Part shown: in pieces, positions 1 through 64,000 of the stretch
Layout: each line of letters starts with the position of its first letter
Position numbering within the stretch: the first letter of the stretch is position 1
Source: Ostreococcus lucimarinus
Lineage: Eukaryota
Reading direction: 5' to 3' (one strand)
Length of the DNA stretch: 64,000 nucleotides
Assembly: GCA_000092065.1 (NCBI GenBank)
Contig: CP000601.1
Program-made: the position numbers and the translations under genes
Notes under the pieces: model-generated
The model's database searches: none
What the model was told of the DNA's origin: nothing
Seen by the model: the letters and a program-made list of their open reading frames with translations, nothing else

Positions 1-747
1 TTGAGCGGCGACCCACAACGCGGCACCACAAATTCCATTCGGACGACGACCAGTCTGCATCCAATCCCGCTTCATGGACGCCACGAGCCGCAGCGCCGTG
101 TTCGCCACGGTGTGCATCCGTCGTCCCAAGTTCAACTTGTCCGCGAATCGATGAATGAACAGACTCGGATCGATCGGCTTTTGCATGAGCGGATGCTGCT
201 CCAGTCGCAACAACCGACACAACTGTAAGAACACGCCCCCCAAAACGTACACGTTCGTCTGTAAAATATCCGCGAAATCAATCAACATGTACGGTCTCGA
301 TTCCTGTCGACAGATGATGTACATGCACGCCCCCGCCACTTGCGAAATCCTTCGCCCTCGCGTAAAATTTCTCTGCACCGCGAGCTTATACAGCCGATGC
401 GCCGCGTCCACGACGTCCTCCCTCGGTCGTATCCCCAACCGATCCGCCAACTGTTTAATCTCCAGCTTCCCTCGATACAGCGTGCGCTCGTGCGAGTCCA
501 ACTGCACGCCGTACAGTCTTCCGCCTCGCGTCGCCCGTATCACCCCGTGCGCCACCCCGCTCTCCGGCACGTAGTGTCCATCCGGCACGGACGCTCCCTG
601 CGCGTTCTTCACGAACGTCGCGTCCGCGCTGAACGCCGCGCGCTCGTCTAAAATCTTCCCGCACGTCGTGCAGCACGTGAACCCGTTCGCCTCGTTCGTC
701 TCCGCCGCGACCCGTTTCCCGCACGTCTCGCACCACCGGTGCACCAT
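1..747 (-). CDS. BRF1: TFIIIB subunit BRF1 (TFIIB-related factor), N-terminal zinc ribbon and both cyclin-like repeats. Partial: the gene continues beyond the window start.
   Basis: Not in the ORF track because it runs off the edge. My manual minus-strand translation from the ATG at 747 reads MVHRWCETCGKRVAAETNEANGFTCCTTCGKILDERAAFSADATFVKNAQG... (Zn ribbon with C-x2-C...C-x2-C), then RRISQVAGACMYIICRQESRPYMLIDFADILQTNVYVLG ... DPSLFIHRFADKLNL ... MKRDWMQTGRRPNGICGAALWVAAQ. This matches yeast and human BRF1 block by block. Confidence 0.8.
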   Translation of the reverse strand, partial: MVHRWCETCGKRVAAETNEANGFTCCTTCGKILDERAAFSADATFVKNAQGASVPDGHYVPESGVAHGVIRATRGGRLYGVQLDSHERTLYRGKLEIKQLADRLGIRPREDVVDAAHRLYKLAVQRNFTRGRRISQVAGACMYIICRQESRPYMLIDFADILQTNVYVLGGVFLQLCRLLRLEQHPLMQKPIDPSLFIHRFADKLNLGRRMHTVANTALRLVASMKRDWMQTGRRPNGICGAALWVAAQ

Positions 748-871
748 CGCGCGCCGCACCGCGCACCTCGCGCACCTCGCGCACCTCGCGTCCCGCGCGC
801 ACCGCGCCGTCCTCTCCCGTCGTCGCGCGTCGCGAGCCCAATCCTCGTCGCCCAATCGTCCCGCGCCGACT

Positions 872-990
872 CGACGAAAAACAACCCTCGTATGGCGATC
901 CCGGACGGACGAAAAACACCCTCGTGTGGCGATCCCGGACGAAAAATACCCTCGTATGGCGATCCCGGACGAAAAACACCCTCGTGTGGC
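872..990. repeat. Minisatellite of about four tandem copies of a 30-bp unit (gaaaaacaccctcgtgtggcgatcccggac), about 125 bp upstream of the BRF1 start codon.
   Basis: Read directly from the sequence. It shows up in the track ORFs as the 10-aa periodic peptides KHPRVAIPDE and RSRTKNTLVW. Coordinates are approximate. Confidence 0.6.
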
Positions 991-1183
991 GACGTCCAGC
1001 GCGGTCGCCGGCCGACGGGCCGCGTCAGCGCGCGCGACGCGGACGCGGACGCGCGCGACGCGCGGCAGTCGGCGGCGCGCGTCGGCCGGGCGATCGCGAC
1101 GCGCGCGCTGACGCGGACCGTCGGCCGCGACGCGAGGCGCGACGCGAGGCGACCGACGAAGGACCGACGGGGCGACGGACGCG

Positions 1184-3061
1184 GTGGTTGACGGACGGAC
1201 GGACGGACGGACGGACGGACGCGCGACGACGCGCGACGACGGGACGACGGGACGACGGGACGAGGCGACGAGGCGAACGTCGATGGACGACGGCGCGAGA
1301 AGCGCGCGCGCCAGAGCGCGGACGAAGACGGCGCGGGACGAGGACGAAGACGGCGCGGGACGAGGCGCGGAGGCGGCGCGCGACGACGGGGCGGCGACGA
1401 CGACGCGAACGACGCGGATGGACGAGGACGGCGCGGGAGGATTCGCGCGACGGAGTCGAAATATATTCGCCGACGCGCAGCGACGGCAGTGGTGCAGAGA
1501 GCGGCAGATCGGGGAGCGACGGGGAGGCGCGGCGAGCGCGAAGACGGGGGCGACGGCGCTGCGGTGCTCGAATAAGCGCTTCGTGGAGGAATTGAGGCTG
1601 AGGGAGACGCTGGAGAAGCACGGTGGGTGCGTGAATTGCGTGAGTTGGAACGACGATGCGTCGCTGTTGATCTCTGGGAGCGATGATATGACGGTGTGCG
1701 TGTGGGGGTGCGGGGCGAAGATGCCGCTGAAGGGGTCGGCGTTCACGGGGCACACGCACAACGTCTTCGCGAGCGAATTCGTGCCGCAATCGAACAGCGC
1801 GTACTGCGTCACGACGTCCGCGGATGGAGACGTGCGGTTGGTGGATTTAGAGCGTGGGTTTCGAGGGCCCGCGCCCGCGCATTACGGTTATCGCCTGCGC
1901 GGGGCGAATCAACCGAATTCCGAGTGCAGTCGCTCGCTCTGGCACGGTCGAGGCGCGGGGATGGGGTTCGGCATGACGTTCGTGCCGAACGAACCGAATA
2001 CGTTTTTGTCGTGCCATCAAGACGGTCGCGTTCGTTTGTTCGACTTGAGGCAAAGTCACGGTGGTTTCGAAGGAAACTCACACGAAATCGTCGTCGATTT
2101 GAGCGCGTGCGGGCCGACGTCGGAAATCGTGTTCGACCCGACGGCGCCTACGACGTTCGCCGCGTGCTCGGACGATCCTCACGTGCGCGTGTTTGATCTC
2201 AGACACGTCAAGAGTAACCGGCGAGAAGCGGCGCGCGAATGTCCAGCGGCACCGAGTCCGAGCACGTCGCCCACGGGTCAACCGATGTTTCTGAGATCGC
2301 CTCGGCCTTCGATGAATCACGACATTCCGTGCGTCATGATGCTCAGTCCGCTCGAGCTCGGTCGAGGCGTGCGAAGCCCGGGCTTTGAGGGTATATCTGG
2401 CCTGGCTTACTCGTCCAAGGGCGAACTCGCGATTAACTGCAAAGGCGACGACGTGTACCTGTTGGACACTCGCCGAGCGGCGGCGAATATCAATTCTGAG
2501 GAACGTATTTTTAAGTCGTTCTCCGTGCCGTGGGAAATGCCGATCACGCATCAGGCGGCGAAGAGGTACGTCGGACGCAGAAATGTGAAAACCTTCTTAA
2601 AGGGTGTCGCTTTTATGTGCGACGATGAGTACGTCACGACGGGTGGTGACGATGGCAACGTATACGTCTGGCACAAAGATACGTGCGAGCTCGTGTGCAA
2701 AATGCAAGCAGACAGTCAGGTGGTGAACACCGTTTTGCCGCACCCGCACTTGCCGACCATCGTGTGCTGCGGTATAGACAATCACGTGCGCGTCTTCGAA
2801 GCTGGTGATGGTGGAGTGCATCTCGGCACCCCTCCCATGCGCGATGAACACGACGCTTGGGGATTTGACGAAGAAGATGACGAGGAAGAAGAAGATACGG
2901 ATGAAGACGATGAAGACGAAGCGAGCACCGATAGCGACGACGACCACCGCGGCGAAAATCTCGCGAGATGGTCTCGAGCGCTCGTCGATGCTGCGGATGC
3001 GCCAGAAGAGGATGACGACGATGATGCCGACTTTGAACCTGATTCGATGCGCGAAAACTAA
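1184..3061 (+). CDS. DCAF8: WD40-repeat protein of the DCAF8/WDR42 type with an acidic C-terminal tail (DDB1-CUL4 associated factor-like).
   Basis: HGGCVNCVSWNDDASLLISGSDDMTVCVWG ... GHTHNVFASEFVPQSNSAYCVTTSADGDVRLVDL ... LSCHQDGRVRLFDL ... TTGGDDGNVYVWH matches the DCAF8 repeats. The C-terminus is a poly-D/E tail. The track start at 1184 is GTG inside a low-complexity tract, so the true ATG is more likely at 1283 or 1418. Confidence 0.75.
   Translation: MVDGRTDGRTDGRATTRDDGTTGRRDEATRRTSMDDGARSARARARTKTARDEDEDGAGRGAEAARDDGAATTTRTTRMDEDGAGGFARRSRNIFADAQRRQWCRERQIGERRGGAASAKTGATALRCSNKRFVEELRLRETLEKHGGCVNCVSWNDDASLLISGSDDMTVCVWGCGAKMPLKGSAFTGHTHNVFASEFVPQSNSAYCVTTSADGDVRLVDLERGFRGPAPAHYGYRLRGANQPNSECSRSLWHGRGAGMGFGMTFVPNEPNTFLSCHQDGRVRLFDLRQSHGGFEGNSHEIVVDLSACGPTSEIVFDPTAPTTFAACSDDPHVRVFDLRHVKSNRREAARECPAAPSPSTSPTGQPMFLRSPRPSMNHDIPCVMMLSPLELGRGVRSPGFEGISGLAYSSKGELAINCKGDDVYLLDTRRAAANINSEERIFKSFSVPWEMPITHQAAKRYVGRRNVKTFLKGVAFMCDDEYVTTGGDDGNVYVWHKDTCELVCKMQADSQVVNTVLPHPHLPTIVCCGIDNHVRVFEAGDGGVHLGTPPMRDEHDAWGFDEEDDEEEEDTDEDDEDEASTDSDDDHRGENLARWSRALVDAADAPEEDDDDDADFEPDSMREN
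1186..1262. repeat. (GACG)n microsatellite followed by (GGGACGAC)n-like repeats.
   Basis: gacggacggacggacggacggacg followed by cgacgggacgacgggacgacggga. It gives the TDGRTDGR peptide in the track ORF. Confidence 0.5.
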
Positions 3062-3291
3062 ACGAATGTTCTAGCATACTGTACTGTACAACGATGGAGC
3101 TCGGAAAAACGACGCTGGCGACGACGAAGGATGACAACCGCGGTCTGGGATGATTGCGAGATGACGACGACGACGACGACGACGCTACCGAGCGAAAGAA
3201 TATCCAATTTTTAATTTCAGCAATTAAACTGATGACGATGAAGTAGACGCGCGATGTTTAAGATGCGAAACTTCTTTTATTTAGATACGCG

Positions 3292-3963
3292 CTACTTCAC
3301 GAACCTCGTAATGATGACCACAACTACGCCGACGACGACCAAAAAGAGCAAGAGCATGATGCACTTATCCGTCGCTAACCCACGGGTGATGTCCTTCAGC
3401 ACGCCAAACGACTTTTTCAACGAAAAGTGGATTTCATCGAGATCATCTACGATTTTCTCCAGTTGTTTTGTCTGCCCGCGCAACGCCTCGGCGGTTTGCG
3501 TCCCTATTTGAATCGTCTCCTCAACCACCGCTTCGCTTCGCATGATGCTCTTATCCGTTTGGTCCATGACGTTCCTACCGTGATCAATCAAATCCCCAGC
3601 CTCCATGAGTTGCAACTGCTCATCCTCTACAATCTCCCCCTTTGGCTTTGGCCGGAACGCCGGCAACGTAAACGCCGTCGACGTAGCCGTCGTCGACGTC
3701 GTCACCCCTCCCGACGTGCTCGCTTCCCCGCCCTGACTACCAACCTCGCTCTTCCTCTCTTCTTGTTTCTCCGCGATCGCAATCTGCGCCTCCTTCTTCA
3801 TCTGCACAAACTTGTTCAACCTCGACACGTATTCCTTCTTCGCCGCCGCCAACGCGTTCGCGTCCATGGCCCCTTCGCTCAGCGCCCGTCTCTCAAACTC
3901 CTTGATCAGCTTTTTACTCTCCGCCATTTTATTGGTCAACTTTTTCAAGTGTCCGCTCGACAC
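3292..3963 (-). CDS. NPSN: Qb-SNARE of the novel plant SNARE (NPSN) family.
   Basis: The C-terminal SNARE motif plus TM anchor, DDLDEIHFSLKKSFGVLKDITRGLATDKCIMLLLFLVVVGVVVVII, is almost co-linear with Arabidopsis NPSN11 (DSIHFSLKKASKLVKEIGRQVATDKCIMAFLFLIVIGVIAIII). Confidence 0.8.
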   Translation of the reverse strand: MSSGHLKKLTNKMAESKKLIKEFERRALSEGAMDANALAAAKKEYVSRLNKFVQMKKEAQIAIAEKQEERKSEVGSQGGEASTSGGVTTSTTATSTAFTLPAFRPKPKGEIVEDEQLQLMEAGDLIDHGRNVMDQTDKSIMRSEAVVEETIQIGTQTAEALRGQTKQLEKIVDDLDEIHFSLKKSFGVLKDITRGLATDKCIMLLLFLVVVGVVVVIITRFVK

Positions 3964-4448
3964 CGACGTCTCGCGGCTCTCGAGAACGTCCTTACGCTTG
4001 AATCCGTCCCTGCGCCGACGCGTCGCGAGCTCGCTCCGTCAGTCCCGTCCCTCGCGCGTATTCCGTCTCGTCGCGTCGCTCGCGTCGCTCGAATCCCATC
4101 CCATCGCATCGCGCGACGCACTCTAACTCCGCGAACGCCGTCCGCAGCTGATCTCGCGTCGCCTGCGCGCTCATCGCGTCGTCGTCGACCGTCGATCGCG
4201 CCACGTGTTGTCGGTCGTCGTCGCCCCGCGCGCCCGTCGCGACGACTCACGCCCGATCGCGCGTCGGCGATCGCGCCGTCGTCGCGTTCTCGCCGTCGAC
4301 CGATCGCGATCGCGCGATCGCGTCGAGACGTCGCGTCGAGACGTCGTCGAATTGTGGCGTCGACGCGCGCGCGCATTCGCGTCGTCGCGTCGACTCGCGA
4401 GCGATTAGAATGACTCGTTCGTTACAAACTCGCGCCCGTCGTCGTCGC

Positions 4449-4877
4449 TCAAAACAATCCGAACAGTTTCTTCTTCGGCGCCTCCTCCTTCCCGCCCTTC
4501 CCGCCCTTCCCGCTCGTCGTCTTCGTCTTGCTCGACGTCGTCCCCGCGGCGACGCCGCCCCCCGGCATCGTCCGTCCCGCGCGCGACGGTCTCGCGCTCG
4601 AGATCGTCCTCTGAAACTCCCTTCGCGCCCCGAACGCGGTCGACGCCTCCTTCGCGCCCCGCGCCTTGCGCTTGTTCTCGTCGATCTTTCGCTGCTTCTC
4701 CGCCATGCGTCGTTGAATCTCCTTCGCGTCGATGTTCGGCCCGAACCCACCGAGGCTTTCGATCTTCGGGCGCGTCGCGCGCGCGCGTCGCGTCGTCGCC
4801 GTCCCTCTTCGCGTCGTCACGCGCGTCGCGACGAGCGCGCGCGAGCGCGTCATCGTCATCGCGCGCGGCGTCGCCAT
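4449..4877 (-). CDS. Small basic protein of unknown function (142 aa) with an R/T/A-rich N-terminus and a GKGGKGGKEEAPKKKLFGLF C-terminus.
   Basis: Codon-plausible ORF in a gap between two clear genes. I recognise no family. Confidence 0.35.
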   Translation of the reverse strand: MATPRAMTMTRSRALVATRVTTRRGTATTRRARATRPKIESLGGFGPNIDAKEIQRRMAEKQRKIDENKRKARGAKEASTAFGARREFQRTISSARPSRAGRTMPGGGVAAGTTSSKTKTTSGKGGKGGKEEAPKKKLFGLF

Positions 4878-5314
4878 CGCGTCGTGCTTCGCGTCGTCGC
4901 GTTGTGTCGCGACGCGTCGCGTCCGCGCGCGTTCGGGGTCCGCGCGGCGCGGCGCGCGCGCGGAGGGCGCGCGCGCGAGGGCGCGCGCGCGAGGACGGTC
5001 TCAATCGGACGGTCTCGTCGAACGGAAGGCGCGAGCGCGGGCGGCGCGGGCGCGCGGGCGGTCGGACGGACGACGAACGACGCCATCGAGCGACGCGCGG
5101 CGGCGATGCGGTGACGACGCGCGCGAATCGGGCGAGGAAACGACGCGCGCGCGCGTCCGGGATGCGCGCGCGCGGACGCGGGCGCGAGCGCGCGACGGGG
5201 GCGCGCGAGGAGGCGACGCGACGACGCGCGGGATGTCGTTGGGGACACTCGACGCGCGCGCTGACGGCGCTCGCGCCGGCGCTGTGCGTCACGCTCGGCA
5301 GCGGGGGGGAGACG

Positions 5315-8300
5315 ATGGTGACCGTGGTCGCGATCGGGGCGAGCGCGGCGCGCGGGATGGACGCGATGGGGAACGGAGAGGGGGCGCTGGGCGCGATTTG
5401 GACGACGGCGACGGCGGCGCTCGGGACGCTGCTGACGAGAGGGAGCTGGCGGACGAGCGCGACGGTCGGGACGTCGTGCGCGCTGCTCGCGGTGAATGGG
5501 GTGAATTTGTTTTTATTTTGCTCGTGGTGCACGCTGCAATTTCGGTGGATACACGAGTCGCACGCGGGCGCGGCGGCGACGTGCGAGCGTTTGATTTTCG
5601 CGCTGTGTCCGCCGACGACGACGACGATTCTGACGTGGGCGTTCGCGAGCGCGAGCGCGGGAGCTGAGAGAGCGGCGTTTTACGGCTCGGTCGTGTCGTT
5701 GATCACGCATCGGATGTTTTTGTTTCCGTGCGCGAGCGCGTGCGCGGCGGTGACGAAGACGAACGGGCCTCCGTCGGACAAGCGCTCGGCGTTGACCGAG
5801 AGCGACGCCGAGTACGCCACCGTGGCCACGCTCGGCTTACCCGTCGCGTTGTATTTATGGACGAACCTCGACACACTGTTCAAGTCCCTCGATCACGTCT
5901 TCGCGTGTGGGGCGTTGGTGACGGTCCCGGTGTTGTATTTAATAGCCGCCGGCACGGAGAAGTCGTTGTGGTGGCGCGCGCGCGGCGTCGACGTGGCGTC
6001 GAAAAGGATGGAAACCGCCGTGCTCCTCTTCGCACTCACTGGATTTGCGGTGAGCGTTGAAGGTGGAATAATATTTAGTGAATTTGCCGAGTACATCGAA
6101 ATCATGGCTCCTTTGAATTACATCATGGTGACGGTTTCCGTCCACAGCGCGCTGGCAGTTTTCGCCGCGTGCTACGCAAACGCCGTCGGCGACGGCGTCC
6201 CGACGGGTGCGGTGAAGGCGACGTTGGCTCTGTCTACGTCGACCGCAATTTGTGCTTTGGGTGCACCTCTGTGGATGATTCCGATCCCCATCGCCGGATC
6301 ATCGTCATTCGTCAAATATTATTACGAGGACCGAGAGCCGAAGGATTACGGCGTGTTTGCCGCGAGTTGCGTCGGATGCTTTTCGTGGTTTCTTTCGAAG
6401 AATTTCTGGTCACTCGATGTGCGCGTGGGAGCTTTCGACGTCAAACAATTGTGTGTCGCCATATTACTCCTCGCCGTGGCGGCTTTGGCTTTGCCAGCGG
6501 TGTTGAATACGAAAAGCGCGCGCGCGCCGACGGTTGGCGTCCTCGTCGTCTGTTACGTCTCGGCGCTCGCAACGATTGAACAAATCCTGAGTCAAGCGAC
6601 GCATGACGACGATTCTTTGATTTATCCACCATATTTGGTCATCGTCACTTCCATCAGCGGCTTCTTGGCGAGTCGAGGCCTCGTCATCAGCGGGAGAATC
6701 AGTCGCGAATTTGGCTGGGTGATGCAGAGCGTGTGCGGCGCAAAGCTCTCCATGCTCTTTGTTCGCGGTTTGAAGGAAATGTTCAGCGTCTTGGTGGTCG
6801 TGCTCGCCATCACCGCTCCGCACGCGATGTCACGGCGAATGACTCAATTATCTCCGGGCGCGAGCGTTGGTTATTGCGTCGCTTTGGTGTTCTCTTTGGT
6901 ATTCGCTCGGTTTGCGATGTTTGACGTTATATTTGAACTCTCGGGTCACCGACCGACGGACGCGACGCTCTTCGGTGGACTCCTCCTGATCACGGGGGCG
7001 AGCTTGGCGTCCGTGGTAACGCGACAAAGTTACGGTGATGACATGTTTAGCAAACGATTGATGATGCTCTTGAGTTTCTGTGGCGTCTTTCTCATCACCT
7101 TCCGACCGCCGATGCCTTGGAAGGGCGAGGTGGGCATGTGGTATGACGCCGAACACGTTCCCGACTCTGAAGAAGACGAAGCGAGAATGTACGGCGTGCG
7201 CGAGAACGCGCATCATGGATGGCCGAGCTGGTTGCTGATGTTAGCCGCGCTCACCGCGATATTCGCCGTCTCGTCTCCACGACAACAGACAAAATCAACG
7301 TCAACGATTCGAATCGCCTTAAGCGCCGTGTGCGGTGGGAGCGTTGGTTTATATATGGCGCTGGAATTCTTCGTCCAGCAAGTGGCGCTGACGGCACTAC
7401 TATTTGTCGCGTGTGCGCTGGTGGGAGTGTTCTTGTCTTTCACGTACAGCCCTTCGCCGAAGTCTTCGCGCTGGTTGCCTTACGTGTATTTATCGTTCGT
7501 CTCCGTTCTCGGCTTGGCGTACGTCACACAAATGGGTGGCTCAGACGAGACTGTGGACGACCATCAGGCGAGAATGGAAGGAAAATTCGGTGTCGTCGGC
7601 GTTTTCGCCGGGACTTCGCTGCAAATCGCGTTTGCTCTGAAGTTGAGAATCAAAACGAGCCTGGAGAGCGTGCAACATCGACGACGTCAAGGCGGTACTT
7701 CACCGTTCCTTCCCGCCACTGGTCGCAGTCGTCCGGAATATTTCCGCGGTGTCGCGAGCAGAAACGAGCACAGAGAACTCAAGGCAAAGGCGATCGCTTG
7801 GATGCCAATCATCGGGAACATCGCCACGCTCACGTCCTTTCTCGCGTGCGTGGTGCTGAGCGATGAGTTGGCCGATGGCTCCGCGTTTTCGGTCTTCGTC
7901 CTCGCGCCCATTCTGCTTCTTCTTCACCAAGACTCGGTGATATTTCCTATACTGGAAGACAGCCAACGATACGCTCCACCGCTCGCGATGATCGTGGGTA
8001 AGATGTGCTGGGACGCCGTCGCCGCCATCCTCGCCGGCCCGAACCGAGTTCACGTTCTCGCCGCGACCGCCTCCAAGTTGCCGTGGATGACGCTCAACGC
8101 GTTGAGTCTGCTCCTCGCTTCGGTGAATAGCATCAATTTGGTGCACTACCTCGCCACGAGCGTTCGCACGGACGGGATGACGCTCATCTTGACCGCCCCG
8201 CTCGCCGTCGTGGCGCCGTTTCTTTCAAAAATTCCCTCCGTGCGCGCGCTCGCCTTCACCAGTCTCATCGCCGTCGTCACCCAGCACACCCTCCAGCGTC

Positions 8301-8332
8301 GAGCGAAGATCGTCGGGCTGAAGTATTTATAG
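5315..8332 (+). CDS. Large polytopic membrane protein (about 1005 aa, 18 or more predicted TM helices). Possibly NEF1 (no exine formation 1)-like.
   Basis: Long uninterrupted ORF with alternating hydrophobic helices along its whole length. The track start at 4904 is GTG in GC-rich low complexity that overlaps antisense noise, and the first ATG (MVTVVAIG) is at 5315. The family assignment is a guess. Confidence 0.6.
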   Translation: MVTVVAIGASAARGMDAMGNGEGALGAIWTTATAALGTLLTRGSWRTSATVGTSCALLAVNGVNLFLFCSWCTLQFRWIHESHAGAAATCERLIFALCPPTTTTILTWAFASASAGAERAAFYGSVVSLITHRMFLFPCASACAAVTKTNGPPSDKRSALTESDAEYATVATLGLPVALYLWTNLDTLFKSLDHVFACGALVTVPVLYLIAAGTEKSLWWRARGVDVASKRMETAVLLFALTGFAVSVEGGIIFSEFAEYIEIMAPLNYIMVTVSVHSALAVFAACYANAVGDGVPTGAVKATLALSTSTAICALGAPLWMIPIPIAGSSSFVKYYYEDREPKDYGVFAASCVGCFSWFLSKNFWSLDVRVGAFDVKQLCVAILLLAVAALALPAVLNTKSARAPTVGVLVVCYVSALATIEQILSQATHDDDSLIYPPYLVIVTSISGFLASRGLVISGRISREFGWVMQSVCGAKLSMLFVRGLKEMFSVLVVVLAITAPHAMSRRMTQLSPGASVGYCVALVFSLVFARFAMFDVIFELSGHRPTDATLFGGLLLITGASLASVVTRQSYGDDMFSKRLMMLLSFCGVFLITFRPPMPWKGEVGMWYDAEHVPDSEEDEARMYGVRENAHHGWPSWLLMLAALTAIFAVSSPRQQTKSTSTIRIALSAVCGGSVGLYMALEFFVQQVALTALLFVACALVGVFLSFTYSPSPKSSRWLPYVYLSFVSVLGLAYVTQMGGSDETVDDHQARMEGKFGVVGVFAGTSLQIAFALKLRIKTSLESVQHRRRQGGTSPFLPATGRSRPEYFRGVASRNEHRELKAKAIAWMPIIGNIATLTSFLACVVLSDELADGSAFSVFVLAPILLLLHQDSVIFPILEDSQRYAPPLAMIVGKMCWDAVAAILAGPNRVHVLAATASKLPWMTLNALSLLLASVNSINLVHYLATSVRTDGMTLILTAPLAVVAPFLSKIPSVRALAFTSLIAVVTQHTLQRRAKIVGLKYL

Positions 8333-8771
8333 TTCATAGCGTCGTCGCCGATTGTAGAGCGCCCGAGCGACCGACTTCCTCTCGACGCGCGCGCGCGCGC
8401 CGATCGAGTCCCCACTCCTTGAGTCACGAACGCTCGCATCAACCCTGGCCCACGGGGTCGGGTTCGATTTCGCCGCGCGTTCGCTCGAACGACGTCGAGC
8501 TCGGCCCGCGCCCATCCGTCTCTTTTCGACGCCCCGCCGTCGACGACCCGGACTCGGCCGATCTTTGCGCGCGCTCCACGCACGTAAACGTCACGCACGC
8601 GCGTTCGATCGATTCACCGCACGCCTCGCGCGCACGGACGCGCGCGACGGACGCGCGAAGAAAGTTCTAGGGTCTTCAGTTTGAACGACGCCGAAATCGC
8701 ATTCATCCGCGACTCGTCCTCGATCGAGGGACTGCGTAAAGTTTTAGACACGCGAGCGTCGTAAACGCACG

Positions 8772-9200
8772 ATGCCGAAGAGTAACTCCAAGGGAAAGGG
8801 AGGGAAGAACCGTCGTCGCGGGAAAGGGGGCGGCGAAGACGAGAAGCGCGAACTCATCTTCAAAGAGGACGGTCAAGAGTACGCGCAAGTGTTGCGCATG
8901 CTCGGGAACGGGCGCTTAGAGGCGCAGTGCATCGATGGGGTGAAGCGTTTGTGTCACATTCGCGGTAAAATGCGGAAAAAGGTTTGGGTGAACACCGGGG
9001 ACATCATCCTGTTGGGCTTGCGGGACTTTCAAGACGAAAAGGCGGACGTCATCTTGAAGTACTTGGCCGACGAGGCGCGCTCGTTGAAGGCGTACGGGGA
9101 ACTCCCGGACACTTTCCGCGTGAACGATACGGATACGTTCGAAGAAGAGCGCGACGAGAACGATGACTTCTTCGATTTCGACGACATTAATGACATTTAA
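8772..9200 (+). CDS. EIF1A: Eukaryotic translation initiation factor 1A (eIF1A).
   Basis: [97 protein letters not shown]...[10 protein letters not shown] is essentially the canonical eIF1A sequence, including the acidic DDFDDI tail. Confidence 0.95.
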
Positions 9201-9271
9201 GCGCGCGCGCTTGAAAATTGTGTAGCATCATCAATCACCCGTGGCTAATTTGTGAGTTGTTCAATAAAAAT

Positions 9272-10396
9272 CTACGTCAATCTAGCCTCGAACATGTTTG
9301 CATAAAATCTCATCTGCGCAGGTCCGTCGTCTCGACACAAAACGCCTCGGCTTTCTGCCATGTAGAGGTACTCGAGCGCTATTTCGGGCGTCGTCGCTAA
9401 TATTTGCGCCGCCTCGTACGAATCGATTGAATGCTCGTAAGACGGCAATCGCGCGAGCAATCGCGCGCACGCTTCCTCGTCTGTGCGTTCTACGGTATGA
9501 ATCACCATCACTCCGCTTTCAAATTTACGCAAGTGCAAATCGACCCCGAGCGACTCCCACGATTCGCTCGCGCGAAGCATGTCTTGCGGGGAAACTAACT
9601 CCGTGCCTCGCGCGCGATTGAACAAACAGAACGCATCGGTGACGGTAATGATGCCGTTCGATTTTTGCACCACGGGCGTTATCCAATCCGCTAATTGTTT
9701 ACCTAATTCTCGATGAAACTCTGCCCCCGCGTTCGCGCGCGTCACCGGACTCGTAATCCCGAGACTGAGCACGAGACGCTGAAGCTCTGAACTTTCCCCT
9801 TTCCCGTCCATCGACTCCGCGAGCCGCTCGGCGAGCGTCACCATCTCTCCAGCCTTCGCCATGAGCGCTCTGAGATCGGTAAACGCCTCGTCCATCGTCT
9901 TATTCGTCGCCTCCGCGCGTTCGAGCTGTCGATTCACCGCGCCGCCGACGCCCGCCGTCGCCGCCGACGCGCCGCTCGCCCGCCGCCTCGCATCCTCCCG
10001 CGTCGTCTCCACCGCCGCCGTCGCTTTCTGTCTCTTATACTTTACGATCGCGTTCTCGATTTTCCCGCACACCTCCTCCGCGCTCGCCCCTCGCGCGCCG
10101 ATCGTCACCCGTCTCCCGCTCGTCAAAACCAGCGCCACCCCGCGCTCGCGCCTCCTGAACAACCCACCCAGCGTCGACCGCGACTCCTGCGCTCGTTCGC
10201 ACGCCGCCACGTCGTCGTACTCGATCACCGTCCCACCCTCGGCCGCGCTCCCCGCCGCCGCCGCCGTCGCCGTCGTCTCGAACGTCAAAATCAACCGTCG
10301 CGTCGTCGCCCGCGCGACCGCGTCTCGCCGCGCGCGCGCGCCGTCGTCCGCCACGACCACGCGCGCGCGCTCGACGAGCGCGATCTCGTCCCGCAT
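9272..10396 (-). CDS. VPS36: ESCRT-II subunit VPS36, with a GLUE domain and two winged-helix domains.
   Basis: ITVTDAFCLFNRARGTELVSPQDMLRASE ... MVIHTVERTDEEACARLLARL ... GVLCRDDGPAQMRFYANMF matches the VPS36 C-terminal WH domains. The track start at 10492 is GTG and the first ATG (MRDEIALV...) is at 10396. VPS36 is head-to-head with the AsnRS gene. Confidence 0.8.
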   Translation of the reverse strand: MRDEIALVERARVVVADDGARARRDAVARATTRRLILTFETTATAAAAGSAAEGGTVIEYDDVAACERAQESRSTLGGLFRRRERGVALVLTSGRRVTIGARGASAEEVCGKIENAIVKYKRQKATAAVETTREDARRRASGASAATAGVGGAVNRQLERAEATNKTMDEAFTDLRALMAKAGEMVTLAERLAESMDGKGESSELQRLVLSLGITSPVTRANAGAEFHRELGKQLADWITPVVQKSNGIITVTDAFCLFNRARGTELVSPQDMLRASESWESLGVDLHLRKFESGVMVIHTVERTDEEACARLLARLPSYEHSIDSYEAAQILATTPEIALEYLYMAESRGVLCRDDGPAQMRFYANMFEARLT

Positions 10397-10513
10397 GCGC
10401 GTCACGCCCCCGACGCCGTCTCCCGTCCCGTCGCGCGCGTCGACCGCGACGCCCGACGGACGACGCGCGTCGAGCGAAAAAGTCGTCCACACGAGAAAAA
10501 AACGATCAACTCA

Positions 10514-12391
10514 ATGGTTCGCAAGTGGCCGTCGAACGCGATTTTATGGTCTCGGCGACCGACCGCGCCTTTGCCGACGACGAATTACGGGCGCGCGACG
10601 TCACTGGACGTCCCCGCGGGCGACGGCGCGATGATGTCGCGCGCGTCCGTGGACGCGGTGCGCGGCGCGCGACTCGGCGCGCGACTCGGTGCGCTCGCGA
10701 TGCGGGCGAGAGCGACGCCGGGAGCGATCAAACACGCGCGGAGCGCGCGCGCGGTGGCGACGCGGGCGACGTACGGACGACCCGAGCGCATCGCGCGCGT
10801 GAAGGGAAACGACGGGGGGGCGTCGCGCGTGGGCGAGGCGTTGGAACTGCGAGGGTGGGCGCGATCGGTGCGGACGCAGAAGGGAATGGCGTTCATCGAC
10901 CTGAACGATGGGAGCGCGATCTCGGGGATGCAAGCGGTGGTGAACGAGGGAAGCGCGGCGTGGGACGCGCTCGACGCGGGCGGCGTCTCCACGGGGGCGG
11001 CGCTCAGGGTGAAGGGGAAACTCGTGGCGAGTCCGGGAGGGAAGCAAGCGGCGGAATTGGCGGTGGAGGAGATTGATGTCATCGGAACGGCGGATCCGGA
11101 GACGTATCCGCTGCAAAAGAAGCGACACACGCTGGAATATCTTCGAAGCATCGCGCACTTGCGACCTCGCACAAACACCATCGGCGCCGTGGCTCGCGTG
11201 CGCAATCAGTTGGCGTACGCGACGCACACGTTCTTTCAAGAGCATGGGTTTTTATACGCCAACACGCCGATCATCACCGCGTCGGATTGCGAAGGCGCTG
11301 GGGAACAGTTTCAAGTGACGACGCTGTTGAACGGCTTCGGCGCCGGCGAGTGGACGACGCCGGCCTCGGTCGTGGACGAGCAAGAAGCCATGGTGAAGGC
11401 ACAGGGTGACGCGGTGAAGGCCCTGAAGGAGGCGAAGAAAGCGGGAGACGCGACGAAAGAGCAAGTTGATGAGGCCGTGGCGAAGCTTTTAGATCTCAAG
11501 GCGAGCGTCGAGGCGCTGAAGAACAATCGCCCGTCGTCCGACTTGCCGAAGAATAAGGATGGTTCCATCGACTATTCTCAAGACTTCTTCGGCAAACCGT
11601 CTTATTTGACCGTGTCTGGGCAATTGAACGGTGAAATCATGGCTTGCGCGGTCAACGACATCTACACCTTCGGTCCGACGTTCCGCGCGGAGAATAGCAA
11701 CACGTCGCGCCACCTGGCTGAGTTTTGGATGGTAGAGCCCGAACTCGCGTTCGCGGATTTGAACGACGACATGGATTGCGCAGAAGCGTACTTGAAGTAT
11801 TGCCTGAACCACGTCCTCGAGCACTGCGACGAAGATCTTGAATTCTTCGAGAAGAACATCTCCAAAGACAACCTGAGAGAGCGACTTCGAAACGTCGCGT
11901 CGCAAGAGTTTGCGCGCATCACGTACACCGAAGCCGTCGAGCACGTGTTGAACGCGAAGAAGAAGTTTGAGTTCCCAATCGAATGGGGATCGGATCTTCA
12001 GAGCGAGCACGAGCGGTACATCTCAGAAGAAGTCTTCAAAGATCGCCCCGTGATCGTGCGCGATTATCCGAAAGATATCAAGGCGTTCTACATGCGTCTC
12101 AACGACGACAACAAAACCGTCGCCGCAATGGACGTCTTGGTGCCCCGCGTTGGTGAGTTGATGGGTGGTAGCCAAAGAGAAGAACGCCTTGATGTCTTGG
12201 AGCGCCGAATCGAAGAGGTTGGTTTGGAAAAGGAGTCGTACTGGTGGTACTTAGATTTGAGACGATACGGTTCGCAGCCGCACGCCGGTTTCGGCCTCGG
12301 TTTTGAACGCCTCGTTCAGTACGTCACAGGTGTGGAGAACATTCGTGACGCCATTCCTTTCCCCCGTTACCCGGGTAGCGCTGAGTTCTAG
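10514..12391 (+). CDS. Asparagine--tRNA ligase (class II), with an N-terminal organellar presequence and an inserted WHEP-like helix.
   Basis: Anticodon-binding block (ELRGWARSVRTQKGMAFIDLNDGS), class II motifs (YLTVSGQLNGEIMACAVNDIYTFGPTFRAENSNTSRHLAEFWMVEPELAFADL; GGSQREERLDVLERR; GFGLGFERLVQYVTG). The alternative start MMSRASV is at 10631. Confidence 0.85.
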   Translation: MVRKWPSNAILWSRRPTAPLPTTNYGRATSLDVPAGDGAMMSRASVDAVRGARLGARLGALAMRARATPGAIKHARSARAVATRATYGRPERIARVKGNDGGASRVGEALELRGWARSVRTQKGMAFIDLNDGSAISGMQAVVNEGSAAWDALDAGGVSTGAALRVKGKLVASPGGKQAAELAVEEIDVIGTADPETYPLQKKRHTLEYLRSIAHLRPRTNTIGAVARVRNQLAYATHTFFQEHGFLYANTPIITASDCEGAGEQFQVTTLLNGFGAGEWTTPASVVDEQEAMVKAQGDAVKALKEAKKAGDATKEQVDEAVAKLLDLKASVEALKNNRPSSDLPKNKDGSIDYSQDFFGKPSYLTVSGQLNGEIMACAVNDIYTFGPTFRAENSNTSRHLAEFWMVEPELAFADLNDDMDCAEAYLKYCLNHVLEHCDEDLEFFEKNISKDNLRERLRNVASQEFARITYTEAVEHVLNAKKKFEFPIEWGSDLQSEHERYISEEVFKDRPVIVRDYPKDIKAFYMRLNDDNKTVAAMDVLVPRVGELMGGSQREERLDVLERRIEEVGLEKESYWWYLDLRRYGSQPHAGFGLGFERLVQYVTGVENIRDAIPFPRYPGSAEF

Positions 12392-12454
12392 ATTTAGTCT
12401 AACGCGGCTGTAACTAAACTACTTAATCTACGCTAGTCTACGTCTACGGTGTCT

Positions 12455-13936
12455 CTACAGTAACGCCTTGCTAAGCGCTTTGAACGTGTAAAGTGATCCC
12501 GTCACGACCACGACAATCTCGTCGTCGCCGCGCGAGAGCGCTCCTTTCAAGGCCTTCTCGAAATCATCTTCTGAGGTGGGAGTCGGACCATGCGCTGGGC
12601 CGATATAAGCCTTCGCGAGCGTCTTCGCGGGCGTCGTTCGAGACGATGCGCCGGCGACTTGCATTTGAGTGCACACCACACCGACGGGATCCGCCCTGTA
12701 CAGCTCTTCAATAAATCCTCCGTGATCCTTGTCGTCCGCCATCGCTACGACGAACAAAAGTTTTCGGTCGGGATAAACCTCACGAATCGTGTTCACGAGA
12801 ACTCGAGCGGAACCTTTGGTGTGCGCGCCATCAGCAATCATCGTGGGCCCTCCACTCGTCTCAAATACTTCAAAGTTCCCCGGACTGCGCGTCGTTTCCA
12901 AGCCTCTTCGAATATCTTCCAGAGATGCGTCGATTTTGTTTTGAGCGCGAAGCCACCACAGAACACGAAGCGCAAGACTTATGTTCTCGCGCTGGTGCGG
13001 CCCAGCGAGAGGAATTCGAACGTTCGAAAGGGTGGACGCTATTTTACCATCCACTTTGATGTCGATGTCGACGTCCTGCGAAGCGATCGAGTCTTCCACG
13101 TGATACCGCACGAGACGCGTGTCTACGCATACGTTATCGATAACGTTCGCCCCACGCGCGCGGAGCGCAGTTTTCAACATTGTTGTTATTCGTTCGTCCA
13201 CGTTTGGGGCACAAAACACCGGACGACCTTTATGCGCGATGCCAGCTTTTGCGTCTACGATTGTCTCAATCGAACCGCCGAGCGCTTCGAGGTGTTCCTC
13301 ACCTATGTGTGTGATCACCGCTGCTTCTAGATTTTCTGCCGCGAGTACGTTTGTGGCGTCTCGACTTCCCCCGAGACCGACTTCCACGAGCGCTAAATCG
13401 ACGTTTGCCTTTTTAAAGTATGCAAAGGCGAGCGCCGTGAGGACTTCAAAGTACGACAACTGACCGCCCTCACGCTGTTGTGCAGACTTTATCTCTCGCT
13501 CTAAATCGCGCAGTACGTCGAGAACTTGTGCAGACGCATCACTTTCGCTACTCCGAATCCTTTCCGCCACGGTATACACGTGAGGGCTCTTATACGTGCC
13601 GATTCGTAATCCAGCGGCGCGCAGGACGCTCGCGAGCACGGAAACCGTCGTTCCTTTCCCCTTCGTTCCCGACACGTGTATCGTGTTATACGCCCTGTGT
13701 GGATCGTCAAAGTCTCGCAACAATCTATGCATGCGTCCGAGATCGAATCCGTCCGTCGTATCCGTCCCAGCGTTTCGCGGGACGCCGCTCTTTTCGTGAT
13801 TGACGAAGTCCCGCAACGCTTCGTCCACCGTCGCGAATGCGGTCGATGTGCGGGCTCGTGCGCGCGCTCTGTGCGCGAACGAGAACAAATTCTCACAGAG
13901 CTCGCGGTGTTGGCGCGAACACGCCGAGCGTCGCAT
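12455..13936 (-). CDS. FPGS: Folylpolyglutamate synthase / dihydrofolate synthase (Mur ligase family).
   Basis: The P-loop HVSGTKGKGTT, then GTYKSPHV, THIGEEHLEALGGSIETIVDAKAGIAHKGRPVF and the C-terminal Mur ligase domain. The ATG is at 13936. Confidence 0.85.
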   Translation of the reverse strand: MRRSACSRQHRELCENLFSFAHRARARARTSTAFATVDEALRDFVNHEKSGVPRNAGTDTTDGFDLGRMHRLLRDFDDPHRAYNTIHVSGTKGKGTTVSVLASVLRAAGLRIGTYKSPHVYTVAERIRSSESDASAQVLDVLRDLEREIKSAQQREGGQLSYFEVLTALAFAYFKKANVDLALVEVGLGGSRDATNVLAAENLEAAVITHIGEEHLEALGGSIETIVDAKAGIAHKGRPVFCAPNVDERITTMLKTALRARGANVIDNVCVDTRLVRYHVEDSIASQDVDIDIKVDGKIASTLSNVRIPLAGPHQRENISLALRVLWWLRAQNKIDASLEDIRRGLETTRSPGNFEVFETSGGPTMIADGAHTKGSARVLVNTIREVYPDRKLLFVVAMADDKDHGGFIEELYRADPVGVVCTQMQVAGASSRTTPAKTLAKAYIGPAHGPTPTSEDDFEKALKGALSRGDDEIVVVVTGSLYTFKALSKALL

Positions 13937-14162
13937 GGTAGCGACGCACCGAGACGCGCGTGCGAAGCGCGGTCTGCGGTCACTCGTCGGGCGAGCAGAA
14001 GAGCGGCTGCGAAGTCGGCGAGCTCTCGTTGGCTCCTCGCACCGCTCGAATCGTGCGAAGAATGATGAGTACTAATGAGAAAGGTGGTAATAAAAAGTCC
14101 TAAACTCGACCGCGTCGCTCGCCCGCCGGCACGACGACGACGTGGTCTTCAAAACGCATTCG

Positions 14163-15134
14163 CTAGCGAGGAGGCGCTGGGGAGTTTTCCAAAATCACTC
14201 CGCCGACCTCGACGCGAGAACCACGCCCTGTGATTATCGTGTTTCTAACATTGTCTGCTATTCTGGGATCCAGTCCTGCACCATCCGCGCACGTCACTCG
14301 ACTCGATCGCGTCTCTTCCGATCCAGCCGTTCTGAAATCTCCCCAATACTCCTTGTCCCCCGGTCCGTCCGCGGAGCCAAAGTTGACGTACACCGGACTG
14401 TCAAACAACTCTGGATACGTCGCCAGTAGCTCTCTCTCGGCGTAACGCAACGTATCTAACACCAACGGTAATTTTTGACGAAACACGACCGAACGAAGGG
14501 GCGCCGCCCATCGTATCCACCAAGCCTCCTTCGCGCTCACCTGACAAAACACGTGCAAGCCGTCCTCGCGCCACTCCGCGAGCACCTCGTCTCTGAGCAA
14601 TCTCGTGTACCATATCGACGTTTGATCGTCGTTGAACGCGTCGCCTACCGTGAGCGTCAAATTCCTCGTCACATCGTTGTGCGTCAGCGTGTAACGCCGC
14701 TGCAATAAAGACTCCGGTTCCACCCGCGTCGAGCTCGCGTCGAACGCCACCGACACTCTGTCCGGGTCAAACTTCAAGGCGTCGAAAACCGCGTTCGTCG
14801 TCGTCTGCGCGCGCGCGATCGCCGTCGGTCAGTGTCACGATTCCATCGAGTCGCACTCGCGCCTTTCTCGCGCGTCGCTCGCGGTTTTAGACGTCGCCGT
14901 CCCCCCCCATCGCGCGAAAACCGCGCCTCGGACGTCCCGTCCCGTCCCGATCGACGCGCGTCGCGCGCGCGTCGCGTCGCGTCGGTCGCCGCGCACCTTC
15001 CCCCGTCCGCGCCCCTTCGCCGGCCGTCCTCGCGCGCCGGGTCCCGGTCGCCGTCCGCTCGCGTCGCGCGTCGACGTCGACGTCGACGCCCCGCTCGCGC
15101 GCGCGCGCGTCGCGAGCGCCCTATCCAGCGCCAT
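14163..15134 (-). CDS. SGR: STAY-GREEN (SGR) magnesium dechelatase. The conserved core is 14163..14757. A probable transit-peptide exon lies at 14857..15134 (or ends at 14839), with an intron of about 99 nt.
   Basis: The core RRYTLTHNDVTRNLTLTVG ... RLLRDEVLAEWRE ... LHVFCQVS ... KLPLVLDTLRYAERELLATYPELFDSPVYVNFGS is co-linear with Arabidopsis SGR1 (RTYTLTHSDITAKLTLAIS ... RLYRDEVVAEWKK ... ELPVVLKAFVHGD). The core ORF has no in-frame ATG and lacks a presequence. An ATG-initiated, same-frame ORF (14835..15134, MALDRALATRARASGASTSTS...) lies just upstream and is separated only by two TGA codons. A GTGCGA donor and a CAG acceptor in matching phase would join the two ORFs. Confidence 0.7.
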
Positions 15135-15372
15135 GGCGTCGACGGCGCGCGCGTCGCGTTCGCGCGTCGACGACGCGCGCGCGTCGACGACGCTCGCGAC
15201 TCGTCGACGACGACGTCGACGACGACGACGCGCGTCGCTGTGCCGGGCGTCGTCGCGTCGTCGGATCGTCGTCTCGTCGTCGTCCCGCGGCGTCCCGCGC
15301 GTCCGCCTCGAGCGCGAGCGCGAGCGGTCGCGAGCGGTCGCGATCGGACGATGCGACCGATGGTGCGATTGA

Positions 15373-17238
15373 ATGGATACACACGGACCACACCGATCCC
15401 ATCGACGAGTCTCGACTCGAGAACGAGTCCCTCGACGCCCGACGCGCCCCGACCGACGTCACGCGATCCGATCCGCGCGCGGCGTCGTCGCGTCGGCGTC
15501 GTCGCGTCGGCTCGTCACAGCGCGCGTCCGGGACAGCGAGCGCTCGAACGCCCGAACGCGCGAAGCGCCCGAGACGGATCCGAACGCCACGAATCCGCGC
15601 CGAGCGATCGAGCCCGCCATGCGCACCGTCGCGCGCGCGTTCGCGACGACGACGACGTCGAGCGCGAGGTGTGATTATCGCCGTCGAGCGACGACGACGC
15701 GCGCGACGACGAGCGCGGTGCGCGCGGACGCGCGGCGCGCGCGATCGGGGAGGTATGCGATCGTTCCGCGATCGATCGAGGGCGAAGGGAACGCCGCGGT
15801 CGTCGAAAGAAGCGTCGAGGGCGAGGAGGGGGAGAAGATGATGTCCCTGGAGGCGAGACGCGAGGCGCTGAGGTTGCCGCGCCCGGACGTCGCGGCGCCG
15901 GGGATGGAGGATCCGTGGAACGATGAGAAGTGGCAAAAGGTGAAGTGGACGGTGTTTCGAGACGTGGCGTACGACCTCGGACCGTTCTTTGAGAAGCATC
16001 CGGGCGGGAACTGGTTGTTGAACCTCGCCATCGGTCGCGACTGCACGGCGCTCATGGAATCCTATCACTTGCGACCAGAGGTGGCGACGGCGCGCTTCAG
16101 GATGTTACCCAAGCTCGAGGGGTTCCCGGTCGACGCCGTGGCGAAGTCACCGAGACCGAACGATTCGCCGCTGTACAACAACATCCGCAATCGCGTTCGC
16201 GAGGAACTTTTCCCGGAAGAAGGGAAGAACAAACACAGAATGGGTGGCGACCACGCGACGATAACGATTTTGTCTTTCGCCGCGTTTGCGTACGGTGTGT
16301 ACGCCACCATCCCGGGCTTTCTCTCGGGTTGCCTCCTTGGCTTAGCTGGTGCGTGGATCGGGCTCACGATTCAGCATTGCGCCAATCACGGGGCGATGTC
16401 ACCGTCGCCCGCCGTCAACGGCGTCCTCGGTTTGACGAACGATCTCATCGGCGGCTCGTCTTTGATGTGGCGATACCACCACCAGGTGAGCCACCACATT
16501 CACTGCAACGACAATGCTATGGATCAAGACGTGTACACCGCCATGCCTCTCTTGCGTTTCGACGCTCGTCGTCCCAAGGCGTGGTACCACCGCTTCCAGC
16601 ACTGGTACATGTTCTTGGCCTTTCCGTTGTTGCAGGTGGCGTTCCAAGTCGGCGACATCGTCGGTTTGTTCACTCGCGATACCGAAGGCGCAAAGCTCCA
16701 CGGGGCGACCACTTGGGAACTTGCCACCGTAGTTATCGGCAAGTTTGTGCACTTCGGTTTGTTGGCTGCACCTTTGATGAGCCACGCGGCTTCCGCCGTC
16801 GTCGCCGGCATCGTCGGTTTCATGGCGTGCCAAGGAGTCGTCCTCGCGTGTACGTTCGCGGTGAGTCACAACGTGCCCGAGGCCAAACTCCCTGAAGATA
16901 CCGGTGGAGAGGCGTGGGAAAGAGATTGGGGCGTGCAGCAGTTGGTGACTAGCGCTGACTGGGGTGGAAAGATTGGAAACTTTTTCACCGGCGGTCTGAA
17001 CTTGCAAGTCGAGCATCACCTGTTCCCGGCGATTTGCTTTGTGCACTACCCCGCGATCGCGAAAATTGTCGCGGAAGAAGCGGCGAAGATGGGCATTCCT
17101 TACTCGTCATACAGAACACTTCCCGGCATTTTCGTCGCGTTCTGGAAATTCGTCAGAGACATGGGCACGGCGGAGCAAATCGACGACGTTTTACTTCCGA
17201 AGTTCGCGAACCCGCAACTTTCGCCAGCCATCAATTAG
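15373..17238 (+). CDS. Cytochrome b5-fused front-end fatty acid desaturase with a long N-terminal organellar-type extension.
   Basis: The cyt b5 motif EKHPGGNWL, then the His boxes HCANHGA, HHQVSHHIHCN and QVEHHLFP (Q in the third box is diagnostic of front-end delta-4/5/6/8 desaturases). The first ATG is at 15373 and a transit-peptide-like alternative (MRTVARAFATTTTSS) is at 15619. Confidence 0.85.
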   Translation: MDTHGPHRSHRRVSTRERVPRRPTRPDRRHAIRSARGVVASASSRRLVTARVRDSERSNARTREAPETDPNATNPRRAIEPAMRTVARAFATTTTSSARCDYRRRATTTRATTSAVRADARRARSGRYAIVPRSIEGEGNAAVVERSVEGEEGEKMMSLEARREALRLPRPDVAAPGMEDPWNDEKWQKVKWTVFRDVAYDLGPFFEKHPGGNWLLNLAIGRDCTALMESYHLRPEVATARFRMLPKLEGFPVDAVAKSPRPNDSPLYNNIRNRVREELFPEEGKNKHRMGGDHATITILSFAAFAYGVYATIPGFLSGCLLGLAGAWIGLTIQHCANHGAMSPSPAVNGVLGLTNDLIGGSSLMWRYHHQVSHHIHCNDNAMDQDVYTAMPLLRFDARRPKAWYHRFQHWYMFLAFPLLQVAFQVGDIVGLFTRDTEGAKLHGATTWELATVVIGKFVHFGLLAAPLMSHAASAVVAGIVGFMACQGVVLACTFAVSHNVPEAKLPEDTGGEAWERDWGVQQLVTSADWGGKIGNFFTGGLNLQVEHHLFPAICFVHYPAIAKIVAEEAAKMGIPYSSYRTLPGIFVAFWKFVRDMGTAEQIDDVLLPKFANPQLSPAIN

Positions 17239-17357
17239 AATTATAACTTACCTTACGCGCTTGTTGACTTCAAACGAGCAAACGACAGAAATACGATTAT
17301 TGTGATATACTTACACCTCCGCCTCATCATTGTTTTGATCTAATTCTAACTTACAAA

Positions 17358-18392
17358 CTACACACGAATTCTCAAGTTGAGCAACTCTCGCTCGGCGCTC
17401 GTTCGATTAAACGTCACACTTTGTCCGATACTCACCGGCTCCGGGGGTGCACCACCCTCTTCGTATGCCTCGTAACTTCTTAAAGTCCCATCAGGACCGG
17501 CATACGCGCCGTCGACGTAAGAATGGCAGTTGTGCAAACCGGCGTCTGAAAGCAGCTGCTTCGCCCACGCCGCGGAACTACTGCTTCGGCTATGCAACAA
17601 GATGAGATTATCCGACGTCGGCTTGTGAAATCGGAACATCCGCACCCACTCTTCATCGTTCATATGCACTGCTTTGGGCAGATGATCCACCGGGACGTGC
17701 GTTGACCCCTCGAGTGTTCCGTAAAGCGCGCGCTCGTCAAACCTTCGAATGTCCAAAATCACTAGTCCCAGCGCATTGCCGTCGTCTCTCACCGTTTCCA
17801 GGAGAAGTAACACCGCGTCGAAGCTCAGAGCTCGATCTTTCCCTGATGAAAACACAGCGGGTTCGTCGAAGTGTGCTAGAGGTACCGCCGCGGCGAGTCC
17901 GCCGTCCACGATGGAGCACCGCGTGAATCCCAGGCTCGTCGCGAGCGCCGCGGCGTGCGACGAGCTATGCCCGTGCGTGCTCACAAAAATCATCGTCGTC
18001 CTTAAACTCGGCACGGGAATGTTTGGAAATCTCTTCTTCCACAGTGTGTTACGATTGCGCAACAAGTTCGCCAACTCTTCCGGTAAGATGTGCGTCACGG
18101 CGAGTCTGTCGCTCAGCTTCGTCACCGCCGTCGCCCCCCCGTCCTCGCTCTTCGGTCTGACGTCTAATAGCAAGTATTTCACCGGTTTCGTTTGAACCAA
18201 CATCCAAAACGCTTTCGCACTCAGCACCCCGTACGTCTGTTTGTTCAATTTCACCGTCGGTTGCGAGCTCGACGTCGTTCGCTGTCTCGCTCGATCTCTG
18301 TGCTTGGCGCTTCGCAAGACGCGCACGGACCAGGCGATGAGAGACAGACACACGGCGGTGGTTAACGAACCGCCGACGTTGGTGACGTGCAT
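17358..18392 (-). CDS. Tandem rhodanese-like domain protein with an N-terminal membrane anchor. The catalytic Cys is absent from both domains.
   Basis: Two rhodanese-type folds (LLLDVRPKSE...VSTHGHSS and ILDIRRFDE...ILLHSRSSSSAAW). A Ser sits where the active-site Cys is expected. The start MHVTNVGGSLTTAVCLSLIAW is at 18392. Confidence 0.6.
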   Translation of the reverse strand: MHVTNVGGSLTTAVCLSLIAWSVRVLRSAKHRDRARQRTTSSSQPTVKLNKQTYGVLSAKAFWMLVQTKPVKYLLLDVRPKSEDGGATAVTKLSDRLAVTHILPEELANLLRNRNTLWKKRFPNIPVPSLRTTMIFVSTHGHSSSHAAALATSLGFTRCSIVDGGLAAAVPLAHFDEPAVFSSGKDRALSFDAVLLLLETVRDDGNALGLVILDIRRFDERALYGTLEGSTHVPVDHLPKAVHMNDEEWVRMFRFHKPTSDNLILLHSRSSSSAAWAKQLLSDAGLHNCHSYVDGAYAGPDGTLRSYEAYEEGGAPPEPVSIGQSVTFNRTSAERELLNLRIRV

Positions 18393-19096
18393 GATATTCG
18401 TCCGCACGCGCGCCGCGCGCGTCCGTCTGCGGGCGCACCGCCGATCACGCGCGCGGTCGACGTGGACGCGCGTCGAGTCGATTTCGAACGAACGAACGCC
18501 AAAACGAACGCGCGTCGAGCGATTTCGTGGGCGTCTCGAGGGCGCGCAACCCTACGAAATCGTCGTCGAAAAATCACGCACTCAAAGACAATTTAGAACT
18601 ATCTGCAAACACGGTACGCGCGCGATAAACGCCGCGTCGGCCCCCGCGCGCCGCGCGCGCGAACGAAGCGACGTTCGTGGCGACCGTTGAAGCGCCGAAC
18701 CAGAGCGCGAGACCGCGCGCGCGTCACAGCGCGCGGCGAAATTTGCGAAAGCGTCCACACGAACATGCTCTCGGTTTCGACGTCGTCGCGATCGCTCGCG
18801 AGCGCACCGACGGCGCGCCGAGGATGGCGTGGGCGTCGCGGCGGGAGCAGGTTAGAAACGGTTCGACGGGCGCAAATCGGCGTCGATCTCGTCGACGCGG
18901 CGAGAAACGGGTTGGAGACGTTCGTTCAAAGGGTACGTTATCGACAAGCGCGAGATTCGGACCTAAAATCGATCGGTGCGCGCCGACAGAGCGATGTCAA
19001 GAGTGGTTTTGTTGCCTCTCGCCGCACGCTCTCGGTGAAGCAAACGAGCGCAAACGCGACGAAGATTGAGGCTGACCGATTTATTTTCATTCGTAG

Positions 19097-20597
19097 GCAT
19101 CGAAGGCGTTACCAATACTGCTTGGACACGACGATACTGTCGAAATCGAGCGGGAAAACGAGTCGTTAGACGCCGCGAAGACAAACTCGAGAACGCGAGC
19201 CGCAGAGCTCACCCAGGCGCGCGTGGAGAGTTTGCTTAAGCCCGACGCGGGAAGAGATGATATATTCCACGCCGCGGGTCAAGGGTTAGCTGGTGTCGGA
19301 GGCGACGTCGTAGCGATTGGTTGGTGGGACTCACGCGGGGTAGAAGGCACGTCCCCGCAACTTGAATTGCAGGCGCTCAACGACGGCGCCAGGGCACAAC
19401 TCATAGGGGTGGTGCTCTTGGCGCTTAAAGAAGGGCTCGAGAACATAGAAGAGAGCAACGGAAGCTTGCGTGAACTCATTCAAACAGTGGCTAGGGTCTC
19501 CGCGAATGATTGGATGAATTCGATGGCGCTTGACATCGGCGCCAAGGAGCGGTGCGCTCGGGTGGTTCGCGTGGCCGGAGACGTGGCCGATGAAAAAATT
19601 TGGCAGAACGGTACGTATGATCTCGCTTTCGTCTTCGACCGAGCTGATCGCGTTTTTCACAGGAGAAATACTTGAAGGAAGTAAGATGGCTTTGTATGCC
19701 GGAGTGATGATGTATTTGGCCAAGGTACGTCTAACTTTCGCTGAGCTTCACAAATATTTATTTAATTATTCTGAATTATTTCAATCATCGCAGAACTCCA
19801 ATCGAACGGACAATATTTCCGAAAGCGTTCAAGTCGTTGAGAAATCGACGAAAATTAACACTCAAGACGTCGAACCGGTGCTGGAATTCTTCAATTCTCC
19901 TATGGCTTCGGTGTGCGTTTCGGTTTTGCAGGACGTGGTATTAAATATTGCCGACTCCGTGGCGTGTGCTTACGTGACGTGTGCGCGTGAAAGCGGGCTA
20001 CAAGCGCCTGTAAATGGTGGAGTCGCACGTACGGAGGACACAGGAGCGGTCGTGCGCATTCCACCGTTCAGAGACGCGTTGAGCGTTCGCTTGAAGAGCA
20101 CACGTTCGTTGGAAAAATTTCGAAATGAAACATCATTGCGCACGTGGCTTGCACGCAATTATTACGACGTGGTCGCGATGTACGAAGATTGGCATAAATT
20201 GTGGGGCATGAATGCAAACGGCGAGGTACGTATCTCCGCGCGACGGCGCGTTTGAATTAATTTTTTAATTTGTCGCTGAAATTAATTATTTTTCACACAG
20301 CTCGTGACGAGGAAAATTCACGTTTGTCGCCAGCCAGAGCTCGCAAAGGTGAAGGGATTTCGTTTAGCTGTTTCTATGATAATAGAACTCGCTGATGTGA
20401 GCCTTCCCTTGTTCAGAAGCGCACTGAACAACTGCAGCCGGGTGGCTTCTTGGTTACTGGTGACATTAATTGGTGCGTTTGAAATTAATTATTTTGTGCA
20501 TCGACTTACTCTCTCTAACGCAGGCCGTTCGCTTGGATTGGTGTATCGTGGAATCAAAGAAAGCATGGACCCTCAAAACAGAGTGAAATTCACGTAG
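19097..20597 (+). CDS. Multi-exon gene of unknown function in an AT-richer block. Proposed exons are 19097?-19610, 19663-19724, 19794-20225, 20301-20472 and 20524-20597. The 5-prime end is unresolved.
   Basis: Three track ORFs (19223.., 19530.., 20304..) are joined in frame by introns with canonical signals: GGTACGTATG...TTTTCACAG (52 nt), AAGGTACGTC...ATCATCGCAG (69 nt), GAGGTACGTATC...TTTCACACAG (75 nt) and an optional GTGCGT...TAACGCAG (51 nt). The exon at 19223 has no ATG, and the acceptor-like tttattttcattcgtag at about 19096 suggests at least one further upstream exon. Confidence 0.55.
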
Positions 20598-20715
20598 TAG
20601 ACGACAGGCAGCACGGGGCGATCGCTTCTACGCTGGGGAAAAAATTAATAATAAATGACTCCCGTCATATGTCACTACAGCACTGTAAAATCTAATGAGG
20701 AGAAAACGTCTCATG

Positions 20716-22362
20716 CTAATCGTCTTCCTCGCTATCCTCTTCCTCGTCGTCTTCCTCGTCCTCGTCTTCGTCGTTATCGTCGGTTTCGTAATCTACTTCA
20801 TCGTCCTCCTCGTCTTCCTCCTCGTCTGCGCTGGCTGACTTTTTCGGCGCAGGTTCGGAGTCTTCATCCTCACCTGGGTTCACGAAGCCGTCTTCCAACA
20901 CCCAGCCGTGCTGTAGGAGTAACTCATACACACGAATAGCCTTGAGTGGGTCTACTTTGAACATATTCCGAACGTGATTTCTGTTGAGCGGCTTTTCGGA
21001 CTTGAGACCCTCTCGCATCAACTCCACCTTCATCGAGAGATACTGCACAGGCAATAAGCGACAGCTCCTGCACAACTCCTTTTCGTCGTCGTTCAAAAGG
21101 TCTACGCCTGGAAGATCGGCGAGATCAAGTGACAAGTACATTCGACGGCGAGGACCTAAGCTCGACGTACGAGGCGTCGGGATCACGGATACCGTCTTGT
21201 CTTCGTCGTTCATGCGAGTCAACTGCTCATTGATTTGTGTGGCATCTCGCACGATGAACTTGTTCGCTCTGGCTATGTTCTTGCTAGTTGGATGCTCGAT
21301 CGCGTGTAGACGAGCGAACTCCGTCTCACGACGACGCTTCTCCAAATCGTAATCCTCGCCCTCTGCGATGGTATGAATACCATTGCGTCTGTACTCTTTC
21401 AGTTCGGTGATGCGGGTTCGGATTCGGTGCTCCGCGGCGAGACCCTCGAGCAAGACGTCGTACTCGGTACTCGTGAGAAAGCGTGCAAATATACGCATGG
21501 TGCCGTGTAAGTCGCGCTCGTATTGTGAACGCTTCTTTTCCACGTTTTGTTGCTTTTTCACGTTCAGCAGATTGCGTTCGAGAATGAATTGTTTTCTTCT
21601 CGCTCGTTCTTGAAGCCGGCTGTTGTAGATTTCAATCATTCGCAGCTTCATCTGGACGTCTTCTTCGGTGTCGTTTTCGCGAAATTCCATCTCCGCCAGG
21701 GGAAGTTCGGCATCCATGTCGTATTCGGGATCGAACTCATTGCGCTTGATGTTGTAACCTGTGAGTTCCTGCACGTTGCCCTCCGTCTTCACTGCGTTCG
21801 GGTTAGCAAGCGATTCGAGAAGCTTCTCCTCCTCCTCCACATCCTTATTTTCGTTCGCCTTTTGCTCCGCCTCCGCTTTGAGCTCGTCTGATGTCATACG
21901 CGCGACGCCTTTTCCTAAAATCTTCGACATATCCGGTAACGGCGCGCAAGGAGACTTGACGTAGACTTCAAAATAGTGCGCGTGACACTGCGCGCGCGTC
22001 TTCGTCCCGACGTGTTCGCTCACCTCGGTCCAGTTCCCCAACCCGAACATCTCCACTGCCTCCAGCAATAACAACTCTTCGTCAGCCCCCCAATCTCGCG
22101 TGAACAGCGGAAACGACATGTTGTCGATGACGTGATACTGATGATACGCCTTGTGCGGGTGCGGCTCCACGCCGACCGCGAAGCACTCCGTGCACAGATC
22201 CACGTTTGCGCACTCCGCGCACCGTACGCGCACCACGTTCGAGATGTCCTTTTGGCAATAGTTACAGTTAAACAGTGCGCACGACTCCCCGTTCCCACTC
22301 AGCTTCGTCATCGCGTTTTCCGTCGCCACCCGTCGCCGTTTCGGCACGAGCGCGCTCGCCAT
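20716..22362 (-). CDS. ADA2: Transcriptional adaptor ADA2, with ZZ zinc finger, SANT and SWIRM domains and an acidic C-terminal tail.
   Basis: CNYCQKDISNVVRVRCAECANVDLCTECFAVGVEPHPHKAYHQYHV (ZZ); DWGADEELLLLEAVEMFGLGNWTEVSEHVGTKTRAQCHAHY (SANT); IRVYELLLQHGWV (SWIRM). The ATG is at 22362. Confidence 0.9.
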   Translation of the reverse strand: MASALVPKRRRVATENAMTKLSGNGESCALFNCNYCQKDISNVVRVRCAECANVDLCTECFAVGVEPHPHKAYHQYHVIDNMSFPLFTRDWGADEELLLLEAVEMFGLGNWTEVSEHVGTKTRAQCHAHYFEVYVKSPCAPLPDMSKILGKGVARMTSDELKAEAEQKANENKDVEEEEKLLESLANPNAVKTEGNVQELTGYNIKRNEFDPEYDMDAELPLAEMEFRENDTEEDVQMKLRMIEIYNSRLQERARRKQFILERNLLNVKKQQNVEKKRSQYERDLHGTMRIFARFLTSTEYDVLLEGLAAEHRIRTRITELKEYRRNGIHTIAEGEDYDLEKRRRETEFARLHAIEHPTSKNIARANKFIVRDATQINEQLTRMNDEDKTVSVIPTPRTSSLGPRRRMYLSLDLADLPGVDLLNDDEKELCRSCRLLPVQYLSMKVELMREGLKSEKPLNRNHVRNMFKVDPLKAIRVYELLLQHGWVLEDGFVNPGEDEDSEPAPKKSASADEEEDEEDDEVDYETDDNDEDEDEEDDEEEDSEEDD

Positions 22363-22487
22363 GGCGCCGAATGCGATGCCGAACGCCGATGCCGATGCGT
22401 CGCGTTACCTCCGCGTCCGCGTTCCCGTCGCGCGCGTCCTCGACGGTCGTGCGCGCGCTCACTCGCGTGCGTTCACGCGCGACTCGC

Positions 22488-22489
22488 GC

Positions 22490-22539
<50 letters not shown>

Positions 22540-22540
22540 T
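22488..22540. repeat. (CGT)n trinucleotide microsatellite of about 17 units, upstream of ADA2.
   Basis: cgtcgtcgtcgtcgtcgtcg... read directly. It appears as poly-S, poly-V and poly-R in the track ORFs. Confidence 0.5.
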
Positions 22541-22680
22541 GAAACGACCGCGCGCGTCGGGACGTCGTGAGACCGCCCGCGGTGTCAAACACACGGACCA
22601 TCACAATCACCCGCGCGCGCGACCGGGTGGATGGCGCGCGCGACGACGTCCGCCTCTACGCGACGCGTTCGACGCGCGAC

Positions 22681-23954
22681 ATGGCGACTCAAATGCAGCT
22701 CAGAGGCGTGCTCAAGGGGTGCGTCGCGCGAATCGATGATCCGAGCGCGCGTCGCGTCGCGTCGACGGCGAACGCGCGGCGAACCGATCGTTCGTGGAAT
22801 AGGGTCTGCGCCATCGAACGAGGCGGACGTTGACGCTCGCGGCGGCGGCGCGCGGCGATGGGACGCGCGACGACGGCGACGCGTTCGTGCGATGATTATT
22901 TCACGCGTCGAACGCGCGTCGTCTCGAGCGCGTGACCGTTCACGCGAAACGGACTCGAGCTCGACGAGCTCGATCACGACGTCGAACGACGACACTAACC
23001 CACACGTTTTTTTCATTTCCGCGCAGGCACGAAAACTGGGTCACGTCCATCGCGACTCCGTTGGATAACTCTGACATTCTCTTGTCGTCCTCGCGAGACA
23101 AGACGGTGATCCTTTGGAACCTGACGCGCGAGGAAGAGAACTACGGTTACCCGCGCCGATCGCTTCACGGACACTCGCACTTCGTGCAAGACGTCGTCAT
23201 CTCCTCGGACGGGCAATTCGCGCTCTCGGGGTCTTGGGACGGCACCCTTCGATTGTGGGACCTTAACACCGGTACCACCACCCGACGCTTTGTCGGACAC
23301 ACCAAGGATGTCCTTTCGGTGGCTTTCTCCGTGGACAACCGCCAAATCGTCTCCGGCTCCCGGGATAAGACGATCAAGTTGTGGAACACGCTCGGCGAGT
23401 GCAAGTACACGATTCAAGACGCCGACGCGCACTCCGAGTGGGTGTCGTGCGTGCGCTTCTCCCCGGTCACCTCCAACCCGATCATCGTGTCTGGGGGCTG
23501 GGATAAGCTCGTCAAGGTCTGGAACCTCACCAACTGCAAGATTCGCACCAACCTTGTTGGTCACACCGGCTACATCAACGCCGTCACCGTCTCTCCGGAC
23601 GGTTCCTTGTGCGCCTCCGGCGGCAAGGATGGCGTCGCCATGCTTTGGGATCTCGGCGAGGGCAAGCGATTGTACTCCCTCGATGCGGGTGACATCATTT
23701 ACGGCTTGTGCTTCTCCCCCAACCGCTACTGGTTGTGCGCGGCGACCGAGTCCTGCGTCAAGATTTGGGACCTCGAATCCAAGTCCATCGTCGACGAGCT
23801 CCGCCCGGAGTTCCCGCCGGTTGGCAAGAAGTCCCAACAACCGTACTGCACCTCCCTCCAATGGTCGGCGGACGGTTCCACCCTCTACACGGGCTACACC
23901 GATAACGTCATTCGCGTTTGGTCGGTCGGTTCCGTGGGCACCGGCATGATGTAA
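22681..23954 (+). CDS. RACK1: RACK1 (receptor for activated C kinase 1; G-beta-like WD40 protein). Two exons: 22681..22718 and 23027..23954, with an intron 22719..23026 (308 nt).
   Basis: Exon 2 is nearly identical to human RACK1 ([98 protein letters not shown]...). The conserved N-terminus [13 protein letters not shown] is encoded 308 nt upstream. A GTGCGT donor follows the G codon in phase 2, and the acceptor ttttcatttccgcgcag sits before GHENWVT. The spliced product begins [24 protein letters not shown]. Confidence 0.9.
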
Positions 23955-24102
23955 GCGGCTCACGCTTACTGGCTTTCGTTCACGTTCTTAGCAAATAGCG
24001 AGACTGTGTAATTGAACGAAGCAACGCCTGCTCAAACCAAATTCCTAAACGCGCATTCAACTAAAATTACACATCATCGCGCCGCATCTAATCGTGACGT
24101 AG

Positions 24103-24879
24103 CTATCGTCTTCGTTTCACGCCCGTGCTCGGACCGTCCTCGTCCATGTCCTCGTCCTCGTCGACGCGCTCGGCGACGTCCGGCTCGGCGGCTTTGAGTT
24201 GTTTCTTCGTCTCCTCTATCGCGGCGTTGAGCTCGTCCTCGCGCGCCAGTGATTCCGCTTTTTCACTCGACACGTACGCAATTTGCTCATTCAAACTCGC
24301 CAACATCGTTTCCGTTATCGCGTGCCACCGCGAGACGTCCGCGATGACGCCGTCGAGCGCGCTCGCTCGCGCGTCTCTCGCCTTCGCGCGTCGAACCCGT
24401 AAAACTTTATTTTTCGGATCGAGCCTTCCCCACACGATTTCTCCCAGGCACTCGTCGACGATGAACTTTTCCATCGCGCGTTCGCTCGTGAACTCCAGCT
24501 CTCGCATCAATCGTACGTACGCGATCGTCCCTCCCTCCGCGCACAGCGCGCACGTCGACAGTCGCTTCAGTTTCGCCTCCTCGCGCGTCGTCAGCGTCGG
24601 CAACTTTTCGTTTGCCGCTCGCGCGCGATATTCGCGCAGCGTGCCGTGCGCGAATATTTCCACCATCGCGCGCACCTCCGCCGCGCACTCGAACCCCTCC
24701 GTGCGCTCCATGGCGTGCAGTATCTTCGTCACGCGCATCGCGTCGCGCGCCTCGAGCGCCTCGCCGAGCGCGTCGCGATCGAGCGTCTTCGTCGTCGCGA
24801 TCGACGTCGCGCACCGCGTCACCGCGCCGTCGTCGGGCGTCATCGACGCCATCGCATCGTCCTCGTCGTCGGCGCGCAT
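24103..24879 (-). CDS. CSN7: COP9 signalosome subunit 7 (CSN7), a PCI-domain protein.
   Basis: PCI/winged-helix block LSTCALCAEGGTIAYVRLMRELEFTSERAMEKFIVDECLGEIVWGRLDPKNKVLRVRRAKARD, co-linear with CSN7 ([45 protein letters not shown]). Coiled-coil, acidic C-terminus. Confidence 0.7.
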   Translation of the reverse strand: MRADDEDDAMASMTPDDGAVTRCATSIATTKTLDRDALGEALEARDAMRVTKILHAMERTEGFECAAEVRAMVEIFAHGTLREYRARAANEKLPTLTTREEAKLKRLSTCALCAEGGTIAYVRLMRELEFTSERAMEKFIVDECLGEIVWGRLDPKNKVLRVRRAKARDARASALDGVIADVSRWHAITETMLASLNEQIAYVSSEKAESLAREDELNAAIEETKKQLKAAEPDVAERVDEDEDMDEDGPSTGVKRRR

Positions 24880-25011
24880 CGCGAGCGAACGACGCGCGCG
24901 AGTGTCGATCGATCGGCCCCGAATCCCAATCGCGCCATCTGTTCATCCATCCATCCACGCATCCATTCTTCTCTCCGCGGTCACATCGCGACGTCGGCGC
25001 GGTCGAGGGCG

Positions 25012-27615
25012 ATGCGAGGCGGACGACGCGACGCGATGCGCGCGCTCGCGCGACGATGCGCGGGCGCGACGACGGGCGCGACGACGGGCGCGACGACGAC
25101 GACGACGACGACGACGACGGCGCGGCGGTTACCGCGCGCGCGCGAGCGACGGGTCGAGCGGGACGCGGGACGCCGCGCGCTGGCGACGCGGGCGGCGCGG
25201 GACGTCGAACTGACGTGCGCCGCGTTCGCGGTGTGGGGGGCGAACACCGCGGTCGGGAAGACGCTGGTGTCGGGAGGACTGGCGCGCGCGGCGCGGAGCG
25301 CGGAGGCGGGGACGCTCTTCGTGAAACCCGTGCAGACGGGATTCCCAGAAGATTCAGACGCCGCGTTCGTGGCGCGCGTGAGCGGTGGCGTGGAGAGCAT
25401 GGGCGAACACGCGGCGGTGGCGGCGGGAGAAACGGCGAGGAAAGGATTAGAGGGCGATCGAGGGGCGTGGGCGCACACCGAGTTTGCGTGGCGACGCCCC
25501 GCGGGGCCGCACGTGAGCGCGGCGGAGGAGGGGAGAGGCGTTTTAGACGATGACATCGTGCGAGCGACGTCGAGATATTTGAGAGAATTCGCGGAAAAAA
25601 TGCGAGCGAACGAATCGGGGCAGCAGCGAGCGTTGGCGCTCGTCGAAACCGCGGGAGGGGTGGCGAGTCCGGGGCCGTCGGGAACGCTGCAATGCGAGCT
25701 TTTGCGCGGGCTACGATTGCCAGCCATACTCGTGGGTGACGGGCGTTTGGGCGGGATATCTGCCACCACGGCCGCGTACGAATCACTGCACGCGAGAGGG
25801 TACGACATCGTCGCCATCGTCATGGCGGACGATGATGGTTTGGCCAATCACAAAGCCATGGCAAAGATTTTGCCGAGCGAAACCCGCGTCTGGGCGCTTC
25901 CGCCTCTGCCCCCAGAAGGACAAGCGGACGCTTGGCTCGAAGACTCAAAGCACACGTTCGACGATTTACTGAAATACATCACAAAATGGCACGACGATCG
26001 CATCAAAACTCTGCAAAGTCTTCCAGACGAGGCTCTGACGAAGATTTGGTGGCCGTTTACGCAGCACGCGATGGTGGAGCGCGACGCCGTCACGGTGATC
26101 GATGGGAGATATGGTGAAGATTTCGCAATCTACGCCCAAAACACGCACTCATCGAAAGATGGCTCCATAGTACTTCGCTTTGATGGTTCAGCGAGTTGGT
26201 GGACGCAAGGTTTGAGTCCAGAATTGCAGCAAGAGTTGGTTCGCACCGCGACGCATGCGGCGGGACGATTCGGGCACGCGATGTTTCCAGAAAACGTGCA
26301 CCAGCCCGCCGTGGACGCGACGACGGCATTATTAGAAGGACCTGGGAAAGGTTGGGCAGCTAGAGCATTTTATTCCGACAACGGATCGACTGCGACAGAG
26401 GTTGGGTTGAAAATGGCTTTTCGCAAGTTTTACGTCGACGCAGGCTTTGTGTCTAAAGACGGCAATCAGAGAGCGAAAGATCTCGTCAACAAAGGAGCCG
26501 ATGACTTACCTCCGCTGCGAATAATAGCATTGGATGGTTCGTATCACGGTGATACTCTCGGTGCGATGGATATGCAATCACCGAGCGTTTTTACGGGTCC
26601 AATGCAAACGCCCTGGTACCAACCTCGCGGACTGTTCCTTCAGCCTCCGAGTTTAGCGATCAGAGAAGGACGTTGGAACGTGGCGTTGCCGCGTGATGGA
26701 TTATTGAACGACGGCGATCGACTCTTCCGCGAAGGCAAAGATGTGGATGAGAACACCAGTTGGACTAGCAAGGAGGCGGCTTTCAACATCGCTGCGCGTC
26801 TCGACAGCCCGCTCGCAAAAGAATACAAAATTGCGATCGACAAAGTCTTAGAACGCGCCGCGAAAGACGCCAAGGATAATAACATGGGTCACGTCGGGGC
26901 TTTAATCATGGAACCCGTGCTTCACGGTGCAGGTGGGATGGTTTTGATTGATCCGTTGTTTCAAAACATTCTCATGAAGTCGTGCCGCGAGCGAAAGATT
27001 CCAGTCGTCTTGGACGAGGTATTTGCTGGCATTTGGCGATTAGGCACGGAAGGTGCGTGGGAAATCATAGGCGAAAAACCCGATATTTCGTGCTACGCAA
27101 AACTTCTCACTGGTGGGCTCATTCCCATGTCAGCCACGCTCGCGACGGCGGATGTCTTCGACGCTTTTTACGGCCCTGGAAAAGCCCAGGGCTTGTTACA
27201 CGGGCACTCGTACACGGCATACCCCATGGGATGCGCCGTGGCGGCGAAAGCGCTTTCTATGTACAAAGACCCCGCGAAAAATCGCAACGTGATCGTCTCA
27301 AAGTCTTCGAGTACGGGCGAGCCTACGTCGGTGCTTCGCGAGCTCTGGGACGAGGACGCGTTGAAGAAAATTTCCACTTTGAGCAACGTTCGCCGAGTCA
27401 TCGGTCAGGGTTGTGTCCTCGCCGTCGAGCTCGAGGTCGAAGGTGAAGGTGGTTATAGCTCCAACGCCGCTCGAGACGTCGTCATGCGTCTTCTTCCCCA
27501 CTCCATCCAAGCGCGTCCTCTGGGTAACGTCGTCTACCTCATGTGCGCGCCGACGACGTCCAAAGACGCGTGCGACGTCCTCTTGAGCGCGCTCGCGACA
27601 GAGCTCGCGGCGTGA
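25012..27615 (+). CDS. BIO3-BIO1: Bifunctional dethiobiotin synthetase / 7,8-diaminopelargonate aminotransferase (BIO3-BIO1 fusion, as in land plants).
   Basis: N-terminal DTBS P-loop VWGANTAVGKTLVSGGLARAA. Class III aminotransferase C-terminal half (GSTATEVGLKMAFRKF; LIMEPVLHGAGGMVLIDPLFQ; DEVFAGIWRLG). The track start at 24646 overlaps CSN7 on the other strand, and the first sensible ATG (MRGGRRDAMRALARR) is at 25012. Confidence 0.85.
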   Translation: MRGGRRDAMRALARRCAGATTGATTGATTTTTTTTTARRLPRARERRVERDAGRRALATRAARDVELTCAAFAVWGANTAVGKTLVSGGLARAARSAEAGTLFVKPVQTGFPEDSDAAFVARVSGGVESMGEHAAVAAGETARKGLEGDRGAWAHTEFAWRRPAGPHVSAAEEGRGVLDDDIVRATSRYLREFAEKMRANESGQQRALALVETAGGVASPGPSGTLQCELLRGLRLPAILVGDGRLGGISATTAAYESLHARGYDIVAIVMADDDGLANHKAMAKILPSETRVWALPPLPPEGQADAWLEDSKHTFDDLLKYITKWHDDRIKTLQSLPDEALTKIWWPFTQHAMVERDAVTVIDGRYGEDFAIYAQNTHSSKDGSIVLRFDGSASWWTQGLSPELQQELVRTATHAAGRFGHAMFPENVHQPAVDATTALLEGPGKGWAARAFYSDNGSTATEVGLKMAFRKFYVDAGFVSKDGNQRAKDLVNKGADDLPPLRIIALDGSYHGDTLGAMDMQSPSVFTGPMQTPWYQPRGLFLQPPSLAIREGRWNVALPRDGLLNDGDRLFREGKDVDENTSWTSKEAAFNIAARLDSPLAKEYKIAIDKVLERAAKDAKDNNMGHVGALIMEPVLHGAGGMVLIDPLFQNILMKSCRERKIPVVLDEVFAGIWRLGTEGAWEIIGEKPDISCYAKLLTGGLIPMSATLATADVFDAFYGPGKAQGLLHGHSYTAYPMGCAVAAKALSMYKDPAKNRNVIVSKSSSTGEPTSVLRELWDEDALKKISTLSNVRRVIGQGCVLAVELEVEGEGGYSSNAARDVVMRLLPHSIQARPLGNVVYLMCAPTTSKDACDVLLSALATELAA

Positions 27616-27857
27616 TGTAACATTATACTATTTTTGTGTTGTCATCGCGTCGTTTTCGCTCCACTCTCTCCCCCCTCGACGACTTCATCGCGTCGTTTGT
27701 CGAGCACAGTCTCTAAAATCTCGTCCCGGTGCCGAGCGCGGTTCGCGAACCTCGACCGACGTCCCATCGCGAGGTCGTTAAAAATAATCGCGATCGGATT
27801 GCGGCGCGTGTTCGTCGTCATAACGCGTCGTCGTGCGTCGTCAGACTCGCCGTCGAC

Positions 27858-29621
27858 ATGGCTGATCAAGTCATCGTCATCGGCGGTGGTCTCGCGGGCC
27901 TGTCCGCGGCGCACACCGTCATCGAACACGGCGCGCGCGTCGTGTTGCTCGACAAATGTTCCTTCCTGGGCGGGAACAGCACGAAGGCGACGAGTGGGAT
28001 TAACGGAGCGTTGACGAAGACGCAGGCGCGGTTGAACATTCCCGACAGCGCTGATAAGTTTGAAGATGATATCATCAAGGGCGCGGCGGGCGTCGGGCAC
28101 ACCGAAGCGCCGGCACACACGGTGCCGCTCGCAAAGGTGCTGGCGCAAGGAAGCGGTTCGAGCGTGGATTGGTTGATGGAAAAGTTTAACCTTGACTTGT
28201 CCCTCGTCGCGCAGCTCGGTGGGCACTCGTTCCCGCGAACGCATCGAGGCAAAGAGCGGTTCCCAGGGTTCACGATCACGTACGCCCTGATGGAGGGGTT
28301 GGAGAAGATTATGGAGGAGACGAATGGGGAAATTGCGCGAATCGTGACCAAAGCCGAGGCAAAGCGGTTGCTAAAGGACGGAAGTGGTACCGTGATCGGG
28401 GTGGAATACGAGAAGGGTGGCGCTTTACATCAAGAGTACGGTCCAGTCGTCATCGCTACCGGTGGTTTCGGTGCGGATTACCAGTCAGACTCGTTGTTGA
28501 AAAAGTACCGACCCGACTTGCAGGCGCTGCCGACGACGAACGGTGACCACTGCACGGGGGATGGAATCAAGATGGCCTTGGCCGTCGGAGCGGATACGAT
28601 CGATATGGAGTCTGTGCAAGTGCATCCTACCGGATTAGTCAACCCTTCAGAGCCAGATTCCAAGGTGAAGTTCTTAGCCGCCGAGGCGCTTCGAGGCGTC
28701 GGAGGCATCCTCCTGGACGCAGACGGGAACAGATTCGCCGATGAGCTCGGTCGACGAGACTACGTCAGTGGTGAAATGAACAGAAACAAAGGGCCTTTCC
28801 GTTTGATTCTGAACGGCAAGGCTTCAAAGGAGATCGAATGGCACTGCAAGCATTACGTCGGGCGAGGCATCATGAAGCGTCACGATACGGGTGCCGAAGT
28901 TGCAAAAGAAATGGGCATCAGTCCACAAAAGCTCGCCGACACCTTTGCCAAGTACAACGAAGCCGCTCGAACGAAGAAGTGTCCGTTCGGTAAAAAGTTT
29001 TTCACCAACGCTCCGTTCGAAATGAATGATTTCTTTCACTCCGCCATCGTGTGCACCGTCGTGCACTACACCATGGGTGGACTCGCCATCAACACTGATT
29101 CGCAAATCGTCGGGTCGTCAGGACCGATTCCTGGTTTATACGGTGCGGGCGAGGTCGTTGGGGGTATTCACGGCCGTAACCGACTCGGTGGTAACTCTCT
29201 GTTGGATTGCGTCGTCTTTGGTCGCGTCGCGGGTGCCTCAGTTTCTCGACACCTCATGGCGACGGCTATCAAGGCGCTTAGATCTGGTCAATCCGTCGCT
29301 CTTAATCGCGTCGCTAACTTGAACGACAAGATCAACCCATCCATGAGCACGGCGTCCGCCGCGCCAGTGTCTAGCGGTGGCGGTGCTCGCGCTATCACCA
29401 TGGATGAAATCGCGAAGCACAACTCCGAGGGCGACCTCTGGGTCATCATCGAGGGCGCCGTTTACGATCTCACGACTTTCTTGCCCGATCATCCAGGTGG
29501 AAAGAAAGCGATCATGCTCTTCGCCGGAAAGGATGCCACTGAAGAGTTCAACATGCTCCACCCTCCGAACGTCTTGAAGAAATATCTCTCTCCAGACGCG
29601 AAGATTGGAACCGTCGCGTGA
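27858..29621 (+). CDS. Soluble FAD-dependent fumarate reductase (OSM1 / flavocytochrome-type) fused to a C-terminal cytochrome b5 domain.
   Basis: The FAD-binding motif VIVIGGGLAGLSAAHTVIEHGARVVLLDKCSFLGGNSTKATSGINGA and the FRD/SDH flavoprotein core. The C-terminal 80 aa (DLWVIIEGAVYDLTTFLPDHPGGKKAIMLFAGKDATEEFNMLHPPNV) is a canonical cyt b5 heme-binding domain. The ATG (MADQVIVIGGG) is at 27858. Confidence 0.85.
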   Translation: MADQVIVIGGGLAGLSAAHTVIEHGARVVLLDKCSFLGGNSTKATSGINGALTKTQARLNIPDSADKFEDDIIKGAAGVGHTEAPAHTVPLAKVLAQGSGSSVDWLMEKFNLDLSLVAQLGGHSFPRTHRGKERFPGFTITYALMEGLEKIMEETNGEIARIVTKAEAKRLLKDGSGTVIGVEYEKGGALHQEYGPVVIATGGFGADYQSDSLLKKYRPDLQALPTTNGDHCTGDGIKMALAVGADTIDMESVQVHPTGLVNPSEPDSKVKFLAAEALRGVGGILLDADGNRFADELGRRDYVSGEMNRNKGPFRLILNGKASKEIEWHCKHYVGRGIMKRHDTGAEVAKEMGISPQKLADTFAKYNEAARTKKCPFGKKFFTNAPFEMNDFFHSAIVCTVVHYTMGGLAINTDSQIVGSSGPIPGLYGAGEVVGGIHGRNRLGGNSLLDCVVFGRVAGASVSRHLMATAIKALRSGQSVALNRVANLNDKINPSMSTASAAPVSSGGGARAITMDEIAKHNSEGDLWVIIEGAVYDLTTFLPDHPGGKKAIMLFAGKDATEEFNMLHPPNVLKKYLSPDAKIGTVA

Positions 29622-29833
29622 TTTGACACGTAACTCGGTCGCCTTAAAACTCGCATCTTGCGCTTATAACAACACTCCATTTACTGTACGTACATCACGG
29701 TTCGATAGCGGTTTTGTCAAATAAAATTCGGACTCACTTTCACGTTATCATTAGCGTGCGTTAAGTTTACAATAACTACTAATTGAAGCGCGTTGCAGAT
29801 GTATACTTGATGGGTGCCCGCGCGCGCGGGCAT

Positions 29834-31741
29834 CTACACTTGAGGTCGCGTTTGAACGATGTAGAGCTGCCCATCTTCAGATATCGCGCCCTCAATGTCT
29901 TGAGGAGACCCACAAAGTGTCTCAATCTCTAGTGCAACCTTGGAGATGGTCGCTAAAAGCTTTTGTCGCTTGGTTTCGTCCGTAATGAGGCTGTCGGTGG
30001 AGTAGTCGACGTTTTTCAACGTTGCCTCCTCCATGGTGATGCTATCGTACAAGCCCGCACCGGCGAACCCTTCCAGGTCTTCGCCGTTACTATCGGATCG
30101 GAAAATAAGTGAATCTTGCTCCATGAAAAGTCCTTTTGACTTCGAAGGGAACCCGACGACGGTCGGATTATCCAAATTGCTCTTGGATGTCTTGAATGAC
30201 AATGCTCGACCAGAAAAGTTACCGACGAGCGCTTCGCCCAGACCACACACAAGCTCACCGTAAATTTCGCTCTTGTCGTTGTTTTGTGGATTCACTGTGT
30301 GCAGTACGAATGCGTATCGCGCACGAACGACGGGCTGACAAAGCACAGCCATGGACAAATCGGCGTGATTCAGCCCTGCCTTTTTGCAACTCAAAACGGC
30401 TCGCTCGTTGTACTTGCTTGCCCATACGCCAAGAATCGTCTTCCATGCCTTTTGACCTTGAGCGCTCGTCACGAGATCTCCCGGCCAACCGAGTGATTCG
30501 GCTTCGAAGGCGACTTTCAAACTTTTCGACAGGTCGGCCGTCGGTTTTAAAGTGGCGATACATGCCTTGACTTCCGCAATGAGTGCTTTGAAGCCAACGC
30601 CGTCTGTGGAGTCGTACGCTTCAAGTTGTTTGACTAACTCTGCAATTTGTCTCTTTGCGCCTGCATTCTCAGGGACATCAAGAACTGCATCGAACGTACC
30701 AAAAGGCATCGCAACGGACGGCGGTAACTTTATGAGGTTTGAGACTCGACCGCGAAGGAGTTGCAAGTTTCGAGATTTGCCGCCGACAAGCTCTGGGGTA
30801 AACTCTGATGACGTGGCGACAAATTTTCCTTGAAACGGACGTTTGATGATCGATATGTCACTCGAAACGGAATCGCTCGACGATGTTGCTATGACCTCCG
30901 CGTCGGTACCGATGATGCCGTCGACAACATCGAATTGCAAATCGTCGCCCTGCGCAGACGGCTTGAGTTGCACGGATTTCCCGGTCATGGCTTTCATCTG
31001 TTCTAGAACATTCACGTCAAACAAAGTAGCGAAAAGAACCTTTTCGTTACGGGCGCGAACGGCGCAGTGAGACAGCACATCTGGCATATCAGGAGTAACG
31101 ATCGCGACCACGCCAACCGGAATGTCCTCTTCGCCACCAACGCGGTCGGCAATAATGACAGTCGGTTGAGAATACTTGACATTTTGCACATCGGCGAGGG
31201 ATGCGACCGAAACAATCACGCCACTACACTCGGCGTTACTGACGATTTGCCAGCTGCCCATGTTCGCAACATTACGAATAACTGGGTCGAGAACTCTGAG
31301 CATTTGAGAAAGTGGCGCCGCTGCAGTTCCACGGATGATTTCTTCCGAGAACAGGTCGAGCACGTGTCCATCCACACCGAGCTTGTTTCCCATGCTCTGT
31401 GCCGTCGGCTGAAGTGCGTCAATATAGCGCTGAGAAATTTCGCCAAGCGAGTTTTGCAGTCGATCGCACACCGCTTTTGCCTGCAAAGCCCAATCTCCTT
31501 GGCGTCTCGCTGCTTCAAGCACATTTTGCCACTCTTTCAGGCAAATGCGCAACTCGTGGTTGCCGCTTGCAGACATGCAAAGATTCTCGAGGACGAGGCT
31601 CATGATTCTCAAAACTTCGTAAGGAGCTCGAGTAGGCAAAGATTCAAGAGATCCTTCGATGACCGAACGCGCCGCACCTTCTAACGCAAGGTTGCGCAGA
31701 CCTTCGCAACCTTCGCGACCTTCGCCGAAACGCTCGAGCAC
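29834..31741 (-). CDS. Alpha-glucan water dikinase-like protein (GWD/PWD family). It carries the catalytic phosphohistidine domain and the C-terminal nucleotide-binding domain only.
   Basis: The phosphohistidine motif DVLSHCAVRARNEKVLFATLFD (potato GWD has DVLSHVSVRARNGKVCFATCFD). The C-terminal PPDK_N-like domain ends ISEDGQLYIVQTRPQV. The track start at 31741 is GTG, the first ATG is at 31603, and an in-frame stop lies 39 nt upstream. Only 166 nt separate it from the next gene on the same strand, so there is no room for CBM or N-terminal repeat regions. Confidence 0.8.
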   Translation of the reverse strand: MLERFGEGREGCEGLRNLALEGAARSVIEGSLESLPTRAPYEVLRIMSLVLENLCMSASGNHELRICLKEWQNVLEAARRQGDWALQAKAVCDRLQNSLGEISQRYIDALQPTAQSMGNKLGVDGHVLDLFSEEIIRGTAAAPLSQMLRVLDPVIRNVANMGSWQIVSNAECSGVIVSVASLADVQNVKYSQPTVIIADRVGGEEDIPVGVVAIVTPDMPDVLSHCAVRARNEKVLFATLFDVNVLEQMKAMTGKSVQLKPSAQGDDLQFDVVDGIIGTDAEVIATSSSDSVSSDISIIKRPFQGKFVATSSEFTPELVGGKSRNLQLLRGRVSNLIKLPPSVAMPFGTFDAVLDVPENAGAKRQIAELVKQLEAYDSTDGVGFKALIAEVKACIATLKPTADLSKSLKVAFEAESLGWPGDLVTSAQGQKAWKTILGVWASKYNERAVLSCKKAGLNHADLSMAVLCQPVVRARYAFVLHTVNPQNNDKSEIYGELVCGLGEALVGNFSGRALSFKTSKSNLDNPTVVGFPSKSKGLFMEQDSLIFRSDSNGEDLEGFAGAGLYDSITMEEATLKNVDYSTDSLITDETKRQKLLATISKVALEIETLCGSPQDIEGAISEDGQLYIVQTRPQV

Positions 31742-31910
31742 TTGTTGCTCATGCGCCGAACCGAGCGGGAGGAAATTTCAGCGCGCGCGCGCGCGCGTAG
31801 TGACATTTTCAGCGAAACAGAATTCAACTCAAACTTCATCGACAGTCTCGTCAACTCTGGCGTTCTCTAGTGATGATAGGTATTAGCATTGCAATGCAAC
31901 TCTCGACGCT

Positions 31911-32537
31911 TCATTCTGATTCCGAATCGTCTTCTTCCTCGTCCTCGTCTTCGTCTTCTTCCTCTGAACTCTCTTCCTCGTCTTCGTCCTCGTCTTCCTC
32001 TTCCTCCTCTTCATCATCCTCGTCTTCTTCCTCCTCTTCGTCGTCGTCGTCGTCGTCGTCATCTTCCTCTTCGTCCTCCTCGGACATTTCTTCGTCGTCT
32101 TCCCCTTCGTCCTCTTCCTCCTCGTCCCCGGCCTCGCCAGAGATTAACTTTTCCAAATTCTTCATCTCCGCCTCCAAGTACTCCTTACGCTTCAGCTTCT
32201 TCGTCTGTTGCGCATCCATGCGAGTGCCCTCGCTTCGCTTTCGCTCCAAGTCTTCAATCTGCCGCAGCTTCTTCGCGAGCGCCCTGTACCTGACTTCCAA
32301 CGCCCCGTATTTCACCCCACCTTCCCGTCGCATCGCTTGGTCGTTCGACGCTCGCGCGCTGTTCCCAGACATTTTCAACGTGTCTCGCGCCGCCTTCTCA
32401 GCCTTGCGTTTCTGCGCGTACGTGATTCCCGGCTTTTTCGCGCTCTCCAACTTGGCGATTTGTTTGCGCGCCTTCGCGTTGTTCGGCACCGCCTCGCGCT
32501 TCGTGCGCGCCTTGTTCGTGCGATTTTGCGACCCCAT
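31911..32537 (-). CDS. Basic coiled-coil protein with a long poly-D/E C-terminal tail (nucleolar or rRNA-processing type). Family uncertain.
   Basis: A K/R-rich N-terminal half (MGSQNRTNKARTKREAVPNNAKARKQIAKLESAKK...) followed by about 80 aa of D/E encoded by (GAA/GAC)n. The plus-strand poly-Ser ORF 31870..32721 is its mirror image. Confidence 0.5.
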   Translation of the reverse strand: MGSQNRTNKARTKREAVPNNAKARKQIAKLESAKKPGITYAQKRKAEKAARDTLKMSGNSARASNDQAMRREGGVKYGALEVRYRALAKKLRQIEDLERKRSEGTRMDAQQTKKLKRKEYLEAEMKNLEKLISGEAGDEEEEDEGEDDEEMSEEDEEEDDDDDDDDEEEEEDEDDEEEEEEDEDEDEEESSEEEDEDEDEEEDDSESE

Positions 32538-32649
32538 CGCGTCGTGCGTTACGTTTTCTACTTCGACGTTCGCGCGCTTCGCTTTCGCAGAGCGTCGCGG
32601 GAAGCGGACGCGTCTCGAAGTGCGCCGCCGCCGCCGCCGTTTTTTGGTA

Positions 32650-33339
32650 TTACAGCGCCGTGGCTCGCGGATACGGCGAATCGTCGTCTTCTGCGTCGTC
32701 TACGTCTACGTCTACGTCTAAATCGTCGTCTAAATCGTCGTCTAATAATAACTTCGCCCTGTTCCAGAACGATTCGAGGTCGACGCTCGCGTCGTCGTCG
32801 TCGTCGTCGTCCCGGTCGTCGTGTCGCGGCGATTCCAGTTCCGGCGTTCCGGCGTCCACTCGCGCGCTTCGTCTTCCCATCGATCCCATCCACTTCCCAA
32901 CGCGTCGCGCGTCGCGCAAGCGCTCGATGATCACTGACCGCATCCGAGTCGCCGTCTTCGCGACCGCGGTCGCGCAGTGCTCCCCCGCGCGTTCGCGTTC
33001 GCGTTCGCCGCGCGTCCTCGGCGCGAGCGTCTCCAGCGCGCGCACCAGGTCCACGAACTCCCTCGCGCTCGTCCCGCGCGCGCGCTTATCGGGATGATGC
33101 TCTAACGCTTTTCTTCGAAACGCCCTTCGCGCTTCGACGCGCACGCGCGCGGCGTCGCGCGCGTCGCGTCGTTCGTTCGCGGCCGTTACCAGCCCGAGCG
33201 TTTTCATCGCCTTCGCGCGCGCCGCATCGCTCGCGAACGCGCGCTCGACGGCGGGGCGGACGCACGCGGCGTCGTATGTTATCGCGATCAGCGCCACCAA
33301 CGCGGAGACGCAGGCGCCGACGCGCGCGGCGCGCTTCAT
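32650..33339 (-). CDS. DnaJ (J-domain) protein with an N-terminal signal/anchor.
   Basis: The J-domain with the HPD motif (AMKTLGLVTAANERRDARDAARVRVEARRAFRRKALEHHPDKRARG). The likely start MKRAARVGACVSALVALIAITY is at 33339, and the track start at 33522 lies in upstream low complexity. Confidence 0.7.
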   Translation of the reverse strand: MKRAARVGACVSALVALIAITYDAACVRPAVERAFASDAARAKAMKTLGLVTAANERRDARDAARVRVEARRAFRRKALEHHPDKRARGTSAREFVDLVRALETLAPRTRGERERERAGEHCATAVAKTATRMRSVIIERLRDARRVGKWMGSMGRRSARVDAGTPELESPRHDDRDDDDDDDASVDLESFWNRAKLLLDDDLDDDLDVDVDVDDAEDDDSPYPRATAL

Positions 33340-33381
33340 TGAGTGACGCGCGGGAGATATTTCGAGCGGGACGCGATCGTC

Positions 33382-34587
33382 ATGACATCGCTTCGTTGCG
33401 TCGCGCGCGACGCCGCGTTCGCGCGATCGACGCGCGTGACGCGTCGATCGAGGCGCGCGGGAACGGTGCGCGCGATGTCGGACGGCATGGACGCGTTCAT
33501 GCCGCCGCACCGCGCGAATCAATCGTCATCGTCAACGACATCGTCTTCGACGGCGACGGCGACGATGACGAGCGGAAGCGAAGACCTGGATCCCGTCGTC
33601 GCGCGATCTCGCGAGGTGCTCGAGATGGCCACGGTCGGGGACTTGCTGCGCGTCACCGCGGAAGCGGCGGATGGGAGCGGACGCGATCGCGCGGATGAAG
33701 ACGAGACGCGAGACGCGCTGCGGTGGTTCGTCGTGAAGCGAGTGGGGATGAGCACGGGTGGACGACAGCTCGTCGAGGGTGAGTTAGAGGGGAAGAAGGC
33801 GCAGATATTGGATCAGGGCGGGGCGAATCAGGCGCGGATTGGGATCTCGGGAGCGTTGCTGGACGAGCGAACGCCGCTGACGAGGCTGAAAAACGTGCGA
33901 GACGCGGACAAGTTTAAACGCGCGATTAAGTCGTACGAGCGACGGGTCGAACGGGAAAGCGATGCTTTAACGCTGGTTTCGAGCGTGGATAAGGCGCTGA
34001 CGTTGAATGGGTTAGAACAAGCGGTGAAGAAGAACCCGCGCTTTTGGACGGAGGGCGACGGCGCGCACTCGAGGCGAGTCATCAAGGACCCCACGGAGAG
34101 CGCGACGAAGATGACGGGGGAACTCTTGGCGCTGAAACACGGTCACCGAGATGTGGTGTTGATGCAAATCGTGTGCGACTGGACGGATGCGCTCGAAGAT
34201 AGCGTTCGCGCCCCGTTCGCAGCGGCGACGCTTGAGGACATGTTGACGCAGGATGCGTCTATTTCAATGAGACTTTCAGAAGCGAGGTATCAAGTGGGAG
34301 AGGATAAAGATGGTAACCCCGAGTTCTCCAACGGCATCACAGCGGTAATTTATCGCGAGACCGCCAAGGAAACCGCGAACGTGCTCGTCTCCATGGGCGT
34401 TCAGGCGACGCGAAACATCGCAGGAGCGTTTCAGCAAGCCTTGGTCGGCGTCGCGCTCGGCTACACCGATGAAAATATCGCGCACCACATTCGCCGACTT
34501 CACAACGAAGACAAGTTGACGGATGAAGATATATTTGCTTTGATTATCACCGCGAGGGATGAAAAGGAAGCACTGAACGCAAAGTAG
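33382..34587 (+). CDS. Conserved-looking protein of unknown function (about 400 aa) with an organellar-type presequence.
   Basis: A non-repetitive ORF of normal composition (…VDKALTLNGLEQAVKKNPRFWTEGDGAHSRRVIKDPTESATKMTGELLALKHGHRDVVLMQIVCDW…). It is head-to-head with the DnaJ gene, about 40 bp apart. The start is either 33382 (MTSLRCVARDAAF) or 33475. Confidence 0.5.
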   Translation: MTSLRCVARDAAFARSTRVTRRSRRAGTVRAMSDGMDAFMPPHRANQSSSSTTSSSTATATMTSGSEDLDPVVARSREVLEMATVGDLLRVTAEAADGSGRDRADEDETRDALRWFVVKRVGMSTGGRQLVEGELEGKKAQILDQGGANQARIGISGALLDERTPLTRLKNVRDADKFKRAIKSYERRVERESDALTLVSSVDKALTLNGLEQAVKKNPRFWTEGDGAHSRRVIKDPTESATKMTGELLALKHGHRDVVLMQIVCDWTDALEDSVRAPFAAATLEDMLTQDASISMRLSEARYQVGEDKDGNPEFSNGITAVIYRETAKETANVLVSMGVQATRNIAGAFQQALVGVALGYTDENIAHHIRRLHNEDKLTDEDIFALIITARDEKEALNAK

Positions 34588-34647
34588 TACGCAACGCGCG
34601 CGAGCTGTAAAACACGAGAAGCAAGTAATCTCTACGCACTCTACAAT

Positions 34648-35412
34648 CTACATCACAATCTCTAAAAACGAACACCTTTCACACTTTGCGACGCACGCAT
34701 CTAAACCGTACTCATCGCGCACGCTAAACCGAAGCCCACCAGCGTTGCCGCACCCGCGTGAGACGTGTGCCTCAAATGTCTCCGCCAAACGTCGCTTCAA
34801 GTACGTCAACCCTACGTTTTCATCGGCACGCGCGATTCTAAAGTCCCCACACGCGCAAAATAACACGTGCCTGTTGTAAAGCACCCGTCTCGTGGCGCAC
34901 ACCGGACACAAGACGTCTTCGCCGCTCGACTCGGCGTTCTCGCCGACGTCCTCCGCCTCGGGAAATTTCCATCGCTCAAACGCCTCAATCGCCCGCGTCA
35001 ACCGCTCCTGTTCTTCCTCGTCTTCGCGATATTCTACCTCTGCGCGCTCGCTCATCAATCGCTCTTCGTTCGCGAGTTCTCGTTCCATCGCGTCTTGCAT
35101 CGCGAGCAACACGCGCTCGACTTCAGCCTCCGTCAAGCGCGCGTAATCATCCTCGTCCTCGTCGTCCTCGTCGAAATCATCGACGTCGGCGTCTCTGACG
35201 CCGCGCACCGAACCCACGCGTCCTCCTCTCACCTTTCTGCGCTTCGCGTGCTGTTCGAGCACGATTTCGCGACACCGCGCGGCGTCGAACGACGACGCCG
35301 TCCCGCTCGCGCTCGCCTTCTCATCCGCACCGCCGCGCGTCCGCGCGCGCTTACCCACGAGTCCGAGGACGACGCGCACGCACGCGCTTTCGAGCGATTC
35401 GTCCGCGCGCAT
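34648..35412 (-). CDS. RPAIN: RPA-interacting protein (RPAIN/RIP)-like zinc-ribbon protein.
   Basis: The acidic middle part and the C-terminal CPVCATRRVLYNRHVLFCACGDFRIA ... CVAKCERCSFLEIVM parallel human RPAIN ([26 protein letters not shown] ... CLACDTWAVIL). Confidence 0.7.
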   Translation of the reverse strand: MRADESLESACVRVVLGLVGKRARTRGGADEKASASGTASSFDAARCREIVLEQHAKRRKVRGGRVGSVRGVRDADVDDFDEDDEDEDDYARLTEAEVERVLLAMQDAMERELANEERLMSERAEVEYREDEEEQERLTRAIEAFERWKFPEAEDVGENAESSGEDVLCPVCATRRVLYNRHVLFCACGDFRIARADENVGLTYLKRRLAETFEAHVSRGCGNAGGLRFSVRDEYGLDACVAKCERCSFLEIVM

Positions 35413-35588
35413 GCCGACGCGCGCGCGCGACGCGCTGCGGCGTCGCGGTTCGCGCGCGCGCGCGGTTTGAACTCGAAATTTTTCGCCGTCGCGCGGCGAT
35501 CGTGTGACTGTTCGCCTTTTGTGACTGTTTTTGTGACTGTTCTTATCCTCGTGCCTCACTCGACGCCGCGACGACGCTCGATCGCGCG

Positions 35589-36587
35589 ATGGCGCGCGCG
35601 AAAAAGCGCGCGCGGACGATCGCGCGCGCGGCGCTCGTCGTCTCGACGGCGCTCGCGATCGAGGGCGCGCGCGCGACGACGTTCACCGCGGACGGCCGCT
35701 CGTGCAAATGGCCGCTGGAGCTCGCGGAGGACGTCTTCGTGAACGAGTGCGTGCCCTACGGACGAGACGGGGCGCTGTGGTGCGTGGCGGAGGAGGACGG
35801 AAAATGGGGCGTGTGCGCGGACTTGGATTTCGACGCGAGCGCGCGCGGGAAGGTTTCGATGGAGGCCGCGGCGCGGGCGGCGACGACGCTGGCGCGCGAG
35901 GAAGAGCTAACGTACGAAGCGAGGCGACAGGCGATGGAAGTGTTGGAATCAACGTCGACGCTGATGTTGAAGGCGTTGGCGCGCGAAAGCATCGAAATCG
36001 AGGGTAAGATCGTAGAGAATCCTGTCGTTGAATTTCTAGCCAAACGTCAGAGAGAACGACCCGACAACTTCAACGCCGTGAACGACCCGACAACTTCAAC
36101 GCCGGCGCCGGCGTCGACGACTTCCCCACCTTTACAACGGCCGCCGCCTTCGCCTCCGCCGCCTTCGCCACCGCCACTTTCGCCACCGCCACCGAATCAA
36201 CCGCGGTGCGTCGCGAGAACGGATATTCGATGGGAGAGCCCGCAAGCAGACGGATCTTCAGAGTTTGGCATGGACATTTACATCGTGCTCGCATCGGGTG
36301 AAAGCATCAGCGGCGGGTGGAAGATTTTGTTCAAGTTTGCGCGCGATGGTGTTGTGTTATACTCAAGTAGCGCGTACGGTGCGGACGCGCGCACGATGTA
36401 CGCGCCGGAGGACGGTCGCGTCTTCGAGTTGCGCGATCGCGGATACGACGCGTACATCGCGTTGTACTCCACGAAGCGGATCGGATTCAATGTGCGCACG
36501 CGCTCGGCGCAATCCTTACGCTTGTCGACTCTCGCAGTGAACGGTGAGGATTGCGAGATTGTATCCGAGTCTTCGATTCGCGCGTGA
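35589..36587 (+). CDS. Secreted protein with a signal peptide, a Cys/Trp-containing N-terminal module and an extensin-like PPSPPPPSPPP stretch. Probably a cell-surface protein.
   Basis: MARAKKRARTIARAALVVSTALAIEGARA is a signal peptide. CKWPLELAEDVFVNECVPYGRDGALWCVAEEDGKWGVCADLDFD is a Cys-rich module. The Pro-rich segment is PPPSPPPPSPPPLSPPPP. Confidence 0.6.
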   Translation: MARAKKRARTIARAALVVSTALAIEGARATTFTADGRSCKWPLELAEDVFVNECVPYGRDGALWCVAEEDGKWGVCADLDFDASARGKVSMEAAARAATTLAREEELTYEARRQAMEVLESTSTLMLKALARESIEIEGKIVENPVVEFLAKRQRERPDNFNAVNDPTTSTPAPASTTSPPLQRPPPSPPPPSPPPLSPPPPNQPRCVARTDIRWESPQADGSSEFGMDIYIVLASGESISGGWKILFKFARDGVVLYSSSAYGADARTMYAPEDGRVFELRDRGYDAYIALYSTKRIGFNVRTRSAQSLRLSTLAVNGEDCEIVSESSIRA

Positions 36588-36662
36588 CCGCACCGCGTTG
36601 AAAAGCAAATCAAGTCGCGCTGCAGCAGCATTAAAAAATAAAATAAAACAATCCATCGCGAT

Positions 36663-37736
36663 CTAAACTTGATGCATCGCCTTGACTTCGGTGAGAACAT
36701 TTCGCACTTTATCATCGGGCTCGTCTCTCAGCCCGGGAATCTCGCCGACGTCCGTTGAGGCGTCGCCCAAGAGCGCGCGGAAAGAATCCGCGACGCCTTC
36801 GCTCAAACCCACCAAATCATACCCGCCCTCTAATAAGAACACGATTTTCCCGCCGCACATCTCATTCGCCAGTTCTTTCAACTTTGTGCAAAGACGATGG
36901 TACGTTCCCGTGCGAAACGTCAACCCAGCGAGAGGATCTCGCCAGTGCGCGTCGTAGCCGGCACTGACGATGATGAAGTCGGGTTGGAACCGCGCCGCCG
37001 CCGGAACGACGATTTCTTCCAAAGCGCTCAACACCGCCTTATCACCGCTTCCCGGAGGCAAAGGTATATTAATAGTCGCACCCAGACCATCGCCTTCGCC
37101 CATATCCGTAATCTTCCCCGTCCCCGGATAGCTCCCGTCCTCGTGCGTGGAGATGAACAGCACGGAATCGTCGTCTCGGAAAATATCATTCGTACCGTTA
37201 CCGTGGTGCACGTCGTAATCGAAAATGAGCACTTTTTTATGCCCTCTAAGCTGCGCGTGTCTCGCCGCCGCCGCCGCGGTGCCGACCAAACAAAATCCCA
37301 TCGCCCCTCGCGGCACCGCGTGGTGTCCCGGTGGGCGTATCAAACCAAACGCGCTCGGCGCCTTTTCTTTCGTCTCCTTCGCGCGATCGATCACCTCATC
37401 CACCAATCGCGTCGCCGCACCGACGCCTAGCATCACGTCTTGAAAGCTCGACGGCGTGCAGTACGTCGGTGCGGTGTCTAAATTCGTCGGCGCTCGCGTG
37501 GCGCACAACAACTCGAGCCCGTTGCAGTAATTCTTCGCGTGCACACGCTCGAGCGCCTTTTTCGTCGCCGGCACGACGTCTGTGATCTCCAACACCTCAC
37601 CCGGTCTCGCGGCGGGGGTCAGAGCGCCCGCCTCGAGGGCGTCTAAGATGGCGGGCACGCGAGCGTTGCTCTCCGGGTGCCCCAACTGCACGTGCTCCAG
37701 CGCGGCGGAGGTGGCAAAGAGCAGCGACGGGGACGA

Positions 37737-37767
<31 letters not shown>

Positions 37768-37862
37768 ATTCGTCGCGCGCGAGACGGGTGACGCTCGGCG
37801 CGACGCGACGCGCGCGGTGACGCGGGCGCGACGCGAGTGAGATGGACGCGAGGACGCGCCAT
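36663..37862 (-). CDS. Class II (HDA14-like) histone deacetylase-family protein with an organellar presequence.
   Basis: The HDAC catalytic core GFCLVGTAAAAARHAQLRGHKKVLIFDYDVHHGNGTNDIF...ISTHEDGSYPGTGKITDMGEGDGLGATINIPLPPGSGD. The ATG is at 37862. Confidence 0.85.
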
Positions 37863-38209
37863 GGGGTCGAAGAGTGAAGTTGGGCGCTATTGCAACTCGA
37901 GCTAGAAATGGCCGCATTGATCGCATCGTCGCGTCGTCGTCGTCGCCATGGGCGCGTGCGCGAGCATATGCGAGAGCACGCCGGACGTGCCGGCGAACAT
38001 CATCGCCGACCCGGAGGTGCGCGCTCGGACGCGCGCGCGTCGCGCCGAGGCGCCGTCGAATCGAATCGGACGTCGCGCGCGATGATGGATGCGTCGTGGC
38101 GAACGAGTGAACGCGCGCGCCGCGACGCGACGCGACGAACGACTGACGACGAGACGAACGCGCGACGCGCCACCAGGGACCGAGCAAATTCGTCGTCAAG
38201 TCGTGCTCG

Positions 38210-39004
38210 ATGTTCAACAAGGACTACGAAGTCTATCGAGACGAAGTGGGACCGAACAATCGCTGGCTGTTTCTGAATCGCGAAGGGAAGGGTTTCTTCG
38301 ACCCGACTGGGTACATTGACTTGGAAAACTACACGCGAATCGACCCGAACGATAAGAAGAAAGGGCAAGTGCTGTGGAAGTTGAAGTACAACGAAAAACC
38401 GCACTTTGATATGGGGATGTCGCTCGGAGCCGACTCGGAGGACGACGGCGACGATAACCCCAACGTTCGAACCGTGACGAACATGTTCAAGCAGATGATG
38501 CAACAGATGCAGATGGGAGAGAACAGGTTTTACTCTATGAAATGGCGCACGTTTTCCGAGGCCAAGTTGAAGTCGGTGAAGACCCCGGGCGGGGCGTACT
38601 CGGTGAAGATCAAAGCCAAAGGCTACTGCACGCGTCAAGTGTCGGTGCACTATACCAGAGACGAACAAGGACACCAACGTCGGAATGTGAACGTCACCGA
38701 CAAGGAGTACGTGACGAAGATTTCGTACAAGATCAAGACCGCCGATGGGACGACGATCGATCGATTCGATCTCTTCTGCTGCGAAGGCTCCGACTTGAAG
38801 TGGGAGTGCGCCGCCTTCACCGCCGAGCTCCGCGGCGGTTGGATTTCCAAGTACCCGCACGAGATCACGACCAAGCCCGGCATCGATCCCGGTTTCGCCT
38901 TGCTCTTCGCGCACGTTTGCGTCACTGAGTTTGCACCGGACGAGATCAAGAAGGACTTGAAGCCCAACTGGAATCAGTGCCCCGGATACATCAATCCGTA
39001 TTGA
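38210..39004 (+). CDS. Lysine-rich protein of unknown function (264 aa) in a locally lower-GC segment.
   Basis: A clean ATG-to-stop ORF whose composition (K, Y, N and F rich, much lower GC) differs sharply from the flanking genes. I recognise no domain. Confidence 0.5.
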   Translation: MFNKDYEVYRDEVGPNNRWLFLNREGKGFFDPTGYIDLENYTRIDPNDKKKGQVLWKLKYNEKPHFDMGMSLGADSEDDGDDNPNVRTVTNMFKQMMQQMQMGENRFYSMKWRTFSEAKLKSVKTPGGAYSVKIKAKGYCTRQVSVHYTRDEQGHQRRNVNVTDKEYVTKISYKIKTADGTTIDRFDLFCCEGSDLKWECAAFTAELRGGWISKYPHEITTKPGIDPGFALLFAHVCVTEFAPDEIKKDLKPNWNQCPGYINPY

Positions 39005-39276
39005 TGAAACCAACGTTCCGCCGCGTTCCGTTCCGGCGCGCGACGTGACATGCGTCTACGAATGACTCTATTTACGGTTAATAAGATAAATATATAATCA
39101 TACACGCACTCCTTTGCGTCGTCCATCGCCGTTCGATCTCGCGCGTCTCGTCGCGATGGACGTCTCGCGCCCCCGGTCGGTTGCCCGGGGCCCGGGTGTC
39201 CGTCCAACGAGATCGCCCACGGATCGTTCGCCTTCGGTCGTCACTCGCGCGCGCGGTCGACTTCCCGCCGCTCGCG

Positions 39277-39798
39277 ATGGTGGCCGTCGGCGACCAATTC
39301 CCCGACGTCGTCGCGCAATCGCACGAGCCCTCCTGGCCGACGCCGGTGAAGATGCGCGCGCGTCTCGCCGGTAAAAAATCGCTCGTCGTCGGCCTGCCCG
39401 GCGCGTTCACGCCGACGTGATCGACGTGTCAGGTCCCGGGATACCTCGCGGGGCAGGACGCGCTGCGCGCGAGCGGGATCGATGAGGTGCTGGTGATGTG
39501 CGTGAACGACGCCGCCGTCATGGGGGCGTGGGCGATCGATCAAAAGATTCAAGGGTCAAACATTTCGTTCCTCGCGGATCCGAATTCGGTGATCACGAAG
39601 GCGCTGGACGTGGAGCTCGTCGCGCCCGGACCGTGCGCGAAGCTCGGACCGAAGCGATGCAAACGCTTCGCGATGTACGTCGACGATGGGGTGATCAAGG
39701 TGCTGAACGTGAGCGAAGCGCCGGACGATCCCGCGGGAGACGCGCGACCGGAGGCGTCGTGCATCGACAACATGTTGAAGGAAATCGCGGCGTTGTAG
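39277..39798 (+). CDS. PRX: Type II peroxiredoxin (Prx5-like) with an in-frame TGA at 39418..39420 in the peroxidatic-Cys position. Candidate selenocysteine-containing peroxiredoxin.
   Basis: Two same-frame track ORFs (39181..39420 and 39487..39798) are separated only by this TGA. Read through, the protein is ...KKSLVVGLPGAFTPT-U-STCQVPGYLAGQDALRASGIDEVLVMCVNDAAVMGAWA...RFAMYVDDGVIKVLNV..., which aligns residue for residue with Prx5/PrxII GVPGAFTPGCSKTHLPGF, and U falls on the peroxidatic Cys. Confidence 0.75.
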
Positions 39799-40370
39799 AC
39801 GCGCGCGATGACTTTGACGGGACGAAGACGACGAGGTTCAACGCGATGGTTGAGGATGTGCGCGTACGTACGTGACGCGACGCAGCGAAAGGGCTGATGT
39901 TATTGGCTCGCTGCGTCGTCGATGGAAACGAACGCGGCGTCCGACGCCGCCGTCGCCGGAACGCGACGTCGTCTTCTCGAGTTTACTTTATATACAGAAT
40001 AAGCGTCGTGCCGCGTCTCGCGACGCGCGGACAAAGGCGGCGTTAGGCGGAGTTTCGTCGATCGATCGTTTTGATTTCCGTTTCTTTCGTCCCCCGAACC
40101 TTTGTGAATACATTTACGCAACGACGAAGAAAAATAAAACCGCGGCGCTCGTCTTCTCGTCCTCCGCCAAACGAACGAACGAATGATGCGCTCTTAAAAT
40201 TTAAAAATTAAAAACGGTGATTAATTGCTATTGCTGCGCTGCGCGTGCGAGGAGATGGATACAGTGAATTGAAATTTGTTGTAATCGACGCGCCGGGCGT
40301 TTCAGCCGCCCCGACGGGCGTTTCAGCCGCCCCGACGCGAAATTCGAGGCGCGGGATTCGTCCGCGTCTC

Positions 40371-41564
40371 TTAACGGCAGTGTTCCGGGACGAAGCCCGC
40401 AGGCGGCTCGACGAAATTCTCCGGCAACTCGGTGTGACCGACGTGGAACGGATTGGCTTGTCGAATACCCATGGAAGACAGGGTGTGATTGACGTGGGAG
40501 TGCGACGCTTCGTCGGCGCGCACGGCGATGATTAAATCGCGCACCGTGGCGTCGTCGGGCATTCGCCAGTATTTAATCGCGAGCTTGGGCGCGGGCATCG
40601 TCGCCCATTCGCTCGCGGGACCGTCGCCGTCGATGTCGTGCAACGCGTGCGTGTACGTGCGCACGGCTTCCTCTTCAAGATACCCCACGAATCGATGGCA
40701 CGTTCGCGGAGAAATCAGATACGACAGAAAAAAGGCGTTGAAAAACACCCCTTGCGCGCCGAGGACGGCGAGTCGAAACATCAGCCCTGGTTCGCGAAGC
40801 TTCAGGAACGTCAGCAAGTGCATGCGTTCGTTTTCCGCTTCCTCGAGCAAGGTGTGAATCCAACCGTGATCGCGCTTGAGCGTGCGCAGAGACATCATGT
40901 GTCGCAGCATCGCGCCCACCATGCCGGGCACCCCCGCGACGGTTTCCAAAAAGATGAATCTCATCAACCATCCATCCGTGGTGAGCGATTTCTTCGGCGT
41001 GTACCCGGTGACTTTATCGAACGACCATCGCGAGAATTGCACCAACCCGTACGCCAAGTAATCGCGCACGTGTCTCGGCTGTCGATGCGCCGGTTTCACG
41101 TTTTCCACCTGTCGCAAGTCGTACTGCGGGTGAAACAGCATGTACGAGTCCGCGCTCCGCGCCATCGCGGCCGCTAATTTCGCGCTCGCCGCCTCGCTCG
41201 CCTCATCTCGCACCACCTCCGCCGCTCGCGCGCTCGCCTCGCTCGTCGACGACGCGAACGTCCGTCCCTTCCCCCCCCCCGTCGACGCCCCCGCGCGCGC
41301 ACCCTCCCTCGCGCGCGCGCCTCGCTCGCCCGCGCACCGTGCGCACGCGCACGCGCGCGTCCTCGGCGCTCCCATCGCGCGCGCTCCGACGCATCGCCAT
41401 TTCATTTCCGGTCCACGCGCCGCCGTCGTCGCGAATCGCGTCGCGCGCGCCGTCACCGCGCGATCCGTCGTCGTCGTCGTCGTCGTCGTCGTCATCGCCC
41501 ATCGCGCGTCGCGTCCTCGGTCGCGCGTCGCGCGTCGCGCGAGTTCCTCCCACGCGCGTCGCAT
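40371..41564 (-). CDS. AOX: Mitochondrial alternative oxidase (AOX).
   Basis: LETVAGVPGMVGAMLRHMMSLR...LEEAENERMHLLTFL...QGVFFNAFFLSYLISPRTCHRFVGYLEEEAVRTYT...RADEASHSHVNH carries the di-iron carboxylate E/H motifs of AOX. The N-terminus has a poly-Thr tract from (ACG)n. Confidence 0.9.
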   Translation of the reverse strand: MRRAWEELARRATRDRGRDARWAMTTTTTTTTTDRAVTARATRFATTAARGPEMKWRCVGARAMGAPRTRACACARCAGERGARAREGARAGASTGGGKGRTFASSTSEASARAAEVVRDEASEAASAKLAAAMARSADSYMLFHPQYDLRQVENVKPAHRQPRHVRDYLAYGLVQFSRWSFDKVTGYTPKKSLTTDGWLMRFIFLETVAGVPGMVGAMLRHMMSLRTLKRDHGWIHTLLEEAENERMHLLTFLKLREPGLMFRLAVLGAQGVFFNAFFLSYLISPRTCHRFVGYLEEEAVRTYTHALHDIDGDGPASEWATMPAPKLAIKYWRMPDDATVRDLIIAVRADEASHSHVNHTLSSMGIRQANPFHVGHTELPENFVEPPAGFVPEHCR

Positions 41565-41997
41565 GCCGGGTCGTCGTCGCCGCGTCGCGCCCCGTCGCGT
41601 CGGTCGCGCGTCGCGTCGAGTCGCGATGTGCGACGCCGTCGCGCGCGCGCGGACGAGGCACCCTGGATGCGGTCGTCGGTCGTCCCGTCACTTCCGGGTA
41701 TTTAGGGTTTAGGGTCGGGCGCGCCGGTCGTCGCTTCCGGGTGTGCGCGCGCGCGACGCGTCCGTCGCGTCCGGCGCGCGCGGCGCGCGAGTTCGCGACG
41801 CGATTCGATCGCGGCGACGGCGACGACGCGGATACGACGCGCGCGCGCGCGACGGGGGCGGATCGCGCGCGCGCGCGCGACGCGCGCGTCGAATTCCGAT
41901 TCGCGCGCCCGAGGCGGCGTTCGATTGGATTGGATTGGATTCGATCGATCGACGCGAGCGACGGCGCGGATCTCGACCGGCGCGATCACCGCGCGCG

Positions 41998-43371
41998 ATG
42001 GTGCGGCGAGGACGAACGGGCGTCGCGCGGGCGGCGCTGGGCGCGGCGTGCGCGGTGGTGGCGGTGGCGATGACGGCGGCGACGGCGGAGGCGCGGATCG
42101 CGACGTACGAGGTGTCCAAGGACGATAGGAGCTTGATTTTACTGCGCGAACCGTTCGGGTTCGCGGTGGGGGGGACGATGGAGATCGCGCTGAAAGAATC
42201 GCGCGTGTACCTGCCCGAACACGCGCCGCCGCTGGATAAGACAAAGCTCGGGTTTTTCATCACCGAGGCCAAGGACGAGGGCGCGCTCGACGCCGCGCTC
42301 GAGGACGGGGCGTGCGTGTTGGACGTGGATTTCGTCGATCAGGCGTTCACGTTCGCGGATATGGACGCGCAGTTGAAGAAGGGTGAGCGGGAGGTGAGTT
42401 CGTACGAGTTCATGAAGGAGATAAAGGTGCCGGGGGATTACATGCTGTTTTTCGCCAGCTGCGCGCCGCACACGGTGGTGTCGTTTGAGATCACGACGAC
42501 GTTTGCGAATAAAGACGCCAGGGGGCGTAATGATTACTTGGGAGCGGGCGAGAAGTCGTTACCGAGCGTGTATTACTTGTTCTTTTTGTTGGACACGTGC
42601 GCGGCCGTGGCGTGGGCGTTCATTCTCGGTCGAGCGAACGGGCAGCGCGGCGTGCGAAAGATTCACTGGCTCATGCTCGCGCTCGTGTGTTTCAAGACGC
42701 TCTCCGTGCTCGCGCAGGCGGGGCGGTATCACATCACGCGACTCACTGGGTCATCGCGTGGATGGACGGCGGCGTACTACGTCTTCACCGTCTGTCGGTC
42801 GATGCTCATGTTTAGCGTCATCGCCCTCGTGGGCATGGGGTGGAGCTTCTTGAAGCCGTTTTTGCACCAGCGCGAGAAGAATTTGCTCATGGCCGTGATC
42901 CCGCTCCAAGTGCTGGCCAACATAGCCGCGGTCGTGATAGGCGAAGAAGGTCCCGCCGATCAAGGCTGGTTCGCGTGGCAAAACATGTTCATCGTCATCG
43001 ACATCATGTGCTGCTGCGCCGTGTTGGTGCCGATTGTGTGGAGCATCAAGCACTTGCGCGACACCTCGGATTCGAGCGAGAAGAAGGCGAGGAATTTGGA
43101 AAAGCTGTTACTGTTCCGTCACTTTTACGTCATGACCGTGGCGTACATCTACTTCACTCGCATCATCGTCTACTTGCTCAAGTCCACGGTGGAGTACGAG
43201 TTGCGCTGGACGGCGGCGTTTTTCAACGAGCTCGCGACGCTGGCGTACTACGTCGCCACGGGCTACATGTTCAGACCGGAGGAAGAAAACATGTACTTTT
43301 CGCTCAAACACGACGAAGACGAGGACGGGGTAGAGATGAGCGACAGGGCTCGTTGGGGGGACGCGGTGTAG
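41998..43371 (+). CDS. Lung seven-transmembrane receptor family protein (GPR107/GPR108/TMEM87-like).
   Basis: A signal peptide (MVRRGRTGVARAALGAACAVVAVAMTAATAEA), a luminal domain, then seven TMs including the conserved IVIDIMCCCAVLVPIVWSIKHLR ... LLLFRHFYVMTVAYIYFTRIIVYLL ... AFFNELATLAYYVATGYMFRP. Confidence 0.8.
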   Translation: MVRRGRTGVARAALGAACAVVAVAMTAATAEARIATYEVSKDDRSLILLREPFGFAVGGTMEIALKESRVYLPEHAPPLDKTKLGFFITEAKDEGALDAALEDGACVLDVDFVDQAFTFADMDAQLKKGEREVSSYEFMKEIKVPGDYMLFFASCAPHTVVSFEITTTFANKDARGRNDYLGAGEKSLPSVYYLFFLLDTCAAVAWAFILGRANGQRGVRKIHWLMLALVCFKTLSVLAQAGRYHITRLTGSSRGWTAAYYVFTVCRSMLMFSVIALVGMGWSFLKPFLHQREKNLLMAVIPLQVLANIAAVVIGEEGPADQGWFAWQNMFIVIDIMCCCAVLVPIVWSIKHLRDTSDSSEKKARNLEKLLLFRHFYVMTVAYIYFTRIIVYLLKSTVEYELRWTAAFFNELATLAYYVATGYMFRPEEENMYFSLKHDEDEDGVEMSDRARWGDAV

Positions 43372-43438
43372 CGCGGCGAGTCGCTGCTTTCGTGCGTAGT
43401 CGATTTAATTGTTTTACAGCAAAGCGAGGACGGCCACT

Positions 43439-43882
43439 TCATTCGAACTTCCGCACGTTCGACATCTCGTCTAACATCGCTTGAATCCCTTCCTCGGTCA
43501 ACCCGCGATCTTCCTGCTCCAAGCTCGGCACTAAAGTCTTCGCCTCGTCCCAATCCTGCGGCTTCAAGTTTGAGATCGCCGCGCCTTCAAAGTCGTGCAA
43601 CCCTGAATTGTTGTGTAATTCCCGAATAGCCGCCGCCGCCGTGCTGCTCGTGTTCCCGCTGAACCGCTTCGCGTACGCTAACGTCTTCTCGAACACCCGC
43701 GTGCGCGTCGTCGACGTCTCCTCCGCTTGTTCGGCGTCGTCGGCGACTTTCGACTCGCACACGATCTTCACCTCGGCGAGCGACAAGCAGTTGGCGTCGT
43801 CGAAATCGGGACCGAGTCGCAGTTCCCCGGCGTCCTCGACGTCTTCCGCGGACTTTCTTCCTATGCACAGCGCGGCGGACAT
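43439..43882 (-). CDS. RPB4: RNA polymerase II subunit RPB4.
   Basis: VFEKTLAYAKRFSGNTSSTAAAAIRELHNNSGLHDFEGAAISNLKPQDWDEAKTLVPSLEQEDRGLTEEGIQAMLDEMSNVRKFE is co-linear with human and yeast RPB4. The ATG is at 43882. Confidence 0.75.
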   Translation of the reverse strand: MSAALCIGRKSAEDVEDAGELRLGPDFDDANCLSLAEVKIVCESKVADDAEQAEETSTTRTRVFEKTLAYAKRFSGNTSSTAAAAIRELHNNSGLHDFEGAAISNLKPQDWDEAKTLVPSLEQEDRGLTEEGIQAMLDEMSNVRKFE

Positions 43883-44048
43883 CGAGTCGCGCGCGAGTCC
43901 GAGACTGCGGATCTTCAAGTAGGGTTGTGGTGCGAGGCGGCGCGGCGAGCGTCGAGCCGCGCGAGCGGCGTCGTCTTACAAATCGTCTAACGTACAATCG
44001 CTCCCTCGAGCGCGCGCGCGCGCGCGAGCGAGACCGCGAATTTCTGCT

Positions 44049-44266
44049 TCAGTACACGTCCCTCGCCGCGACGCGATGCCCGCGCTTGAGTTTCTTCCTA
44101 TCCGCCTTGACGCCTCGTCGCTCGACGTGCGACAGCGCCTTGTCCAGGGCGGCTCTCTTGCGCTTCGCGATCGCCCTGCGCACCGTCGGCGCGCGTTTCC
44201 GCCCGACGGGCGCCGAGCGCGCCGTCGTCGTCGCGTCGTCCGCCGTCGTCGTCGTCGTCGCGACGC

Positions 44267-44310
<44 letters not shown>

Positions 44311-44426
44311 CCACCGCCGCCGCCGCGCGCCGTCGTCCCCGCGTCGCCGTCCATGCGCACGTCCGCGCCGCGCGCCGCGAGCTTCATCGCGCGAATGCGC
44401 TCTTTCCTTCGCTTCCCCTTGGCCAT
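44049..44426 (-). CDS. Small basic protein with an internal poly-Thr tract. Function unknown.
   Basis: MAKGKRRKERIRAMKLAA...(T)13...RKRAPTVRRAIAKRKRAALDKALSHVERRGVKADRKKLKRGHRVAARDVY. The poly-Thr is encoded by (ACG)n. Confidence 0.4.
44236..44300. repeat. (CGT)n / (ACG)n trinucleotide microsatellite of about 20 units inside the small basic ORF.
   Basis: Read directly. It is poly-V/R/S on one strand and poly-T/D on the other. Confidence 0.5.
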
Positions 44427-44455
44427 GTCGGCGATCGCGCGCCGCGCGCGCCGCG

Positions 44456-45190
44456 ATGGCGCCGCGACGCCGCGACGGCACTTCGATGCGCGCGTCTCGC
44501 GTCGCGCGCGAATTCCGGGGCGTCGTCGAGCGCTCCAGCGCGTCGTACGCCGCGTCGTCGTCGCCGCGATGGCGAAGACGCTCGTCCGACGGCGAGGACG
44601 CGCGCGAGGACGCGACGCCGGAATCCGACGACGCGTTCGAGGCGATGATGGCGATGGATGACGCGTACGGCTCGGGCGTCATGAGTGAGGAAAAGTCGGG
44701 TCGTCCTCGAGAGAGCGCGGCGGAGAAGGCGAAGCGCGTGGCGGCAGAGTTAGCGAAGAGAGGCATCCTAGTCGGCGATCGCGTGCGCGTGGACGTGCGC
44801 GTGGGGGCACCGCTGCCGGCGCGATCGAAAAAGTTCGCGTCGGACGCCGGCGCGGCGTCGGACGCCGGCGCGACGACGTCGACGTCGACGACGGATTCGA
44901 CGGCGACGAAGCGTCGATTCATCACGCGGGCGGTGCACGGATACGTCGTGTGCGTGCGAAACGGCCGCGCGGGGGTGAAACGCACCGGGCGCGGGGACAC
45001 GGAGACGTCGTTTCCCACGTATCCGACGGCGTGGTGCACGGCGCTCGACGTCGGCGAGCTTTGGGAGATGTGCACGGGGCCGCGCAACCTCGCCGGGGTT
45101 TCGGGCGCGAGCGACGAGGCGTTGGCGGAGTATCTCAAGGCCACGGGGCAGTCGAGCGACGAGGAGGAGGAGGAAGAGGCTCGCTCGTGA
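44456..45190 (+). CDS. Hypothetical protein (244 aa) with an acidic C-terminus.
   Basis: ATG ORF of reasonable composition (…RFITRAVHGYVVCVRNGRAGVKRTGRGDTETSFPTYPTAWCTALDVGELWEMCTGPRNLAG…). No family recognised. Confidence 0.4.
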   Translation: MAPRRRDGTSMRASRVAREFRGVVERSSASYAASSSPRWRRRSSDGEDAREDATPESDDAFEAMMAMDDAYGSGVMSEEKSGRPRESAAEKAKRVAAELAKRGILVGDRVRVDVRVGAPLPARSKKFASDAGAASDAGATTSTSTTDSTATKRRFITRAVHGYVVCVRNGRAGVKRTGRGDTETSFPTYPTAWCTALDVGELWEMCTGPRNLAGVSGASDEALAEYLKATGQSSDEEEEEEARS

Positions 45191-45623
45191 CCGGAGGCTA
45201 CAGACGTCGCGGGCGACTAGCGTTCGCGACGTCGCAGGCGCGTCGTAGGTAAAAGTGTAATTCTAGCGCATCTTAGTTTGCAGTGGCGACCGCGCGCCGC
45301 GAGCGCGAAGTCCGACGACGCGAGCGAGACCAACGTCGGGCAAAAGTATGACGGTACGCGGATTCGAGCCGCGGTTTTTGCGGTATTGTTGAGGTGTACT
45401 TGTGCGCGTATTTAACGCGCCAGAATTCCATGTGTTTCCACAACGCAAGGTACTAACCACTATACGATACCGTCTCCGATTCCCGAGGGACTCTTGACGG
45501 GTTACGAACCATCAGCGCCGGGTCTCGCGCGTTTTCTCGCGTTCGCATTGTTACAGGCGCGCGACTTTCGGCGCGCGCGTCTCGCCGCGCGGAACACCCG
45601 CATTGCGCGCTCGTCTGCGTTCG

Positions 45624-46646
45624 ATGCCTTCGCCACCTCCGACCGTGCCCAAGGCGCGCCCGCGTTGCGGTGAACCCCGCCGCGTGCTCGTCACCGGTGG
45701 TGCCGGCTTCGTCGGGTCGCACCTCGTCGACGCGCTGTTGAAACGCGGCGACGAAGTCATCGTCATGGACAACTTTTTCACCGGCTCGCAGCGCAACTTG
45801 GAGCACTTGAAGGGGAATCCAAAGTTTGAAATCATCCGACACGACATCGTGACGCCGTTCTTGGTGGAGATCGACGAAGTGTATCACTTGGCGTGCCCGG
45901 CGTCGCCGATTCATTACAAATTCAATCCGGTGAAGACGATCAAAACCAACGTCTTGGGGACTATGAACGCGCTCGGGCTCGCGAAGCGGTGCAAGGCGAA
46001 ATTCTTGCTCACGAGCACGTCTGAGGTGTACGGCGATCCGCTCGAGCACCCGCAGACGGAATCGTACTGGGGCAACGTCAATCCGATCGGCGAACGCGCG
46101 TGTTACGATGAGGGCAAACGGTGCGCTGAAACGTTGGCGTTCGATTACCATCGCGAGCACGGTTTGGAAATTCGAGTGGCGAGAATTTTCAACACGTACG
46201 GACCGCGCATGGCGATGGATGACGGGCGCGTGGTGTCCAACTTCGTCGCGCAAGCGCTGGAGGGCAAACCTATGACAATCTACGGTGATGGCACGCAGAC
46301 GCGCTCGTTTCAATACGTCTCTGACCTAGTCGCCGGACTCATCGCGTTGATGGACAACGACTCGGGCTTCGTCGGTCCGGTGAATCTCGGTAACCCCGGT
46401 GAATTCACGATGCTCGAACTCGCGGAGAAGGTGCGCGAAGTCGTGAACCCGAACGCGGAAATCGTGTTCTGCGAGAACACCTCGGACGATCCGAGTCGGC
46501 GCAAGCCAGACATTTCGCTCGCGAAGGAAAAATTAGGCGGTTGGGAACCGAAGGTGAAGCTCGAGGACGGGCTCAAGCTCATGGTGGAAGATTTCCGGGA
46601 GAGAATCGAAGATAAGCGGGCGCGAGACGCGGCGGGAGGACGATGA
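45624..46646 (+). CDS. UXS: UDP-glucuronate decarboxylase (UDP-xylose synthase, UXS).
   Basis: [42 protein letters not shown]...[36 protein letters not shown]...[12 protein letters not shown]...[11 protein letters not shown] carries the SDR Rossmann and catalytic YxxxK/T motifs of UXS. Confidence 0.9.
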
Positions 46647-46780
46647 GCGCCGTACTTCTTAGATGATTATGTTGTAATCTTACGTAACGGTGGCCGAGGT
46701 GTGTCGATGCACGGATTATTGTCGTCTCCGTTAAAAAATAGCTCGAGCGCGCTGTGCTTCGTGGTATCGCTTGGCTTAGC

Positions 46781-47649
46781 TTAGATGGCCTTGAAGTATT
46801 CCTTGGAACCCTTCGGATCCGGCTTCATCGTCGCCGCACCCGGGGTCCAGCCCGCCGGGCAGACTTCATCCGGGTTGTTTTGCACGTGCTGGATGGCTTG
46901 AAGCACGCGCAGCGTTTCGTCGACGGAGCGGCCAAACGGAGCGTTGTTGACGGTGCTGTGCTGAATGACGCCTTCGCGATCGATGATGTACAAACCACGG
47001 AGCGCGGTGCCGTCTTCGTAAAGGACGTCGTAAGCCTCGGTGATTTCGCGCTTAAGGTCGCTCACGAGCGGGTACGCCAAGTCGCCGAGACCGCCGTCGT
47101 TGCGGTCCGTTTGCAACCACGCCAAGTGGGAAAACTTGGAGTCGACGCTGCAGCCGAGAACTTCGGTGTTGAGCTTGGCGAACTCTTCGTAACGATCAGA
47201 GAACGCGGTGATTTCCGTCGGGCACACAAAGGTGAAATCGAGCGGGTAGAAGAACAACACCACGTACTTGCCTCGGTAATCGCTGAGCTTGATGTCTTGG
47301 AACTCTTGGTCGAAGACGGCTTCGGCGCTGAAGTCCGGCGCTTCGTACCCGACCAACGGCTTGCGCGCTTGCTGCGAGTCGGAAATCGTGGTAACGGTGA
47401 TCGTCAGTCTTCGCCCGTGTCCTCGCGGCCTCCCTCCGCGATCCTCGGCCGGCTCGACCGTTCGCGCGGGCTTCTTTATCCTTCCCCGATCGCATCGTCG
47501 TTCGCGCCGTCGTCGTCCGTCGTCGCTTCGCCTCGCCTCGCGCGCACCACGCGAACGGTCGATCGCGAGAAGTTTTTGTTCGCGCGCCGCGCCTTCAGCC
47601 CCGCCGTGGTCGGGGTGAACGCAGAGGTGCTCGTCATCGCGCTCGCCAT
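46781..47649 (-). CDS. Typical 2-Cys peroxiredoxin (BAS1-like, plastid). Mature-protein exon 46781..47371. A probable transit-peptide exon at about 47551..47649, with an intron of about 179 nt.
   Basis: [38 protein letters not shown]...[20 protein letters not shown]...VCPAGW carries the peroxidatic and resolving Cys motifs. The track ORF upstream of [14 protein letters not shown] is low-complexity D/R-rich and has no sensible ATG. An ATG-initiated ORF ([33 protein letters not shown], too short for the track) has GTGGTG or GTGCGC donors in phase 0, and the acceptor ccacgatttccgactcgcag lies directly before QARKPLVG. Confidence 0.8.
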
Positions 47650-48064
47650 CGTCGTCGTCGTCGTCTCGAAAGTGACGTCGCGTCGACGTCGATCGCCGAC
47701 CGCGCGGTCGGGGAAATCCGATTTTCGACGCGCGCGGCCAACACCTGGAAATCAATCTTAATCTTGCGACGGACGACGACCGCACTCCGAGGACACCGAC
47801 ACGACGGCGACGCACGCCCGATTGACGTTATCGCACGCACACCGCACGCGCATTCACCTTCACCTTCACCACCGCACCGCGCGCTCGCGGCGACGAGGCG
47901 CTCCGGACGCGCGCGCGCGCGTCGCGCATTCGCGCGCGCGAAGCGCTGGGCACGGCGAGCGATTCGTGTCGAGCGGTCGACGCGACGACGACGACGACGA
48001 TAAGGGCGCGCGCGGCGCGCGCATCGGTGACACCGAACCCGCGCGCGCGATCGGTCGACGCTCG

Positions 48065-49159
48065 ATGTCGGTCGAGATGACGCGGGGAGCGTTGGAAATC
48101 GGGGAGACGACGCTGGAGCGATACTTGGACGCCGCGCTCGCCGCGAGGGCGGCGTCGAGCGAAGGCGCGGCGTCGAGCGCGATCGCAGAGGATGAGGCGA
48201 GCGTGGTGCGATCCATGGCGAAGGCGTGCGTGCGCATAGGAGGATTCGTGCGGCGCGCTGGGTTGAAGGACGTCAAGGCGTTCGTCGAGGGGAAGAACGG
48301 CGCCGTCAACGTGCACGGCGAAGAGCAAGCGGCGCTGGACGACGCCGCGCACGAAGTGTGCGTGAAAGAATTAATACAGGGAGGGCGATGCGCGTGGATC
48401 GCGAGCGAGGAGAGCGAAGATATCGTCACCGCGAACGTCGACGGACGAATCGCCGTCGTTTTCGATCCTTTGGATGGAAGCTCGAACATCGAGTGCGGCG
48501 TCGGCGTCGGGACGATTTTCGGGCTCGTCGACGTCGGCGCGGAATCATCGCCGGAGCACGTGTACGCGCGTCCCGGACGAGACATGTCTACCGTCGGTTA
48601 CGTTTTGTACGGCGCGTCGATGGTGCTCGTTTTGAGCTTCATGTCGGAGGACGCTCACGGCGGCGTGTGCGCGTTTACGTACGACGCCGATCGCGACGCG
48701 TTCGTGCTGACGAAGCGCGATATTCGGATTCCCGAGAGCGGCAACGTGTACAGCGTGAACCAGGCGAACTATAAAAAGTGGGACGACGCCACGCGAGCGT
48801 ACATTGATGAGTGCGCGAGCTCAAAATCTCTTCGCTACATCGGTTCCATGGTCGCAGACGTGCACCGCACGTTGCTCTACGGCGGCACGTTTCATTACCC
48901 GGCGTGTTCGTCAAACGCTCAAGGAAAGCTTCGCGCCGTGTACGAATGCTTTCCCATGGCTGCCATAATAGAGCGCGCGGGTGGTCTGGCTATATCTGGC
49001 GCCAACGATAGCGTGTTGAGTTTCGTTCCGTCCACCGCGCACTCGCGAATGCCCTTCCACTGCGGCAGCGCCCGAGACATCGAGCGTCTGGATGAAATCC
49101 TCTCGAGCGAAGTCCGGGCGGGGAAGAAAGGACGCGTCTCCTCGCCGTCACCGCGATGA
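48065..49159 (+). CDS. FBP: Fructose-1,6-bisphosphatase (class I FBPase/SBPase family; N-terminus looks cytosolic).
   Basis: IAVVFDPLDGSSNIECGVGVGTIFGL; YVLYGASMVLVLS; GKLRAVYECFPMAAIIERAGGLAISG. The first ATG (MSVEMTRGAL) is at 48065, and the track start at 47822 lies in upstream low complexity. Confidence 0.85.
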   Translation: MSVEMTRGALEIGETTLERYLDAALAARAASSEGAASSAIAEDEASVVRSMAKACVRIGGFVRRAGLKDVKAFVEGKNGAVNVHGEEQAALDDAAHEVCVKELIQGGRCAWIASEESEDIVTANVDGRIAVVFDPLDGSSNIECGVGVGTIFGLVDVGAESSPEHVYARPGRDMSTVGYVLYGASMVLVLSFMSEDAHGGVCAFTYDADRDAFVLTKRDIRIPESGNVYSVNQANYKKWDDATRAYIDECASSKSLRYIGSMVADVHRTLLYGGTFHYPACSSNAQGKLRAVYECFPMAAIIERAGGLAISGANDSVLSFVPSTAHSRMPFHCGSARDIERLDEILSSEVRAGKKGRVSSPSPR

Positions 49160-49274
49160 TTTTGAAAGAACGTATTATCTAATATCTATGAATCCGTGTT
49201 TTTGTTCATTTTCACGTAGTACATCGTCGTTGATTAAAAGGTTTGTTCCTAACACTGCCTGGTCATTTCGTCGT

Positions 49275-49974
49275 TTATTCAGCCTTCGTCCCGTTGGCTG
49301 CCGTCGCGGCGTTCTTCTTGTCACCCTTGCCAGCCAAGTTCATCGCGCGCTCAATCGCCTCCGGACCGTGCTTCTTCACGAGTTCTTGAACCTTGGCGAA
49401 TTGCGGGCCCAACTCTTGTTGAATCGCCGCAAAATCACCCTTCTTCAAGTTTTCGGCGTGCTTGTCGATGGACGGCGACAGCTGGTGAAAAATCGGCTGA
49501 ATGCCCTTCTTGTACAGCGTGATGGCACCCTTGAAGCGCGGATTCACCATCCACGCGCAGAATAAAACCTTCATGATGCGGTACGCCGGAATCCTGGTCG
49601 TAGAAAGCGCGAAACGTCACACCGTGCGTCAGTCATCCGTCGTCCCCCCATTCGCTCGCCTCGGCGCGCCTGGCGAGATCTTGCGCGCGGTCGAGCCGGC
49701 GATTATGATCTTTCCCCGTCGTCGCGTCGCGCGCGCGGAAGACGCGTCCGCGCGCGCTCGCACGGCGCATCGCACGCGATCGCCGTCACGCGCACCATCC
49801 CACGACGCCGATCGCCTCGCCGATCGCGAGCGTGAACGCGATCATGAAGTACGTCAACCAGAGCGTGACATCTTCCGGGCCGATGACTTTTCTGTCGAGC
49901 AACTTTAACGCGCTGTACGTCGGGTAGCAGTACCCGACGCCGAATCCGGCGATCTTGAGACCCAATCCGAGCAT
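49275..49974 (-). CDS. HVA22: HVA22/DP1/Yop1-family ER membrane protein. Two exons (49796..49974 and 49275..49593) with an intron 49594..49795 (202 nt).
   Basis: Track ORF 49786..50040 ends ...GVGYCYPTYSALKLLDRKVIGPEDVTLWLTYFMIAFTLAIGEAIGVVGW, which is HVA22 helix 1-2. Track ORF 49275..49574 carries ...IPAYRIMKVLFCAWMVNPRFKGAITLYKKGIQP, which is helix 3. A GTGCGC donor after TG of the Trp codon and the acceptor tttcgcgctttctacgaccag give the junction GVVGW-IPAYRIMKV, co-linear with Arabidopsis HVA22a LIEWLPIWSYMKLILTCWLVIPYFSGA. Confidence 0.8.
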
Positions 49975-50183
49975 CTTCCGCGCGCGGTCGTTCGGGGCGG
50001 TGCGCGCGTCGCGGTGTGCGGCGCGCGAGTCAGTGTTCACACTCGATTTTCAAGGGGAACGACCGCCACGCGGAAATCTCGCGAAATCGTGCGCGGGTGG
50101 GCGCGGACGGTTTCGGGCGATCGAACGCGACGCCGAGCGCGCGCGAAATCGTGCGCGCGCGCGATGAATATTAAATAAACTGA

Positions 50184-50768
50184 CTACTTTTGTTGTTTGT
50201 TGTACTTTTTCACCATCCAGTCCTGCAAGACGTCCAAATCCGAAAGCCGCTCGACCTTGACGCCGCGCTTGCGCCAGTACTCAGTCATGCGCCTCACTTG
50301 CATTATGTCGCCAGTCGCCGCGATGGTTTTCGCGCGCGAGAACCAAATCTTATCGAACGCCTCTTGAATCTCGGCTTTATCGCCACCGTCGACGAATCGC
50401 TTCAAGAATTTCAGTTCCTTCAGGCGCTGAATCGAGCCGACGTCGTAGCCTTTGGCTTCGAGCTCTTCGGAAATCGCCTTCACCTCGCGCGAGCCGTTGT
50501 AAAACACCCATCCCACCCACAACGCGGCCGCGACGCACACCACCGGACCGTACACGCTATCGTCAACTTTCGCGATCTCGAACAGAGCCTCCGGCTCCAC
50601 CGCCCGCGTTCGCGTCGTCATCCGCGTCGCCGTCGGCGTCGCCGCGCCGCTCGATCGTTCTCCTCTCGCGGTCGTCGTCGTCGCCCTCCGCGATCGACGT
50701 CCGCTCGTTCGCGCGCCGTCGCATCGCACCACCGTTTGCGCGCGCGCCGACATCGCGCGCGTCGCCAT
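50184..50768 (-). CDS. Hypothetical protein with an organellar presequence and one TM helix.
   Basis: MATRAMSARAQTVVRCDG... is a presequence, VYGPVVCVAAALWVGWVF is a TM helix, and the soluble C-terminal part reads EELEAKGYDVGSIQRLKELKFLKRFVDGGDKAEIQEAFDKIWF... Family not recognised. Confidence 0.45.
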   Translation of the reverse strand: MATRAMSARAQTVVRCDGARTSGRRSRRATTTTARGERSSGAATPTATRMTTRTRAVEPEALFEIAKVDDSVYGPVVCVAAALWVGWVFYNGSREVKAISEELEAKGYDVGSIQRLKELKFLKRFVDGGDKAEIQEAFDKIWFSRAKTIAATGDIMQVRRMTEYWRKRGVKVERLSDLDVLQDWMVKKYNKQQK

Positions 50769-50860
50769 CCCGGCCGTCGCGCGTCGTCGCGTGCCGTCGG
50801 CATCCGTCGTCGAGCGGCGCATCGTGATCCAAAAGTCTCACGCGCGCCACACGGACCACG

Positions 50861-51829
50861 ATGCGCACGATGAAAAAGTGTGCGTCGCGTGACGTCACCG
50901 CACACGGCGCCGCGACGCCGCGACGCGAGACGGTCGCGATGCACGGCGTCGTGGACGTCGTCCTGGACGATGCCCCCGAACCGTCGTGCGCCGTCGCCGT
51001 CGACGCGCTGACGTACGCGTACCCGGGATGCGACGCGGTGCTGCGCGATTGGAGCCTGCGCCTGCCGCCGGGGTCGAGGTGCTTGCTTTCCGGCGCGAAC
51101 GGGGCGGGGAAGACGACGGCGCTGCACGTCATCGCGGGTAAAACCATGGTGAACGAAGACGTCGTGCGCGTGCTGGGACGACCGCCGTTTCACGACATCG
51201 CGCTCACGTGCGGGGGCGAGCTTTCTTACCTGGGCGCGCAGTGGCGGCGCAACATCGGAAGCGCGGGCGCGGACGTGCCCCTGCAAGGAGACATTTCGGC
51301 GAGGAAAATGATCGAGGGCGTCGCAGACGTGGACCCGGCGAGGCGAGAACGATTGGTGAAGCTGCTGGATGTGGATTTGGACTGGTCCATGAAGGCGTTG
51401 AGCGACGGACAACGACGTCGAGTTCAGATTTGTCTCGGACTCTTGAAGCCGTACAAGGTGTTGCTGTGCGACGAAATCACGGTGGATTTGGACATCCTCG
51501 GTCGGCTTGACTTGTTGGAGTTTTTCAAGGAAGAGTGCGAGGTGCGCGGGGCCACCATCGTGTACGCCACGCACATCTTCGATGGCATGGCGGATTGGAT
51601 GACGCACCTCGCGTTCACGTCCAACGGGCAGTTGAAGTATGGCGGCGCCAAGGTGGACATTCCGGAAATTCAAGGCACGAAACATTTATTGTCGACCATT
51701 GAAAAGTGGCTTCGCATCGATCGCGACGAGCGCCGCGCGCGAGAGGCGGCGGAACTCGCCGCCCCGACGGCGAAGAAAATCGACGCCGCGAGTCACTTCC
51801 AAACGAGGCACATGGCGTATTATAGATGA
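50861..51829 (+). CDS. ABC transporter ATP-binding protein, soluble ABCI / CAF16-like type.
   Basis: Walker A LSGANGAGKTTALHVIAGK, the signature LSDGQRRRVQICLGLL and Walker B VLLCDEITVDLD. No TM domain. Confidence 0.8.
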   Translation: MRTMKKCASRDVTAHGAATPRRETVAMHGVVDVVLDDAPEPSCAVAVDALTYAYPGCDAVLRDWSLRLPPGSRCLLSGANGAGKTTALHVIAGKTMVNEDVVRVLGRPPFHDIALTCGGELSYLGAQWRRNIGSAGADVPLQGDISARKMIEGVADVDPARRERLVKLLDVDLDWSMKALSDGQRRRVQICLGLLKPYKVLLCDEITVDLDILGRLDLLEFFKEECEVRGATIVYATHIFDGMADWMTHLAFTSNGQLKYGGAKVDIPEIQGTKHLLSTIEKWLRIDRDERRAREAAELAAPTAKKIDAASHFQTRHMAYYR

Positions 51830-52037
51830 TGGTCCACGCAGTGGGTTGATTTGAATAGATTGATTTGAATAGAACGCAACGTAAACGGTTAACATTACAC
51901 TTTTGCCTCGTCTCCGCGAACGCTCGCGTTCGAGAAATATATATTGAGTCTACTAATTCAGGGGTGCGCGCGCGCGCCGCACGCGGCGACAATTCGAATA
52001 GGATTGGATAGGTTCACGCACTCTTCGTTCGCTTCGC

Positions 52038-53008
52038 TCACTTAGAGTGCTTGGCGCTGTTGCAAATCGTCACGAAAGCCTCGCCGATCAAAGACGCGCC
52101 GCCGACGAGAAAGCCGTCAATGTCCTCTTTCTGAGCTAATTCGTCGCAGTTGCCGGCGTTGACGCTGCCGCCGTACTGAATGCGAATCTTCGACGCAATC
52201 GCCGGAGAAATATTATCCGCGCACCACTTGCGAATGCCCGCGTGCACTTCTTGCGCTTGGTCCGGCGTCGCGACCTTGCCGGTACCGATCGCCCAAACGG
52301 GCTCGTACGCGATGACGATGTTTTCCCAGTCCGCCGCGGTCACGACGTCGTTCACCGCCTTGAGTTGCGCGCGGCAAATATCCAGAGTCGTGCCCGCTTC
52401 GCGCTGTTCCAACGTCTCACCGATGCACAAAGCAACCTTCAATCCCTTGCTCAAGGCATATTTGGTCTTCTCCCCGACGAACTCGTTCGTCTCGCCGCAG
52501 AGCGCGCGGCGTTCGCTGTGCCCGAGAATCACCCACGGAATGTCGGCGTCGGCGAGCATATCCGCGCTCACCTCACCCGTGAACGCCCCACCCGCGGAGA
52601 CCCAACAGTTCTGCGCGGCGACGGCGTAGTTTTTGTTGTTGAGCTCCTTTTGCACTCGAGGAATGAAGACGAACGGAGGCGCGACGTAGACGTCAACGTC
52701 GGCGTCGATTTTCCCAGAGTTTAGTTCCTTCACGAGCGACTTGACGGACTCCGCCGTGCCGTTGCACTTCCAGTTCCCGCCGACGATAAATTTACCCGTG
52801 CCCGCATTCACGACGACGCTTCGTCGCTGCGCTGCGGCGTGCACCTGCGCGAAGAATTCCAGAAAACCGCGTCGTCAGTCTCGCGCGTCGCTTTGGATAA
52901 CACGCCCCGATCGCGCCGTCGCGCGCCGTCGAGGTCGACGCGACGTCTCCCCTCGTCGGCGCGCGCGTGATCCCTCGCGACCGTCGGTGTCGACGCCATC
53001 GTCGCCAT
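52038..53008 (-). CDS. TPI: Triosephosphate isomerase. Catalytic exon 52038..52844. A probable transit-peptide exon at 52904..53008, with a 59-nt intron.
   Basis: [12 protein letters not shown] ... VILGHSERR ... [17 protein letters not shown] ... GGSVN are the TPI motifs. The catalytic ORF starts at GTG with no upstream in-frame ATG, and it is directly preceded by the acceptor ttctggaattcttcgcgcag. An ATG-initiated ORF 105 nt upstream ([35 protein letters not shown]) ends at a GT in phase 0. Confidence 0.85.
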
Positions 53009-53123
53009 CGACGCCTCGCGGTCCCCATCGTCGCGCGCATCCCGATCCGTCGCGTTCGATGGCGCGCCGATGGCGCCGATGGGGCGCCGATGGGGACACC
53101 GCCCCGTCGTCGTCCTCGGGCGC

Positions 53124-53210
53124 CGTTCGAACGCGTTCGCGCGCGTCGGCGTCGCGTCGATCGATCGTTCGCACCCTTTGCGATCGCGCCGTCGCCTTCA
53201 CGGCGCACGA
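53124..53210. repeat. Copy A of an exact 86-87 bp direct repeat (ttcgaacgcgttcgcgcgcgtcggcgtcgcgtcgatcgatcgttcgcaccctttgcgatcgcgccgtcgccttcacggcgcacga).
   Basis: The same 28-aa junk peptide VRREGDGAIAKGANDRSTRRRRARTRSN appears in two different minus-strand track ORFs (52792..54009 and 53756..54247). The DNA is identical over about 86 bp. Confidence 0.65.
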
Positions 53211-54009
53211 GGTTACTGTTGATGAGGTACATTGCCGTCACCCCAAGAAGGCCACCGACAGCAATCGAGCCCATCGCGTCGTACATCGGACTCCCCGTCA
53301 CTTCGCACGCGATGAGCGCCGTACCCGCGATGCCACAACCCAACACCGCGGCAGCATCTTCTGCGAGCACGGCCACGCTGGTGGGATCTTTACCAGATTT
53401 GATAAATTCCCTCAGCGTCATTCCTTGCGCCTTGGCGTTGTCGCGCAACGACTCGTACGCCACCTTTAACGAAAATCCTTCCAACAACGCCGACGCGCCC
53501 AACACCGCGATCCCAATACGTATGTTTTCAGACGGCATCGGGTCCATCAACCCGTGCATCCCGTGCATCACGCTAAACCCAGCACCGAGAAAGAAAATTC
53601 CCACCGCGGAAATCAACGAATACACGAACCAACAAGTGCGAGTGAGGGCTTCGACGCGAGAGGCGATGGTTTTGGACTCTCGCGAACGCTCGGCGGCTTG
53701 GCGCCCGGCGGCGCGCGCGAACGTTTCGTAATCTTGTTCGGCTTGAGAGATGAACTTACGACTCGCGGCCTCGGACTCGACTCTGAACTCGTTCACGAGT
53801 GACTCGATGCGCTCGCGCGCGATTCGTCGATTGCGTTCGGCGAGAGATTGCATCATTTGCTGGAATCCAACCATGTCGTAACGCGTCGAACGTTGACGCA
53901 CCGTCTCGCGCGTGTAGTACGCTCTCGCCGCGTCGTTCCACGCCCCCGACGTTCGCCCGGGCACGAGAACCACGGACCAGAGTAAAACCTTCGTAATCAC
54001 CGATCGCAC
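53206..54009 (-). CDS. Membrane protein homologous to the TM3-TM6 core of SLC30A9/ZnT9-type cation diffusion facilitators. N-terminal coiled-coil. The TM1-2 region and the C-terminal cytoplasmic domain are not found, and the 3-prime end is unresolved.
   Basis: SLISAVGIFFLGAGFSVMHGMHGLMDP and LRDNAKAQGMTLREFIKSGKDPTSVAVLAEDAAAVLGCGIAGTALIACEVTGSPMYDAMGSIAVGGLLGVTAMYLINSN parallel the human ZnT9 blocks SLISGVGIFMMGAGLSWYHGVMGLLHP and DPSTNVILLEDTAAVLGV..., as far as I recall them. After ...YLINSNL the track ORF runs through the 86-bp repeat into R-rich junk that overlaps TPI exon 1. Confidence 0.5.
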
Positions 54010-54132
54010 GCGCGCGCGTCGTCAGTCTCGCGTCGAGCCCGGTCGATCGCGCCGCGACACGCGCCTTCGCGATGATTCCGCGCGCGCCGCATCGCGTCGA
54101 CGAAATCGCGCACCTCGAGCGCGCAGATGAAG

Positions 54133-54219
54133 CGTTCGAACGCGTTCGCGCGCGTCGGCGTCGCGTCGATCGATCGTTCGCACCCTTTGCGATCGCGCCG
54201 TCGCCTTCACGGCGCACGA
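54133..54219. repeat. Copy B of the 86-87 bp direct repeat, about 1009 bp from copy A, in the spacer between the ZnT9-like gene and the SPP gene.
   Basis: As for copy A. Confidence 0.65.
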
Positions 54220-54349
54220 CGTCGTCGTCGTCGCCGACGGCGCGCACGTCACGCTAAACATCGCTCGCCGCACGCGTCGTCGCGAAGTGCCGGCGCGCGG
54301 TCGCCGAGGGCGATTTCGTTTTTTCGCGAACCATCGCGCGTCGATCGAC

Positions 54350-54410
54350 GGACGTCGATCGATCGATCGATCGATCGAACGATCGACCGATCGATCGATC
54401 GATCGACCGC
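54350..54410. repeat. (GATC/CGAT)n-rich microsatellite in the promoter spacer.
   Basis: tcgatcgatcgatcgatcgaacgatcgaccgatcgatcgatcgatcgacc. It shows up as the SIDRSIDRS peptides in the track. Confidence 0.5.
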
Positions 54411-54597
54411 GCGCCAAGCCCCCTCGCGCCCGCGCGCGCGCCCGCCCAGGGTCCAGCGGTCCAGGGGCGGCGTCGAATCAATCGTCCGCCCTTCCGCAGT
54501 GCGCGGCGTGACCCCGGCGCCGGCGTCGCGCGCGCTTCGACGACGACGGTCCCGACGATCGGACGACCCGACGAACGCGCGCGCGCACGGCCGGATC

Positions 54598-57500
54598 GAC
54601 ATGGCGTCGCGCGTCTCCGCGAGCGGGCGCGCGAGCGCGAACGCGCGAGGAATCGTGACGCCGCATCGTCGGCGTGGACGGACGGCGACGACGACGAAAC
54701 GGGCGACGCGAGGGCGACGGTGCGCGCGCGTCGTGCGCGCGAACGCGTCGTCGACGAACGGTGGGCCGGGGCGATGGGATCGCGCGATGCAGACGCTGTC
54801 ATCCGTCGCCGATCCCGCGGCGACGACGGCGATGCTGGACGAGCCTTTGACGCCGCACGAAGAGATTCGTCGAGGAACGCTCGCGAATGGGTTGAAGTAC
54901 GTCATCTTACCGAACAAAGTTCCCGAGGGGAGATTTGAGGCGCACTTGGAGATGCACGTCGGGTCCGTGGACGAACGCGAAGACGAGCAAGGGCTGGCGC
55001 ACCTCGTCGAGCACGTCACGTTTTTGGGTTCTCGAAAACGAGATCAGTGGCTCGGGAGCGGTACGCGAGGGAACGCGTACACGGATTTCCACCACACCGT
55101 GTTCCACATCCACGCACCGACGACGAACAAGGATGGACATTACATGCCGCCCAACGTGCTGGACATTCTCTACGACGTCGCGTTTGCGCCGCAACTCTTG
55201 GACACTCGCGTGGCGAAGGAGAAGAAAGCCGTGCTCGCCGAGGCTCAAATGATGAACACGATCGAGTACAGAGTGGACTGTCAGCTTCTAGAGCATTTGC
55301 ACTGGGACAACCTCTTGGGCACGCGATTTCCGATCGGTAAGCTCGATCAGGTGGAAGCGTGGCCGGCGCAGGCGGTGCGAGACTTTCACGCGCGCTGGTA
55401 TTTCCCAGCCAACGCCACGCTCTACGTCGTGGGCGACTTCGATGCCTCCGTGGACGAAGTCGAGGGTATGATTTCCGCCGCGTTCGACGAAGCGGCGCCC
55501 GCGGAAGGCGCGGAAGAAGCCGAGTCTCCTCTCAAACGTCACGCGGTGCGTCCTCCGGTGAAGCACGCGTACGGGGCGCCGTCGTACGAGCTCGACGAAA
55601 TTCAACGCTCGAACGACGAGGCGAAGGCGTCGGGCAAAGACGACCCGTTCTTGCCTTTCGTCGCCCCCGAGGGTAAAGTGTCCATGTTCCAGCACGAACA
55701 CTTGTCCAACGCGAGTTTCAACATATTTTCAAAATTGGCCGTCAAGCCGCTCGAAAAGATGGGCGACTTGCACCGGACGATTTTGCAGCGCATTGTGTTG
55801 TTGGTGTTGCAGAGCCGCATTCAGGCGAGATACGCGGAAACTAATGCGGATTACAAACGCATTGAACTCGATCATAGCGACAGCGCGAGAGAGGGGTGTT
55901 GCGTCAGCACCGTCACCGTGACGTGCGAGCCGAGAGAGTACGAATTCGCCTTGCAAGTCGCCGTCGAGGAATCTCGACGATTGCAAAAGTTTGGATTGAC
56001 GCCGAGCGAGCTCGATCGTTTTAAGGCGGCGATGTTGAGAGATTCTGAACAGCTCGCGCAGCAGGCGGGATGCGTGCCGAGCCTCGAAAATCTCGACTTT
56101 GTCATGGAGCAGGACGCCTGCGGACACGTCGTCATGGACCAGGTCGCGGGTCACGAGGCCTTGGTGCGCATGTCTGATTACATCACGCTCGAGGCGTGCA
56201 ACGGCGCGTGCGATGAGCTTTTAGGTTTTATCGGTGAGTACGGCGTGGAGAACAATCGCAAACCGAACAGCGGTAAGTGCACCGCCATCGTCGCGTGCGT
56301 CCCAGCGACGATGACGAACGTCGACGGCGAGACGGTGCCGTTCGATATCACGCCCGAGCGCATAGAACAAGTTTTGGCGGCGGATTACGGTGAAATCACA
56401 GAGCCCGAGGATATCTTTGTGCCGGAGGTGTTGATTGCGGATGACGAAATCAACGCCCTCATCGAGCAAACGGCGCCGACGTTTACCGAGGCGACGTATC
56501 ACGAGCCGACCGGCGTGTACCAGCGCACGCTGAGTAACGGTATTCGCGTCAACTACAAGGTGCTCGACGCCGAGCCTGGGAGCGCGTTCTTACGACTCGT
56601 CGTCCCGGGTGGTCGTTCGGTTGAGAGCCCGAACATCGGGCCCGGCGGAATCGGTTCGTCGGCGGTCGGTTTGCGCACCGTGCAAGAGGCTGGCGACGTC
56701 GGCGAATGGTCGCGCAAGCAAATCGAGCTCTTGACGATGCAACACTTGCTCGTGTACGACGTCGAGCCCGAGGTCGAGTACATGTTTTTGGATTCCGCGT
56801 TCGCCACGGATGGAGGCTTGAGGACTATTCTCGAGATCATGCACCTCACGCTGACGAAGCCGACGTGGGACGAGCAAGCGCTCGAGCGCGTCAAGGACAT
56901 TTACCGCATGTTTCAGATTAACACGAACAAGAACATCGAGTTGCTCACGCATGACACCGTCAACGCCGTGATTTACGAAGACCGAAGAATCATGGACCCG
57001 AACAAGGAGGCACTCCAGGCGCTGACGCTGGATGGCGTTCGAGACATGATCGAAGCTCAATTCGCGAGCGGGGCTTTGGAACTCAACATCGTCGGCGACA
57101 TCATCCCCGAAGAAGTCGACGAAATGGTTCTCGCGTTTATGGGATCGATTCAGACCAAGCCCGCGCCGCCGTTGCCGCAAGTGCCCCCGCTGAAATTGAA
57201 AGAGGTGCCAAAGGATGATCCGGTGCGCGCGCAGCGGTTGTGGTTGAAGGACAGCGACGAAAGAGCGTGCGCGGTGGCCGCCGGACCGGGGCCATCCATG
57301 TGGGCGCCGATGACGAGTCTGTACTCTGAAATTCCGAGCTTTGTCAATCAAGACGCGTACACGCCGGAACAGATTGCAGCCTTGCGCGATCCCGTGAACG
57401 AGGTGGCGTCGGCGAAGGGGAACCCATTCGCACAGCAGTCTGCGCGACGCGCGAATTCTTTGGCGACGTATTGCGCGGGGATGATGCTCGCAGAAGTTAT

Positions 57501-58098
57501 CGGTGGTAGATTGTTCACAACGGTGCGCGACGCGTTGGGTCTGACGTACGACTGCAACTTTACAATGTCGTTTGGATTACAAAACAACGACGCGACGACG
57601 TACAGGTTGTTGGTGACGTCGACGCCGGAAAAAATTGATGAAGCTCTCAACGCCGGCGTGCGCGTGTTGCGTGGATTTCAGATGCAGCGCGTGAGCCAAC
57701 GCGAGGTCGATCGCGCGCGTTTAACGCTGTTGAGTCGTCATGAGATGGATTTGAAGACGAACAACTACTGGGCCGATTTGATGCAGTGCACCAACACTCC
57801 AGATTTAGCGCCGCTGAAGAAGATTCAGTGCGTCGCTGATTTACCCCTCATGTACGACGCGATGACCGTGGACGATCTTCAAGAAGTTTACGATCGTCTC
57901 GGCTTGAGCGAAGGCGAGATCTTCACCAGCGTGACGATCGCCGGGCAGACAGAGCCGCCTCCATTCCTGTCGAAGAAGGACGTCGACGCCGCCGCGCTCG
58001 CCGCCCAGACGCTGACCGCCGCGCTTGGTGGCATCAACATCGCCGAAGCGATCAAGAGATTGAAGAAAGAGCAGTCTCCGTCCGCGAGCGCGGAGTAG
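54598..58098 (+). CDS. SPP: Stromal processing peptidase (chloroplast transit-peptide peptidase; M16 insulinase/pitrilysin family).
   Basis: The inverted zinc motif in LANGLKYVILPNKVPEGRFEAHLEMHVGSVDEREDEQGLAHLVEHVTFLGSRKR, co-linear with plant SPP. A long four-domain M16 architecture of about 1170 aa. The R/S/T-rich presequence begins MASRVSASGRASANARG at 54598, and the track start at 54127 lies in spacer repeats. Confidence 0.85.
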   Translation, partial: DMASRVSASGRASANARGIVTPHRRRGRTATTTKRATRGRRCARVVRANASSTNGGPGRWDRAMQTLSSVADPAATTAMLDEPLTPHEEIRRGTLANGLKYVILPNKVPEGRFEAHLEMHVGSVDEREDEQGLAHLVEHVTFLGSRKRDQWLGSGTRGNAYTDFHHTVFHIHAPTTNKDGHYMPPNVLDILYDVAFAPQLLDTRVAKEKKAVLAEAQMMNTIEYRVDCQLLEHLHWDNLLGTRFPIGKLDQVEAWPAQAVRDFHARWYFPANATLYVVGDFDASVDEVEGMISAAFDEAAPAEGAEEAESPLKRHAVRPPVKHAYGAPSYELDEIQRSNDEAKASGKDDPFLPFVAPEGKVSMFQHEHLSNASFNIFSKLAVKPLEKMGDLHRTILQRIVLLVLQSRIQARYAETNADYKRIELDHSDSAREGCCVSTVTVTCEPREYEFALQVAVEESRRLQKFGLTPSELDRFKAAMLRDSEQLAQQAGCVPSLENLDFVMEQDACGHVVMDQVAGHEALVRMSDYITLEACNGACDELLGFIGEYGVENNRKPNSGKCTAIVACVPATMTNVDGETVPFDITPERIEQVLAADYGEITEPEDIFVPEVLIADDEINALIEQTAPTFTEATYHEPTGVYQRTLSNGIRVNYKVLDAEPGSAFLRLVVPGGRSVESPNIGPGGIGSSAVGLRTVQEAGDVGEWSRKQIELLTMQHLLVYDVEPEVEYMFLDSAFATDGGLRTILEIMHLTLTKPTWDEQALERVKDIYRMFQINTNKNIELLTHDTVNAVIYEDRRIMDPNKEALQALTLDGVRDMIEAQFASGALELNIVGDIIPEEVDEMVLAFMGSIQTKPAPPLPQVPPLKLKEVPKDDPVRAQRLWLKDSDERACAVAAGPGPSMWAPMTSLYSEIPSFVNQDAYTPEQIAALRDPVNEVASAKGNPFAQQSARRANSLATYCAGMMLAEVIGGRLFTTVRDALGLTYDCNFTMSFGLQNNDATTYRLLVTSTPEKIDEALNAGVRVLRGFQMQRVSQREVDRARLTLLSRHEMDLKTNNYWADLMQCTNTPDLAPLKKIQCVADLPLMYDAMTVDDLQEVYDRLGLSEGEIFTSVTIAGQTEPPPFLSKKDVDAAALAAQTLTAALGGINIAEAIKRLKKEQSPSASAE

Positions 58099-58264
58099 TT
58101 GCTGATTAGATGGCTATTTTAATGTAAACGCTTTCTCTCACGACGGACGGCTCGCCGTAGAGTAAAAAAGTCAACCCAGTCTCCTCGCACAAACTCGGCG
58201 TGGTCACACCGCAACGCGCGCGCACGCGTCGTCGCAGACGAACCAACTAATACTCAGACACGTC

Positions 58265-59086
58265 ATGGTGGGCACGCGCAGAGCGTCCACGTCGTCGTCG
58301 ACGTCCGTCGCGCACGGCAAAGATTTAATCAAGCAAATCCAGGCTGCGATCGCGACGAACGATCACGCCACGGCGCTGGAACGTTTGGACGATTTCAAAG
58401 TGCACGCGGCGACGACGTTCGTAGGAAACGAAGAAGACGAGCTCCGGCTGAGGCGCGAGGCGGCGGAACACGGGGTCATGATCAGCGCGGCGACGCGAGA
58501 CGAGGAGAGCTTTGAGCGACACGCCTCGCAGGCGAAAGCTGCTTACGACGCCTGCAAGCGCGCGCCTTGCAAGCAACCCATCGAGCGTTCGCAAAATGAG
58601 GCGCTCATCGTCGGGTTAAACCTGTTGCGGTTGCTGGTTCAGAACCGCATCGCCGAGTTTCACGCCGAGCTTGAGACGACGGACGACGACGTCTTGAAAG
58701 ATCAACGCGTGCAAGCGGTGTTGGAGCTCGAACAGTTTTTGATGGAGGGGGCGTATAACAAGATTGCGCAGCGACAAAACGCGCTACCAGATCCGAGCTA
58801 CGAGTATTTCATGTCGATGTTGATGAACACGGTGCGAGACGAAATTGCGAGTTGCGCCGAGAGCGCGTACGGCTCGCTTACGGGCGCAGAGGCGATGAAA
58901 TTGTTAGGATTCGCAAACGCTCAAGAGTTTGAAAAATACGCAAACGCGCGTGACTGGACGATGGACGCCAACGGAGGCGTGGTTTTCAACGAAGAAGTCG
59001 CGCCAGCGAGCGCCAGGGACATCCCGGCGGCCGCTCTGATAAATCAAACGTTGCTCTACGCCAAGGAACTCGAGCGCATCGTGTAG
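58265..59086 (+). CDS. RPN12: 26S proteasome regulatory subunit RPN12 (PSMD8).
   Basis: LLRLLVQNRIAEFHAELETT...AVLELEQFLMEGAYNKIAQRQNALPDPSYEYFMSMLMNTVRDEIASCAESAY parallels RPN12 (LLVQNRIAEFHTELE...VELEQSFMEGAYNRV...TIRDEIAGC). Confidence 0.8.
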   Translation: MVGTRRASTSSSTSVAHGKDLIKQIQAAIATNDHATALERLDDFKVHAATTFVGNEEDELRLRREAAEHGVMISAATRDEESFERHASQAKAAYDACKRAPCKQPIERSQNEALIVGLNLLRLLVQNRIAEFHAELETTDDDVLKDQRVQAVLELEQFLMEGAYNKIAQRQNALPDPSYEYFMSMLMNTVRDEIASCAESAYGSLTGAEAMKLLGFANAQEFEKYANARDWTMDANGGVVFNEEVAPASARDIPAAALINQTLLYAKELERIV

Positions 59087-59258
59087 TCGCGCAGCATGCC
59101 TAGATTGTTCATCGGTTGTCAGCACACATCACACATTAGTCTTTTACGCTCGCGCGTCCACGGCGAGCGATCGGCGCTCACTCGGCGCTACGACGCCCCA
59201 CTCGGCGTTAAGGTGTCCCACAACAGTCTTCAGTGCGCGACTCGCGACGCGCGCGACC

Positions 59259-60254
59259 ATGCCGGACGAGAACCTCACAGAGTATGAGCGCCAGCGATTA
59301 GCGCACGTTCAGCGAAACCGCGAGTACATGGCTCGCTTGGGTGTGAACGCACTCGCGGATGACATTCGAAACAAGATGTCGTCGCGGAAGATTAGCACTA
59401 CGTCACGGAAAAGAGTGAAGCGCGAAGAGCCGAGCGAGCCGACGAGGCGGTCGTCCAGGGTCGTCGGTGTGAAGGCCGAGTACGATGGATCGACCATCGA
59501 CGCCTTGCTCGATGAGGACGAGGAAAACGAAAACGGTCGGGCGAGGAAGCGCGCGAGCGTCGACGCCGAGTTGGACGACGACGAGTTGGCAAAGGACGTC
59601 GTGGCGACGTCGAGAGAATGGCTCGCAGAAGCGCGAGAAAAGTTACTCGCCACGCGTGCGGACGTTGCCAATTCTTTTGTCGAAAAGTCAGCGAAAGACG
59701 AGGCGTGGCGCCGCGACGCCGTGGCGCGTTGGGGAGACAGCGTACCGTCCGCGCGTTCTGTGAGCGATTGGAAGGCGTGGACGATGTCTCGATTAGGAAC
59801 GCCTCCGCCGCCGTCACCCATGCAATTGTTGCAAGAGTATTACGCGCATGACGCGTGGCAGTTGCTGATCGCGTGTGCTCTGATGTCGCGCGTCGCGAGC
59901 GGTGCTCTCAAACACGAATGCATATCAAACTTTTTCGCGAAATTCCCGACGCCGAGCGCGGCGCTCGCGGCGGATTCGCAGGACGTGTTCGAAATCATCA
60001 AGCGCCTCGGCTTGTTCCCCGGGAGGATGCGGACGATCGTGGAGGTGTCCACGAAGTTTCTATTGGAAACTGGCGAGTTTGAAGTCGGACTCGAGCCCGA
60101 GTTGAAAATTTACGGTATCGGCGAGTTTGGAGTGGATTCGTTTGAGATTTTTGCCCGTGGCGACGTCCGACGTAAACCAAAAGATTGCAACCTACAATCA
60201 TTTTGCGCATGGCAGCGCCGTCACGGGAACGGGAAAGTTAAAGTCGAGACGTGA
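59259..60254 (+). CDS. MBD4L: MBD4-like HhH-GPD DNA glycosylase.
   Basis: The C-terminal domain WQLLIACALMSRVASGALKHECISNFFAKFPTPSAALAADSQDVFEIIKRLGLFPGRMRTIVEVSTKFL...LKIYGIGEFGVDSFEIFARGD is co-linear with the MBD4 glycosylase domain ([68 protein letters not shown]...LHGIGKYGNDSYRIFC). Confidence 0.7.
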   Translation: MPDENLTEYERQRLAHVQRNREYMARLGVNALADDIRNKMSSRKISTTSRKRVKREEPSEPTRRSSRVVGVKAEYDGSTIDALLDEDEENENGRARKRASVDAELDDDELAKDVVATSREWLAEAREKLLATRADVANSFVEKSAKDEAWRRDAVARWGDSVPSARSVSDWKAWTMSRLGTPPPPSPMQLLQEYYAHDAWQLLIACALMSRVASGALKHECISNFFAKFPTPSAALAADSQDVFEIIKRLGLFPGRMRTIVEVSTKFLLETGEFEVGLEPELKIYGIGEFGVDSFEIFARGDVRRKPKDCNLQSFCAWQRRHGNGKVKVET

Positions 60255-60382
60255 CGTGCGATAGATGAGATAGATTGTCGACAAAACCGAGTGTGAAGCC
60301 ATCGCGAGTCGCGCTTCTCGTCGTCCCCGCGCCAAGCGCGACAACATCGTCACATCGTCGCGCACACCGTGTGTGTGCGGCG

Positions 60383-61843
60383 ATGCCACCGCTTGAGGAT
60401 ATCAAAAATGTGTTACTCGACGCGCTCACGGAGATCGAGAGCACGGCGCGCGACGTTCTCGCGAGTCTCGACGAACGTCGTCTCGTTCGGGTGTCGAAGA
60501 AGCTCCCCGGCGGCGACGTCGAATGCGGAGCCGCGAACGCGCTGTTTCACGCCCTACGCGCGCAGAGCGGTCGTTATGCGTCCACCACGGTGACGTGCGT
60601 CTCGCCCATGGGCGTCGAACGTGAACACACGGCCAAATCGCTCGCCACGGCGGCGACGGAGCTCATACCAAACGCGTTCGCGTCAAAGCATTTCGCCGCC
60701 GTGCGCGTGCACGACGGCGGTGACAGCGGGATGATCACCATATGCACGTTAGAGCGATATGCCGAGCTGCGTGACGCGGGATCGGCGATGTGCGATAAAT
60801 GCGGAAAATTTATCTCCGGCGGCGAACGCGGTTTGTGGTGGCATCGAAAGACGAGGCATAACGATTTACACCAGGAAGCCATGGACGCGGTGGAGAGAGA
60901 GCGAAACGCGCTCGTGGCGATGTCGACCTCGGGATCGAGGTCGGACCTCACGAACGGAGACGCGGCGTATTTGGATAATAAGACGAAAAAAGCGTCGCGG
61001 GAGGACGATTTGCGCGAGGCGATGGCGGCGGCCCGCCGCGGCGACGCCACTGTCATGGATGCCCTGATCGCGGCGAAGCGCGTCAAAGCACTGCCTTTGC
61101 CCGGACTTGAAGCCGCGCGGCGAGGCGATTTGAATCTCTTACGCTCGCTCGTTTCGCGCGATGGATGGGATCCACGCTCGAAGGACGCCGTCGATAAGCA
61201 CGGTTCCAACGCGTTGCTTTGGGCCGCGGGCGCCGGGCACGTCGAGTGCGTCGAGTTTCTCGTCGAAAAATGCTGTATGAATCCTCAAACCTCCGTCCAG
61301 AGCGGACGGCGCTCGTACGCCGGTCGAAGCGCCTTGCACTGGGCGGCGCGAAACGGCCACGTCGAGGTGGTGGAATATCTGCTTTCGCGCGGCGTCGATC
61401 CGAACAGCACCACTGAAGACGGATCCACCGCTTTCGCGTGGGCTTGTTGGCAAGGTCATCTCGCCGTCATGCGCCAGCTCGTTGAACGCGCCGAGTGCGA
61501 TTACAAGTCGTGCAACGATTACGGTTGTAACGTCGCGTGCTGGACCGCCATGGGCGCCGGTGGCGTCGAGTGTTGCGAATATCTCGCCTCACTCGGCGTG
61601 CGTTTCAATTTGATCAACGCCAACGGTCATAGCTGTTTACACAAAGCCGCACAGCGTGGAAATCGAGACGTGTGCGAGTGGCTCTTAGATACGCCGAGTC
61701 TGGGTCTAACGCGAGACCACGCCCAACCCGACGCGGAGGGATACGATCCGGCGGGTTTAGCTCTCGTGGAAGGCTTCAACGACGTCGCCGACTGGCTCAA
61801 GGCGCGCCAGCTGGAGCTCGAGTTCGCAAACCATAAACCTTAG
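60383..61843 (+). CDS. Ankyrin-repeat protein with an N-terminal Cys/His-containing region.
   Basis: At least five ANK repeats (GSNALLWAAGAGHVECVEFLV; RSALHWAARNGHVEVVEYLLSRGVDPN; GSTAFAWACWQGHLAVMRQLV; GHSCLHKAAQRGNRDVCEWLL). The ATG (MPPLEDIKNVLL) is at 60383. Confidence 0.8.
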   Translation: MPPLEDIKNVLLDALTEIESTARDVLASLDERRLVRVSKKLPGGDVECGAANALFHALRAQSGRYASTTVTCVSPMGVEREHTAKSLATAATELIPNAFASKHFAAVRVHDGGDSGMITICTLERYAELRDAGSAMCDKCGKFISGGERGLWWHRKTRHNDLHQEAMDAVERERNALVAMSTSGSRSDLTNGDAAYLDNKTKKASREDDLREAMAAARRGDATVMDALIAAKRVKALPLPGLEAARRGDLNLLRSLVSRDGWDPRSKDAVDKHGSNALLWAAGAGHVECVEFLVEKCCMNPQTSVQSGRRSYAGRSALHWAARNGHVEVVEYLLSRGVDPNSTTEDGSTAFAWACWQGHLAVMRQLVERAECDYKSCNDYGCNVACWTAMGAGGVECCEYLASLGVRFNLINANGHSCLHKAAQRGNRDVCEWLLDTPSLGLTRDHAQPDAEGYDPAGLALVEGFNDVADWLKARQLELEFANHKP

Positions 61844-61903
61844 CTCTAGCGTTTAGTCAAATTTCTCCACTCAAGTCGCGTCAGCTACATGGTTTGCTAC
61901 GTT

Positions 61904-62941
61904 CTATTCTTCTAATCGCGACAAGCCGACGAACGCGCACGCGTAAGCATTCGCGTGCGTCGGTACCGTACAAGAACTTATACGTTTACGCGACTGGTAT
62001 GCAGCGTTCGAGTACGGCTCCAAATAAATAGCTTCGGCGCGCGAGTCAACGTTTCGAGATTCGAGAACACGTTGGACGACGTGCCGAAGAAACGCAAAGG
62101 CTATGTCTATCGCTTCTTCGTTGTAATCGCTCACCCAAAAAGGAGGCGCGACGTTTCCTAACGATGGTGCGTTAGCTGCAAACGCATCGACGTGCTCACT
62201 GACGATTCGCTCAATAGCGCGCGCCCAGTCGCCGCCCACTGGCAATCCCGCGTTAAACGCGACGACGACGTCGTAAGCTGCTGCTTCAGATGCCGACGCT
62301 GACGCGACATCGCTGACTTCGGGATACAAGCCACGAATTGCCTGAATGCGCAGCCGCCCGGAACCATCTGTCGACGTCGCTTCACACACCACACCTGGAT
62401 AAAGGCGTCGCAAAGTCGGACCGATGAACTCGACTTCGACGCGTTCGCAGTTCTCGAGCAGCACAGCGAGCGCGGCGAACGTGCGCCAGCGGGCGAGCTC
62501 GAACGCGTCCGAGGCGCCGAGCGCTCTGATCCTAAGCGTCCCACTCGTTGACGTGACGGAATATTCCTCGTACATCCGTTCGAGCGCGTCGACAATCGAG
62601 AGCACGGGCCCGAAAGTTTCCATGAGGCTCTCATCCTCGCTGAAGCGCGCGACGATGCTCGAACGTAGCGCTTCGCGACTACTGCCGGCCGTCTTTCGCG
62701 TGTCTGCAAGCATCGCCAGTCCGCGCGCTTGTGCATCGTCGTCGCGCGTCGTCGCGCTGTCCTCACCACGACACTCGCGCCTCGCCGTCGACCGCATGGA
62801 CGCCGCGTCCACGCGTCTAGCGCGCTGCGCTGTAACGGCCTCGGCCAACGACCTGACGCCAAACGTCGACGCGCCGGAAAGAACCCATAACATTTGCGGA
62901 TCGCTGTTATTTCGGAATGTCGGGAACGTAGGGGGGCTCAA
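61904..62941 (-). CDS. Hypothetical protein (345 aa), non-repetitive. Family not recognised.
   Basis: ORF of normal composition (…LRIRALGASDAFELARWRTFAALAVLLENCERVEVEFIGPTLRRLYPGVVCEA…AAYDVVVAFNAGLPVGGDWARAIERIV…). Confidence 0.45.
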   Translation of the reverse strand: MSPPTFPTFRNNSDPQMLWVLSGASTFGVRSLAEAVTAQRARRVDAASMRSTARRECRGEDSATTRDDDAQARGLAMLADTRKTAGSSREALRSSIVARFSEDESLMETFGPVLSIVDALERMYEEYSVTSTSGTLRIRALGASDAFELARWRTFAALAVLLENCERVEVEFIGPTLRRLYPGVVCEATSTDGSGRLRIQAIRGLYPEVSDVASASASEAAAYDVVVAFNAGLPVGGDWARAIERIVSEHVDAFAANAPSLGNVAPPFWVSDYNEEAIDIAFAFLRHVVQRVLESRNVDSRAEAIYLEPYSNAAYQSRKRISSCTVPTHANAYACAFVGLSRLEE

Positions 62942-62982
62942 TTCCAGGCTCAGGTATTTGTAAAAGCTTTTTTTGACCAGAC

Positions 62983-63648
62983 ATGGTCATCGACAACGCT
63001 TTCGACGACAACGTCAAGATTGTGTTCGACCTCACCAACCAGGCGCCACTCACTCGCCAGGGCACAAACATTCTGGCAGTTGACGACCACCTTGAGAGCG
63101 CGGAAGAGAAGAAGAGAAACTCGCCCGCATGGGCGAACTTCGTTCCCTTGGACGGCTTGACGAGCGAATTCGTGCCTTTTGCAATTGGTTGGTACGGTGA
63201 GATAGGTGGAGAAGCGTTGAGTTTCATTCGAAGAATCGTTGGCCATTATGTGAGAGACGAGCGCACAGCGGCCTGGAGAGTGAGGAAAATTTTGGCGGCG
63301 ATTCAGACGAGACACCTGAACATTTTGGGGGTTTACTTGCAGAACTGTCGCTTCGACATGGAAAGCAGAGGACCCATCTTGGAAAGACTTCACGGCTCGA
63401 GATGGCAACGAAGAAATTTGTGTGAGAAAGCTTGCGGCATAAAGGCGCCTCCGCAGGCTTTCCACTCAAATCGACTGTGTGTCACGCAAGAGGAGGGCTT
63501 CGGGTCCCATTATTTTCACAGAGGACAAACTACGACTGGTCGTTTGTCGTCCAACACGAACACTGAAGAAGGCACTTTGACGCAAGAGTCCGGAGCCGTC
63601 CGGAGCGTCGAGGGGGAAGTCTGCGGTGCCGTGCTGGTCGACGAGTGA
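62983..63648 (+). CDS. Subtelomeric hypothetical protein (221 aa) in the lower-GC sequence next to the telomere.
   Basis: An ATG ORF whose composition differs from the core genes. It ends about 160 bp before the telomeric repeats. No recognisable domain. Confidence 0.4.
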   Translation: MVIDNAFDDNVKIVFDLTNQAPLTRQGTNILAVDDHLESAEEKKRNSPAWANFVPLDGLTSEFVPFAIGWYGEIGGEALSFIRRIVGHYVRDERTAAWRVRKILAAIQTRHLNILGVYLQNCRFDMESRGPILERLHGSRWQRRNLCEKACGIKAPPQAFHSNRLCVTQEEGFGSHYFHRGQTTTGRLSSNTNTEEGTLTQESGAVRSVEGEVCGAVLVDE

Positions 63649-63804
63649 TGGCCGTAGGGCGTCGTGAAGGTGCACAGGAAGGATGCGAATGATCGTGACT
63701 TTTCGGGTTTAGTACGACCCAGAGAACCTAGGACTTTAGGTGTAATAAGTATTAGCTAGTCGGTCGGTTACGGCACTTCTCCCGAAGCGCCTCCCTCCCT
63801 CATG

Positions 63805-64000
63805 CGTAGGGTTTAGGGTTTAGGGTTTAGGGTTTAGGGTTTAGGGTTTAGGGTTTAGGGTTTAGGGTTTAGGGTTTAGGGTTTAGGGTTTAGGGTTTAG
63901 GGTTTAGGGTTTAGGGTTTAGGGTTTAGGGTTTAGGGTTTAGGGTTTAGGGTTTAGGGTTTAGGGTTTAGGGTTTAGGGTTTAGGGTTTAGGGTTTAGGG
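63805..64000 (+). repeat. Telomere: (TTTAGGG)n, about 28 copies. The G-rich strand runs 5-prime to 3-prime to the end of the window, so this is a right chromosome end.
   Basis: A perfect tandem gggtttagggtttaggg... to the last base. Confidence 0.95.

What the first reader, a model, noticed from the sequence alone, without database searches (positions are those of the whole stretch)
14163..15134. The stay-green Mg-dechelatase core has no start codon; a probable transit-peptide exon lies 80-100 nt upstream
The SGR-homologous ORF begins exactly where the conserved mature domain begins and has no in-frame ATG. An ATG-initiated ORF in the same frame (MALDRALATRARASGASTSTSTRDASGRRPGPGARG..., a classic R/A/S/T chloroplast-type presequence) ends only two stop codons upstream. 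A GTGCGA donor in phase 2 and a ...CCGGACAG acceptor in phase 2 would fuse the two. The gene sits head-to-head with the cytochrome b5-fused front-end desaturase, which also carries a long presequence. If that desaturase is plastidial, the pair share one promoter spacer.
Basis: partly seen in the sequence, partly recalled or inferred. Interest (0 to 1): 0.5.

Follow-up and report, generated by a model that had tools for sequence, protein, structure and literature searches.

The report
Two-exon stay-green gene, already annotated

Summary
The minus-strand Staygreen ORF (14828..14163) contains no Met codon, and a same-frame ATG ORF (15134..14835) ends two stop codons upstream. The idea of an upstream exon carrying the start codon and presequence is right, but the proposed splice sites (donor 14856, acceptor 14758, 99 nt) are wrong. 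They would delete the conserved NAVFDALKFDPDR start of the domain.

The real structure is:
- exon 1: 15134..14997, 46 aa;
- intron: 14996..14805, 192 nt, AAG|GTGCGC ... CTGAC ... CAG|;
- exon 2: 14804..14163.

Four results support it.
- The resulting 259-aa protein is letter-for-letter XP_001420948.1/ABO99241.1 of Ostreococcus lucimarinus CCE9901.
- A public sequencing-run contig joins 14997 directly to 14804 at 100% identity.
- Six orthologous Ostreococcus loci keep a phase-0 donor, a branch motif and this acceptor, although the distance from ATG to core varies in all three phases.
- The UniRef protein of O. mediterraneus uses the same acceptor.

The catalytic aspartates of the solved bacterial homologue are conserved. 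The head-to-head neighbour is a chloroplast-type delta-4 fatty-acid desaturase. A related lineage has a different neighbour there, so a functional shared promoter is unsupported. This is routine, already annotated gene structure of low interest.

The parts
14997..15134 (-). Exon 1 coding part: ATG at 15134-15132 plus 46 codons (MALDRALATRARASGASTSTSTRDASGRRPGPGARGRPAKGRGRGK). This is the presumed organellar (chloroplast) targeting presequence.
   Evidence: It is the first in-frame ATG after an upstream stop. M(A)LDRA is conserved in 6 orthologous loci. It is part of the exact RefSeq protein XP_001420948.1. Net charge is +10 with 57% A/S/T/G, against -7 for the mature part.
14805..14996 (-). 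Single spliceosomal intron, 192 nt, phase 0.
   Evidence: Contig L008 joins window 14997 to 14804 at 100% identity. The RefSeq model lacks this stretch. Orthologous introns of 129-190 nt lie at the same place.
14991..14996 (-). 5' splice site, AAG|GTGCGC.
   Evidence: It is the only one of three phase-0 GT sites with a canonical context. A phase-0 RAG|GTGCG donor is conserved in L001, L002 and L003. O. mediterraneus uses a different phase-0 donor, GAG|GTGAGA, about 33 nt further 3', in place of its homologous AAG|GTGCAT site.
14828..14832 (-). Putative branch-point motif CTGAC (branch A at 14829, 24 nt before the last intron base). The second TGA 'stop' is part of it.
   Evidence: CT(G/A)AC is invariant at this position in the alignment of six loci (columns 371-376). 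Its function is inferred, not shown.
14805..14807 (-). 3' splice site, CAG|.
   Evidence: It is the only AG between the stop codons and the conserved AVFD codons. A YAG lies 12 nt before AVFD in all six loci, and it is an in-frame TAG stop in L004-L007. The junction is confirmed by L008, by O. mediterraneus P0284, and by the spliced forms P0311 and P0305.
14163..14804 (-). Exon 2 coding part: 213 codons plus TAG (14165-14163). It holds the Staygreen domain and a genus-specific C-terminal tail ending in PPR.
   Evidence: Pfam PF12638, E = 4.3e-37. PDB 7y5y, E = 2.2e-25. The catalytic Asp pair is conserved.
14088..14162 (-). At least 75 nt of 3' untranslated region.
   Evidence: L008 continues collinearly at 100% identity to window 14088 and then diverges.
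14758..14856 (-). CCGGACAG). It is rejected: its 5' part lies inside the real intron and its 3' part is coding exon 2.
15135..15618 (.). Divergent spacer of 484 bp between the SGR ATG and the desaturase ATG. It must hold both 5' UTRs and both promoters.
   Evidence: The desaturase start MRTVARAF matches the 539/540-aa forms P0135 and P0136.
15619..17238 (+). Neighbouring gene: a cytochrome-b5-fused front-end desaturase of 539 aa, of the delta-4 (CrDelta4FAD) type, with an N-terminal extension of about 100 aa.
   Evidence: Pfam PF00173 plus PF00487. Named homologues are 'delta-4 desaturase' and 'fatty acyl delta4 desaturase' at 57-64% identity in Chlorophyceae. Its His boxes differ from the O. 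tauri plastidic delta-6 enzymes.

Best explanation
This is a two-exon nuclear gene of Ostreococcus lucimarinus encoding the precursor of the chlorophyll a Mg-dechelatase SGR. Transcription runs on the minus strand. A 192-nt GT-AG intron (14996..14805) is spliced out, joining a 138-nt first coding exon (ATG at 15134, 46 residues) in phase 0 to the 642-nt second exon. The 259-aa product has a basic, Ala/Ser/Thr/Gly/Arg-rich N-terminal presequence that ends about 4 residues before the conserved Staygreen domain. That presequence most likely directs import into the chloroplast and is then cleaved. The mature enzyme removes Mg2+ from chlorophyll a to give pheophytin a, using the conserved Asp pair (D90 and D118 in precursor numbering). 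Shown here: the exon and intron boundaries, the family membership and the conservation of the catalytic residues. Inferred: the targeting role of exon 1, the cleavage and the enzymatic activity.
For: (1) The spliced 259-aa sequence is an exact match to NCBI ABO99241.1/XP_001420948.1 and ABP01305.1/XP_001422946.1 of O. lucimarinus CCE9901, and to a UniRef 'Staygreen protein domain-containing protein'. (2) Logan contig L008 (run ERR9850558) joins window 15025..14997 directly to 14804..14088 at 100% identity. Its predicted protein P0130 reads ...RPAKGRGRGK|TTTNAVFD. (3) In six orthologous loci the conserved ATG is followed by a phase-0 donor, and a YAG lies 12 nt before the AVFD codons. The ATG-to-core distance mod 3 is 0, 2, 1, 1, 1, 0, so read-through is impossible in most loci, yet splicing restores the frame in all. 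(4) The UniRef protein of O. mediterraneus (A0A6U0E8P7, P0284) is identical to my spliced model of L007 and uses the same acceptor. Spliced forms P0311 and P0305 from other clades join at the same point. (5) Only one AG acceptor lies between the stop codons and the conserved domain, and only one of the three compatible donors has a consensus context. (6) Pfam Staygreen E = 4.3e-37 and PDB 7y5y E = 2.2e-25. R26, Y28, T29, H32, D34 and D62 of AbSGR-h (PMC8531759) align to R82, Y84, T85, H88, D90 and D118. (7) Exon 1 has net charge +10 and 22% Arg, against net -7 for the mature part. Only its first residues are conserved between species, as is typical of transit peptides.
Against: No RNA-seq data for this strain could be examined. 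The metadata of ERR9850558 (RNA or DNA) could not be checked, and L008 is chimeric at both ends. A 30-mer spanning the spliced junction had no hit in the JGI metagenome contigs. No targeting predictor (TargetP, PredAlgo) was available, so chloroplast cannot be separated from mitochondrial targeting by sequence here. Activity was not measured for any Mamiellales SGR. D114 of AbSGR-h, a structural residue, is Glu here.
Confidence: 0.92

Rival explanations
1. One reading: a 99-nt intron from the GTGCGA donor (14856) to the CCGGACAG acceptor (14758), giving a 290-aa precursor with a 93-residue presequence.
For: The join is arithmetically valid. Both sites are phase 2 and the product is an open frame. 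GTGCGA resembles the genus donor GTGCG.
Against: It deletes TTTNAVFDALKFDPDR, which is conserved across Mamiellales and includes the start of the Pfam domain. The donor is not conserved in L002. The 290-aa product is absent from the protein collection. L008 retains 14804..14758 as exon and lacks 14996..14857.
Confidence: 0.02
2. There is no upstream exon. Translation starts at a non-ATG codon inside the core ORF (for example TTG at 14777), giving a protein without a presequence, and the upstream ORF is non-coding.
For: Prokaryote-style gene callers make such calls in metagenomes, with GTG or TTG starts as in P0003, P0006 and the 204-aa ORF.
Against: Eukaryotic nuclear genes rarely use such starts. 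The upstream ATG, a phase-0 donor and the acceptor are conserved in six loci. Spliced products exist in three further clades and for this sequence itself. An SGR without a presequence could not reach chlorophyll in the plastid (established biology of SGR).
Confidence: 0.02
3. Exon 1 encodes a mitochondrial or dual-targeting peptide, or a non-cleaved basic extension, rather than a chloroplast transit peptide.
For: Green-algal chloroplast and mitochondrial presequences have similar composition. Here only composition was measured.
Against: The only known substrates of SGR are chlorophylls in thylakoid membranes, and characterised eukaryotic SGRs are plastid proteins (established knowledge; reviews PMC7511501 and PMC8531759). 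Bathycoccus and Micromonas homologues also carry long non-conserved N-terminal extensions.
Confidence: 0.06
4. SGR and the delta-4 desaturase form a functional divergent gene pair, co-regulated from one bidirectional promoter.
For: The two genes are head-to-head with 484 bp between their ATGs. The arrangement is kept in L001, L003 and L009. Both products are probably plastidial.
Against: In the L002 lineage, where the SGR core is 98% identical, the head-to-head partner is a zf-MYND gene, and similarity to the window stops at 15245. Divergent neighbours are common by chance in a genome this compact (my own knowledge). No expression data were available.
Confidence: 0.15

Closest known systems
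Ostreococcus lucimarinus CCE9901 predicted protein XP_001420948.1 / ABO99241.1 (also XP_001422946.1 / ABP01305.1)
   Same: It is identical over all 259 residues to the protein obtained by splicing 15134..14997 to 14804..14166. The gene and its exon structure are therefore already in GenBank/RefSeq.
   Different: Nothing differs in the sequence. The public name is only 'predicted protein' or 'Staygreen protein domain-containing protein', without a functional or targeting annotation.
Ostreococcus mediterraneus Staygreen protein, UniRef100_A0A6U0E8P7 (P0284, 275 aa)
   Same: It has the same two-exon plan, the same M-DRAL start, and the same acceptor immediately before VVTSAVFDALKFDP. The core is about 85% identical.
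   Different: Its donor lies 33 nt further 3' (GAG|GTGAGA after residue 59), although the AAG|GTGCAT site homologous to the one used in O. lucimarinus is also present. Its acceptor is TAG rather than CAG.
Bacterial SGR homologue AbSGR-h (Anaerolineae), PDB 7y5y, characterised in PMC8531759
   Same: It has the same Staygreen fold family (E = 2.2e-25). The catalytic D34 and D62, together with R26, Y28, T29, T31, H32, T36, W55, R58 and R95, are conserved.
   Different: The bacterial protein has 161 residues, no presequence, no intron and no C-terminal tail. D114 is Glu in the alga.
Land-plant SGR1/SGR2/SGRL and Chlamydomonas SGR (Mg-dechelatases of chlorophyll a breakdown and photosystem II turnover)
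   Same: They are nuclear-encoded Staygreen-domain proteins with an N-terminal plastid presequence. The conserved block begins at the same F-x4-F-x3-(K/R)-(L/V)-x-V motif (my recollection of the AtSGR1 sequence; family level supported).
   Different: The alga lacks the C-terminal Cys-rich motif of the plant SGR subfamily, with only one Cys after the domain, so in that respect it is more like SGRL and other algal forms. It has instead a Mamiellales-specific tail ending in (P)PR.

Membership tests
Staygreen / SGR Mg-dechelatase family (Pfam PF12638) | A full-length match to the Staygreen domain profile above the curated cut-off. | tested here: met
   The score is 127.6 bits against a cut-off of 27, E = 4.3e-37, covering profile positions 1-146 of 147.
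Staygreen / SGR Mg-dechelatase family (Pfam PF12638) | The two catalytic aspartates (D34 and D62 of AbSGR-h; D107 and D132 of AtSGRL) and the structural residues R26, Y28, T29 and H32. | tested here: met
   The phmmer alignment to PDB 7y5y, read against the mutagenesis table of PMC8531759, gives D90, D118, R82, Y84, T85 and H88, all conserved. D114 is replaced conservatively by Glu.
Staygreen / SGR Mg-dechelatase family (Pfam PF12638) | Mg2+ removal from chlorophyll a, yielding pheophytin a. | not testable with these tools
   This needs a recombinant-enzyme assay.
Nuclear-encoded plastid SGR of Viridiplantae | An N-terminal cleavable chloroplast transit peptide preceding the conserved domain. 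| tested here: inconclusive
   A non-conserved basic extension of 46-50 residues (net +10, 57% A/S/T/G) precedes the domain. Bathycoccus and Micromonas homologues also have extensions. No targeting predictor or localisation data were available.
Land-plant SGR subfamily (as opposed to SGRL) | A C-terminal cysteine-rich motif. This feature is recalled from the literature and was not checked in a paper here. | tested here: not met
   The tail after the domain (GDFRTAGSEETRSSRVTCADG...SPAPPR) has a single Cys. The protein is therefore not filed under the plant SGR1/2 subfamily, only under the wider family.
Canonical U2-type GT-AG spliceosomal intron | GT at the 5' end, AG at the 3' end, a branch-point motif 15-40 nt upstream of the AG, and removal in mature RNA. 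| tested here: met
   The intron reads GTGCGC ... CTGAC (24 nt upstream of its last base) ... CAG. It is precisely absent from contig L008 and from the RefSeq protein. The RNA origin of L008 is itself unverified.
CrDelta4FAD-type plastidial delta-4 front-end desaturase (the neighbouring gene) | An N-terminal cytochrome b5 fused to a desaturase with three His boxes, and closest named homologues that are delta-4 desaturases of Chlorophyceae. | tested here: met
   Pfam PF00173 plus PF00487. The sequence shows HCANH, HHQVSHH and QVEHH boxes. Named hits are 'delta-4 desaturase' and 'fatty acyl delta4 desaturase' at 57-64% identity. Regiospecificity and localisation were not tested.

The most novel reading that the evidence does not exclude
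The most novel reading not excluded has two parts. First, the intron sitting 4 codons before the conserved domain may mark how the presequence was attached to an enzyme core thought to be of bacterial origin, with the donor still 'sliding' between Ostreococcus species (a 33-nt shift in O. mediterraneus). Second, natural populations may carry a loss-of-function allele: contig L009 has a 290-nt deletion between two CGCGCGCGCGC repeats that removes most of exon 1 and the intron and puts the ATG out of frame.
Probability: 0.1. Interest if true: 0.3.

Novelty: already known. Interest (0 to 1): 0.08.

Why it matters
The result matters mainly for quality control. It shows that an 'ORF without a start codon' in this compact algal genome is explained by a small 5' exon, and that the public gene model is correct, whereas a plausible-looking nearby GT/AG pair is not. 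It adds comparative and contig-level support for an existing RefSeq model. It also gives the probable boundaries of the mature enzyme (from about residue 47) for anyone wishing to express a prasinophyte Mg-dechelatase. It opens no new biological question.

Tried and rejected
- Read-through of the two TGA codons, or a sequencing error: rejected, because orthologous loci place the ATG in all three phases relative to the core.
- Apparent 'ATG' starts of metagenomic homologues (MTNAVFD in P0003, MTSAVFD in P0006): these are GTG codons relabelled by prokaryotic gene callers, not real Met codons.
- The look-up of encoding contigs for the RefSeq protein P0121: no gene position on record, so chromosome and copy number could not be read.
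- Search for the spliced 30-mer in JGI metagenome contigs: 0 hits.
- Literature search for the O. lucimarinus chromosome 21/13 duplication returned only human-genetics papers, and the genome paper (PMC1863510) is not held.
- The MAFFT alignment A1 misaligned the donors of L001 and L003 because of indels, so donors were located by motif and phase instead.
- The neighbouring desaturase was first suspected to be one of the O. tauri plastidic delta-6 enzymes. This was rejected because its His boxes differ and its named homologues are delta-4 enzymes.
- Structure prediction was not run, because the sequence-level match to a solved homologue was already decisive.

Full report
**What is in the sequence.**

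The region is GC-rich (66% in 14001-16000). On the minus strand it reads as follows:
- an ATG ORF of 99 codons, 15134..14835 (MALDRALATRARASGAST...CDSMES);
- then TGA, CAC, TGA;
- then a 221-codon open frame, 14828..14166, ending at a TAG (14165-14163).

The long frame has no Met codon. Pfam Staygreen (PF12638) covers its residues 19-167, E = 4.3e-37. The upstream ORF has no Pfam match.

The neighbours are as follows:
- On the plus strand, from 15619, lies a cytochrome-b5/fatty-acid-desaturase fusion.
- Downstream of SGR on the minus strand lies a folylpolyglutamate-synthase-like gene.

The block reads ...AVFDALKFDPDRVSV in Ostreococcus-like sequences, ALFDPLKFDPDRVSV in the group at about 67% identity, and LLKFDPKR(V/C)SV in the group at about 55-65% identity. 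The genus assignment of the latter two groups (Bathycoccus, Micromonas) is my inference. Splicing to 14758 would delete TTTNAVFDALKFDPDR.

**Comparative evidence for the true sites.**

I fetched orthologous loci by exact protein look-up: L001 and L003 (about 85% protein identity), L002 (98% in the core, about 85% at DNA level) and L004-L007 (about 85%). In every locus:
- a conserved ATG opens M(A)LDRA...;
- a phase-0 donor RAG|GTG(C/A)(G/A) follows 138-177 nt later;
- a CT(G/A)AC motif lies about 25-30 nt before a YAG;
- that YAG sits exactly 12 nt before the AVFD codons.

In L004-L007 the YAG is an in-frame TAG stop.

The distance from the ATG to the core, modulo 3, is 0, 2, 1, 1, 1, 0 across the loci. 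A continuous reading frame is therefore impossible in most of them, while a phase-0/phase-0 intron restores the frame in all. The window's same-frame arrangement is thus a coincidence of a 192-nt (64 x 3) intron.

Within the window only one AG (exon 2 starting at 14804) lies between the stop codons and AVFD. Three phase-0 GTs are compatible with it, and only AAG|GTGCGC at 14996 has a consensus context.

**Direct evidence.**

- Splicing 15134..14997 to 14804..14166 gives a 259-aa protein that is an exact entry in NCBI (ABO99241.1/XP_001420948.1 and ABP01305.1/XP_001422946.1, 'predicted protein [Ostreococcus lucimarinus CCE9901]') and in UniRef ('Staygreen protein domain-containing protein'). 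This identifies the organism and shows that the model is already public.
- A member of the same 90% cluster, P0130, reads ...RPAKGRGRGK|TTTNAVFD. Its contig L008 (Logan assembly of run ERR9850558) matches window 15025..14997 and then 14806..14088 at 100% identity, a 2-nt AG overlap that places the join at 14997/14804. The intron is thus precisely absent. The contig is chimeric beyond these stretches, and I could not verify that the run is RNA.
- In O. mediterraneus the UniRef protein A0A6U0E8P7 (P0284) equals my spliced model of L007 with the same acceptor, but with a donor 33 nt further 3'.
- Two further clades show spliced forms (P0311, P0305) beside unspliced ORF calls (P0314, P0004), with the junction at the same point.

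**What the protein is.**

The only solved relative is PDB 7y5y, a 161-residue Staygreen-domain protein (E = 2.2e-25). Its numbering matches AbSGR-h of PMC8531759. In that study D34N and D62N abolish Mg-dechelatase activity without loss of solubility, and R26, Y28, T29 and D114 are structural. In the alignment these residues correspond to D90, D118, R82, Y84, T85 and E (conservative) of the algal precursor. H32, T31, T36, W55, R58 and R95 are also conserved.

The tail after the domain has one Cys only, so the Cys-rich motif of the land-plant SGR subfamily (my recollection) is absent.

**The presequence.**

Exon 1 has 12 Arg/Lys against 2 Asp/Glu (net +10) and is 57% Ala/Ser/Thr/Gly. The mature part has net charge -7. 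Between species only the first 5-7 residues and the general composition are kept. This pattern is typical of organellar presequences, and the related genera also carry long non-conserved N-terminal extensions.

Because the substrate is chlorophyll, chloroplast targeting is the reasonable inference. No predictor or localisation data were available, so this step is inferred.

**The neighbour and the 'shared promoter'.**

The desaturase most likely starts at 15619 (MRTVARAF, as in the 539/540-aa forms P0135 and P0136). That leaves 484 bp between the two ATGs.

Its His boxes (HCANH, HHQVSHH, QVEHH) differ from those reported for the O. tauri plastidic delta-6 desaturases and for the acyl-CoA delta-6 enzyme (bioRxiv 10.1101/2020.03.10.986216). 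Its named homologues are delta-4 desaturases, at 57-64% identity in Chlorophyceae. It is therefore probably the orthologue of the enzyme that paper lists as 'D4p, Ot13.2'. The same paper states that all but two O. tauri desaturases have a predicted chloroplast target peptide.

The head-to-head arrangement is kept in L001, L003 and L009. In L002, similarity to the window ends at 15245 and the divergent partner is a zf-MYND gene. Functional co-regulation is therefore unsupported, but it is not excluded.

**Verdict.**

The true structure is an ordinary two-exon gene that is already annotated, so interest is low.

Noticed in passing
L009:3150-3160, corresponding to window ~15096..14807: A Logan contig (SRR31183261, 11.7 kb, 99.4-99.9% identical to the window) lacks 290 nt between two CGCGCGCGCGC repeats. 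The deletion removes most of exon 1 and the whole intron and leaves the ATG out of frame with the SGR core. It may be a natural null allele or a PCR/assembly artefact in very GC-rich DNA.
   Followed up: partly
window 14163-15134 (the protein as a whole): The identical 259-aa protein has two independent GenBank/RefSeq accession pairs (ABO99241.1/XP_001420948.1 and ABP01305.1/XP_001422946.1) and is recorded on 2 contigs. This suggests the locus lies in a recent segmental duplication of the O. lucimarinus genome. I recall one being described for chromosome 21, but I could not verify it here.
   Followed up: partly
L002:1275-3660: In a lineage whose SGR core is 98% identical at protein level (about 85% DNA identity), the gene lying head-to-head with SGR is a zf-MYND protein instead of the desaturase. 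There is a rearrangement breakpoint inside the divergent spacer (window ~15245).
   Followed up: partly
L004:799-832 and L007:793-826: O. mediterraneus keeps the AAG|GTGCAT site homologous to the O. lucimarinus donor, but its UniRef protein corresponds to a second phase-0 donor, GAG|GTGAGA, 33 nt downstream. This is donor sliding that lengthens the presequence by 11 residues.
   Followed up: yes
window 14829-14831: The second in-frame TGA 'stop' that separates the two ORFs is part of the conserved CTGAC branch-point motif of the intron.
   Followed up: yes
window 14166-14330 (C-terminal tail of SGR): All Mamiellales-type homologues carry a tail beyond the Pfam domain that is variable in the middle but ends in a conserved (P)PR or similar R terminus. 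It has no counterpart in the bacterial structure 7y5y, and its function is unknown.
   Followed up: no
window 15619-15940: The delta-4-type desaturase has an N-terminal extension of about 100 residues, rich in Arg, Ala and Thr, before its cytochrome b5 domain. ORF callers variously start it at 15373 (621 aa) or 15619 (539 aa). The shorter form matches the related sequences.
   Followed up: partly
window 14835-15391, minus strand, other frame: The GC-rich spacer and exon 1 region are open in several frames on both strands (for example the 205-aa and 280-aa ORFs). These are compositional artefacts of CG-rich repeats, not genes.
   Followed up: no

Follow-up and report, generated by a model that had tools for sequence, protein, structure and literature searches.

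A probable plastid Δ4 front-end desaturase in Ostreococcus lucimarinus, and a corrected start codon for its gene

In the 64,000-nucleotide stretch of Ostreococcus lucimarinus contig CP000601.1 analyzed here (the window), a plus-strand gene encodes a cytochrome b5-fused desaturase that we consider, with good confidence, to be the O. lucimarinus representative of a family of acyl-lipid Δ4 ('7-3') front-end desaturases from green-algal plastids (typified by CrΔ4FAD and CzFAD3A). The 621-aa open reading frame reported by the first-pass annotation (15373..17238, plus strand) is present as described, in agreement with both the ORF list and the Pfam domains. A homology search with this reading frame recovered 385 homologues at E<=1e-10, with a top match of 100% identity, and judged from its sequence it is not a product of chance. 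The gene is recorded as XP_001422856.1 / ABP01215.1, a 465-aa RefSeq model from O. lucimarinus CCE9901 that is 100% identical to residues 157-621 of the 621-aa reading frame. Residue numbers below are those of the 539-aa protein that begins at ATG 15619, and the features of the gene are collected in Table 1.

Table 1. Features of the desaturase gene, with positions in the window.
Feature	Position	Strand	Basis
In-frame ORF extension, non-coding (5' UTR / divergent promoter region)	15373..15618	+	frame-breaking indels, divergence
True CDS by alignment: cytochrome b5-fused front-end desaturase, 539 aa + stop, intronless	15619..17238	+	conserved Met, 3-nt indels, full-length homologue alignment
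Basic, hydroxylated presequence, aa 1-52, putative chloroplast transit peptide	15619..15774	+	composition, low pLDDT, fast in-frame evolution
Acidic, poorly conserved linker, aa 53-82	15775..15864	+	9 Glu/30 residues
Conserved mature-protein start ALRLPRPDVAAPGMEDPWNDEKWQKV, before the b5 fold	15865..15942	+	motif specific to the green-algal clade
Cytochrome b5 haem-binding domain	15943..16080	+	Pfam PF00173 (Cyt-b5), E=9e-9, aa 191-236 of 621-aa ORF
HPGG, aa 127-130	15997-16008	+	translation
Membrane fatty-acid desaturase domain	16312..17112	+	Pfam PF00487 (FA_desaturase), E=1e-33, aa 314-580 of 621-aa ORF
His box 1, HCANH (aa 253-257)	16375..16389	+	translation; H253, N256, H257 invariant
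His box 2, HHQVSHH (HX3HH, aa 287-293), inside WRYHHQVSHHIHCN	16477..16497	+	translation; H287, H288, H292, H293 invariant
His box 3, QVEHH (aa 463-467)	17005..17019	+	translation; Q463, H466, H467 invariant

The combination of an N-terminal b5 domain, three His boxes and a glutamine in the third box identifies the protein by its motifs as a front-end desaturase. The first-pass annotation had already recognized this from the three His boxes and the N-terminal b5 domain; the HPGG of that domain and the Gln replacing the first His of box 3 bear it out. HPGG, the three His boxes and the box-3 Gln are invariant across 32 homologues, and H127, P128, G130 and H150 do not vary in the alignment of these 32 sequences. 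Solved cytochromes b5 match the b5 domain both by sequence and by fold. The PDB sequence search returned b5 domains only, and PDB Foldseek matched only b5 domains, AlkB and the desaturase-fold subunit of the Chlamydomonas Ycf2-FtsHi complex. The AlphaFold2 model (pTM 0.78, pLDDT mostly >85) contains two helical hairpins, H211-230/H234-256 and H365-387/H391-414, which coincide with peaks of Kyte-Doolittle hydropathy. WRYHHQVSHH or near variants recur in the closest representative clusters, with HX3HH kept throughout the delta-4-like relatives. Ahead of the b5 fold, PRPD...DPW.D.KW is conserved throughout Mamiellophyceae and its DPW/KW portion throughout the green clade. A full-text literature search on the His-box strings returned nothing relevant ('hCANH' being the name of an NMR experiment).

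All of the best 120 matches were algal, and the taxon range of the orthogroup (Chlorophyta, with no land plant in the best 120) agrees with that of 16:4Δ4,7,10,13. Close homologues with names, among these 120, are called 'fatty acid desaturase (delta-4 desaturase)', 'acyl-lipid (7-3)-desaturase' or 'fatty acyl delta4 desaturase'; delta-4-type names include those of Haematococcus, Monoraphidium and Dunaliella (KAF5831187) sequences, with 52-68% identity over ~80% of the query. The named matches come from Mamiellophyceae, Pyramimonadales, Chloropicon, Nephroselmis, Pedinophyceae, Ulva, Trebouxiophyceae and Chlorophyceae, and from a euglenid with a green plastid. In a library clustered at 50% identity, the orthogroup is represented by a Pleodorina sequence (606 bits, 61% identity) and the next full-length cluster follows at 368 bits and 45%. 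In a neighbor-joining tree, the Mamiellophyceae sequences formed a clade with 100% bootstrap that joined the Pyramimonadales at 85%. Together these fell within the prasinophyte and core chlorophyte sequences, whose order is roughly that of the species tree, with weak deep nodes (29-55% bootstrap). P0067, with a C-terminus that fits the primer used to clone CzFAD3A, falls in the same clade and shows 61% identity to the window protein across 76% of the query; for Volvocales members, identity to the window protein is ~58-61%. The link to CrΔ4FAD runs through annotation names, Volvocales orthologues and the literature. A homology search with the Volvox africanus orthologue and a cluster look-up led to Pleodorina, Edaphochlamys, Dunaliella and Tetradesmus and found no C. 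reinhardtii entry. P0244, considered as a Mamiellophyceae-type paralogue, was rejected when homology search placed it in a Cafeteria-like/unknown protist group, and a homology search with this representative did not find the Ostreococcus ER Δ4 paralogue; cluster look-ups for ten further representatives yielded hardly any names.

A poorly conserved presequence of ~82 aa, counted from ATG 15619, precedes the conserved core (ALRLPRPD...). Its first 52 residues, MRTVARAFATTTTSSARCDYRRRATTTRATTSAVRADARRARSGRYAIVPRS, comprise 13 R, 10 T, 11 A, 5 S and 2 acidic residues (29% S+T, 21% A and 25% R; net charge +11), and residues 1-75 are disordered in the AlphaFold2 model (pLDDT<50). The DNA of the presequence diverges by 11% versus 0.7% in the core, with the frame kept. 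All green-algal orthologues have a comparable extension of 50-130 aa, whereas more distant relatives begin 7-20 aa before the b5 fold; the presequence of Ostreococcus cannot be aligned with those of the chlorophycean orthologues. Composition and comparison suggest that the presequence is probably a chloroplast transit peptide and the enzyme plastid-located; a mitochondrial or dual location may also be considered. PredAlgo predicts a transit peptide for all O. tauri desaturases except two (bioRxiv 10.1101/2020.03.10.986216). The first-pass annotation had proposed a presequence of 80-150 aa, possibly plastid-targeting. The ~82 aa that remain lie at the lower end of this range, the first 82 codons of the reading frame (15373-15618) being non-coding. 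The idea of plastid targeting survives in substance, given the R/T/A/S-rich, disordered extension of this protein and the comparable extensions of all green orthologues, even though the start lies at 15619, which the same annotation had listed as part of an outcome that would refute it.

Composition and the properties of relatives make a plastid location, a lipid substrate and Δ4 regiospecificity most likely. In the mechanism we propose, the R/T/A/S-rich presequence would direct chloroplast import and then be removed, and the mature desaturase would be anchored in a plastid membrane by its two helical hairpins. A di-iron centre, bound by the three His boxes, would receive its electrons from the enzyme's own N-terminal b5 domain (haem ligands H127 and H150). 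With O2, two hydrogens would be removed three carbons to the carboxyl side of the Δ7 bond in galactolipid-esterified 16:3Δ7,10,13, and the product would be 16:4Δ4,7,10,13. This fatty acid (16:4n-3) is a signature of Chlorophyta (PMC8018280). The genes listed for O. tauri include a single ER Δ4 desaturase (CEF96519.1) and a single putative plastidial Δ4 desaturase (CEG00114.1), and a 2026 preprint gives six characterized Ostreococcus desaturases with no plastidial Δ4 enzyme among them.

It is unlikely that the enzyme is instead a plastid-targeted Δ6 desaturase acting on C18 fatty acids (18:2/18:3 to 18:3n-6/18:4n-3), the type suggested by the first-pass annotation. Counted from the methyl end, Δ4 in C16 and Δ6 in C18 are the same position (n-12), and an orthogroup member from Chlamydomonas sp. 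ICE-L (P0046) is named 'chloroplast delta-6 fatty acid desaturase'. In Chromochloris, CzFAD3B desaturates 18:2 and 18:3 at Δ6 with 49-75% conversion and CzFAD3A has trace Δ6 activity (PMC8447527). However, CzFAD3B has no long presequence and its predicted location is the ER, and in the tree the window protein sits with sequences resembling CzFAD3A and with Volvocales sequences named as Δ4 enzymes, apart from the chlorophyte paralogue clade P0104/P0096. C. reinhardtii has an orthologue but no Δ6 fatty acids (PMC8447527). Bathycoccus reportedly lacks homologues of the O. tauri enzymes Ot05 and Ot10 (a second source names only pΔ6-Des2 as missing) yet retains an orthologue of the window gene (P0156), a point in favor of a Δ6 role; against this, two plastidic Δ6 desaturases, Ot05 and Ot10, have already been demonstrated in Ostreococcus, and their His boxes are quite different. 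With His boxes unlike those of Ot05 and Ot10, and with homologues in the green-algal delta-4 / (7-3) clade, the window protein does not sustain the delta-6 assignment. The first-pass remark that regiospecificity is not readable from sequence alone was correct, because CzFAD3A has Δ4 with trace Δ6 activity and its paralogue CzFAD3B is a Δ6 enzyme. CzFAD3B was not identifiable among the retrieved proteins by its primer-derived termini.

We regard it as very unlikely that the enzyme is an ER-located Δ4 desaturase serving DHA synthesis (22:5n-3 to 22:6n-3), with an N-terminal extension that is not a targeting signal. The HX3HH pattern (WRYHHQVSHH or variants) is common to the wider Δ4-like family, JGI names the matches by the same KEGG term as DHA-forming Δ4 desaturases, and 22:6n-3 is made by Ostreococcus (PMC8018280). 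However, the characterized O. lucimarinus ER Δ4 enzyme is XM_001415706.1 (459 aa) and the window gene is XP_001422856.1 (the two being compared by accession and length), and O. tauri is listed with distinct '4ER' and 'D4p' genes. Every green-clade orthologue has a long, basic, hydroxylated presequence, which more distant Δ4-like representatives lack, and members of the orthogroup are also present in algae described as having only C16/C18 fatty acids (Chlamydomonas, Chromochloris).

An additional activity can be imagined for the plastid Δ4 enzyme, although its chances appear very slim. Besides 16:4Δ4, it would act in Ostreococcus as the long-sought plastidial Δ3 desaturase, converting galactolipid-bound 18:4Δ6,9,12,15 to 18:5Δ3,6,9,12,15 (octadecapentaenoic acid). 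Δ4 desaturation of 16:3 and Δ3 desaturation of 18:4 both insert a bond three carbons closer to the carboxyl end than the first one already present, and a Δ3 desaturase has yet to be identified in any alga (PMC8018280; PMC11418110), our literature search having found no later report of one. However, Bathycoccus has an orthologue and no 18:5, and core chlorophytes have the orthologue while 18:5 occurs only in some early-diverging green classes (PMC8018280). In O. tauri the plastidial Δ4-Des transcript did not respond to cold, whereas 18:5 content did (PMC8018280).

The start codon was located by alignment with eight related environmental contigs, which places the true start at ATG 15619 and gives a protein of 539 aa. 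Upstream of it, the 82 codons at 15373-15618 are 33.5% divergent from the sister clade (L004/L005), with indels of 12, 1, 7, 3, 3, 8 and 2 nt and substitutions equally distributed among codon positions; a 1-nt indel near 15591 is polymorphic within the species (contigs L001-3 and L008). Sequence conservation starts ~25 nt upstream of ATG 15619, and from this codon on divergence falls to the values given above for presequence and core, with indels of 3 nt only. The first residues, MRTVARAF, correspond to MRVVARAF in the sister clade. A TGA at 15370 lies in frame with the reading frame, and the region 14774-15674 is GC-rich, with few stop codons and with ORFs of 200-315 aa that overlap one another in several frames. 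The extension of the reading frame to 15373 thus appears to be an artefact of composition, given this GC-rich, stop-poor region together with the frame-breaking indels and divergence. The RefSeq start (15841 by protein numbering) is the second ATG of an ATGATG (15835-15840) within the acidic linker, and this ATGATG reads ATT in 8/8 environmental loci (KISLE versus KMMSLE). Since ATGATG is replaced in all eight, the annotated start Met is not conserved. By these alignments, both the first-pass annotation and the public one misplaced the start codon. Translation of the whole 621-aa reading frame from ATG 15373, with a presequence of ~165 aa, has next to no likelihood: the frame is open from 15373 and some automated callers also give models of 620-635 aa (P0001, P0131, P0136), but these long models use upstream frames that differ between strains (P0131 versus the window; P0136) because of 1-nt indels, divergence and indel pattern 5' of 15619 match those of intergenic DNA, and the commonest of the independent gene calls (P0121, 285 contigs) begins at the Met equivalent to 15619.

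Four Ostreococcus lineages share the gene order Staygreen / desaturase / rhodanese, and a 90%-identical lineage (P0003/P0144) has the same gene neighbourhood as the window. Inspection by eye found no phase-compatible GT-AG intron that would connect the Staygreen ORF, which lacks an ATG, with an ATG-bearing ORF upstream of it. Elsewhere in the window, a tblastn match at 53425-53580, considered as a second desaturase, proved to be a His-rich cation-efflux protein.

The corrected 539-aa model from ATG 15619 stands against a 465-aa RefSeq model without a targeting sequence and a maximal ORF of 621 aa. If expressed, the RefSeq model would lack the presequence, whereas the long ORF would carry 82 spurious residues. 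The enzyme probably makes 16:4n-3, a major thylakoid galactolipid acyl chain, in a picoeukaryote that ranks among the most abundant in the ocean, and the gene is a defined, testable candidate for the plastidial Δ4 step in Mamiellophyceae. Its identity will not surprise a specialist and its practical value is limited: apart from the misplaced start, the gene is most likely an ordinary one, the O. lucimarinus copy of a known green-algal chloroplast enzyme.

Among known enzymes, CrΔ4FAD (CrFAD3, AFJ74144.1) of C. reinhardtii is the plastid cytochrome b5-fused MGDG Δ4 desaturase that Zauner et al. are said to have described in 2012 (Eukaryot Cell 11:856). The window protein resembles it in the fusion of an N-terminal b5 domain to the desaturase, in its presequence and probably in its green-algal orthogroup, a likeness drawn through the close relatives of CrΔ4FAD. 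The C. reinhardtii enzyme is chloroplast-located and desaturates MGDG-bound 16:3Δ7,10,13 at Δ4 (PMC8447527). Its close homologue in Chromochloris zofingiensis, CzFAD3A (MT323113), has strong Δ4 activity on C16 fatty acids with a trace of Δ6 activity on 18:3, and yields 16:1Δ4 in Synechococcus (PMC8447527). Like the window protein, CzFAD3A has a b5 domain, and it is predicted to be chloroplastic; Chromochloris has a second, Δ6-active paralogue in CzFAD3B.

Within Ostreococcus, the listing of O. tauri genes suggests that the putative 'D4p / Ot13.2' (CEG00114.1), and not '4ER', is probably the one-to-one orthologue of the window gene. CEG00114.1 is given as a plastidial Δ4 enzyme adjoining [Cr]4p in a tree of front-end desaturases (Degraeve-Guilbault et al.), and the O. 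tauri plastidial Δ4-Des transcript has been measured (PMC8018280); D4p / Ot13.2, too, counts as a putative enzyme. The ER Δ4 desaturase of O. lucimarinus (XM_001415706.1, 459 aa; Ahmann et al. 2011) acts on C22 substrates, with 10% conversion of 22:5. It shares with the window gene the species, the front-end type and Δ4 activity (predicted for the window gene), and differs from it in record and length, the two points on which they were compared. Ot05 and Ot10 (CEF97803.1, CEF99426.1) are plastidic Δ6 front-end desaturases with a transit peptide and a required b5 domain, and their His boxes are xHDYxHGRx / WWSxKHNxHH (HX2HH) / QLEHHFLP (bioRxiv 10.1101/2020.03.10.986216). The window protein departs from this consensus with QHCANHGA / WRYHHQVSHH (HX3HH) / LQVEHHLFP. 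Homologues of Ot05 and Ot10 occur in Chromista and nowhere else in the green lineage, the opposite of the distribution of the window orthogroup.

The window contains the 621-aa ORF at 15373..17238 (+) described in the first-pass annotation, and an ORF scan, Pfam and translation confirmed its cytochrome b5 and desaturase domains and its His boxes. At E<=1e-10, 385 database proteins match this ORF, showing that the gene is real, and end-to-end alignment with homologues shows that it has no intron. Residues 157-621 are 100% identical to the O. lucimarinus CCE9901 'predicted protein' of 465 aa (XP_001422856.1/ABP01215.1), which assigns the window to this genome.

Features of the desaturase locus and divergence from the sister lineage (aa, residues of the 621-aa ORF)
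Feature	Coordinates	Strand	Evidence or remarks
Cyt b5 domain	aa 191-236	+	Pfam, E=9e-9
Fatty-acid desaturase domain, C-terminal to b5	aa 314-580	+	Pfam, E=1e-33
HPGG	15997-16008	+	translation
His box HCANH	16375-16389	+	translation
His box HHQVSHH	16477-16497	+	translation
His box QVEHH	17005-17019	+	translation
Intergenic DNA	farther upstream of 15373		37% divergence; indel pattern similar to 15373-15618
Putative extension	15373-15618		33.5% divergence; indels of 12, 1, 7, 3, 3, 8, 2 nt
Start of 539-aa protein	15619-15858		11% divergence; indels of 3 nt only
Remainder	15859 onward		0.7% divergence; no indels
Staygreen (Mg-dechelatase family), divergent upstream neighbour	14163..14777	-	PF12638, E=3e-37
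Separate ORF, ATG 15134, MALDRALATRARASGASTSTSTR..., transit-peptide-like	14835..15134	-	just upstream of Staygreen, other frame

Three candidate starts were considered: 15373, which opens the maximal ORF and was used in the first-pass annotation, 15619 (MRTVARAF...) and the RefSeq start at 15841 (MSLEAR...). DNA of the locus was aligned between the window and eight environmental contigs, six of them conspecific (L001-L003, L006-L008) and the other two, L004 and L005, belonging to a sister lineage whose desaturase protein is 96% identical. Upstream of 15619, divergence and indels follow the intergenic pattern (see table), substitutions are equal across the three codon positions, and a 1-nt indel at ~15591 is polymorphic within the species. 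Two long automated gene calls (P0131, P0136) do cover this part, in frames that differ between strains, and 14774-15674 is GC-rich and stop-poor, so that both strands carry ORFs 200-315 aa long in several frames. Together these patterns indicate that the 82-codon extension 15373-15618 is a composition artefact, and a 621-aa protein from ATG 15373 is unlikely. The RefSeq start is wrong as well, because every one of the eight other loci has ATT in place of the ATGATG at 15835-15840 (KISLE there, KMMSLE here), making the RefSeq Met specific to the cultured strain. The ATG at 15619 is kept by the sister lineage (as MRVVARAF), has ~25 conserved bases directly upstream, and corresponds to the start called for database protein P0121 on 285 independent contigs; the protein is 539 aa long.

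The 465-aa RefSeq model lacks 74 N-terminal residues, a putative transit peptide among them. P0136 (635 aa; a single ENA contig of the sister lineage) is out of frame over the stretch equivalent to 15600-15720 and then regains the main frame, as would follow from a pair of compensating indels, or from an assembly error, inside the presequence; the other four members of its cluster have the normal MRVVARAF start. In the divergent promoter region 14774..15674, stop-poor and rich in CGTCG-type GC sequence, spurious ORFs of 99-315 aa overlap in several frames, a trap for ORF-based annotation.

Gene order is kept in four Ostreococcus lineages (window 10514..18407, loci L001-L010): a class II aminoacyl-tRNA synthetase with WHEP (+), a FolC-like Mur ligase (-), Staygreen (-), the desaturase (+) and a rhodanese-domain protein (-). 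The Staygreen ORF, open from 14828, has no ATG, its first possible start being TTG; this, and the ORF from ATG 15134 just upstream, points to a 5' exon, or else to an unusual start, and inspection by eye found no phase-compatible GT-AG intron joining the two. The sole other b5 domain in the window (E=7e-25) is C-terminal to a fumarate-reductase-type flavoprotein domain (FAD_binding_2, E=1e-70) in a 587-aa protein at 27858..29621 (+).

All close homologues of the desaturase were algal, with no land plants among its best 120 matches. Their names include 'fatty acid desaturase (delta-4 desaturase)', 'acyl-lipid (7-3)-desaturase' and 'fatty acyl delta4 desaturase' (Haematococcus, Monoraphidium minutum, Dunaliella salina KAF5831187), at 52-68% identity across ~80% of the query. 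When 1.84 billion cluster representatives were scanned exhaustively with HMMER, one orthogroup representative was recovered, from Pleodorina (606 bits, 61% identity), and the next full-length cluster fell to 368 bits and 45% identity. In a neighbour-joining tree (63 sequences, 431 columns, 100 bootstraps), Ostreococcus (100%), Mamiellophyceae (100%) and Mamiellophyceae plus Pyramimonadales (85%) were nested among Chloropicon, Nephroselmis, Pedinophyceae, Ulva, Trebouxiophyceae and Chlorophyceae, roughly in species-tree order, with deep nodes weak (29-55%). A chlorophyte paralogue clade (P0104, P0096, P0112, P0114; 100%) fell outside this main clade. Within it lies P0067, whose C-terminus (...AAAAQLARL) matches the reverse cloning primer of CzFAD3A from Chromochloris zofingiensis. 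Characterised enzymes were compared by placement among named orthologues, by His boxes against the published consensus and by accession and length. The orthogroup's distribution matches that of 16:4Δ4,7,10,13, the signature fatty acid of Chlorophyta (PMC8018280).

One orthogroup member, P0046 from Chlamydomonas sp. ICE-L, carries the UniRef name 'Chloroplast delta-6 fatty acid desaturase'; it is 68% identical to the Volvox orthologue, and the name, probably homology-based, may mislead annotation transfer. Among distant relatives, outside the window, four proteins of 648-752 aa (P0236, P0245, P0388, P0402) join an ELO (GNS1/SUR4) elongase, cytochrome b5 and a Δ4-like desaturase in one polypeptide, confirmed by Pfam for three of the four; no report of such a natural elongase-desaturase fusion turned up in a literature search.

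The first-pass annotation had also proposed a long, possibly plastid-targeting presequence. Its 82 codons before 15619 are non-coding, but a presequence is kept in residues 1-82 of the 539-aa protein: with 13 Arg, 11 Ala, 10 Thr and 5 Ser against 2 acidic residues, the segment 1-52 has a net charge of +11, and the linker that follows (residues 53-82) is acidic, with 9 Glu, ahead of the conserved part (ALRLPRPD...DPWNDEKW). An AlphaFold2 model from a 32-sequence alignment has a well-modelled core (pTM 0.78, 290 residues at pLDDT>=90) and disordered residues 1-75. All orthologues examined (other Ostreococcus lineages, Bathycoccus, Micromonas-like sequences, Pyramimonas, Cymbomonas, Dunaliella, Haematococcus, Edaphochlamys, Volvox and Pleodorina) have their own non-alignable extension of 50-130 aa ahead of the DPW/KW motif; more distant Δ4-like proteins have just 7-20 residues ahead of the b5 fold. 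The extension behaves as a chloroplast transit peptide would be expected to, in agreement with the reported chloroplast location of CrΔ4FAD from Chlamydomonas reinhardtii, the chloroplast prediction for CzFAD3A (PMC8447527) and transit peptides predicted by PredAlgo for O. tauri desaturases (bioRxiv 10.1101/2020.03.10.986216).

PDB sequence and fold searches returned no solved front-end desaturase structure. The best folds for the desaturase domain (model md499fea3e822) were 8xqw chain M and 8xks chain K (E ~2e-5, TM ~0.5, 14-16% identity), desaturase-like subunits of the Chlamydomonas Ycf2/Orf2971-FtsHi chloroplast import motor, followed by AlkB (8sbb).

The likeliest identity is the plastid acyl-lipid Δ4 ('7-3') desaturase, of which this gene would be the orthologue in O. 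lucimarinus. CrΔ4FAD acts in the chloroplast, at the Δ4 position of 16:3Δ7,10,13 bound to MGDG, and CzFAD3A in Synechococcus yields 16:1Δ4 at ~12% of fatty acids plus trace 18:4Δ6; the paralogue of CzFAD3A, CzFAD3B, has a predicted ER location and acts at Δ6 of both 18:2 and 18:3 (PMC8447527). The sequence analysis demonstrates the architecture, the motifs, the start codon, the presequence and the placement in the clade; for the O. lucimarinus enzyme we infer a plastid location, a galactolipid substrate and Δ4 regiospecificity: the protein's own b5 haem (H127, H150 of the 539-aa protein) would pass electrons to a di-iron centre held by the His boxes, introducing the Δ4 double bond of 16:4n-3.

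The earlier 'Δ6-type' label finds no support, as named close homologues are mostly Δ4 or (7-3) and HCANH/HHQVSHH/QVEHH are clearly unlike the consensus of the O. tauri plastidic Δ6 enzymes Ot05 and Ot10 (xHDYxHGRx, WWSxKHNxHH, QLEHHFLP); a weak Δ6 side activity is conceivable, given the trace 18:4Δ6 from CzFAD3A. An ER Δ4 desaturase of the DHA pathway is unlikely, since the characterised O. lucimarinus Δ4 desaturase (Ahmann et al.) is, by accession and length, a separate record (XM_001415706.1, 459 aa). Additional plastidial Δ3 desaturation to 18:5n-3 is highly improbable, because Bathycoccus has the gene and lacks 18:5, 18:5 is limited to some early-diverging green classes whereas the gene also occurs in core chlorophytes, and the O. 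tauri transcript is unresponsive to cold while 18:5 content responds (PMC8018280).

The plastid Δ4 assignment fits a family that is already known. O. tauri is listed with seven front-end desaturases, among them an ER Δ4 (CEF96519.1), the demonstrated plastidic Δ6 Ot05 and Ot10, and a putative plastidial Δ4, 'D4p, Ot13.2' (CEG00114.1) (Degraeve-Guilbault et al., bioRxiv 10.1101/2020.03.10.986216); a preprint of February 2026 counts six Ostreococcus desaturases as characterised, with a plastidial Δ4 not among them. Beyond the probable O. tauri orthologue flagged in this literature, the present analysis corrects the gene model and defines a candidate enzyme for a step yet to be demonstrated in Mamiellophyceae.

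What the first reader, a model, noticed from the sequence alone, without database searches (positions are those of the whole stretch)
19097..20650. One AT-rich, intron-dense gene of unknown function set among GC-rich intronless neighbours
Between 19.1 and 20.6 kb the GC content drops. The introns are about 35-40 percent GC, against more than 60 percent around them. At least four short introns (52, 69, 75 and optionally 51 nt) with near-identical signals (GGTACGT donors, TTTCACAG/CATCGCAG acceptors) stitch three track ORFs into one reading frame. Nearly every neighbouring gene is intronless. The protein (...LKEGLENIEESNGSLRELIQTVARVSANDWMNSMALDIGAKERCARVVRVAGDVADEKIWQNGEILEGSKMALYAGVMMYLAKNSNRTDNISESVQVVEK...WHKLWGMNANGELVTRKIHVCRQPELAKVKGFRLAVSMIIELADVSL...) matches nothing I recognise. 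The 5-prime end is open: the exon at 19223 has no ATG and is preceded by a clean acceptor, so more exons lie in 18.4-19.1 kb. The contrast in composition and intron content could mean a different evolutionary origin, as in the outlier-chromosome regions known in these algae or a horizontally acquired gene, or just a locally atypical gene.
Basis: seen in the sequence. Interest (0 to 1): 0.6.

Follow-up and report, generated by a model that had tools for sequence, protein, structure and literature searches.

The report
Verified five-intron Ycf55-like algal gene
This is a real, expressed Ostreococcus gene for a conserved plastid-lineage protein of still unknown role (DUF3685/Ycf55 family); its short AT-rich introns and lowish GC are an inherited quirk of the Ostreococcus genus, not a sign of foreign DNA.

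Summary
A fifth intron (164 nt) and an upstream ATG exon complete a 6-exon, 473-aa gene (18765-20597, + strand). A spliced transcript contig skips all five introns at 100% identity. The protein matches Pfam DUF3685, the C-terminal domain of Ycf55 and of cyanobacterial CheY-like regulators. It has no receiver domain and starts with a transit-peptide-like N-terminus.

The gene keeps the same neighbours (rhodanese, DUF3685, ADA2) in O. tauri and in Micromonas-type genomes. Its dinucleotide signature is typical of the window. Horizontal transfer and an outlier-chromosome origin are therefore not supported.

The GC drop is real but modest: CDS GC3 is 0.59 against 0.72 ± 0.06, and two neighbours are as low. 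It merges with a general 5'-to-3' GC decline and a trough shared with the convergent ADA2 gene.

One thing is mildly unusual. None of the five introns has the canonical Ostreococcus ACTGAC branch site. Three are short and 30-37% GC, like BOC1 (big outlier chromosome) introns. All five are conserved in position in three Ostreococcus genomes but absent from about 30 Micromonas-type orthologues. Introns 3-5 share a conserved AT-rich motif.

Verdict: an ordinary, already annotated gene with an interesting intron footnote.

The parts
18449..18764 (+). Minimum 5' UTR
   Evidence: Transcript contig L001 starts at window position 18449. I saw no ATG upstream of 18765 in this stretch when reading the sequence. 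The contig may merge neighbouring transcripts, so the true start is uncertain.
18765..18932 (+). Exon 1. It holds the ATG at 18765 and encodes an S/T/R/A-rich, transit-peptide-like N-terminus.
   Evidence: The same architecture is seen in the MMETSP transcript P0002.
18933..19096 (+). Intron 1: 164 nt, GC 0.53, donor GTACGT, GGCTGACC 21 nt from the 3' end, acceptor TCGTAG.
   Evidence: Transcript break. Same position in O. tauri and L010.
19097..19610 (+). Exon 2
19611..19662 (+). Intron 2: 52 nt, GC 0.50, donor GTACGT, CTGAT, acceptor CACAG.
19663..19724 (+). Exon 3 (62 nt)
19725..19793 (+). Intron 3: 69 nt, GC 0.30, donor GTACGT, TTCTGAATT, acceptor TCGCAG.
19756..19783 (+). Conserved AT-rich block of intron 3: ATTTATTTAATTATTCTGAATTATTTCA.
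   Evidence: The block is identical in L010, although amino-acid identity between the two species is only 68% and 4-fold sites are near saturation.
19794..20225 (+). Exon 4
20226..20300 (+). Intron 4: 75 nt, GC 0.37, donor GTACGT. It holds two AATTAATT palindromes, in the blocks 20251-20272 and 20276-20296. Acceptor CACAG.
20301..20472 (+). Exon 5
20473..20523 (+). Intron 5: 51 nt, GC 0.37, donor GTGCGT, AT-rich block TTTGAAATTAATTATTTTG at 20478-20496, acceptor ACGCAG. It is obligatory.
   Evidence: Transcript break. Splicing restores the invariant LIGRSLGLVYRGI motif. The orthologous introns are 52 nt long, so retaining them would shift the frame.
20524..20597 (+). Exon 6, with the stop codon TAG at 20595-20597.
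20082..20558 (+). Region encoding the Pfam DUF3685 match (aa 345-461). It is interrupted by introns 4 and 5.
   Evidence: Coordinates were computed from the exon table.

Best explanation
SHOWN. The locus is a normal, vertically inherited, expressed nuclear gene of Ostreococcus lucimarinus. It has six exons on the + strand (18765-20597) and encodes a 473-aa protein whose conserved C-terminal part is a DUF3685 domain. DUF3685 is the domain found at the C-terminus of plastid-encoded Ycf55 in red algae and haptophytes, and of cyanobacterial CheY-like response regulators.

INFERRED (function). The protein is a receiver-less, nucleus-encoded descendant of that cyanobacterial family. It is probably imported into the plastid through its S/T/R/A-rich N-terminal presequence and acts there as a helical regulatory or effector module. 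Its biochemical role is unknown.

LOW GC. Three components add up to the low GC:
- three short introns at 30-37% GC;
- a CDS with weaker GC3 (0.59) than its neighbours;
- the window-wide 5'-to-3' GC decline, which makes a shared trough where this gene's 3' end meets that of ADA2.

INTRONS. All five introns are genuine spliceosomal introns, but none is of the canonical non-BOC Ostreococcus type: none has the ACTGAC branch motif, and four have GTACGT donors. Introns 3-5 fit the size and GC profile of BOC1 introns (short, AT-rich). Their positions, lengths and AT-rich cores are conserved in three Ostreococcus genomes. Micromonas-type orthologues in the same syntenic slot are intronless and GC-rich, and a streptophyte orthologue has introns elsewhere.

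INFERRED (origin and splicing). The introns, and the local AT enrichment, arose in the Ostreococcus stem lineage rather than being ancestral or foreign. Gain is only slightly favoured over en-bloc loss in Micromonas. The conserved AT/U-rich tracts probably help intron definition in place of the missing strong branch-site consensus.
For: - Gene model and frame.
- Splicing: a contig from SRR28369099 covers 18449-22512 and skips exactly the five introns. An identical 473-aa protein is on record as P0001. MMETSP transcript P0002 (473 aa, 71% identity) has the same architecture.
- Family: PF12452 at 68.9 bits against a cut-off of 25. There are 378 relatives at E <= 1e-3. The meaning of DUF3685 and Ycf55 is taken from PMC4226036.
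- No receiver domain: DUF3685 is the only Pfam hit at E <= 1, and the (low-confidence) model is all-alpha.
- Synteny.
- Intron conservation: O. tauri and L010 share all five positions, with lengths 164/165/168, 52/55/53, 69/88/69, 75/77/78 and 51/52/52 nt.
- Intronless orthologues: about 30 Micromonas-type loci give one contiguous match, and those genes are not GC-poor.
- Closterium introns lie at other positions.
- Composition.
- No foreign signature: dinucleotide delta* is 0.081 against a window mean of 0.075, and 34% of equal-length windows are as deviant or more.
- Intron class: 0 of 5 introns contain ACTGAC, against 87% of EST-confirmed non-chromosome-2 introns. The genome-wide intron mean is 37% AT with a median length of 111 nt. 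BOC1 definition.
- Motif: AATTAATT occurs only in introns 4 and 5 in the 64-kb window (expected 0.3). Elsewhere it is found only in the orthologous introns of O. tauri and L010.
Against: - Function is not established. AlphaFold models are poor (pLDDT 57.5 and 52.8). There is no fold or sequence match in the PDB and no NCBIfam name.
- Plastid targeting rests only on the composition of the N-terminus.
- I could not place the window on a named chromosome. That it lies outside BOC1 is inferred from GC, synteny, intron-poor neighbours and a recorded contig length of 321,799 bp.
- Gain versus loss of the introns is not polarised. No Bathycoccus or other chlorophyte gene structure was obtained, and en-bloc loss in Micromonas through a processed copy would fit equally well.
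- The gene is not unique in GC3: two of 35 neighbours are as low.
- The sample type of SRR28369099 was not visible. That it is RNA is inferred from the absence of all five introns.
Confidence: 0.85

Rival explanations
1. The five introns are ancestral to Mamiellales and are retained only in Ostreococcus. The Micromonas lineage lost all of them at once, for example by recombination with a processed cDNA copy. The low GC of the Ostreococcus gene would then be the older state.
For: The introns are absent en bloc from about 30 Micromonas-type orthologues at the same syntenic position, which a single retro-processing event would explain. Intron-poor genomes are known for intron loss.
Against: None of the four alignable Ostreococcus intron positions coincides with the four Closterium introns. 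An introner-bearing Micromonas-type orthologue has introns at yet other positions. No outgroup with the same positions was found.
Confidence: 0.35
2. The gene lies in, or was recently moved from, the big outlier chromosome's BOC1 region. That would explain both its low GC and its short AT-rich introns.
For: Introns 3-5 meet the BOC1 criteria for size and GC, and all five lack the ACTGAC motif typical of non-chromosome-2 introns.
Against: The window GC of 0.599 equals the normal genome level. Neighbours are intronless or carry single canonical introns. Gene order is collinear from Ostreococcus to Micromonas, whereas BOC1 lacks collinearity. Introns 1 and 2 are not AT-rich.
Confidence: 0.05
3. 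The gene was acquired horizontally, or belongs to a foreign island.
For: It has lower GC and GC3 than most neighbours, and its codon-usage distance ranks 2nd of 36. The family is ultimately of cyanobacterial origin.
Against: The dinucleotide signature is typical of the window. It carries spliceosomal introns. Synteny and orthologues are conserved throughout Mamiellales and streptophytes. The cyanobacterial link is ancient endosymbiotic transfer shared by the green lineage.
Confidence: 0.02
4. Introns 3-5 are decayed copies of one mobile, introner-like element that inserted several times into this gene in the Ostreococcus ancestor.
For: Introns 3-5 share (C/T)TGAA(A)TTAATTATTT cores. Intron 5's 5' part (GTGCGTTTGAAATTAATTATTTT) resembles an internal segment of intron 4 (GCGCGTTTGAATTAATTTTTT). 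Introner elements exist in related Micromonas and have invaded an orthologue of this very gene.
Against: The similarity is short, about 15-20 nt, and AT-rich. No further copies occur in 64 kb of the window or about 18 kb of other Ostreococcus sequence. Conservation across species is equally explained by constraint on splicing signals.
Confidence: 0.1

Closest known systems
Ycf55 and cyanobacterial CheY-like response regulators carrying DUF3685 (Pfam PF12452)
   Same: Both have the C-terminal DUF3685 domain, including the FRNE...W..N...ED block and the invariant LIGRSLGLVYRGI helix. The family is restricted to cyanobacteria and the plastid lineage.
   Different: This gene is nuclear, with spliceosomal introns and a presequence-like N-terminus. 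It has no receiver domain. Only profile positions 73-188 of 192 are matched. The region N-terminal to the domain is conserved only among green-lineage relatives.
BOC1 introns of Mamiellales (short AT-rich introns of the big outlier chromosome)
   Same: Introns 3-5 are 51-75 nt long and 30-37% GC. The donors are of GTRNGT type and there is no ACTGAC branch consensus.
   Different: The gene sits in a normal-GC, collinear, intron-poor region. Introns 1 and 2 are 50-53% GC, and intron 1 is 164 nt long.
Canonical non-chromosome-2 Ostreococcus introns (GTGCGTG ... GACTGACG ... CGCAG)
   Same: They are spliceosomal GT-AG introns. CTGAC or CTGAT lies 15-21 nt from the 3' end in introns 1 and 2, and introns 3 and 5 have CGCAG acceptors.
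   Different: None of the five has ACTGAC. Four of the five donors are GTACGT. These introns are much shorter and more AT-rich than the genome average of 37% AT and median 111 nt. The RACK1-like intron at 22719-23026 in the window is the canonical contrast.
Micromonas introner elements
   Same: Both involve several introns within one gene that share sequence. An orthologue of this gene in an introner-bearing Micromonas-type genome carries at least five copies of a roughly 140-nt repeated intron.
   Different: Here the shared core is only about 15-20 nt, no other copies were seen, and the introns are AT-rich. Introner elements prefer GC-rich regions.

Membership tests
Pfam DUF3685 (PF12452) / Ycf55-like proteins | Match to the family HMM above the curated gathering score | tested here: met
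   68.9 bits against a cut-off of 25, E = 6.3e-19, aa 345-461.
Pfam DUF3685 (PF12452) / Ycf55-like proteins | Conserved C-terminal motifs shared with distant members | tested here: met
   Invariant F357 R358 N359, W366, N370, E379 D380 and L448-I460 (LIGRSLGLVYRGI) across Mamiellales, Spirogloea, Closterium and a fern.
Ycf55-type CheY-like response regulator | N-terminal receiver (CheY-like) domain | tested here: not met
   No Response_reg hit at E <= 1. The predicted secondary structure is all-alpha plus one hairpin, although the model is of low confidence.
Ycf55 proper (plastid gene) | Encoded in the plastid genome | tested here: not met
   It is a nuclear locus with five spliceosomal introns, flanked by nuclear genes.
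BOC1 introns (Mamiellales) | Length below 75 nt | tested here: inconclusive
   Lengths of 52, 69 and 51 nt meet the criterion, 75 nt is borderline and 164 nt fails. Definition.
BOC1 introns (Mamiellales) | GC below 43% | tested here: inconclusive
   Met by introns 3-5 (0.30, 0.37, 0.37). Not met by introns 1 and 2 (0.53, 0.50).
BOC1 introns (Mamiellales) | Location inside the low-GC BOC1 region of the big outlier chromosome | tested here: not met
   The test is indirect. Window GC is 0.599, neighbours are intron-poor, and gene order is collinear with O. tauri and Micromonas, whereas BOC1 lacks collinearity. The chromosome name could not be checked.
Canonical non-chromosome-2 Ostreococcus introns | ACTGAC / GACTGACG branch motif 20-35 nt from the 3' splice site | tested here: not met
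   0 of 5 introns contain ACTGAC. 87% of EST-confirmed non-chromosome-2 introns do.
Canonical non-chromosome-2 Ostreococcus introns | GTGCGTG donor consensus | tested here: not met
   Four donors are GTACGT and one is GTGCGTT.
Introner elements | Many near-identical intron copies dispersed in the genome | tested here: inconclusive
   Only a 15-20-nt core is shared by introns 3-5. No other copies were found in the 64 kb plus the Ostreococcus loci held. The whole genome was not available.
Horizontally transferred / foreign island | Atypical oligonucleotide signature, broken synteny and patchy distribution | tested here: not met
   delta* is 0.081 against 0.075 ± 0.030. Synteny and orthologues are conserved.

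The most novel reading that the evidence does not exclude
This gene is an isolated island of BOC1-type introns on an ordinary, collinear chromosome region. Several short AT-rich introns lack the canonical branch consensus and carry a conserved palindromic AT-rich core (AATTAATT) of common origin or common function. They were gained in the Ostreococcus stem lineage together with a local GC decline. If so, the two intron classes of Mamiellales would be gene-autonomous rather than chromosome-bound. That would give a compact natural test case for how one spliceosome handles both classes.
Probability: 0.25. Interest if true: 0.5.

Novelty: already known. Interest (0 to 1): 0.27.

Why it matters
Mostly it settles the finding. 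The locus is a genuine gene of a known but uncharacterised family, already in the public annotation, and not foreign DNA.

Three modest gains follow:
- A corrected full-length model. The NCBI O. lucimarinus model lacks the first 198 residues, and two O. tauri models read through intron 5.
- The gene is identified as a nuclear, receiver-less relative of plastid Ycf55.
- It is a clean example of BOC1-like introns outside the outlier chromosome. The introns are conserved across Ostreococcus but absent from syntenic Micromonas orthologues. This bears on the open question of why Mamiellales keep two intron classes.

Tried and rejected
- Structure route. AlphaFold2 on the full protein with 30 homologues gave pLDDT 57.5, and the C-terminal domain alone gave 52.8. 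Foldseek against the PDB found nothing at E <= 0.001. PDB profile searches found nothing. The afdb50 library was unavailable. No fold-based function can therefore be claimed.
- NCBIfam: no hit.
- Rfam on 18300-20800: no hit, so the introns do not host a known RNA.
- Heuristic intron scan of the whole window: too noisy to count the neighbours' introns. I relied instead on ORF continuity, the O. tauri gene table and inspected examples.
- The three GGTACGT sites outside the gene (2565, 30700, 36899) are not introns.
- Bathycoccus orthologue: not found among protein hits or metagenome loci. L043 turned out to be another GC-rich alga with an intronless gene.
- Chromosome assignment: the look-up for P0004 was not on record, and Derelle 2006 is not held.
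- Alternative isoform retaining intron 5 or intron 3: rejected. The orthologous introns are 52 and 88 nt long and would shift the frame.
- The bacterial promoter/terminator scan is irrelevant for a eukaryotic gene.
- Caution on a literature table. The intron counts for 'Chrom 2' (1748) and 'Non-Chrom 2' (396) in Table 3 of PMC2483917, as held, look swapped judging from the percentages. I used only the percentages.
Full report
**What is there.** Reading 17.8-21.6 kb and translating all frames gives a six-exon gene on the + strand. The exons are 18765-18932, 19097-19610, 19663-19724, 19794-20225, 20301-20472 and 20524-20597. The introns are 164, 52, 69, 75 and 51 nt long. The CDS is 1422 nt and encodes 473 aa. 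The '19223 exon' really begins at the acceptor at 19097. The predicted upstream part consists of one intron and an ATG exon.

**Transcript evidence.** The same 473-aa protein is on record as P0001. Its source is a 3653-nt Logan contig from run SRR28369099 that carries the CDS uninterrupted. Against the window, this contig aligns in six blocks at 99.8-100% identity. The breaks are the five intron boundaries. I could not see the run's metadata; that it is RNA is inferred from the missing introns. The contig continues without break through the convergent ADA2 gene to 22512, which shows that ADA2 is intronless and suggests that the two 3' ends overlap or nearly do. An MMETSP transcript from another Ostreococcus (P0002, 473 aa, 71% identity) has the same architecture. 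The NCBI model for O. lucimarinus CCE9901 (P0004, 275 aa) starts at Met199 and already splices introns 2-5. The window is therefore O. lucimarinus, and the intron-rich gene is already annotated, though 5'-truncated.

**Is intron 5 optional?** No. Splicing it restores ...LLVTLIGRSLGLVYRGI..., which is invariant from Mamiellales to a fern. The orthologous introns in O. tauri and L010 are 52 nt long and would shift the frame if retained. Two O. tauri models (P0003, P0005) read through this intron and have a spurious C-terminus.

**What the protein is.** Pfam gives DUF3685 (PF12452) at E = 6e-19 and 68.9 bits, over aa 345-461. An exhaustive phmmer search finds 378 cluster representatives at E <= 1e-3. 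The only paper in the library that mentions DUF3685 describes it as the C-terminal, presumed effector, domain of roughly 550-aa cyanobacterial CheY-like regulators and of plastid-encoded Ycf55 in red algae and haptophytes (PMC4226036).

The Ostreococcus protein has no receiver domain. DUF3685 is its only Pfam hit at E <= 1. The low-confidence AlphaFold model is all-helical, with one hairpin (aa 379-401) and a long terminal helix. The first ~30 residues are rich in S, T, R and A and contain no acidic residue, as in the orthologues. I read this as a plastid transit peptide, which is an inference.

No structure-based function could be obtained: model pLDDT was 57.5 and 52.8, and there were no PDB fold or sequence matches. 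My committed reading is a nucleus-encoded, plastid-targeted, receiver-less derivative of the Ycf55 family that acts as a helical regulatory module. The family assignment is shown; the localisation and the role are inferred.

**Origin.** Gene order is conserved. In O. tauri the row is Staygreen/FPGS, cytochrome-b5 desaturase, rhodanese, DUF3685, ADA2. The same order appears in Micromonas-type contigs of up to 1.4 Mb. The neighbours in the window are ordinary housekeeping genes. The dinucleotide signature of the gene (delta* 0.081) is typical: the window mean is 0.075 ± 0.030, and 34% of equal-length windows deviate as much or more. Orthologues exist in Spirogloea, Closterium and a fern. Recent horizontal transfer is therefore rejected. 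The cyanobacterial ancestry is ancient endosymbiotic transfer.

**Composition.** Window GC is 0.599. The gene span is 0.518 against 0.601 for the rest of the window. CDS GC is 0.540 and GC3 is 0.591, against 0.724 ± 0.063 for 35 neighbouring ORFs (z = -2.1). Two neighbours are as low: the glucan-water-dikinase-like ORF at 0.554 and the FPGS-like ORF at 0.595.

There is a general 5'-to-3' gradient in the window. Mean GC3 falls from 0.79 in the first 300 nt to about 0.65 after 900 nt, and 500-nt GC peaks of 0.70-0.77 sit at the 5' ends of genes. This gene runs about 0.10-0.14 below its neighbours in every bin. The trough at 19.5-22.0 kb is shared with the 3' part of ADA2. So the contrast is real but modest, and it is not confined to this gene.

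The low GC is specific to Ostreococcus. O. tauri shows it as well, with 0.474 and 0.458 in the 3' half and a gene GC of 0.520 against 0.584 for the rest. In Micromonas-type genomes the orthologue is as GC-rich as its surroundings or richer: 0.737 against 0.707, and 0.630 against 0.539.

**The introns.** Published work on O. lucimarinus (PMC2483917) reports that 87% of EST-confirmed introns outside chromosome 2 contain ACTGAC and 66.5% contain GACTGACG. Their donors follow GTGCGTG and their acceptors CGCAG. The average intron is 37% AT with a median length of 111 nt. Chromosome-2 introns have weak branch signals and GTRNGT donors. BOC1 introns are defined as shorter than 75 nt, below 43% GC, and located in BOC1 (PMC3879977 and PMC3491373).

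In this gene, none of the five introns contains ACTGAC. Four donors are GTACGT. Introns 3-5 are 51-75 nt long and 30-37% GC. The window also holds a canonical contrast: the RACK1-like gene's 308-nt intron, with GC 0.65 and GTGCGT...CTAAC...CGCAG signals. Several GACTGACG sites lie upstream of YAG near the 5' ends of genes. This gene's introns are therefore atypical for their location, and three of them look like BOC1 introns. The region itself does not look like BOC1, given its normal GC, its collinearity and its intron-poor neighbours.

**Evolution of the introns.** All five positions are shared by O. tauri and by a third Ostreococcus-type genome (L010; 68% amino-acid identity). Lengths and GC are nearly the same in all three. 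Four-fold degenerate sites are only 38-46% identical, so the species are deeply diverged. About 30 Micromonas-type orthologues give a single contiguous match, meaning they are intronless.

The Closterium orthologue has four introns, and none is at an Ostreococcus position. One GC-rich Micromonas-type lineage (L044, L045) has at least nine introns at other positions. At least five of them are copies of a roughly 140-nt repeat, and others hold telomere-like CCCTAAA runs.

Intron content in this gene is therefore lineage-specific. I slightly favour gain in the Ostreococcus stem, but I cannot exclude en-bloc loss in Micromonas, because no Bathycoccus or other chlorophyte structure was obtained.

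**The AT-rich core.** AATTAATTATT, allowing one mismatch, occurs four times in 64 kb, always in introns 3-5 (expected 0.23). The palindrome AATTAATT occurs three times, all in introns 4 and 5 (expected 0.30). Among all fetched loci it is found only in O. tauri introns 4 and 5 and in L010 intron 4. Intron 3's block ATTTATTTAATTATTCTGAATTATTTCA is identical in L010. Introns 3-5 align between species above shuffled controls, with z of 2-4.

In introns 3 and 4 the core follows a CTGAA 19-21 nt from the acceptor, so a role as branch region plus U-rich tract is the simplest reading. In intron 5 the core sits next to the donor, which that reading does not explain. A common origin of these introns is possible but weakly supported.

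**Verdict.** It is ordinary in origin, belongs to a known domain family and is already annotated. The residual interest is the cluster of BOC1-like introns, conserved across Ostreococcus, on a normal chromosome region.

Noticed in passing
L045:1-2700 (also L044): A GC-rich Micromonas-type orthologue of this gene is split by at least nine introns. At least five of them are copies of one repeat of about 140 nt (GGTA/GGGCGGTGCAGGTTGACCC...GCTTTCAAA...TGCGCCGC), which looks like an introner element. Other introns contain telomere-like (CCCTAAA)n runs.
   Followed up: partly
L045:1480-1745 and L008:4100-4440: The introner-bearing Micromonas-type gene and the Closterium gene both have a phase-0 intron at the same place, FRNE^V. 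This could be an ancestral intron or a parallel insertion at an AG|GT protosplice site.
   Followed up: no
L002:7727-7785 (O. tauri); window 18765-19358: Public gene models need correction. O. tauri models P0003 and P0005 (581 and 600 aa) read through intron 5 and end in a spurious Ser-rich tail. The NCBI O. lucimarinus model P0004 (275 aa) lacks exon 1 and most of exon 2.
   Followed up: yes
window, whole (e.g. 1001-1500, 4501-5500, 10001-11000, 15001-15500, 25001-25500, 41001-42000, 44001-45000): Sharp GC peaks (0.70-0.77) sit at the 5' ends of genes and at divergent promoters. There is a general 5'-to-3' fall of GC3, from 0.79 in the first 300 nt of ORFs to about 0.65 beyond 900 nt. AT-rich islands lie at convergent 3' ends.
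   Followed up: partly
window 20598-20715: Only 118 nt separate the stop codons of the convergent DUF3685 and ADA2 genes. One transcript contig (L001) runs through both, which suggests overlapping 3' UTRs or merged assembly of antisense transcripts.
   Followed up: no
window 22491-22534: A perfect (CGT)14.7 microsatellite lies in the GC-rich region between the ADA2 (-) and RACK1-like (+) genes.
   Followed up: no
window 22682-23040: The RACK1-like gene has a short first exon ([13 protein letters not shown]) followed by a canonical 308-nt GC-rich intron (22719-23026: GTGCGT...CACTAAC...CGCAG). It makes a useful contrast to the introns of the DUF3685 gene.
   Followed up: partly
window 29834-31603 (-) and 12455-13936 (-): Two intronless ORFs have GC3 as low as the DUF3685 gene: a glucan-water-dikinase-like C-terminal part (0.554) and an FPGS/Mur-ligase-like ORF (0.595). 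Low GC3 in this window is therefore not tied to introns.
   Followed up: partly
window 20237-20250: A GC-only hairpin (CGCGCGACGGCGCG) sits in the 5' half of AT-rich intron 4. O. tauri and L010 have GC-rich patches at the same place, but with different sequence.
   Followed up: no
PMC2483917, Table 3: As held in the library, the numbers of introns given for 'Chrom 2' (1748) and 'Non-Chrom 2' (396) appear swapped. The percentages only add up to the genome-wide 41% ACTGAC if most introns lie outside chromosome 2.
   Followed up: no

Follow-up and report, generated by a model that had tools for sequence, protein, structure and literature searches.

A Gene of Ostreococcus lucimarinus Encoding a Putative Soluble Fumarate Reductase Fused to a Cytochrome b5 Domain

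The gene and its product

The window, a 64,000-nucleotide stretch of Ostreococcus lucimarinus contig CP000601.1 (assembly GCA_000092065.1), contains a fumarate reductase (FRD)-cytochrome b5 fusion gene at positions 27858..29621 on the + strand, the strand of all features of this gene given below. According to the open reading frame listing and its translation, the coding sequence is intron-less and complete, with 587 codons and a TGA stop. The frame is uninterrupted from 27729 to 29621, its first ATG is at 27858, and there is no in-frame ATG upstream of this position as far as the stop at 27714. In a database comparison, the 587-residue product was identical to O. lucimarinus XP_001421094.1 and XP_001422860.1, confirming the green algal host proposed in an earlier note made from the sequence alone. 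The O. lucimarinus CCE9901 entry with the identical sequence is labelled "predicted protein," and the genome lists the same fusion protein under two NCBI accessions, which may reflect a segmental duplication with a second locus encoding ABP01219.1/ABO99387.1.

Across independent metagenome and genome assemblies, 502-503 indexed blocks contain the identical product of 587 residues, and a single 587-residue gene was called on all 24 contigs read from environmental Ostreococcus assemblies. Nine loci were compared at the DNA level, six of which show 0-2 nucleotide differences inside the gene; the remaining three are 99.7-99.9% identical across ~14 kb. Both domains are present in one protein in the O. 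tauri orthologue and in other Ostreococcus-like relatives (83-93% identity), and complete fused FRD-b5 open reading frames are found in the MMETSP and EukProt transcriptomes. The fusion is thus confirmed as real and not an accident of assembly. The earlier note had described the FRD core and the b5 domain as fused in one reading frame, suggested a scan for FAD_binding_2 and Cyt-b5, and named a stop or frame change splitting off the b5 part as what would refute its claim. The Pfam scan found both domains in the uninterrupted frame, and the independent assemblies, orthologues, and transcripts all keep the single reading frame.

Residues 5-448 (27870..29201) match Pfam FAD_binding_2 (E 1.4e-70, 239 bits) and correspond to the flavin and clamp domains of soluble Fcc3/Osm1-type fumarate reductases. 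The NCBIfam model TIGR01813, "flavocytochrome c," is matched at 376.9 bits (cut-off, 285.45) over profile positions 1-443 of 444. The best sequence match is yeast Osm1 (5glg; E 7e-89). An AF2 model of the whole protein has a mean pLDDT of 88.4 and a pTM of 0.85, with residues 480-508 as the only disordered segment. Osm1 is also its best fold match (TM-score of 0.90 normalised to Osm1, rmsd of 2.4 Å, 38% identity), and the TM-scores against Fcc3 are 0.70-0.73. The predicted structure displays the flavin-domain and clamp-domain fold of the Fcc3/Osm1 type.

The Rossmann dinucleotide-binding motif GGGLAG, read off the translation, occupies residues 9-14 (27882..27899); G9, G10, G11, L12, and G14 are invariant in an alignment of 67 homologues. 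The codon of Asn40 lies at 27975..27977. A pairwise alignment with the N terminus of Escherichia coli FrdA places Asn40 where membrane-bound FrdA/SdhA has the histidine that links FAD. Asn40 is invariant in the 67 homologues, and residues 25-80 contain no histidine. Because an invariant asparagine stands at the FrdA/SdhA histidine position, FAD binding is predicted to be non-covalent.

Active-site residues were located by alignment with Osm1 and the residue list in PMC6242907. They comprise His256 (28623..28625; Osm1 H281, Fcc3 H365; substrate binding), Glu276 to Arg279 (EALR, 28683..28694; Osm1 E301/R304, Fcc3 E378/R381; proton pathway), Arg300 (28755..28757; Osm1 R326, Fcc3 R402; catalytic proton donor), His403 (29064..29066; Osm1 H435, Fcc3 H504), and Arg442 (29181..29183; Osm1 R477, Fcc3 R544). 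H256, E276, R279, R300, H403, and R442 are all present and are invariant across the 67 homologues, and the six equivalent residues are essential in Osm1 and Fcc3 by mutagenesis (PMC6242907). Arg300 aligns with the residue that distinguishes wild-type Osm1 (5glg) from the R326A mutant (6ku6). We class this part of the protein as a putative soluble flavocytochrome-c-type fumarate reductase flavoprotein (TIGR01813; Fcc3/Osm1). Assignment as a complex II-type SdhA/FrdA subunit was rejected, since the TIGR01812 score is 153 bits against a cut-off of 567, an asparagine occupies the histidine position, and the 20 large open reading frames scanned in the window include no gene for an Fe-S subunit.

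A flexible linker rich in Ser, Ala, and Gly spans residues 480-508 (29295..29381). The pLDDT falls below 50 at residues 480-486, 488-491, and 493-508, between two confidently modelled domains, and neither the sequence nor the length of the linker is conserved in the 67-homologue alignment. The cytochrome b5 haem-binding domain follows at residues 514-586 (29397..29615), matching Pfam Cyt-b5 (PF00173; E 6.6e-25, 87.4 bits, gathering cut-off of 23.7) over profile positions 1-73 of 74. It matches the viral cytochrome b5 structure PDB 4b8n (E 1.4e-35) and the haem domain of yeast flavocytochrome b2 (E 1e-23, 54% identity).

The b5 ligand pair was sought as the histidine of an HPGG motif plus a second histidine ~23 residues downstream, and both are present. 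His545 (29490..29492), the predicted first axial haem ligand, begins the HPGG motif at residues 545-548, aligns with the HPGG histidines of cytochrome b2 and 4b8n, and is invariant in the 67 homologues. The predicted second ligand, His568 (29559..29561; MLHPP), aligns with the second conserved histidine of the same two proteins, in their downstream LH[PA]PN motif, and is kept in at least 90% of the homologues. The C-terminal domain is predicted to bind a redox-active haem b, its 73% identical viral homologue 4b8n being a crystallised haem protein with b5 spectra.

Only 1 residue follows the b5 domain. The protein has no membrane anchor or transmembrane-like segment (the highest 19-residue hydropathy, 1.54, is in a Rossmann strand), and a microsomal or tail-anchored cytochrome b5 was rejected for want of the C-terminal hydrophobic anchor. 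The protein contains no CxxCH motif. There is no mitochondrial or plastid presequence, with no upstream in-frame ATG and the Rossmann fold beginning at residue 4, and no endoplasmic reticulum (ER), mitochondrial, intermembrane-space, or other targeting signal was found in the protein, which is probably cytosolic. An NAD(P)H-binding or b5-reductase module is likewise absent from the Pfam scan, in which FAD_binding_2 and Cyt-b5 were the only significant matches.

Distribution and genomic context

By its domain content, the protein belongs with the eukaryotic FRD-cytochrome b5 fusion proteins (FAD_binding_2 plus Cyt-b5). Both PF00890 and PF00173 are found in 110 of the 120 best homologue clusters, so the rarity implied by the earlier note does not hold and the fusion is no peculiarity of green algae. 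The order is FRD and then b5, and most full-length members are 56-93% identical across 97-100% of the query; those spread across several eukaryotic supergroups show 56-62% identity over the whole protein. Clusters with both domains include fungi, Amoebozoa, CRuMs, ciliates, and Syndiniales, and named two-domain members come from Rhizoctonia, Amoebophrya, Protocruzia, Rigifila, Luapelamoeba, Echinostelium, and Cymbomonas. In a published proteomics table, Fusarium protein g7601 is annotated with the same InterPro domain combination. Public databases already contain this very protein and its two-domain layout, both domains are tagged in UniProt, Pfam, and JGI, and UniProt assigns names such as "fumarate reductase (NADH)" automatically; this is an ordinary enzyme, common among eukaryotes. 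No study characterising an FRD-b5 enzyme biochemically was found in the full-text literature searched, although the family is strongly conserved, which makes it a cheap target for enzymology.

Homologues of ~1,000 residues from Amoebophrya and marine metagenomes (54-58% identical) contain FRD, b5, and b5 domains and a multi-pass membrane domain. The sole family match of the membrane domain is TIGR02046 (SQR/QFR dihaem cytochrome b; E 2e-7 and 6e-10), under that model's curated cut-off of 96 bits, and the domain has five invariant histidines. On this sequence evidence, it appears to resemble the SdhC-b558 cytochrome b, and the long alveolate relatives suggest a quinol-linked fumarate/succinate oxidoreductase without an Fe-S subunit.

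The neighbours of the gene are unrelated housekeeping genes (BIO3-BIO1-like, glucan water dikinase, ADA2, WD40, HDAC, AOX, and FBPase). The link to anaerobic metabolism drawn in the earlier note found no support in the window, where a scan of 20 large open reading frames turned up neither PFL nor hydrogenase nor any other gene of fermentation. In eukaryotes, the genes next to a gene say little about its function, and with unrelated housekeeping neighbours this clue was dropped. No second copy of the FRD-b5 gene lies inside the window. The only other b5-like match there, at 15946-16068, belongs to a b5-fusion desaturase at 15373-17238, the b5 domain of which shares 34% identity with that of the fusion over a stretch of 41 residues. 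The neighbouring dikinase gene is cut short by a rearrangement junction at 31691-31714; an intron was rejected as the cause of this break, as the contigs used for comparison are themselves genomic and the breakpoint lacks a splice-acceptor AG.

The C-terminal module of this host gene matches the enigmatic cytochrome b5 of prasinoviruses. The OtV-2 protein (PDB 4b8n, entitled "cytochrome b5 - host origin") is 73% identical to residues 510-586 in the PDB alignment, and 36 viral contigs encode b5 copies that are 74-82% identical to the domain. The viral proteins share the haem ligands and the lack of a membrane anchor but are stand-alone, 91-92 residues long, encoded in viral DNA of 36-43% GC, and without a flavoprotein part. 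OtV-2 cytochrome b5 is a haem protein with b5 spectra that could replace yeast cytochrome b5 and transfer reducing equivalents to a P450 (CYP51), and it has been said to lack "a reductase domain" relative to its host counterpart (PMC5371798). The viral b5 thereby gains a concrete candidate partner, either the FRD flavin domain or its reductase.

Proposed mechanism and alternatives

The analysis established the domains, residues, predicted fold, eukaryotic distribution, and absence of a presequence, anchor, and NAD(P)H module; that haem and FAD are bound, which way the electrons flow, what donates them, where the protein resides, and what it does in the cell are what we infer. In the reading that we favour, with a probability of about 0.6, the protein is a soluble two-cofactor flavocytochrome in which electrons pass from an external reductase to the b5 haem, to FAD, and to fumarate. 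The N-terminal 450 residues would form an Osm1/Fcc3-type fumarate reductase with non-covalent FAD and a full fumarate-binding and proton-delivery site, and the C-terminal 75 residues would form a bis-histidine cytochrome b5 tethered by the ~30-residue disordered linker. The b5 haem would be reduced by another enzyme, for which NADH-cytochrome b5 reductase is the most plausible candidate. The mobile b5 domain could then swing onto the flavin domain and hand single electrons to FAD, the hydroquinone of which would reduce fumarate to succinate with Arg300 as the proton donor. The physiological role may be that of a cytosolic electron sink yielding succinate.

The external reductase is required by this reading because the protein lacks a module for NAD(P)H, from which electrons cannot pass directly to a b5 haem. 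The "self-contained" electron input of the earlier note is accordingly not what the two-domain content of the protein provides. The relay role of b5 is supported by the long homologues, which add a second b5 domain and a membrane cytochrome-like domain, and the trypanosomatid FRD, which is fused to a b5-reductase-like domain, ties this flavoprotein family to b5-reductase-type electron input. When FAD is bound non-covalently, the reduction of fumarate is favoured over the oxidation of succinate, and FrdA/SdhA mutants of this type keep the former activity and lose the latter. A typical b5 haem potential is ~0 mV, well above that of the Fcc3 FAD (about -150 mV), so the haem-to-flavin step would be uphill unless the b5 is of low potential, as in nitrate reductase. 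A further counterpoint is that the closest b5 domain of known function, that of flavocytochrome b2, carries electrons from its flavin and not to it.

That last comparison leads to one of two alternatives that we regard as equally unlikely. The protein could work as a dehydrogenase, passing electrons from a succinate-type substrate through FAD and the b5 haem to cytochrome c, a desaturase, or a P450. Electrons in flavocytochrome b2 run from flavin to haem to cytochrome c; its haem domain is, after the viral copy, the closest b5 found, its layout is also that of a tethered mobile domain on a disordered hinge, and the membrane-anchored long homologues could equally be succinate:quinone reductases. 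This direction is opposed by the predicted non-covalent FAD with its invariant asparagine at the FrdA/SdhA histidine position, by the closest characterised catalytic domains, Osm1 and Fcc3, both of which are fumarate reductases, and by the lack of an intermembrane-space or other targeting signal.

The other alternative, no better placed, is that an Osm1-like core uses fumarate to re-oxidise free reduced flavins or a flavin-dependent sulfhydryl oxidase, leaving b5 a minor input or a haem-dependent regulatory role. Osm1 is the best match in both sequence and fold and is fully active without a haem domain, using free FADH2/FMNH2 and Ero1 (PMC6242907). However, b5 and both haem ligands are kept in 110 of the 120 best homologue clusters, across several supergroups at 56-62% identity, a retention that speaks for b5 being central to catalysis. 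The protein also lacks the ER and mitochondrial signals of Osm1, and its relatives have not lost the haem but acquired further b5 domains and a membrane cytochrome.

A different substrate is less probable still. Several bacterial FAD_binding_2 relatives reduce alpha,beta-unsaturated acids other than fumarate, and the true substrate might be of this kind (urocanate, acrylate, or cinnamate-type). The family includes urocanate reductase (6t85; E 3.6e-48) and acrylate reductase; there is also a vinyl phenol reductase model match, and the fumarate reductase names in UniProt are automatic only. Yet the four dicarboxylate-binding and two proton-pathway residues of Fcc3/Osm1 are all invariant, and identity is 38% to Osm1 versus 30% to urocanate reductase. 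Finally, the idea that b5 has a gene of its own and was joined to FRD only by an error of annotation or assembly can be set aside with near certainty: no support for it was found, the stand-alone b5 proteins that exist at 73-82% identity are in viruses, and the unbroken frame, the identical gene calls on independent assemblies, and the orthologues and complete transcripts holding both domains stand against it.

Around the favoured route from an external reductase through b5 and FAD to fumarate, we tentatively sketch a wider scheme that we consider possible but rather doubtful. FRD-b5 proteins might constitute a widespread, biochemically uncharacterised eukaryotic class in which b5 replaces the c-haem, FMN, or Fe-S relay of all the fumarate reductases studied so far. 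The class would comprise a soluble cytosolic form (Ostreococcus, fungi, and amoebae), a membrane form in which one polypeptide also includes an SdhC-like dihaem cytochrome b (Syndiniales), and an offshoot in viruses. In this last case, prasinoviruses would have taken only the b5 part of this host gene, so as to draw on or divert electrons bound for the host enzyme while they infect the cell. If true, this would bear on the function of viral cytochrome b5. Characterisation of the enzyme would complete the catalogue of ways in which soluble fumarate reductases are wired to their electron donors.

Comparison with known systems

Osm1/Frd1 of Saccharomyces cerevisiae (5glg) shares with the Ostreococcus protein the flavin and clamp domains, the six catalytic residues, and, by our prediction, non-covalent FAD. 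As the earlier note stated, Osm1 has no haem domain; it receives electrons from free reduced flavins or Ero1 and is targeted to the ER and mitochondria (PMC6242907), whereas the Ostreococcus protein carries b5 at its C terminus and lacks a targeting signal. The same note was also right that Shewanella Fcc3 carries N-terminal c-haems (PMC6242907). Fcc3 (1qjd, 1d4c), in which a haem module feeds non-covalent FAD, is likewise a single soluble polypeptide of the TIGR01813 family with the same catalytic residues but is a periplasmic protein with an N-terminal tetrahaem c-type domain. The Ostreococcus protein has in its place a predicted single b-type haem in a C-terminal b5 fold, in a eukaryotic host. 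Its lack of CxxCH and a Rossmann fold starting at residue 4 led us to reject a Shewanella-type flavocytochrome c3. The b5 domain would do the job of the Fcc3 tetrahaem c domain, a task that falls to a covalent FMN module in the NADH:fumarate reductases of trypanosomatids and Klebsiella and to the Fe-S subunit where the fumarate reductase is membrane-bound.

The trypanosomatid FRDg is, like the Ostreococcus protein, a eukaryotic soluble flavocytochrome-c-family FRD fused to an electron-input module of the b5/b5-reductase system. The Trypanosoma brucei FRDg paper describes ApbE, FRD, and cytochrome-b5-reductase-like domains and no b5 domain; of the two modules that the earlier note ascribed to this enzyme, the reductase-like domain finds support there and the b5-like one does not. 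The Ostreococcus protein has a b5 haem domain instead, and a trypanosomatid-type NADH:fumarate reductase was rejected because neither ApbE nor FAD_binding_6/NAD_binding_1 was found in the Pfam scan.

Yeast flavocytochrome b2 (1fcb; L-lactate:cytochrome c oxidoreductase) also has a b5-fold haem domain hinged flexibly to a flavin dehydrogenase. Its flavin domain is an FMN TIM barrel, its haem domain is N-terminal, and it resides in the mitochondrial intermembrane space. Nitrate reductase, sulfite oxidase, and front-end desaturases share the principle of a built-in b5 one-electron relay beside a catalytic domain; these b5 fusion enzymes differ in their catalytic partners, and their b5 domains are only distantly related.

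The gene for a fumarate reductase fused to a C-terminal cytochrome b5 domain (FRD-b5) lies on the plus strand in an open reading frame (ORF) spanning 27729 to 29621. Its first ATG is at 27858, and 587 codons are followed by a TGA stop at 29619 to 29621; upstream of this codon, no in-frame ATG was found back to the stop at 27714. The product contains FAD_binding_2 (residues 5 to 448; Pfam E value, 1.4e-70) and Cyt-b5 (residues 514 to 586; E value, 6.6e-25; 73 of 74 profile positions), its other Pfam matches being generic Rossmann-fold families in the first ~50 residues. Among NCBIfam models, the N-terminal part scores 376.9 bits against TIGR01813 (“flavocytochrome c”; curated cutoff, 285.45), and scores with the SdhA/FrdA and L-aspartate oxidase models are far under their own cutoffs. 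ORF and Pfam analyses agree with the coordinates, domain call, and HPGG motif (residues 545 to 548) in an earlier note made from the sequence alone.

The protein is identical to two accession pairs from O. lucimarinus CCE9901, ABO99387.1/XP_001421094.1 and ABP01219.1/XP_001422860.1, each labeled “predicted protein.” The same 587-residue product occurs in ~500 indexed blocks of independent assemblies. At six environmental loci, the gene differs from that in the window by 0 to 2 nucleotides and is called as a single 587-residue gene. The O. tauri orthologue (614 residues; 91% identical), annotated “cytochrome b5,” and further relatives with 83 to 93% identity keep both domains, and the MMETSP and EukProt transcriptomes contain complete fused ORFs. 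The stop or frame change that the earlier note had named as a refutation is absent from the independent assemblies; the two domains are fused in one real gene.

The closest solved structures to the core are yeast Osm1 (5glg; E value, 7e-89) and the Shewanella Fcc3 enzymes. Six residues are essential in both (Osm1 H281, E301, R304, R326, H435, and R477; PMC6242907). Their counterparts by alignment to Osm1 are H256, E276, R279, R300, H403, and R442, all invariant in a 67-homologue alignment; R300 aligns with the sole position at which the R326A mutant entry, 6ku6, departs from wild-type Osm1. When aligned to the FrdA sequence, the invariant Asn40 occupies the position of the FAD-linking histidine of FrdA/SdhA. 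Because of this, and because residues 25 to 80 contain no histidine, the FAD is predicted to be noncovalent, as in Fcc3 and Osm1. For an AlphaFold2 model based on the alignment of 67 sequences, the mean pLDDT is 88.4 and the pTM is 0.85, with disorder limited to residues 480 to 508. The flavin and clamp domains of the model have structural matches in Osm1 (TM-score, 0.90 normalized to Osm1; root mean square deviation, 2.4 Å) and also in Fcc3, and a structure search with the model matched no solved structure spanning the reductase core and the b5 domain together.

Both axial histidines of the b5 domain are present in the same alignment, H545 being invariant and H568 found in at least 90% of homologues. 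The nearest solved relatives of this domain are 4b8n (E value, 1.4e-35; 73% identity) and the heme domain of yeast flavocytochrome b2 (1e-23; 54%), with microsomal b5 proteins far more distant (about 1e-14). Since no transmembrane-like segment, C-terminal anchor, CxxCH motif, or N-terminal extension was found, the prediction is for a soluble protein, with the cytosol as its default location.

This fusion is not peculiar to a green alga; it is a common eukaryotic architecture. PF00890 and PF00173 occur together in 110 of the best 120 homologue clusters, and most of the remainder look truncated or concatenated. Members include green algae (O. tauri and Cymbomonas), a fungus (Rhizoctonia, labeled “fumarate reductase (NADH)”), Amoebozoa (Luapelamoeba and Echinostelium), CRuMs (Rigifila), a ciliate (Protocruzia), and a syndinian (Amoebophrya), with 56 to 67% identity over the full length. 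A published proteome table lists the same InterPro domain combination for a Fusarium protein. Yeast Osm1 is just 38% identical, so the yeast enzymes without b5 may be the divergent branch.

The b5 domain alone is also found in viruses. Thirty-six IMG/VR viral loci with GC contents of 36 to 43%, one on a contig reaching 196 kb, encode a b5 of the OtV-2 type (PDB 4b8n) that is 74 to 82% identical to the window domain and corresponds to 29385 to 29618. Both of the loci that were inspected carry it as a stand-alone ORF of 91 to 92 residues (2962 to 3240 in L005 and 2962 to 3237 in L024), and the neighboring genes differ between them. According to a review of prasinoviruses, the OtV-2 cytochrome b5 “lacks a reductase domain” relative to the host version and came from the host (PMC5371798). 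The viral copies are 74 to 76% identical to the C terminus of the O. tauri “cytochrome b5,” which also has the reductase domain; we therefore infer that this host version is an orthologue of the FRD-b5 gene, and the Ostreococcus fusion has probably been noticed in print already. The host FRD-b5 gene looks like the source of the viral b5.

The window joins two wild-type loci at a 24-bp filler (GTTGCGCAGACCTTCGCAACCTTC; 31691 to 31714), with flanks at 29834 to 31690 and from 31715 onward, since the two sides match different sets of environmental contigs. Environmental Ostreococcus contigs that bear an identical FRD-b5 gene match the window collinearly up to 31690, starting at 17845 or further left, and run on through a 1,394-residue dikinase gene; the other set is collinear over 31715 to 47967 and runs on into an ALG11-like gene. 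Both genes are truncated at the junction, the minus-strand glucan-water-dikinase gene to its C-terminal ~620 codons and the ALG11-like gene to ~155 nucleotides. The two accession pairs suggest two identical gene copies from a recent segmental duplication, and together with the junction they suggest that the window copy lies in a duplicated block. Chromosome 21 of O. lucimarinus is probably built from such pieces.

Twenty large ORFs in the window were scanned, and they proved to be unrelated housekeeping genes, including those for a WD40 protein, Vps36, a class II tRNA synthetase, a Mur-ligase-type enzyme, a b5-fused desaturase, rhodanese, ADA2, a BIO3-BIO1-like protein, glucan water dikinase, HDAC, alternative oxidase (AOX), a GOST-type membrane protein, FBPase, an M16 peptidase, and an ankyrin protein. 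Not one encodes a fermentative enzyme, which leaves a link to anaerobic metabolism, suggested in the earlier note, possible but unsupported here. AOX (40371 to 41564, minus strand; family E value, 3e-101) is another redox-valve enzyme; it lies beyond the junction, and it is thus the rearrangement that brings it near the FRD-b5 gene. A second b5 fusion (15373 to 17238, plus strand) has an N-terminal Cyt-b5 followed by a fatty-acid desaturase domain of the front-end type; its b5 is just 34% identical to the FRD-linked one. Upstream of the FRD-b5 gene, the BIO3-BIO1-like ORF (24646 to 27615, plus strand) combines an AAA_26 dethiobiotin-synthase-like domain with a class III aminotransferase. On matching contigs this gene is called with 862 to 867 residues, whereas the mechanical ORF has 989 codons, so its first ~120 codons are probably untranslated. 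A 1,142-codon ORF (4904 to 8332, plus strand) has no Pfam match at an E value of ≤1e-6 and overlaps the part of the window that is highest in GC (4001 to 6000; 70% GC versus about 55 to 60% in most other bins); it may be a genuine gene or a by-product of that composition.

The exact sequence and domain architecture are already public. FRD-b5 is an ordinary, already catalogued enzyme; no study characterizing one was found in the searchable full-text literature.

The fused ORF described in the earlier note was confirmed, and the interpretation given there is supported in part. As the ORF lacks an NAD(P)H-binding module, the heme must be reduced by, or reduce, another protein. A separate reductase, for which NADH-cytochrome b5 reductase is the most plausible candidate, would reduce the heme, and the b5 domain, swinging on the disordered linker, would pass electrons to FAD and on to fumarate. 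This putative direction is favored because the active site is that of characterized reductases and the FAD is predicted to be noncovalent; in FrdA/SdhA, noncovalent FAD favors fumarate reduction. It is favored also by the domain order of ~1,000-residue homologues outside the window, from Amoebophrya sp. A25 (CAD7937985.1) and marine metagenomes. These are 54 to 58% identical to the window protein and consist of the reductase, two b5 domains, and a multipass domain of ~280 residues with five invariant histidines. The sole family match of the multipass domain, under the curated cutoff, is TIGR02046 (E values, 2e-7 and 6e-10), the SdhC-b558 diheme cytochrome b anchor of type B succinate:quinone and quinol:fumarate reductases. 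This order would put the b5 domains where the Fe-S subunit belongs, with the flavin on one side and a quinone-linked cytochrome on the other, and these proteins may be single-polypeptide, quinone-linked fumarate or succinate oxidoreductases without that subunit.

One rival is the dehydrogenase direction. In flavocytochrome b2, the nearest functional b5 relative, electrons move away from the flavin, and typical b5 potentials would make the heme-to-FAD step uphill; the active site and predicted noncovalent FAD argue for reduction. Also considered was a free-flavin mechanism like that of Osm1, to which the core is closest; the b5 would then be accessory. A substrate other than fumarate is disfavored by the six invariant catalytic residues. 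The heme-to-fumarate route is further favored because, to our knowledge, each characterized soluble fumarate reductase has a one-electron relay beside its flavin domain. That relay consists of c-hemes in Fcc3 (PMC6242907) and, in trypanosomatid FRDg, of a covalent FMN plus a domain resembling b5 reductase.
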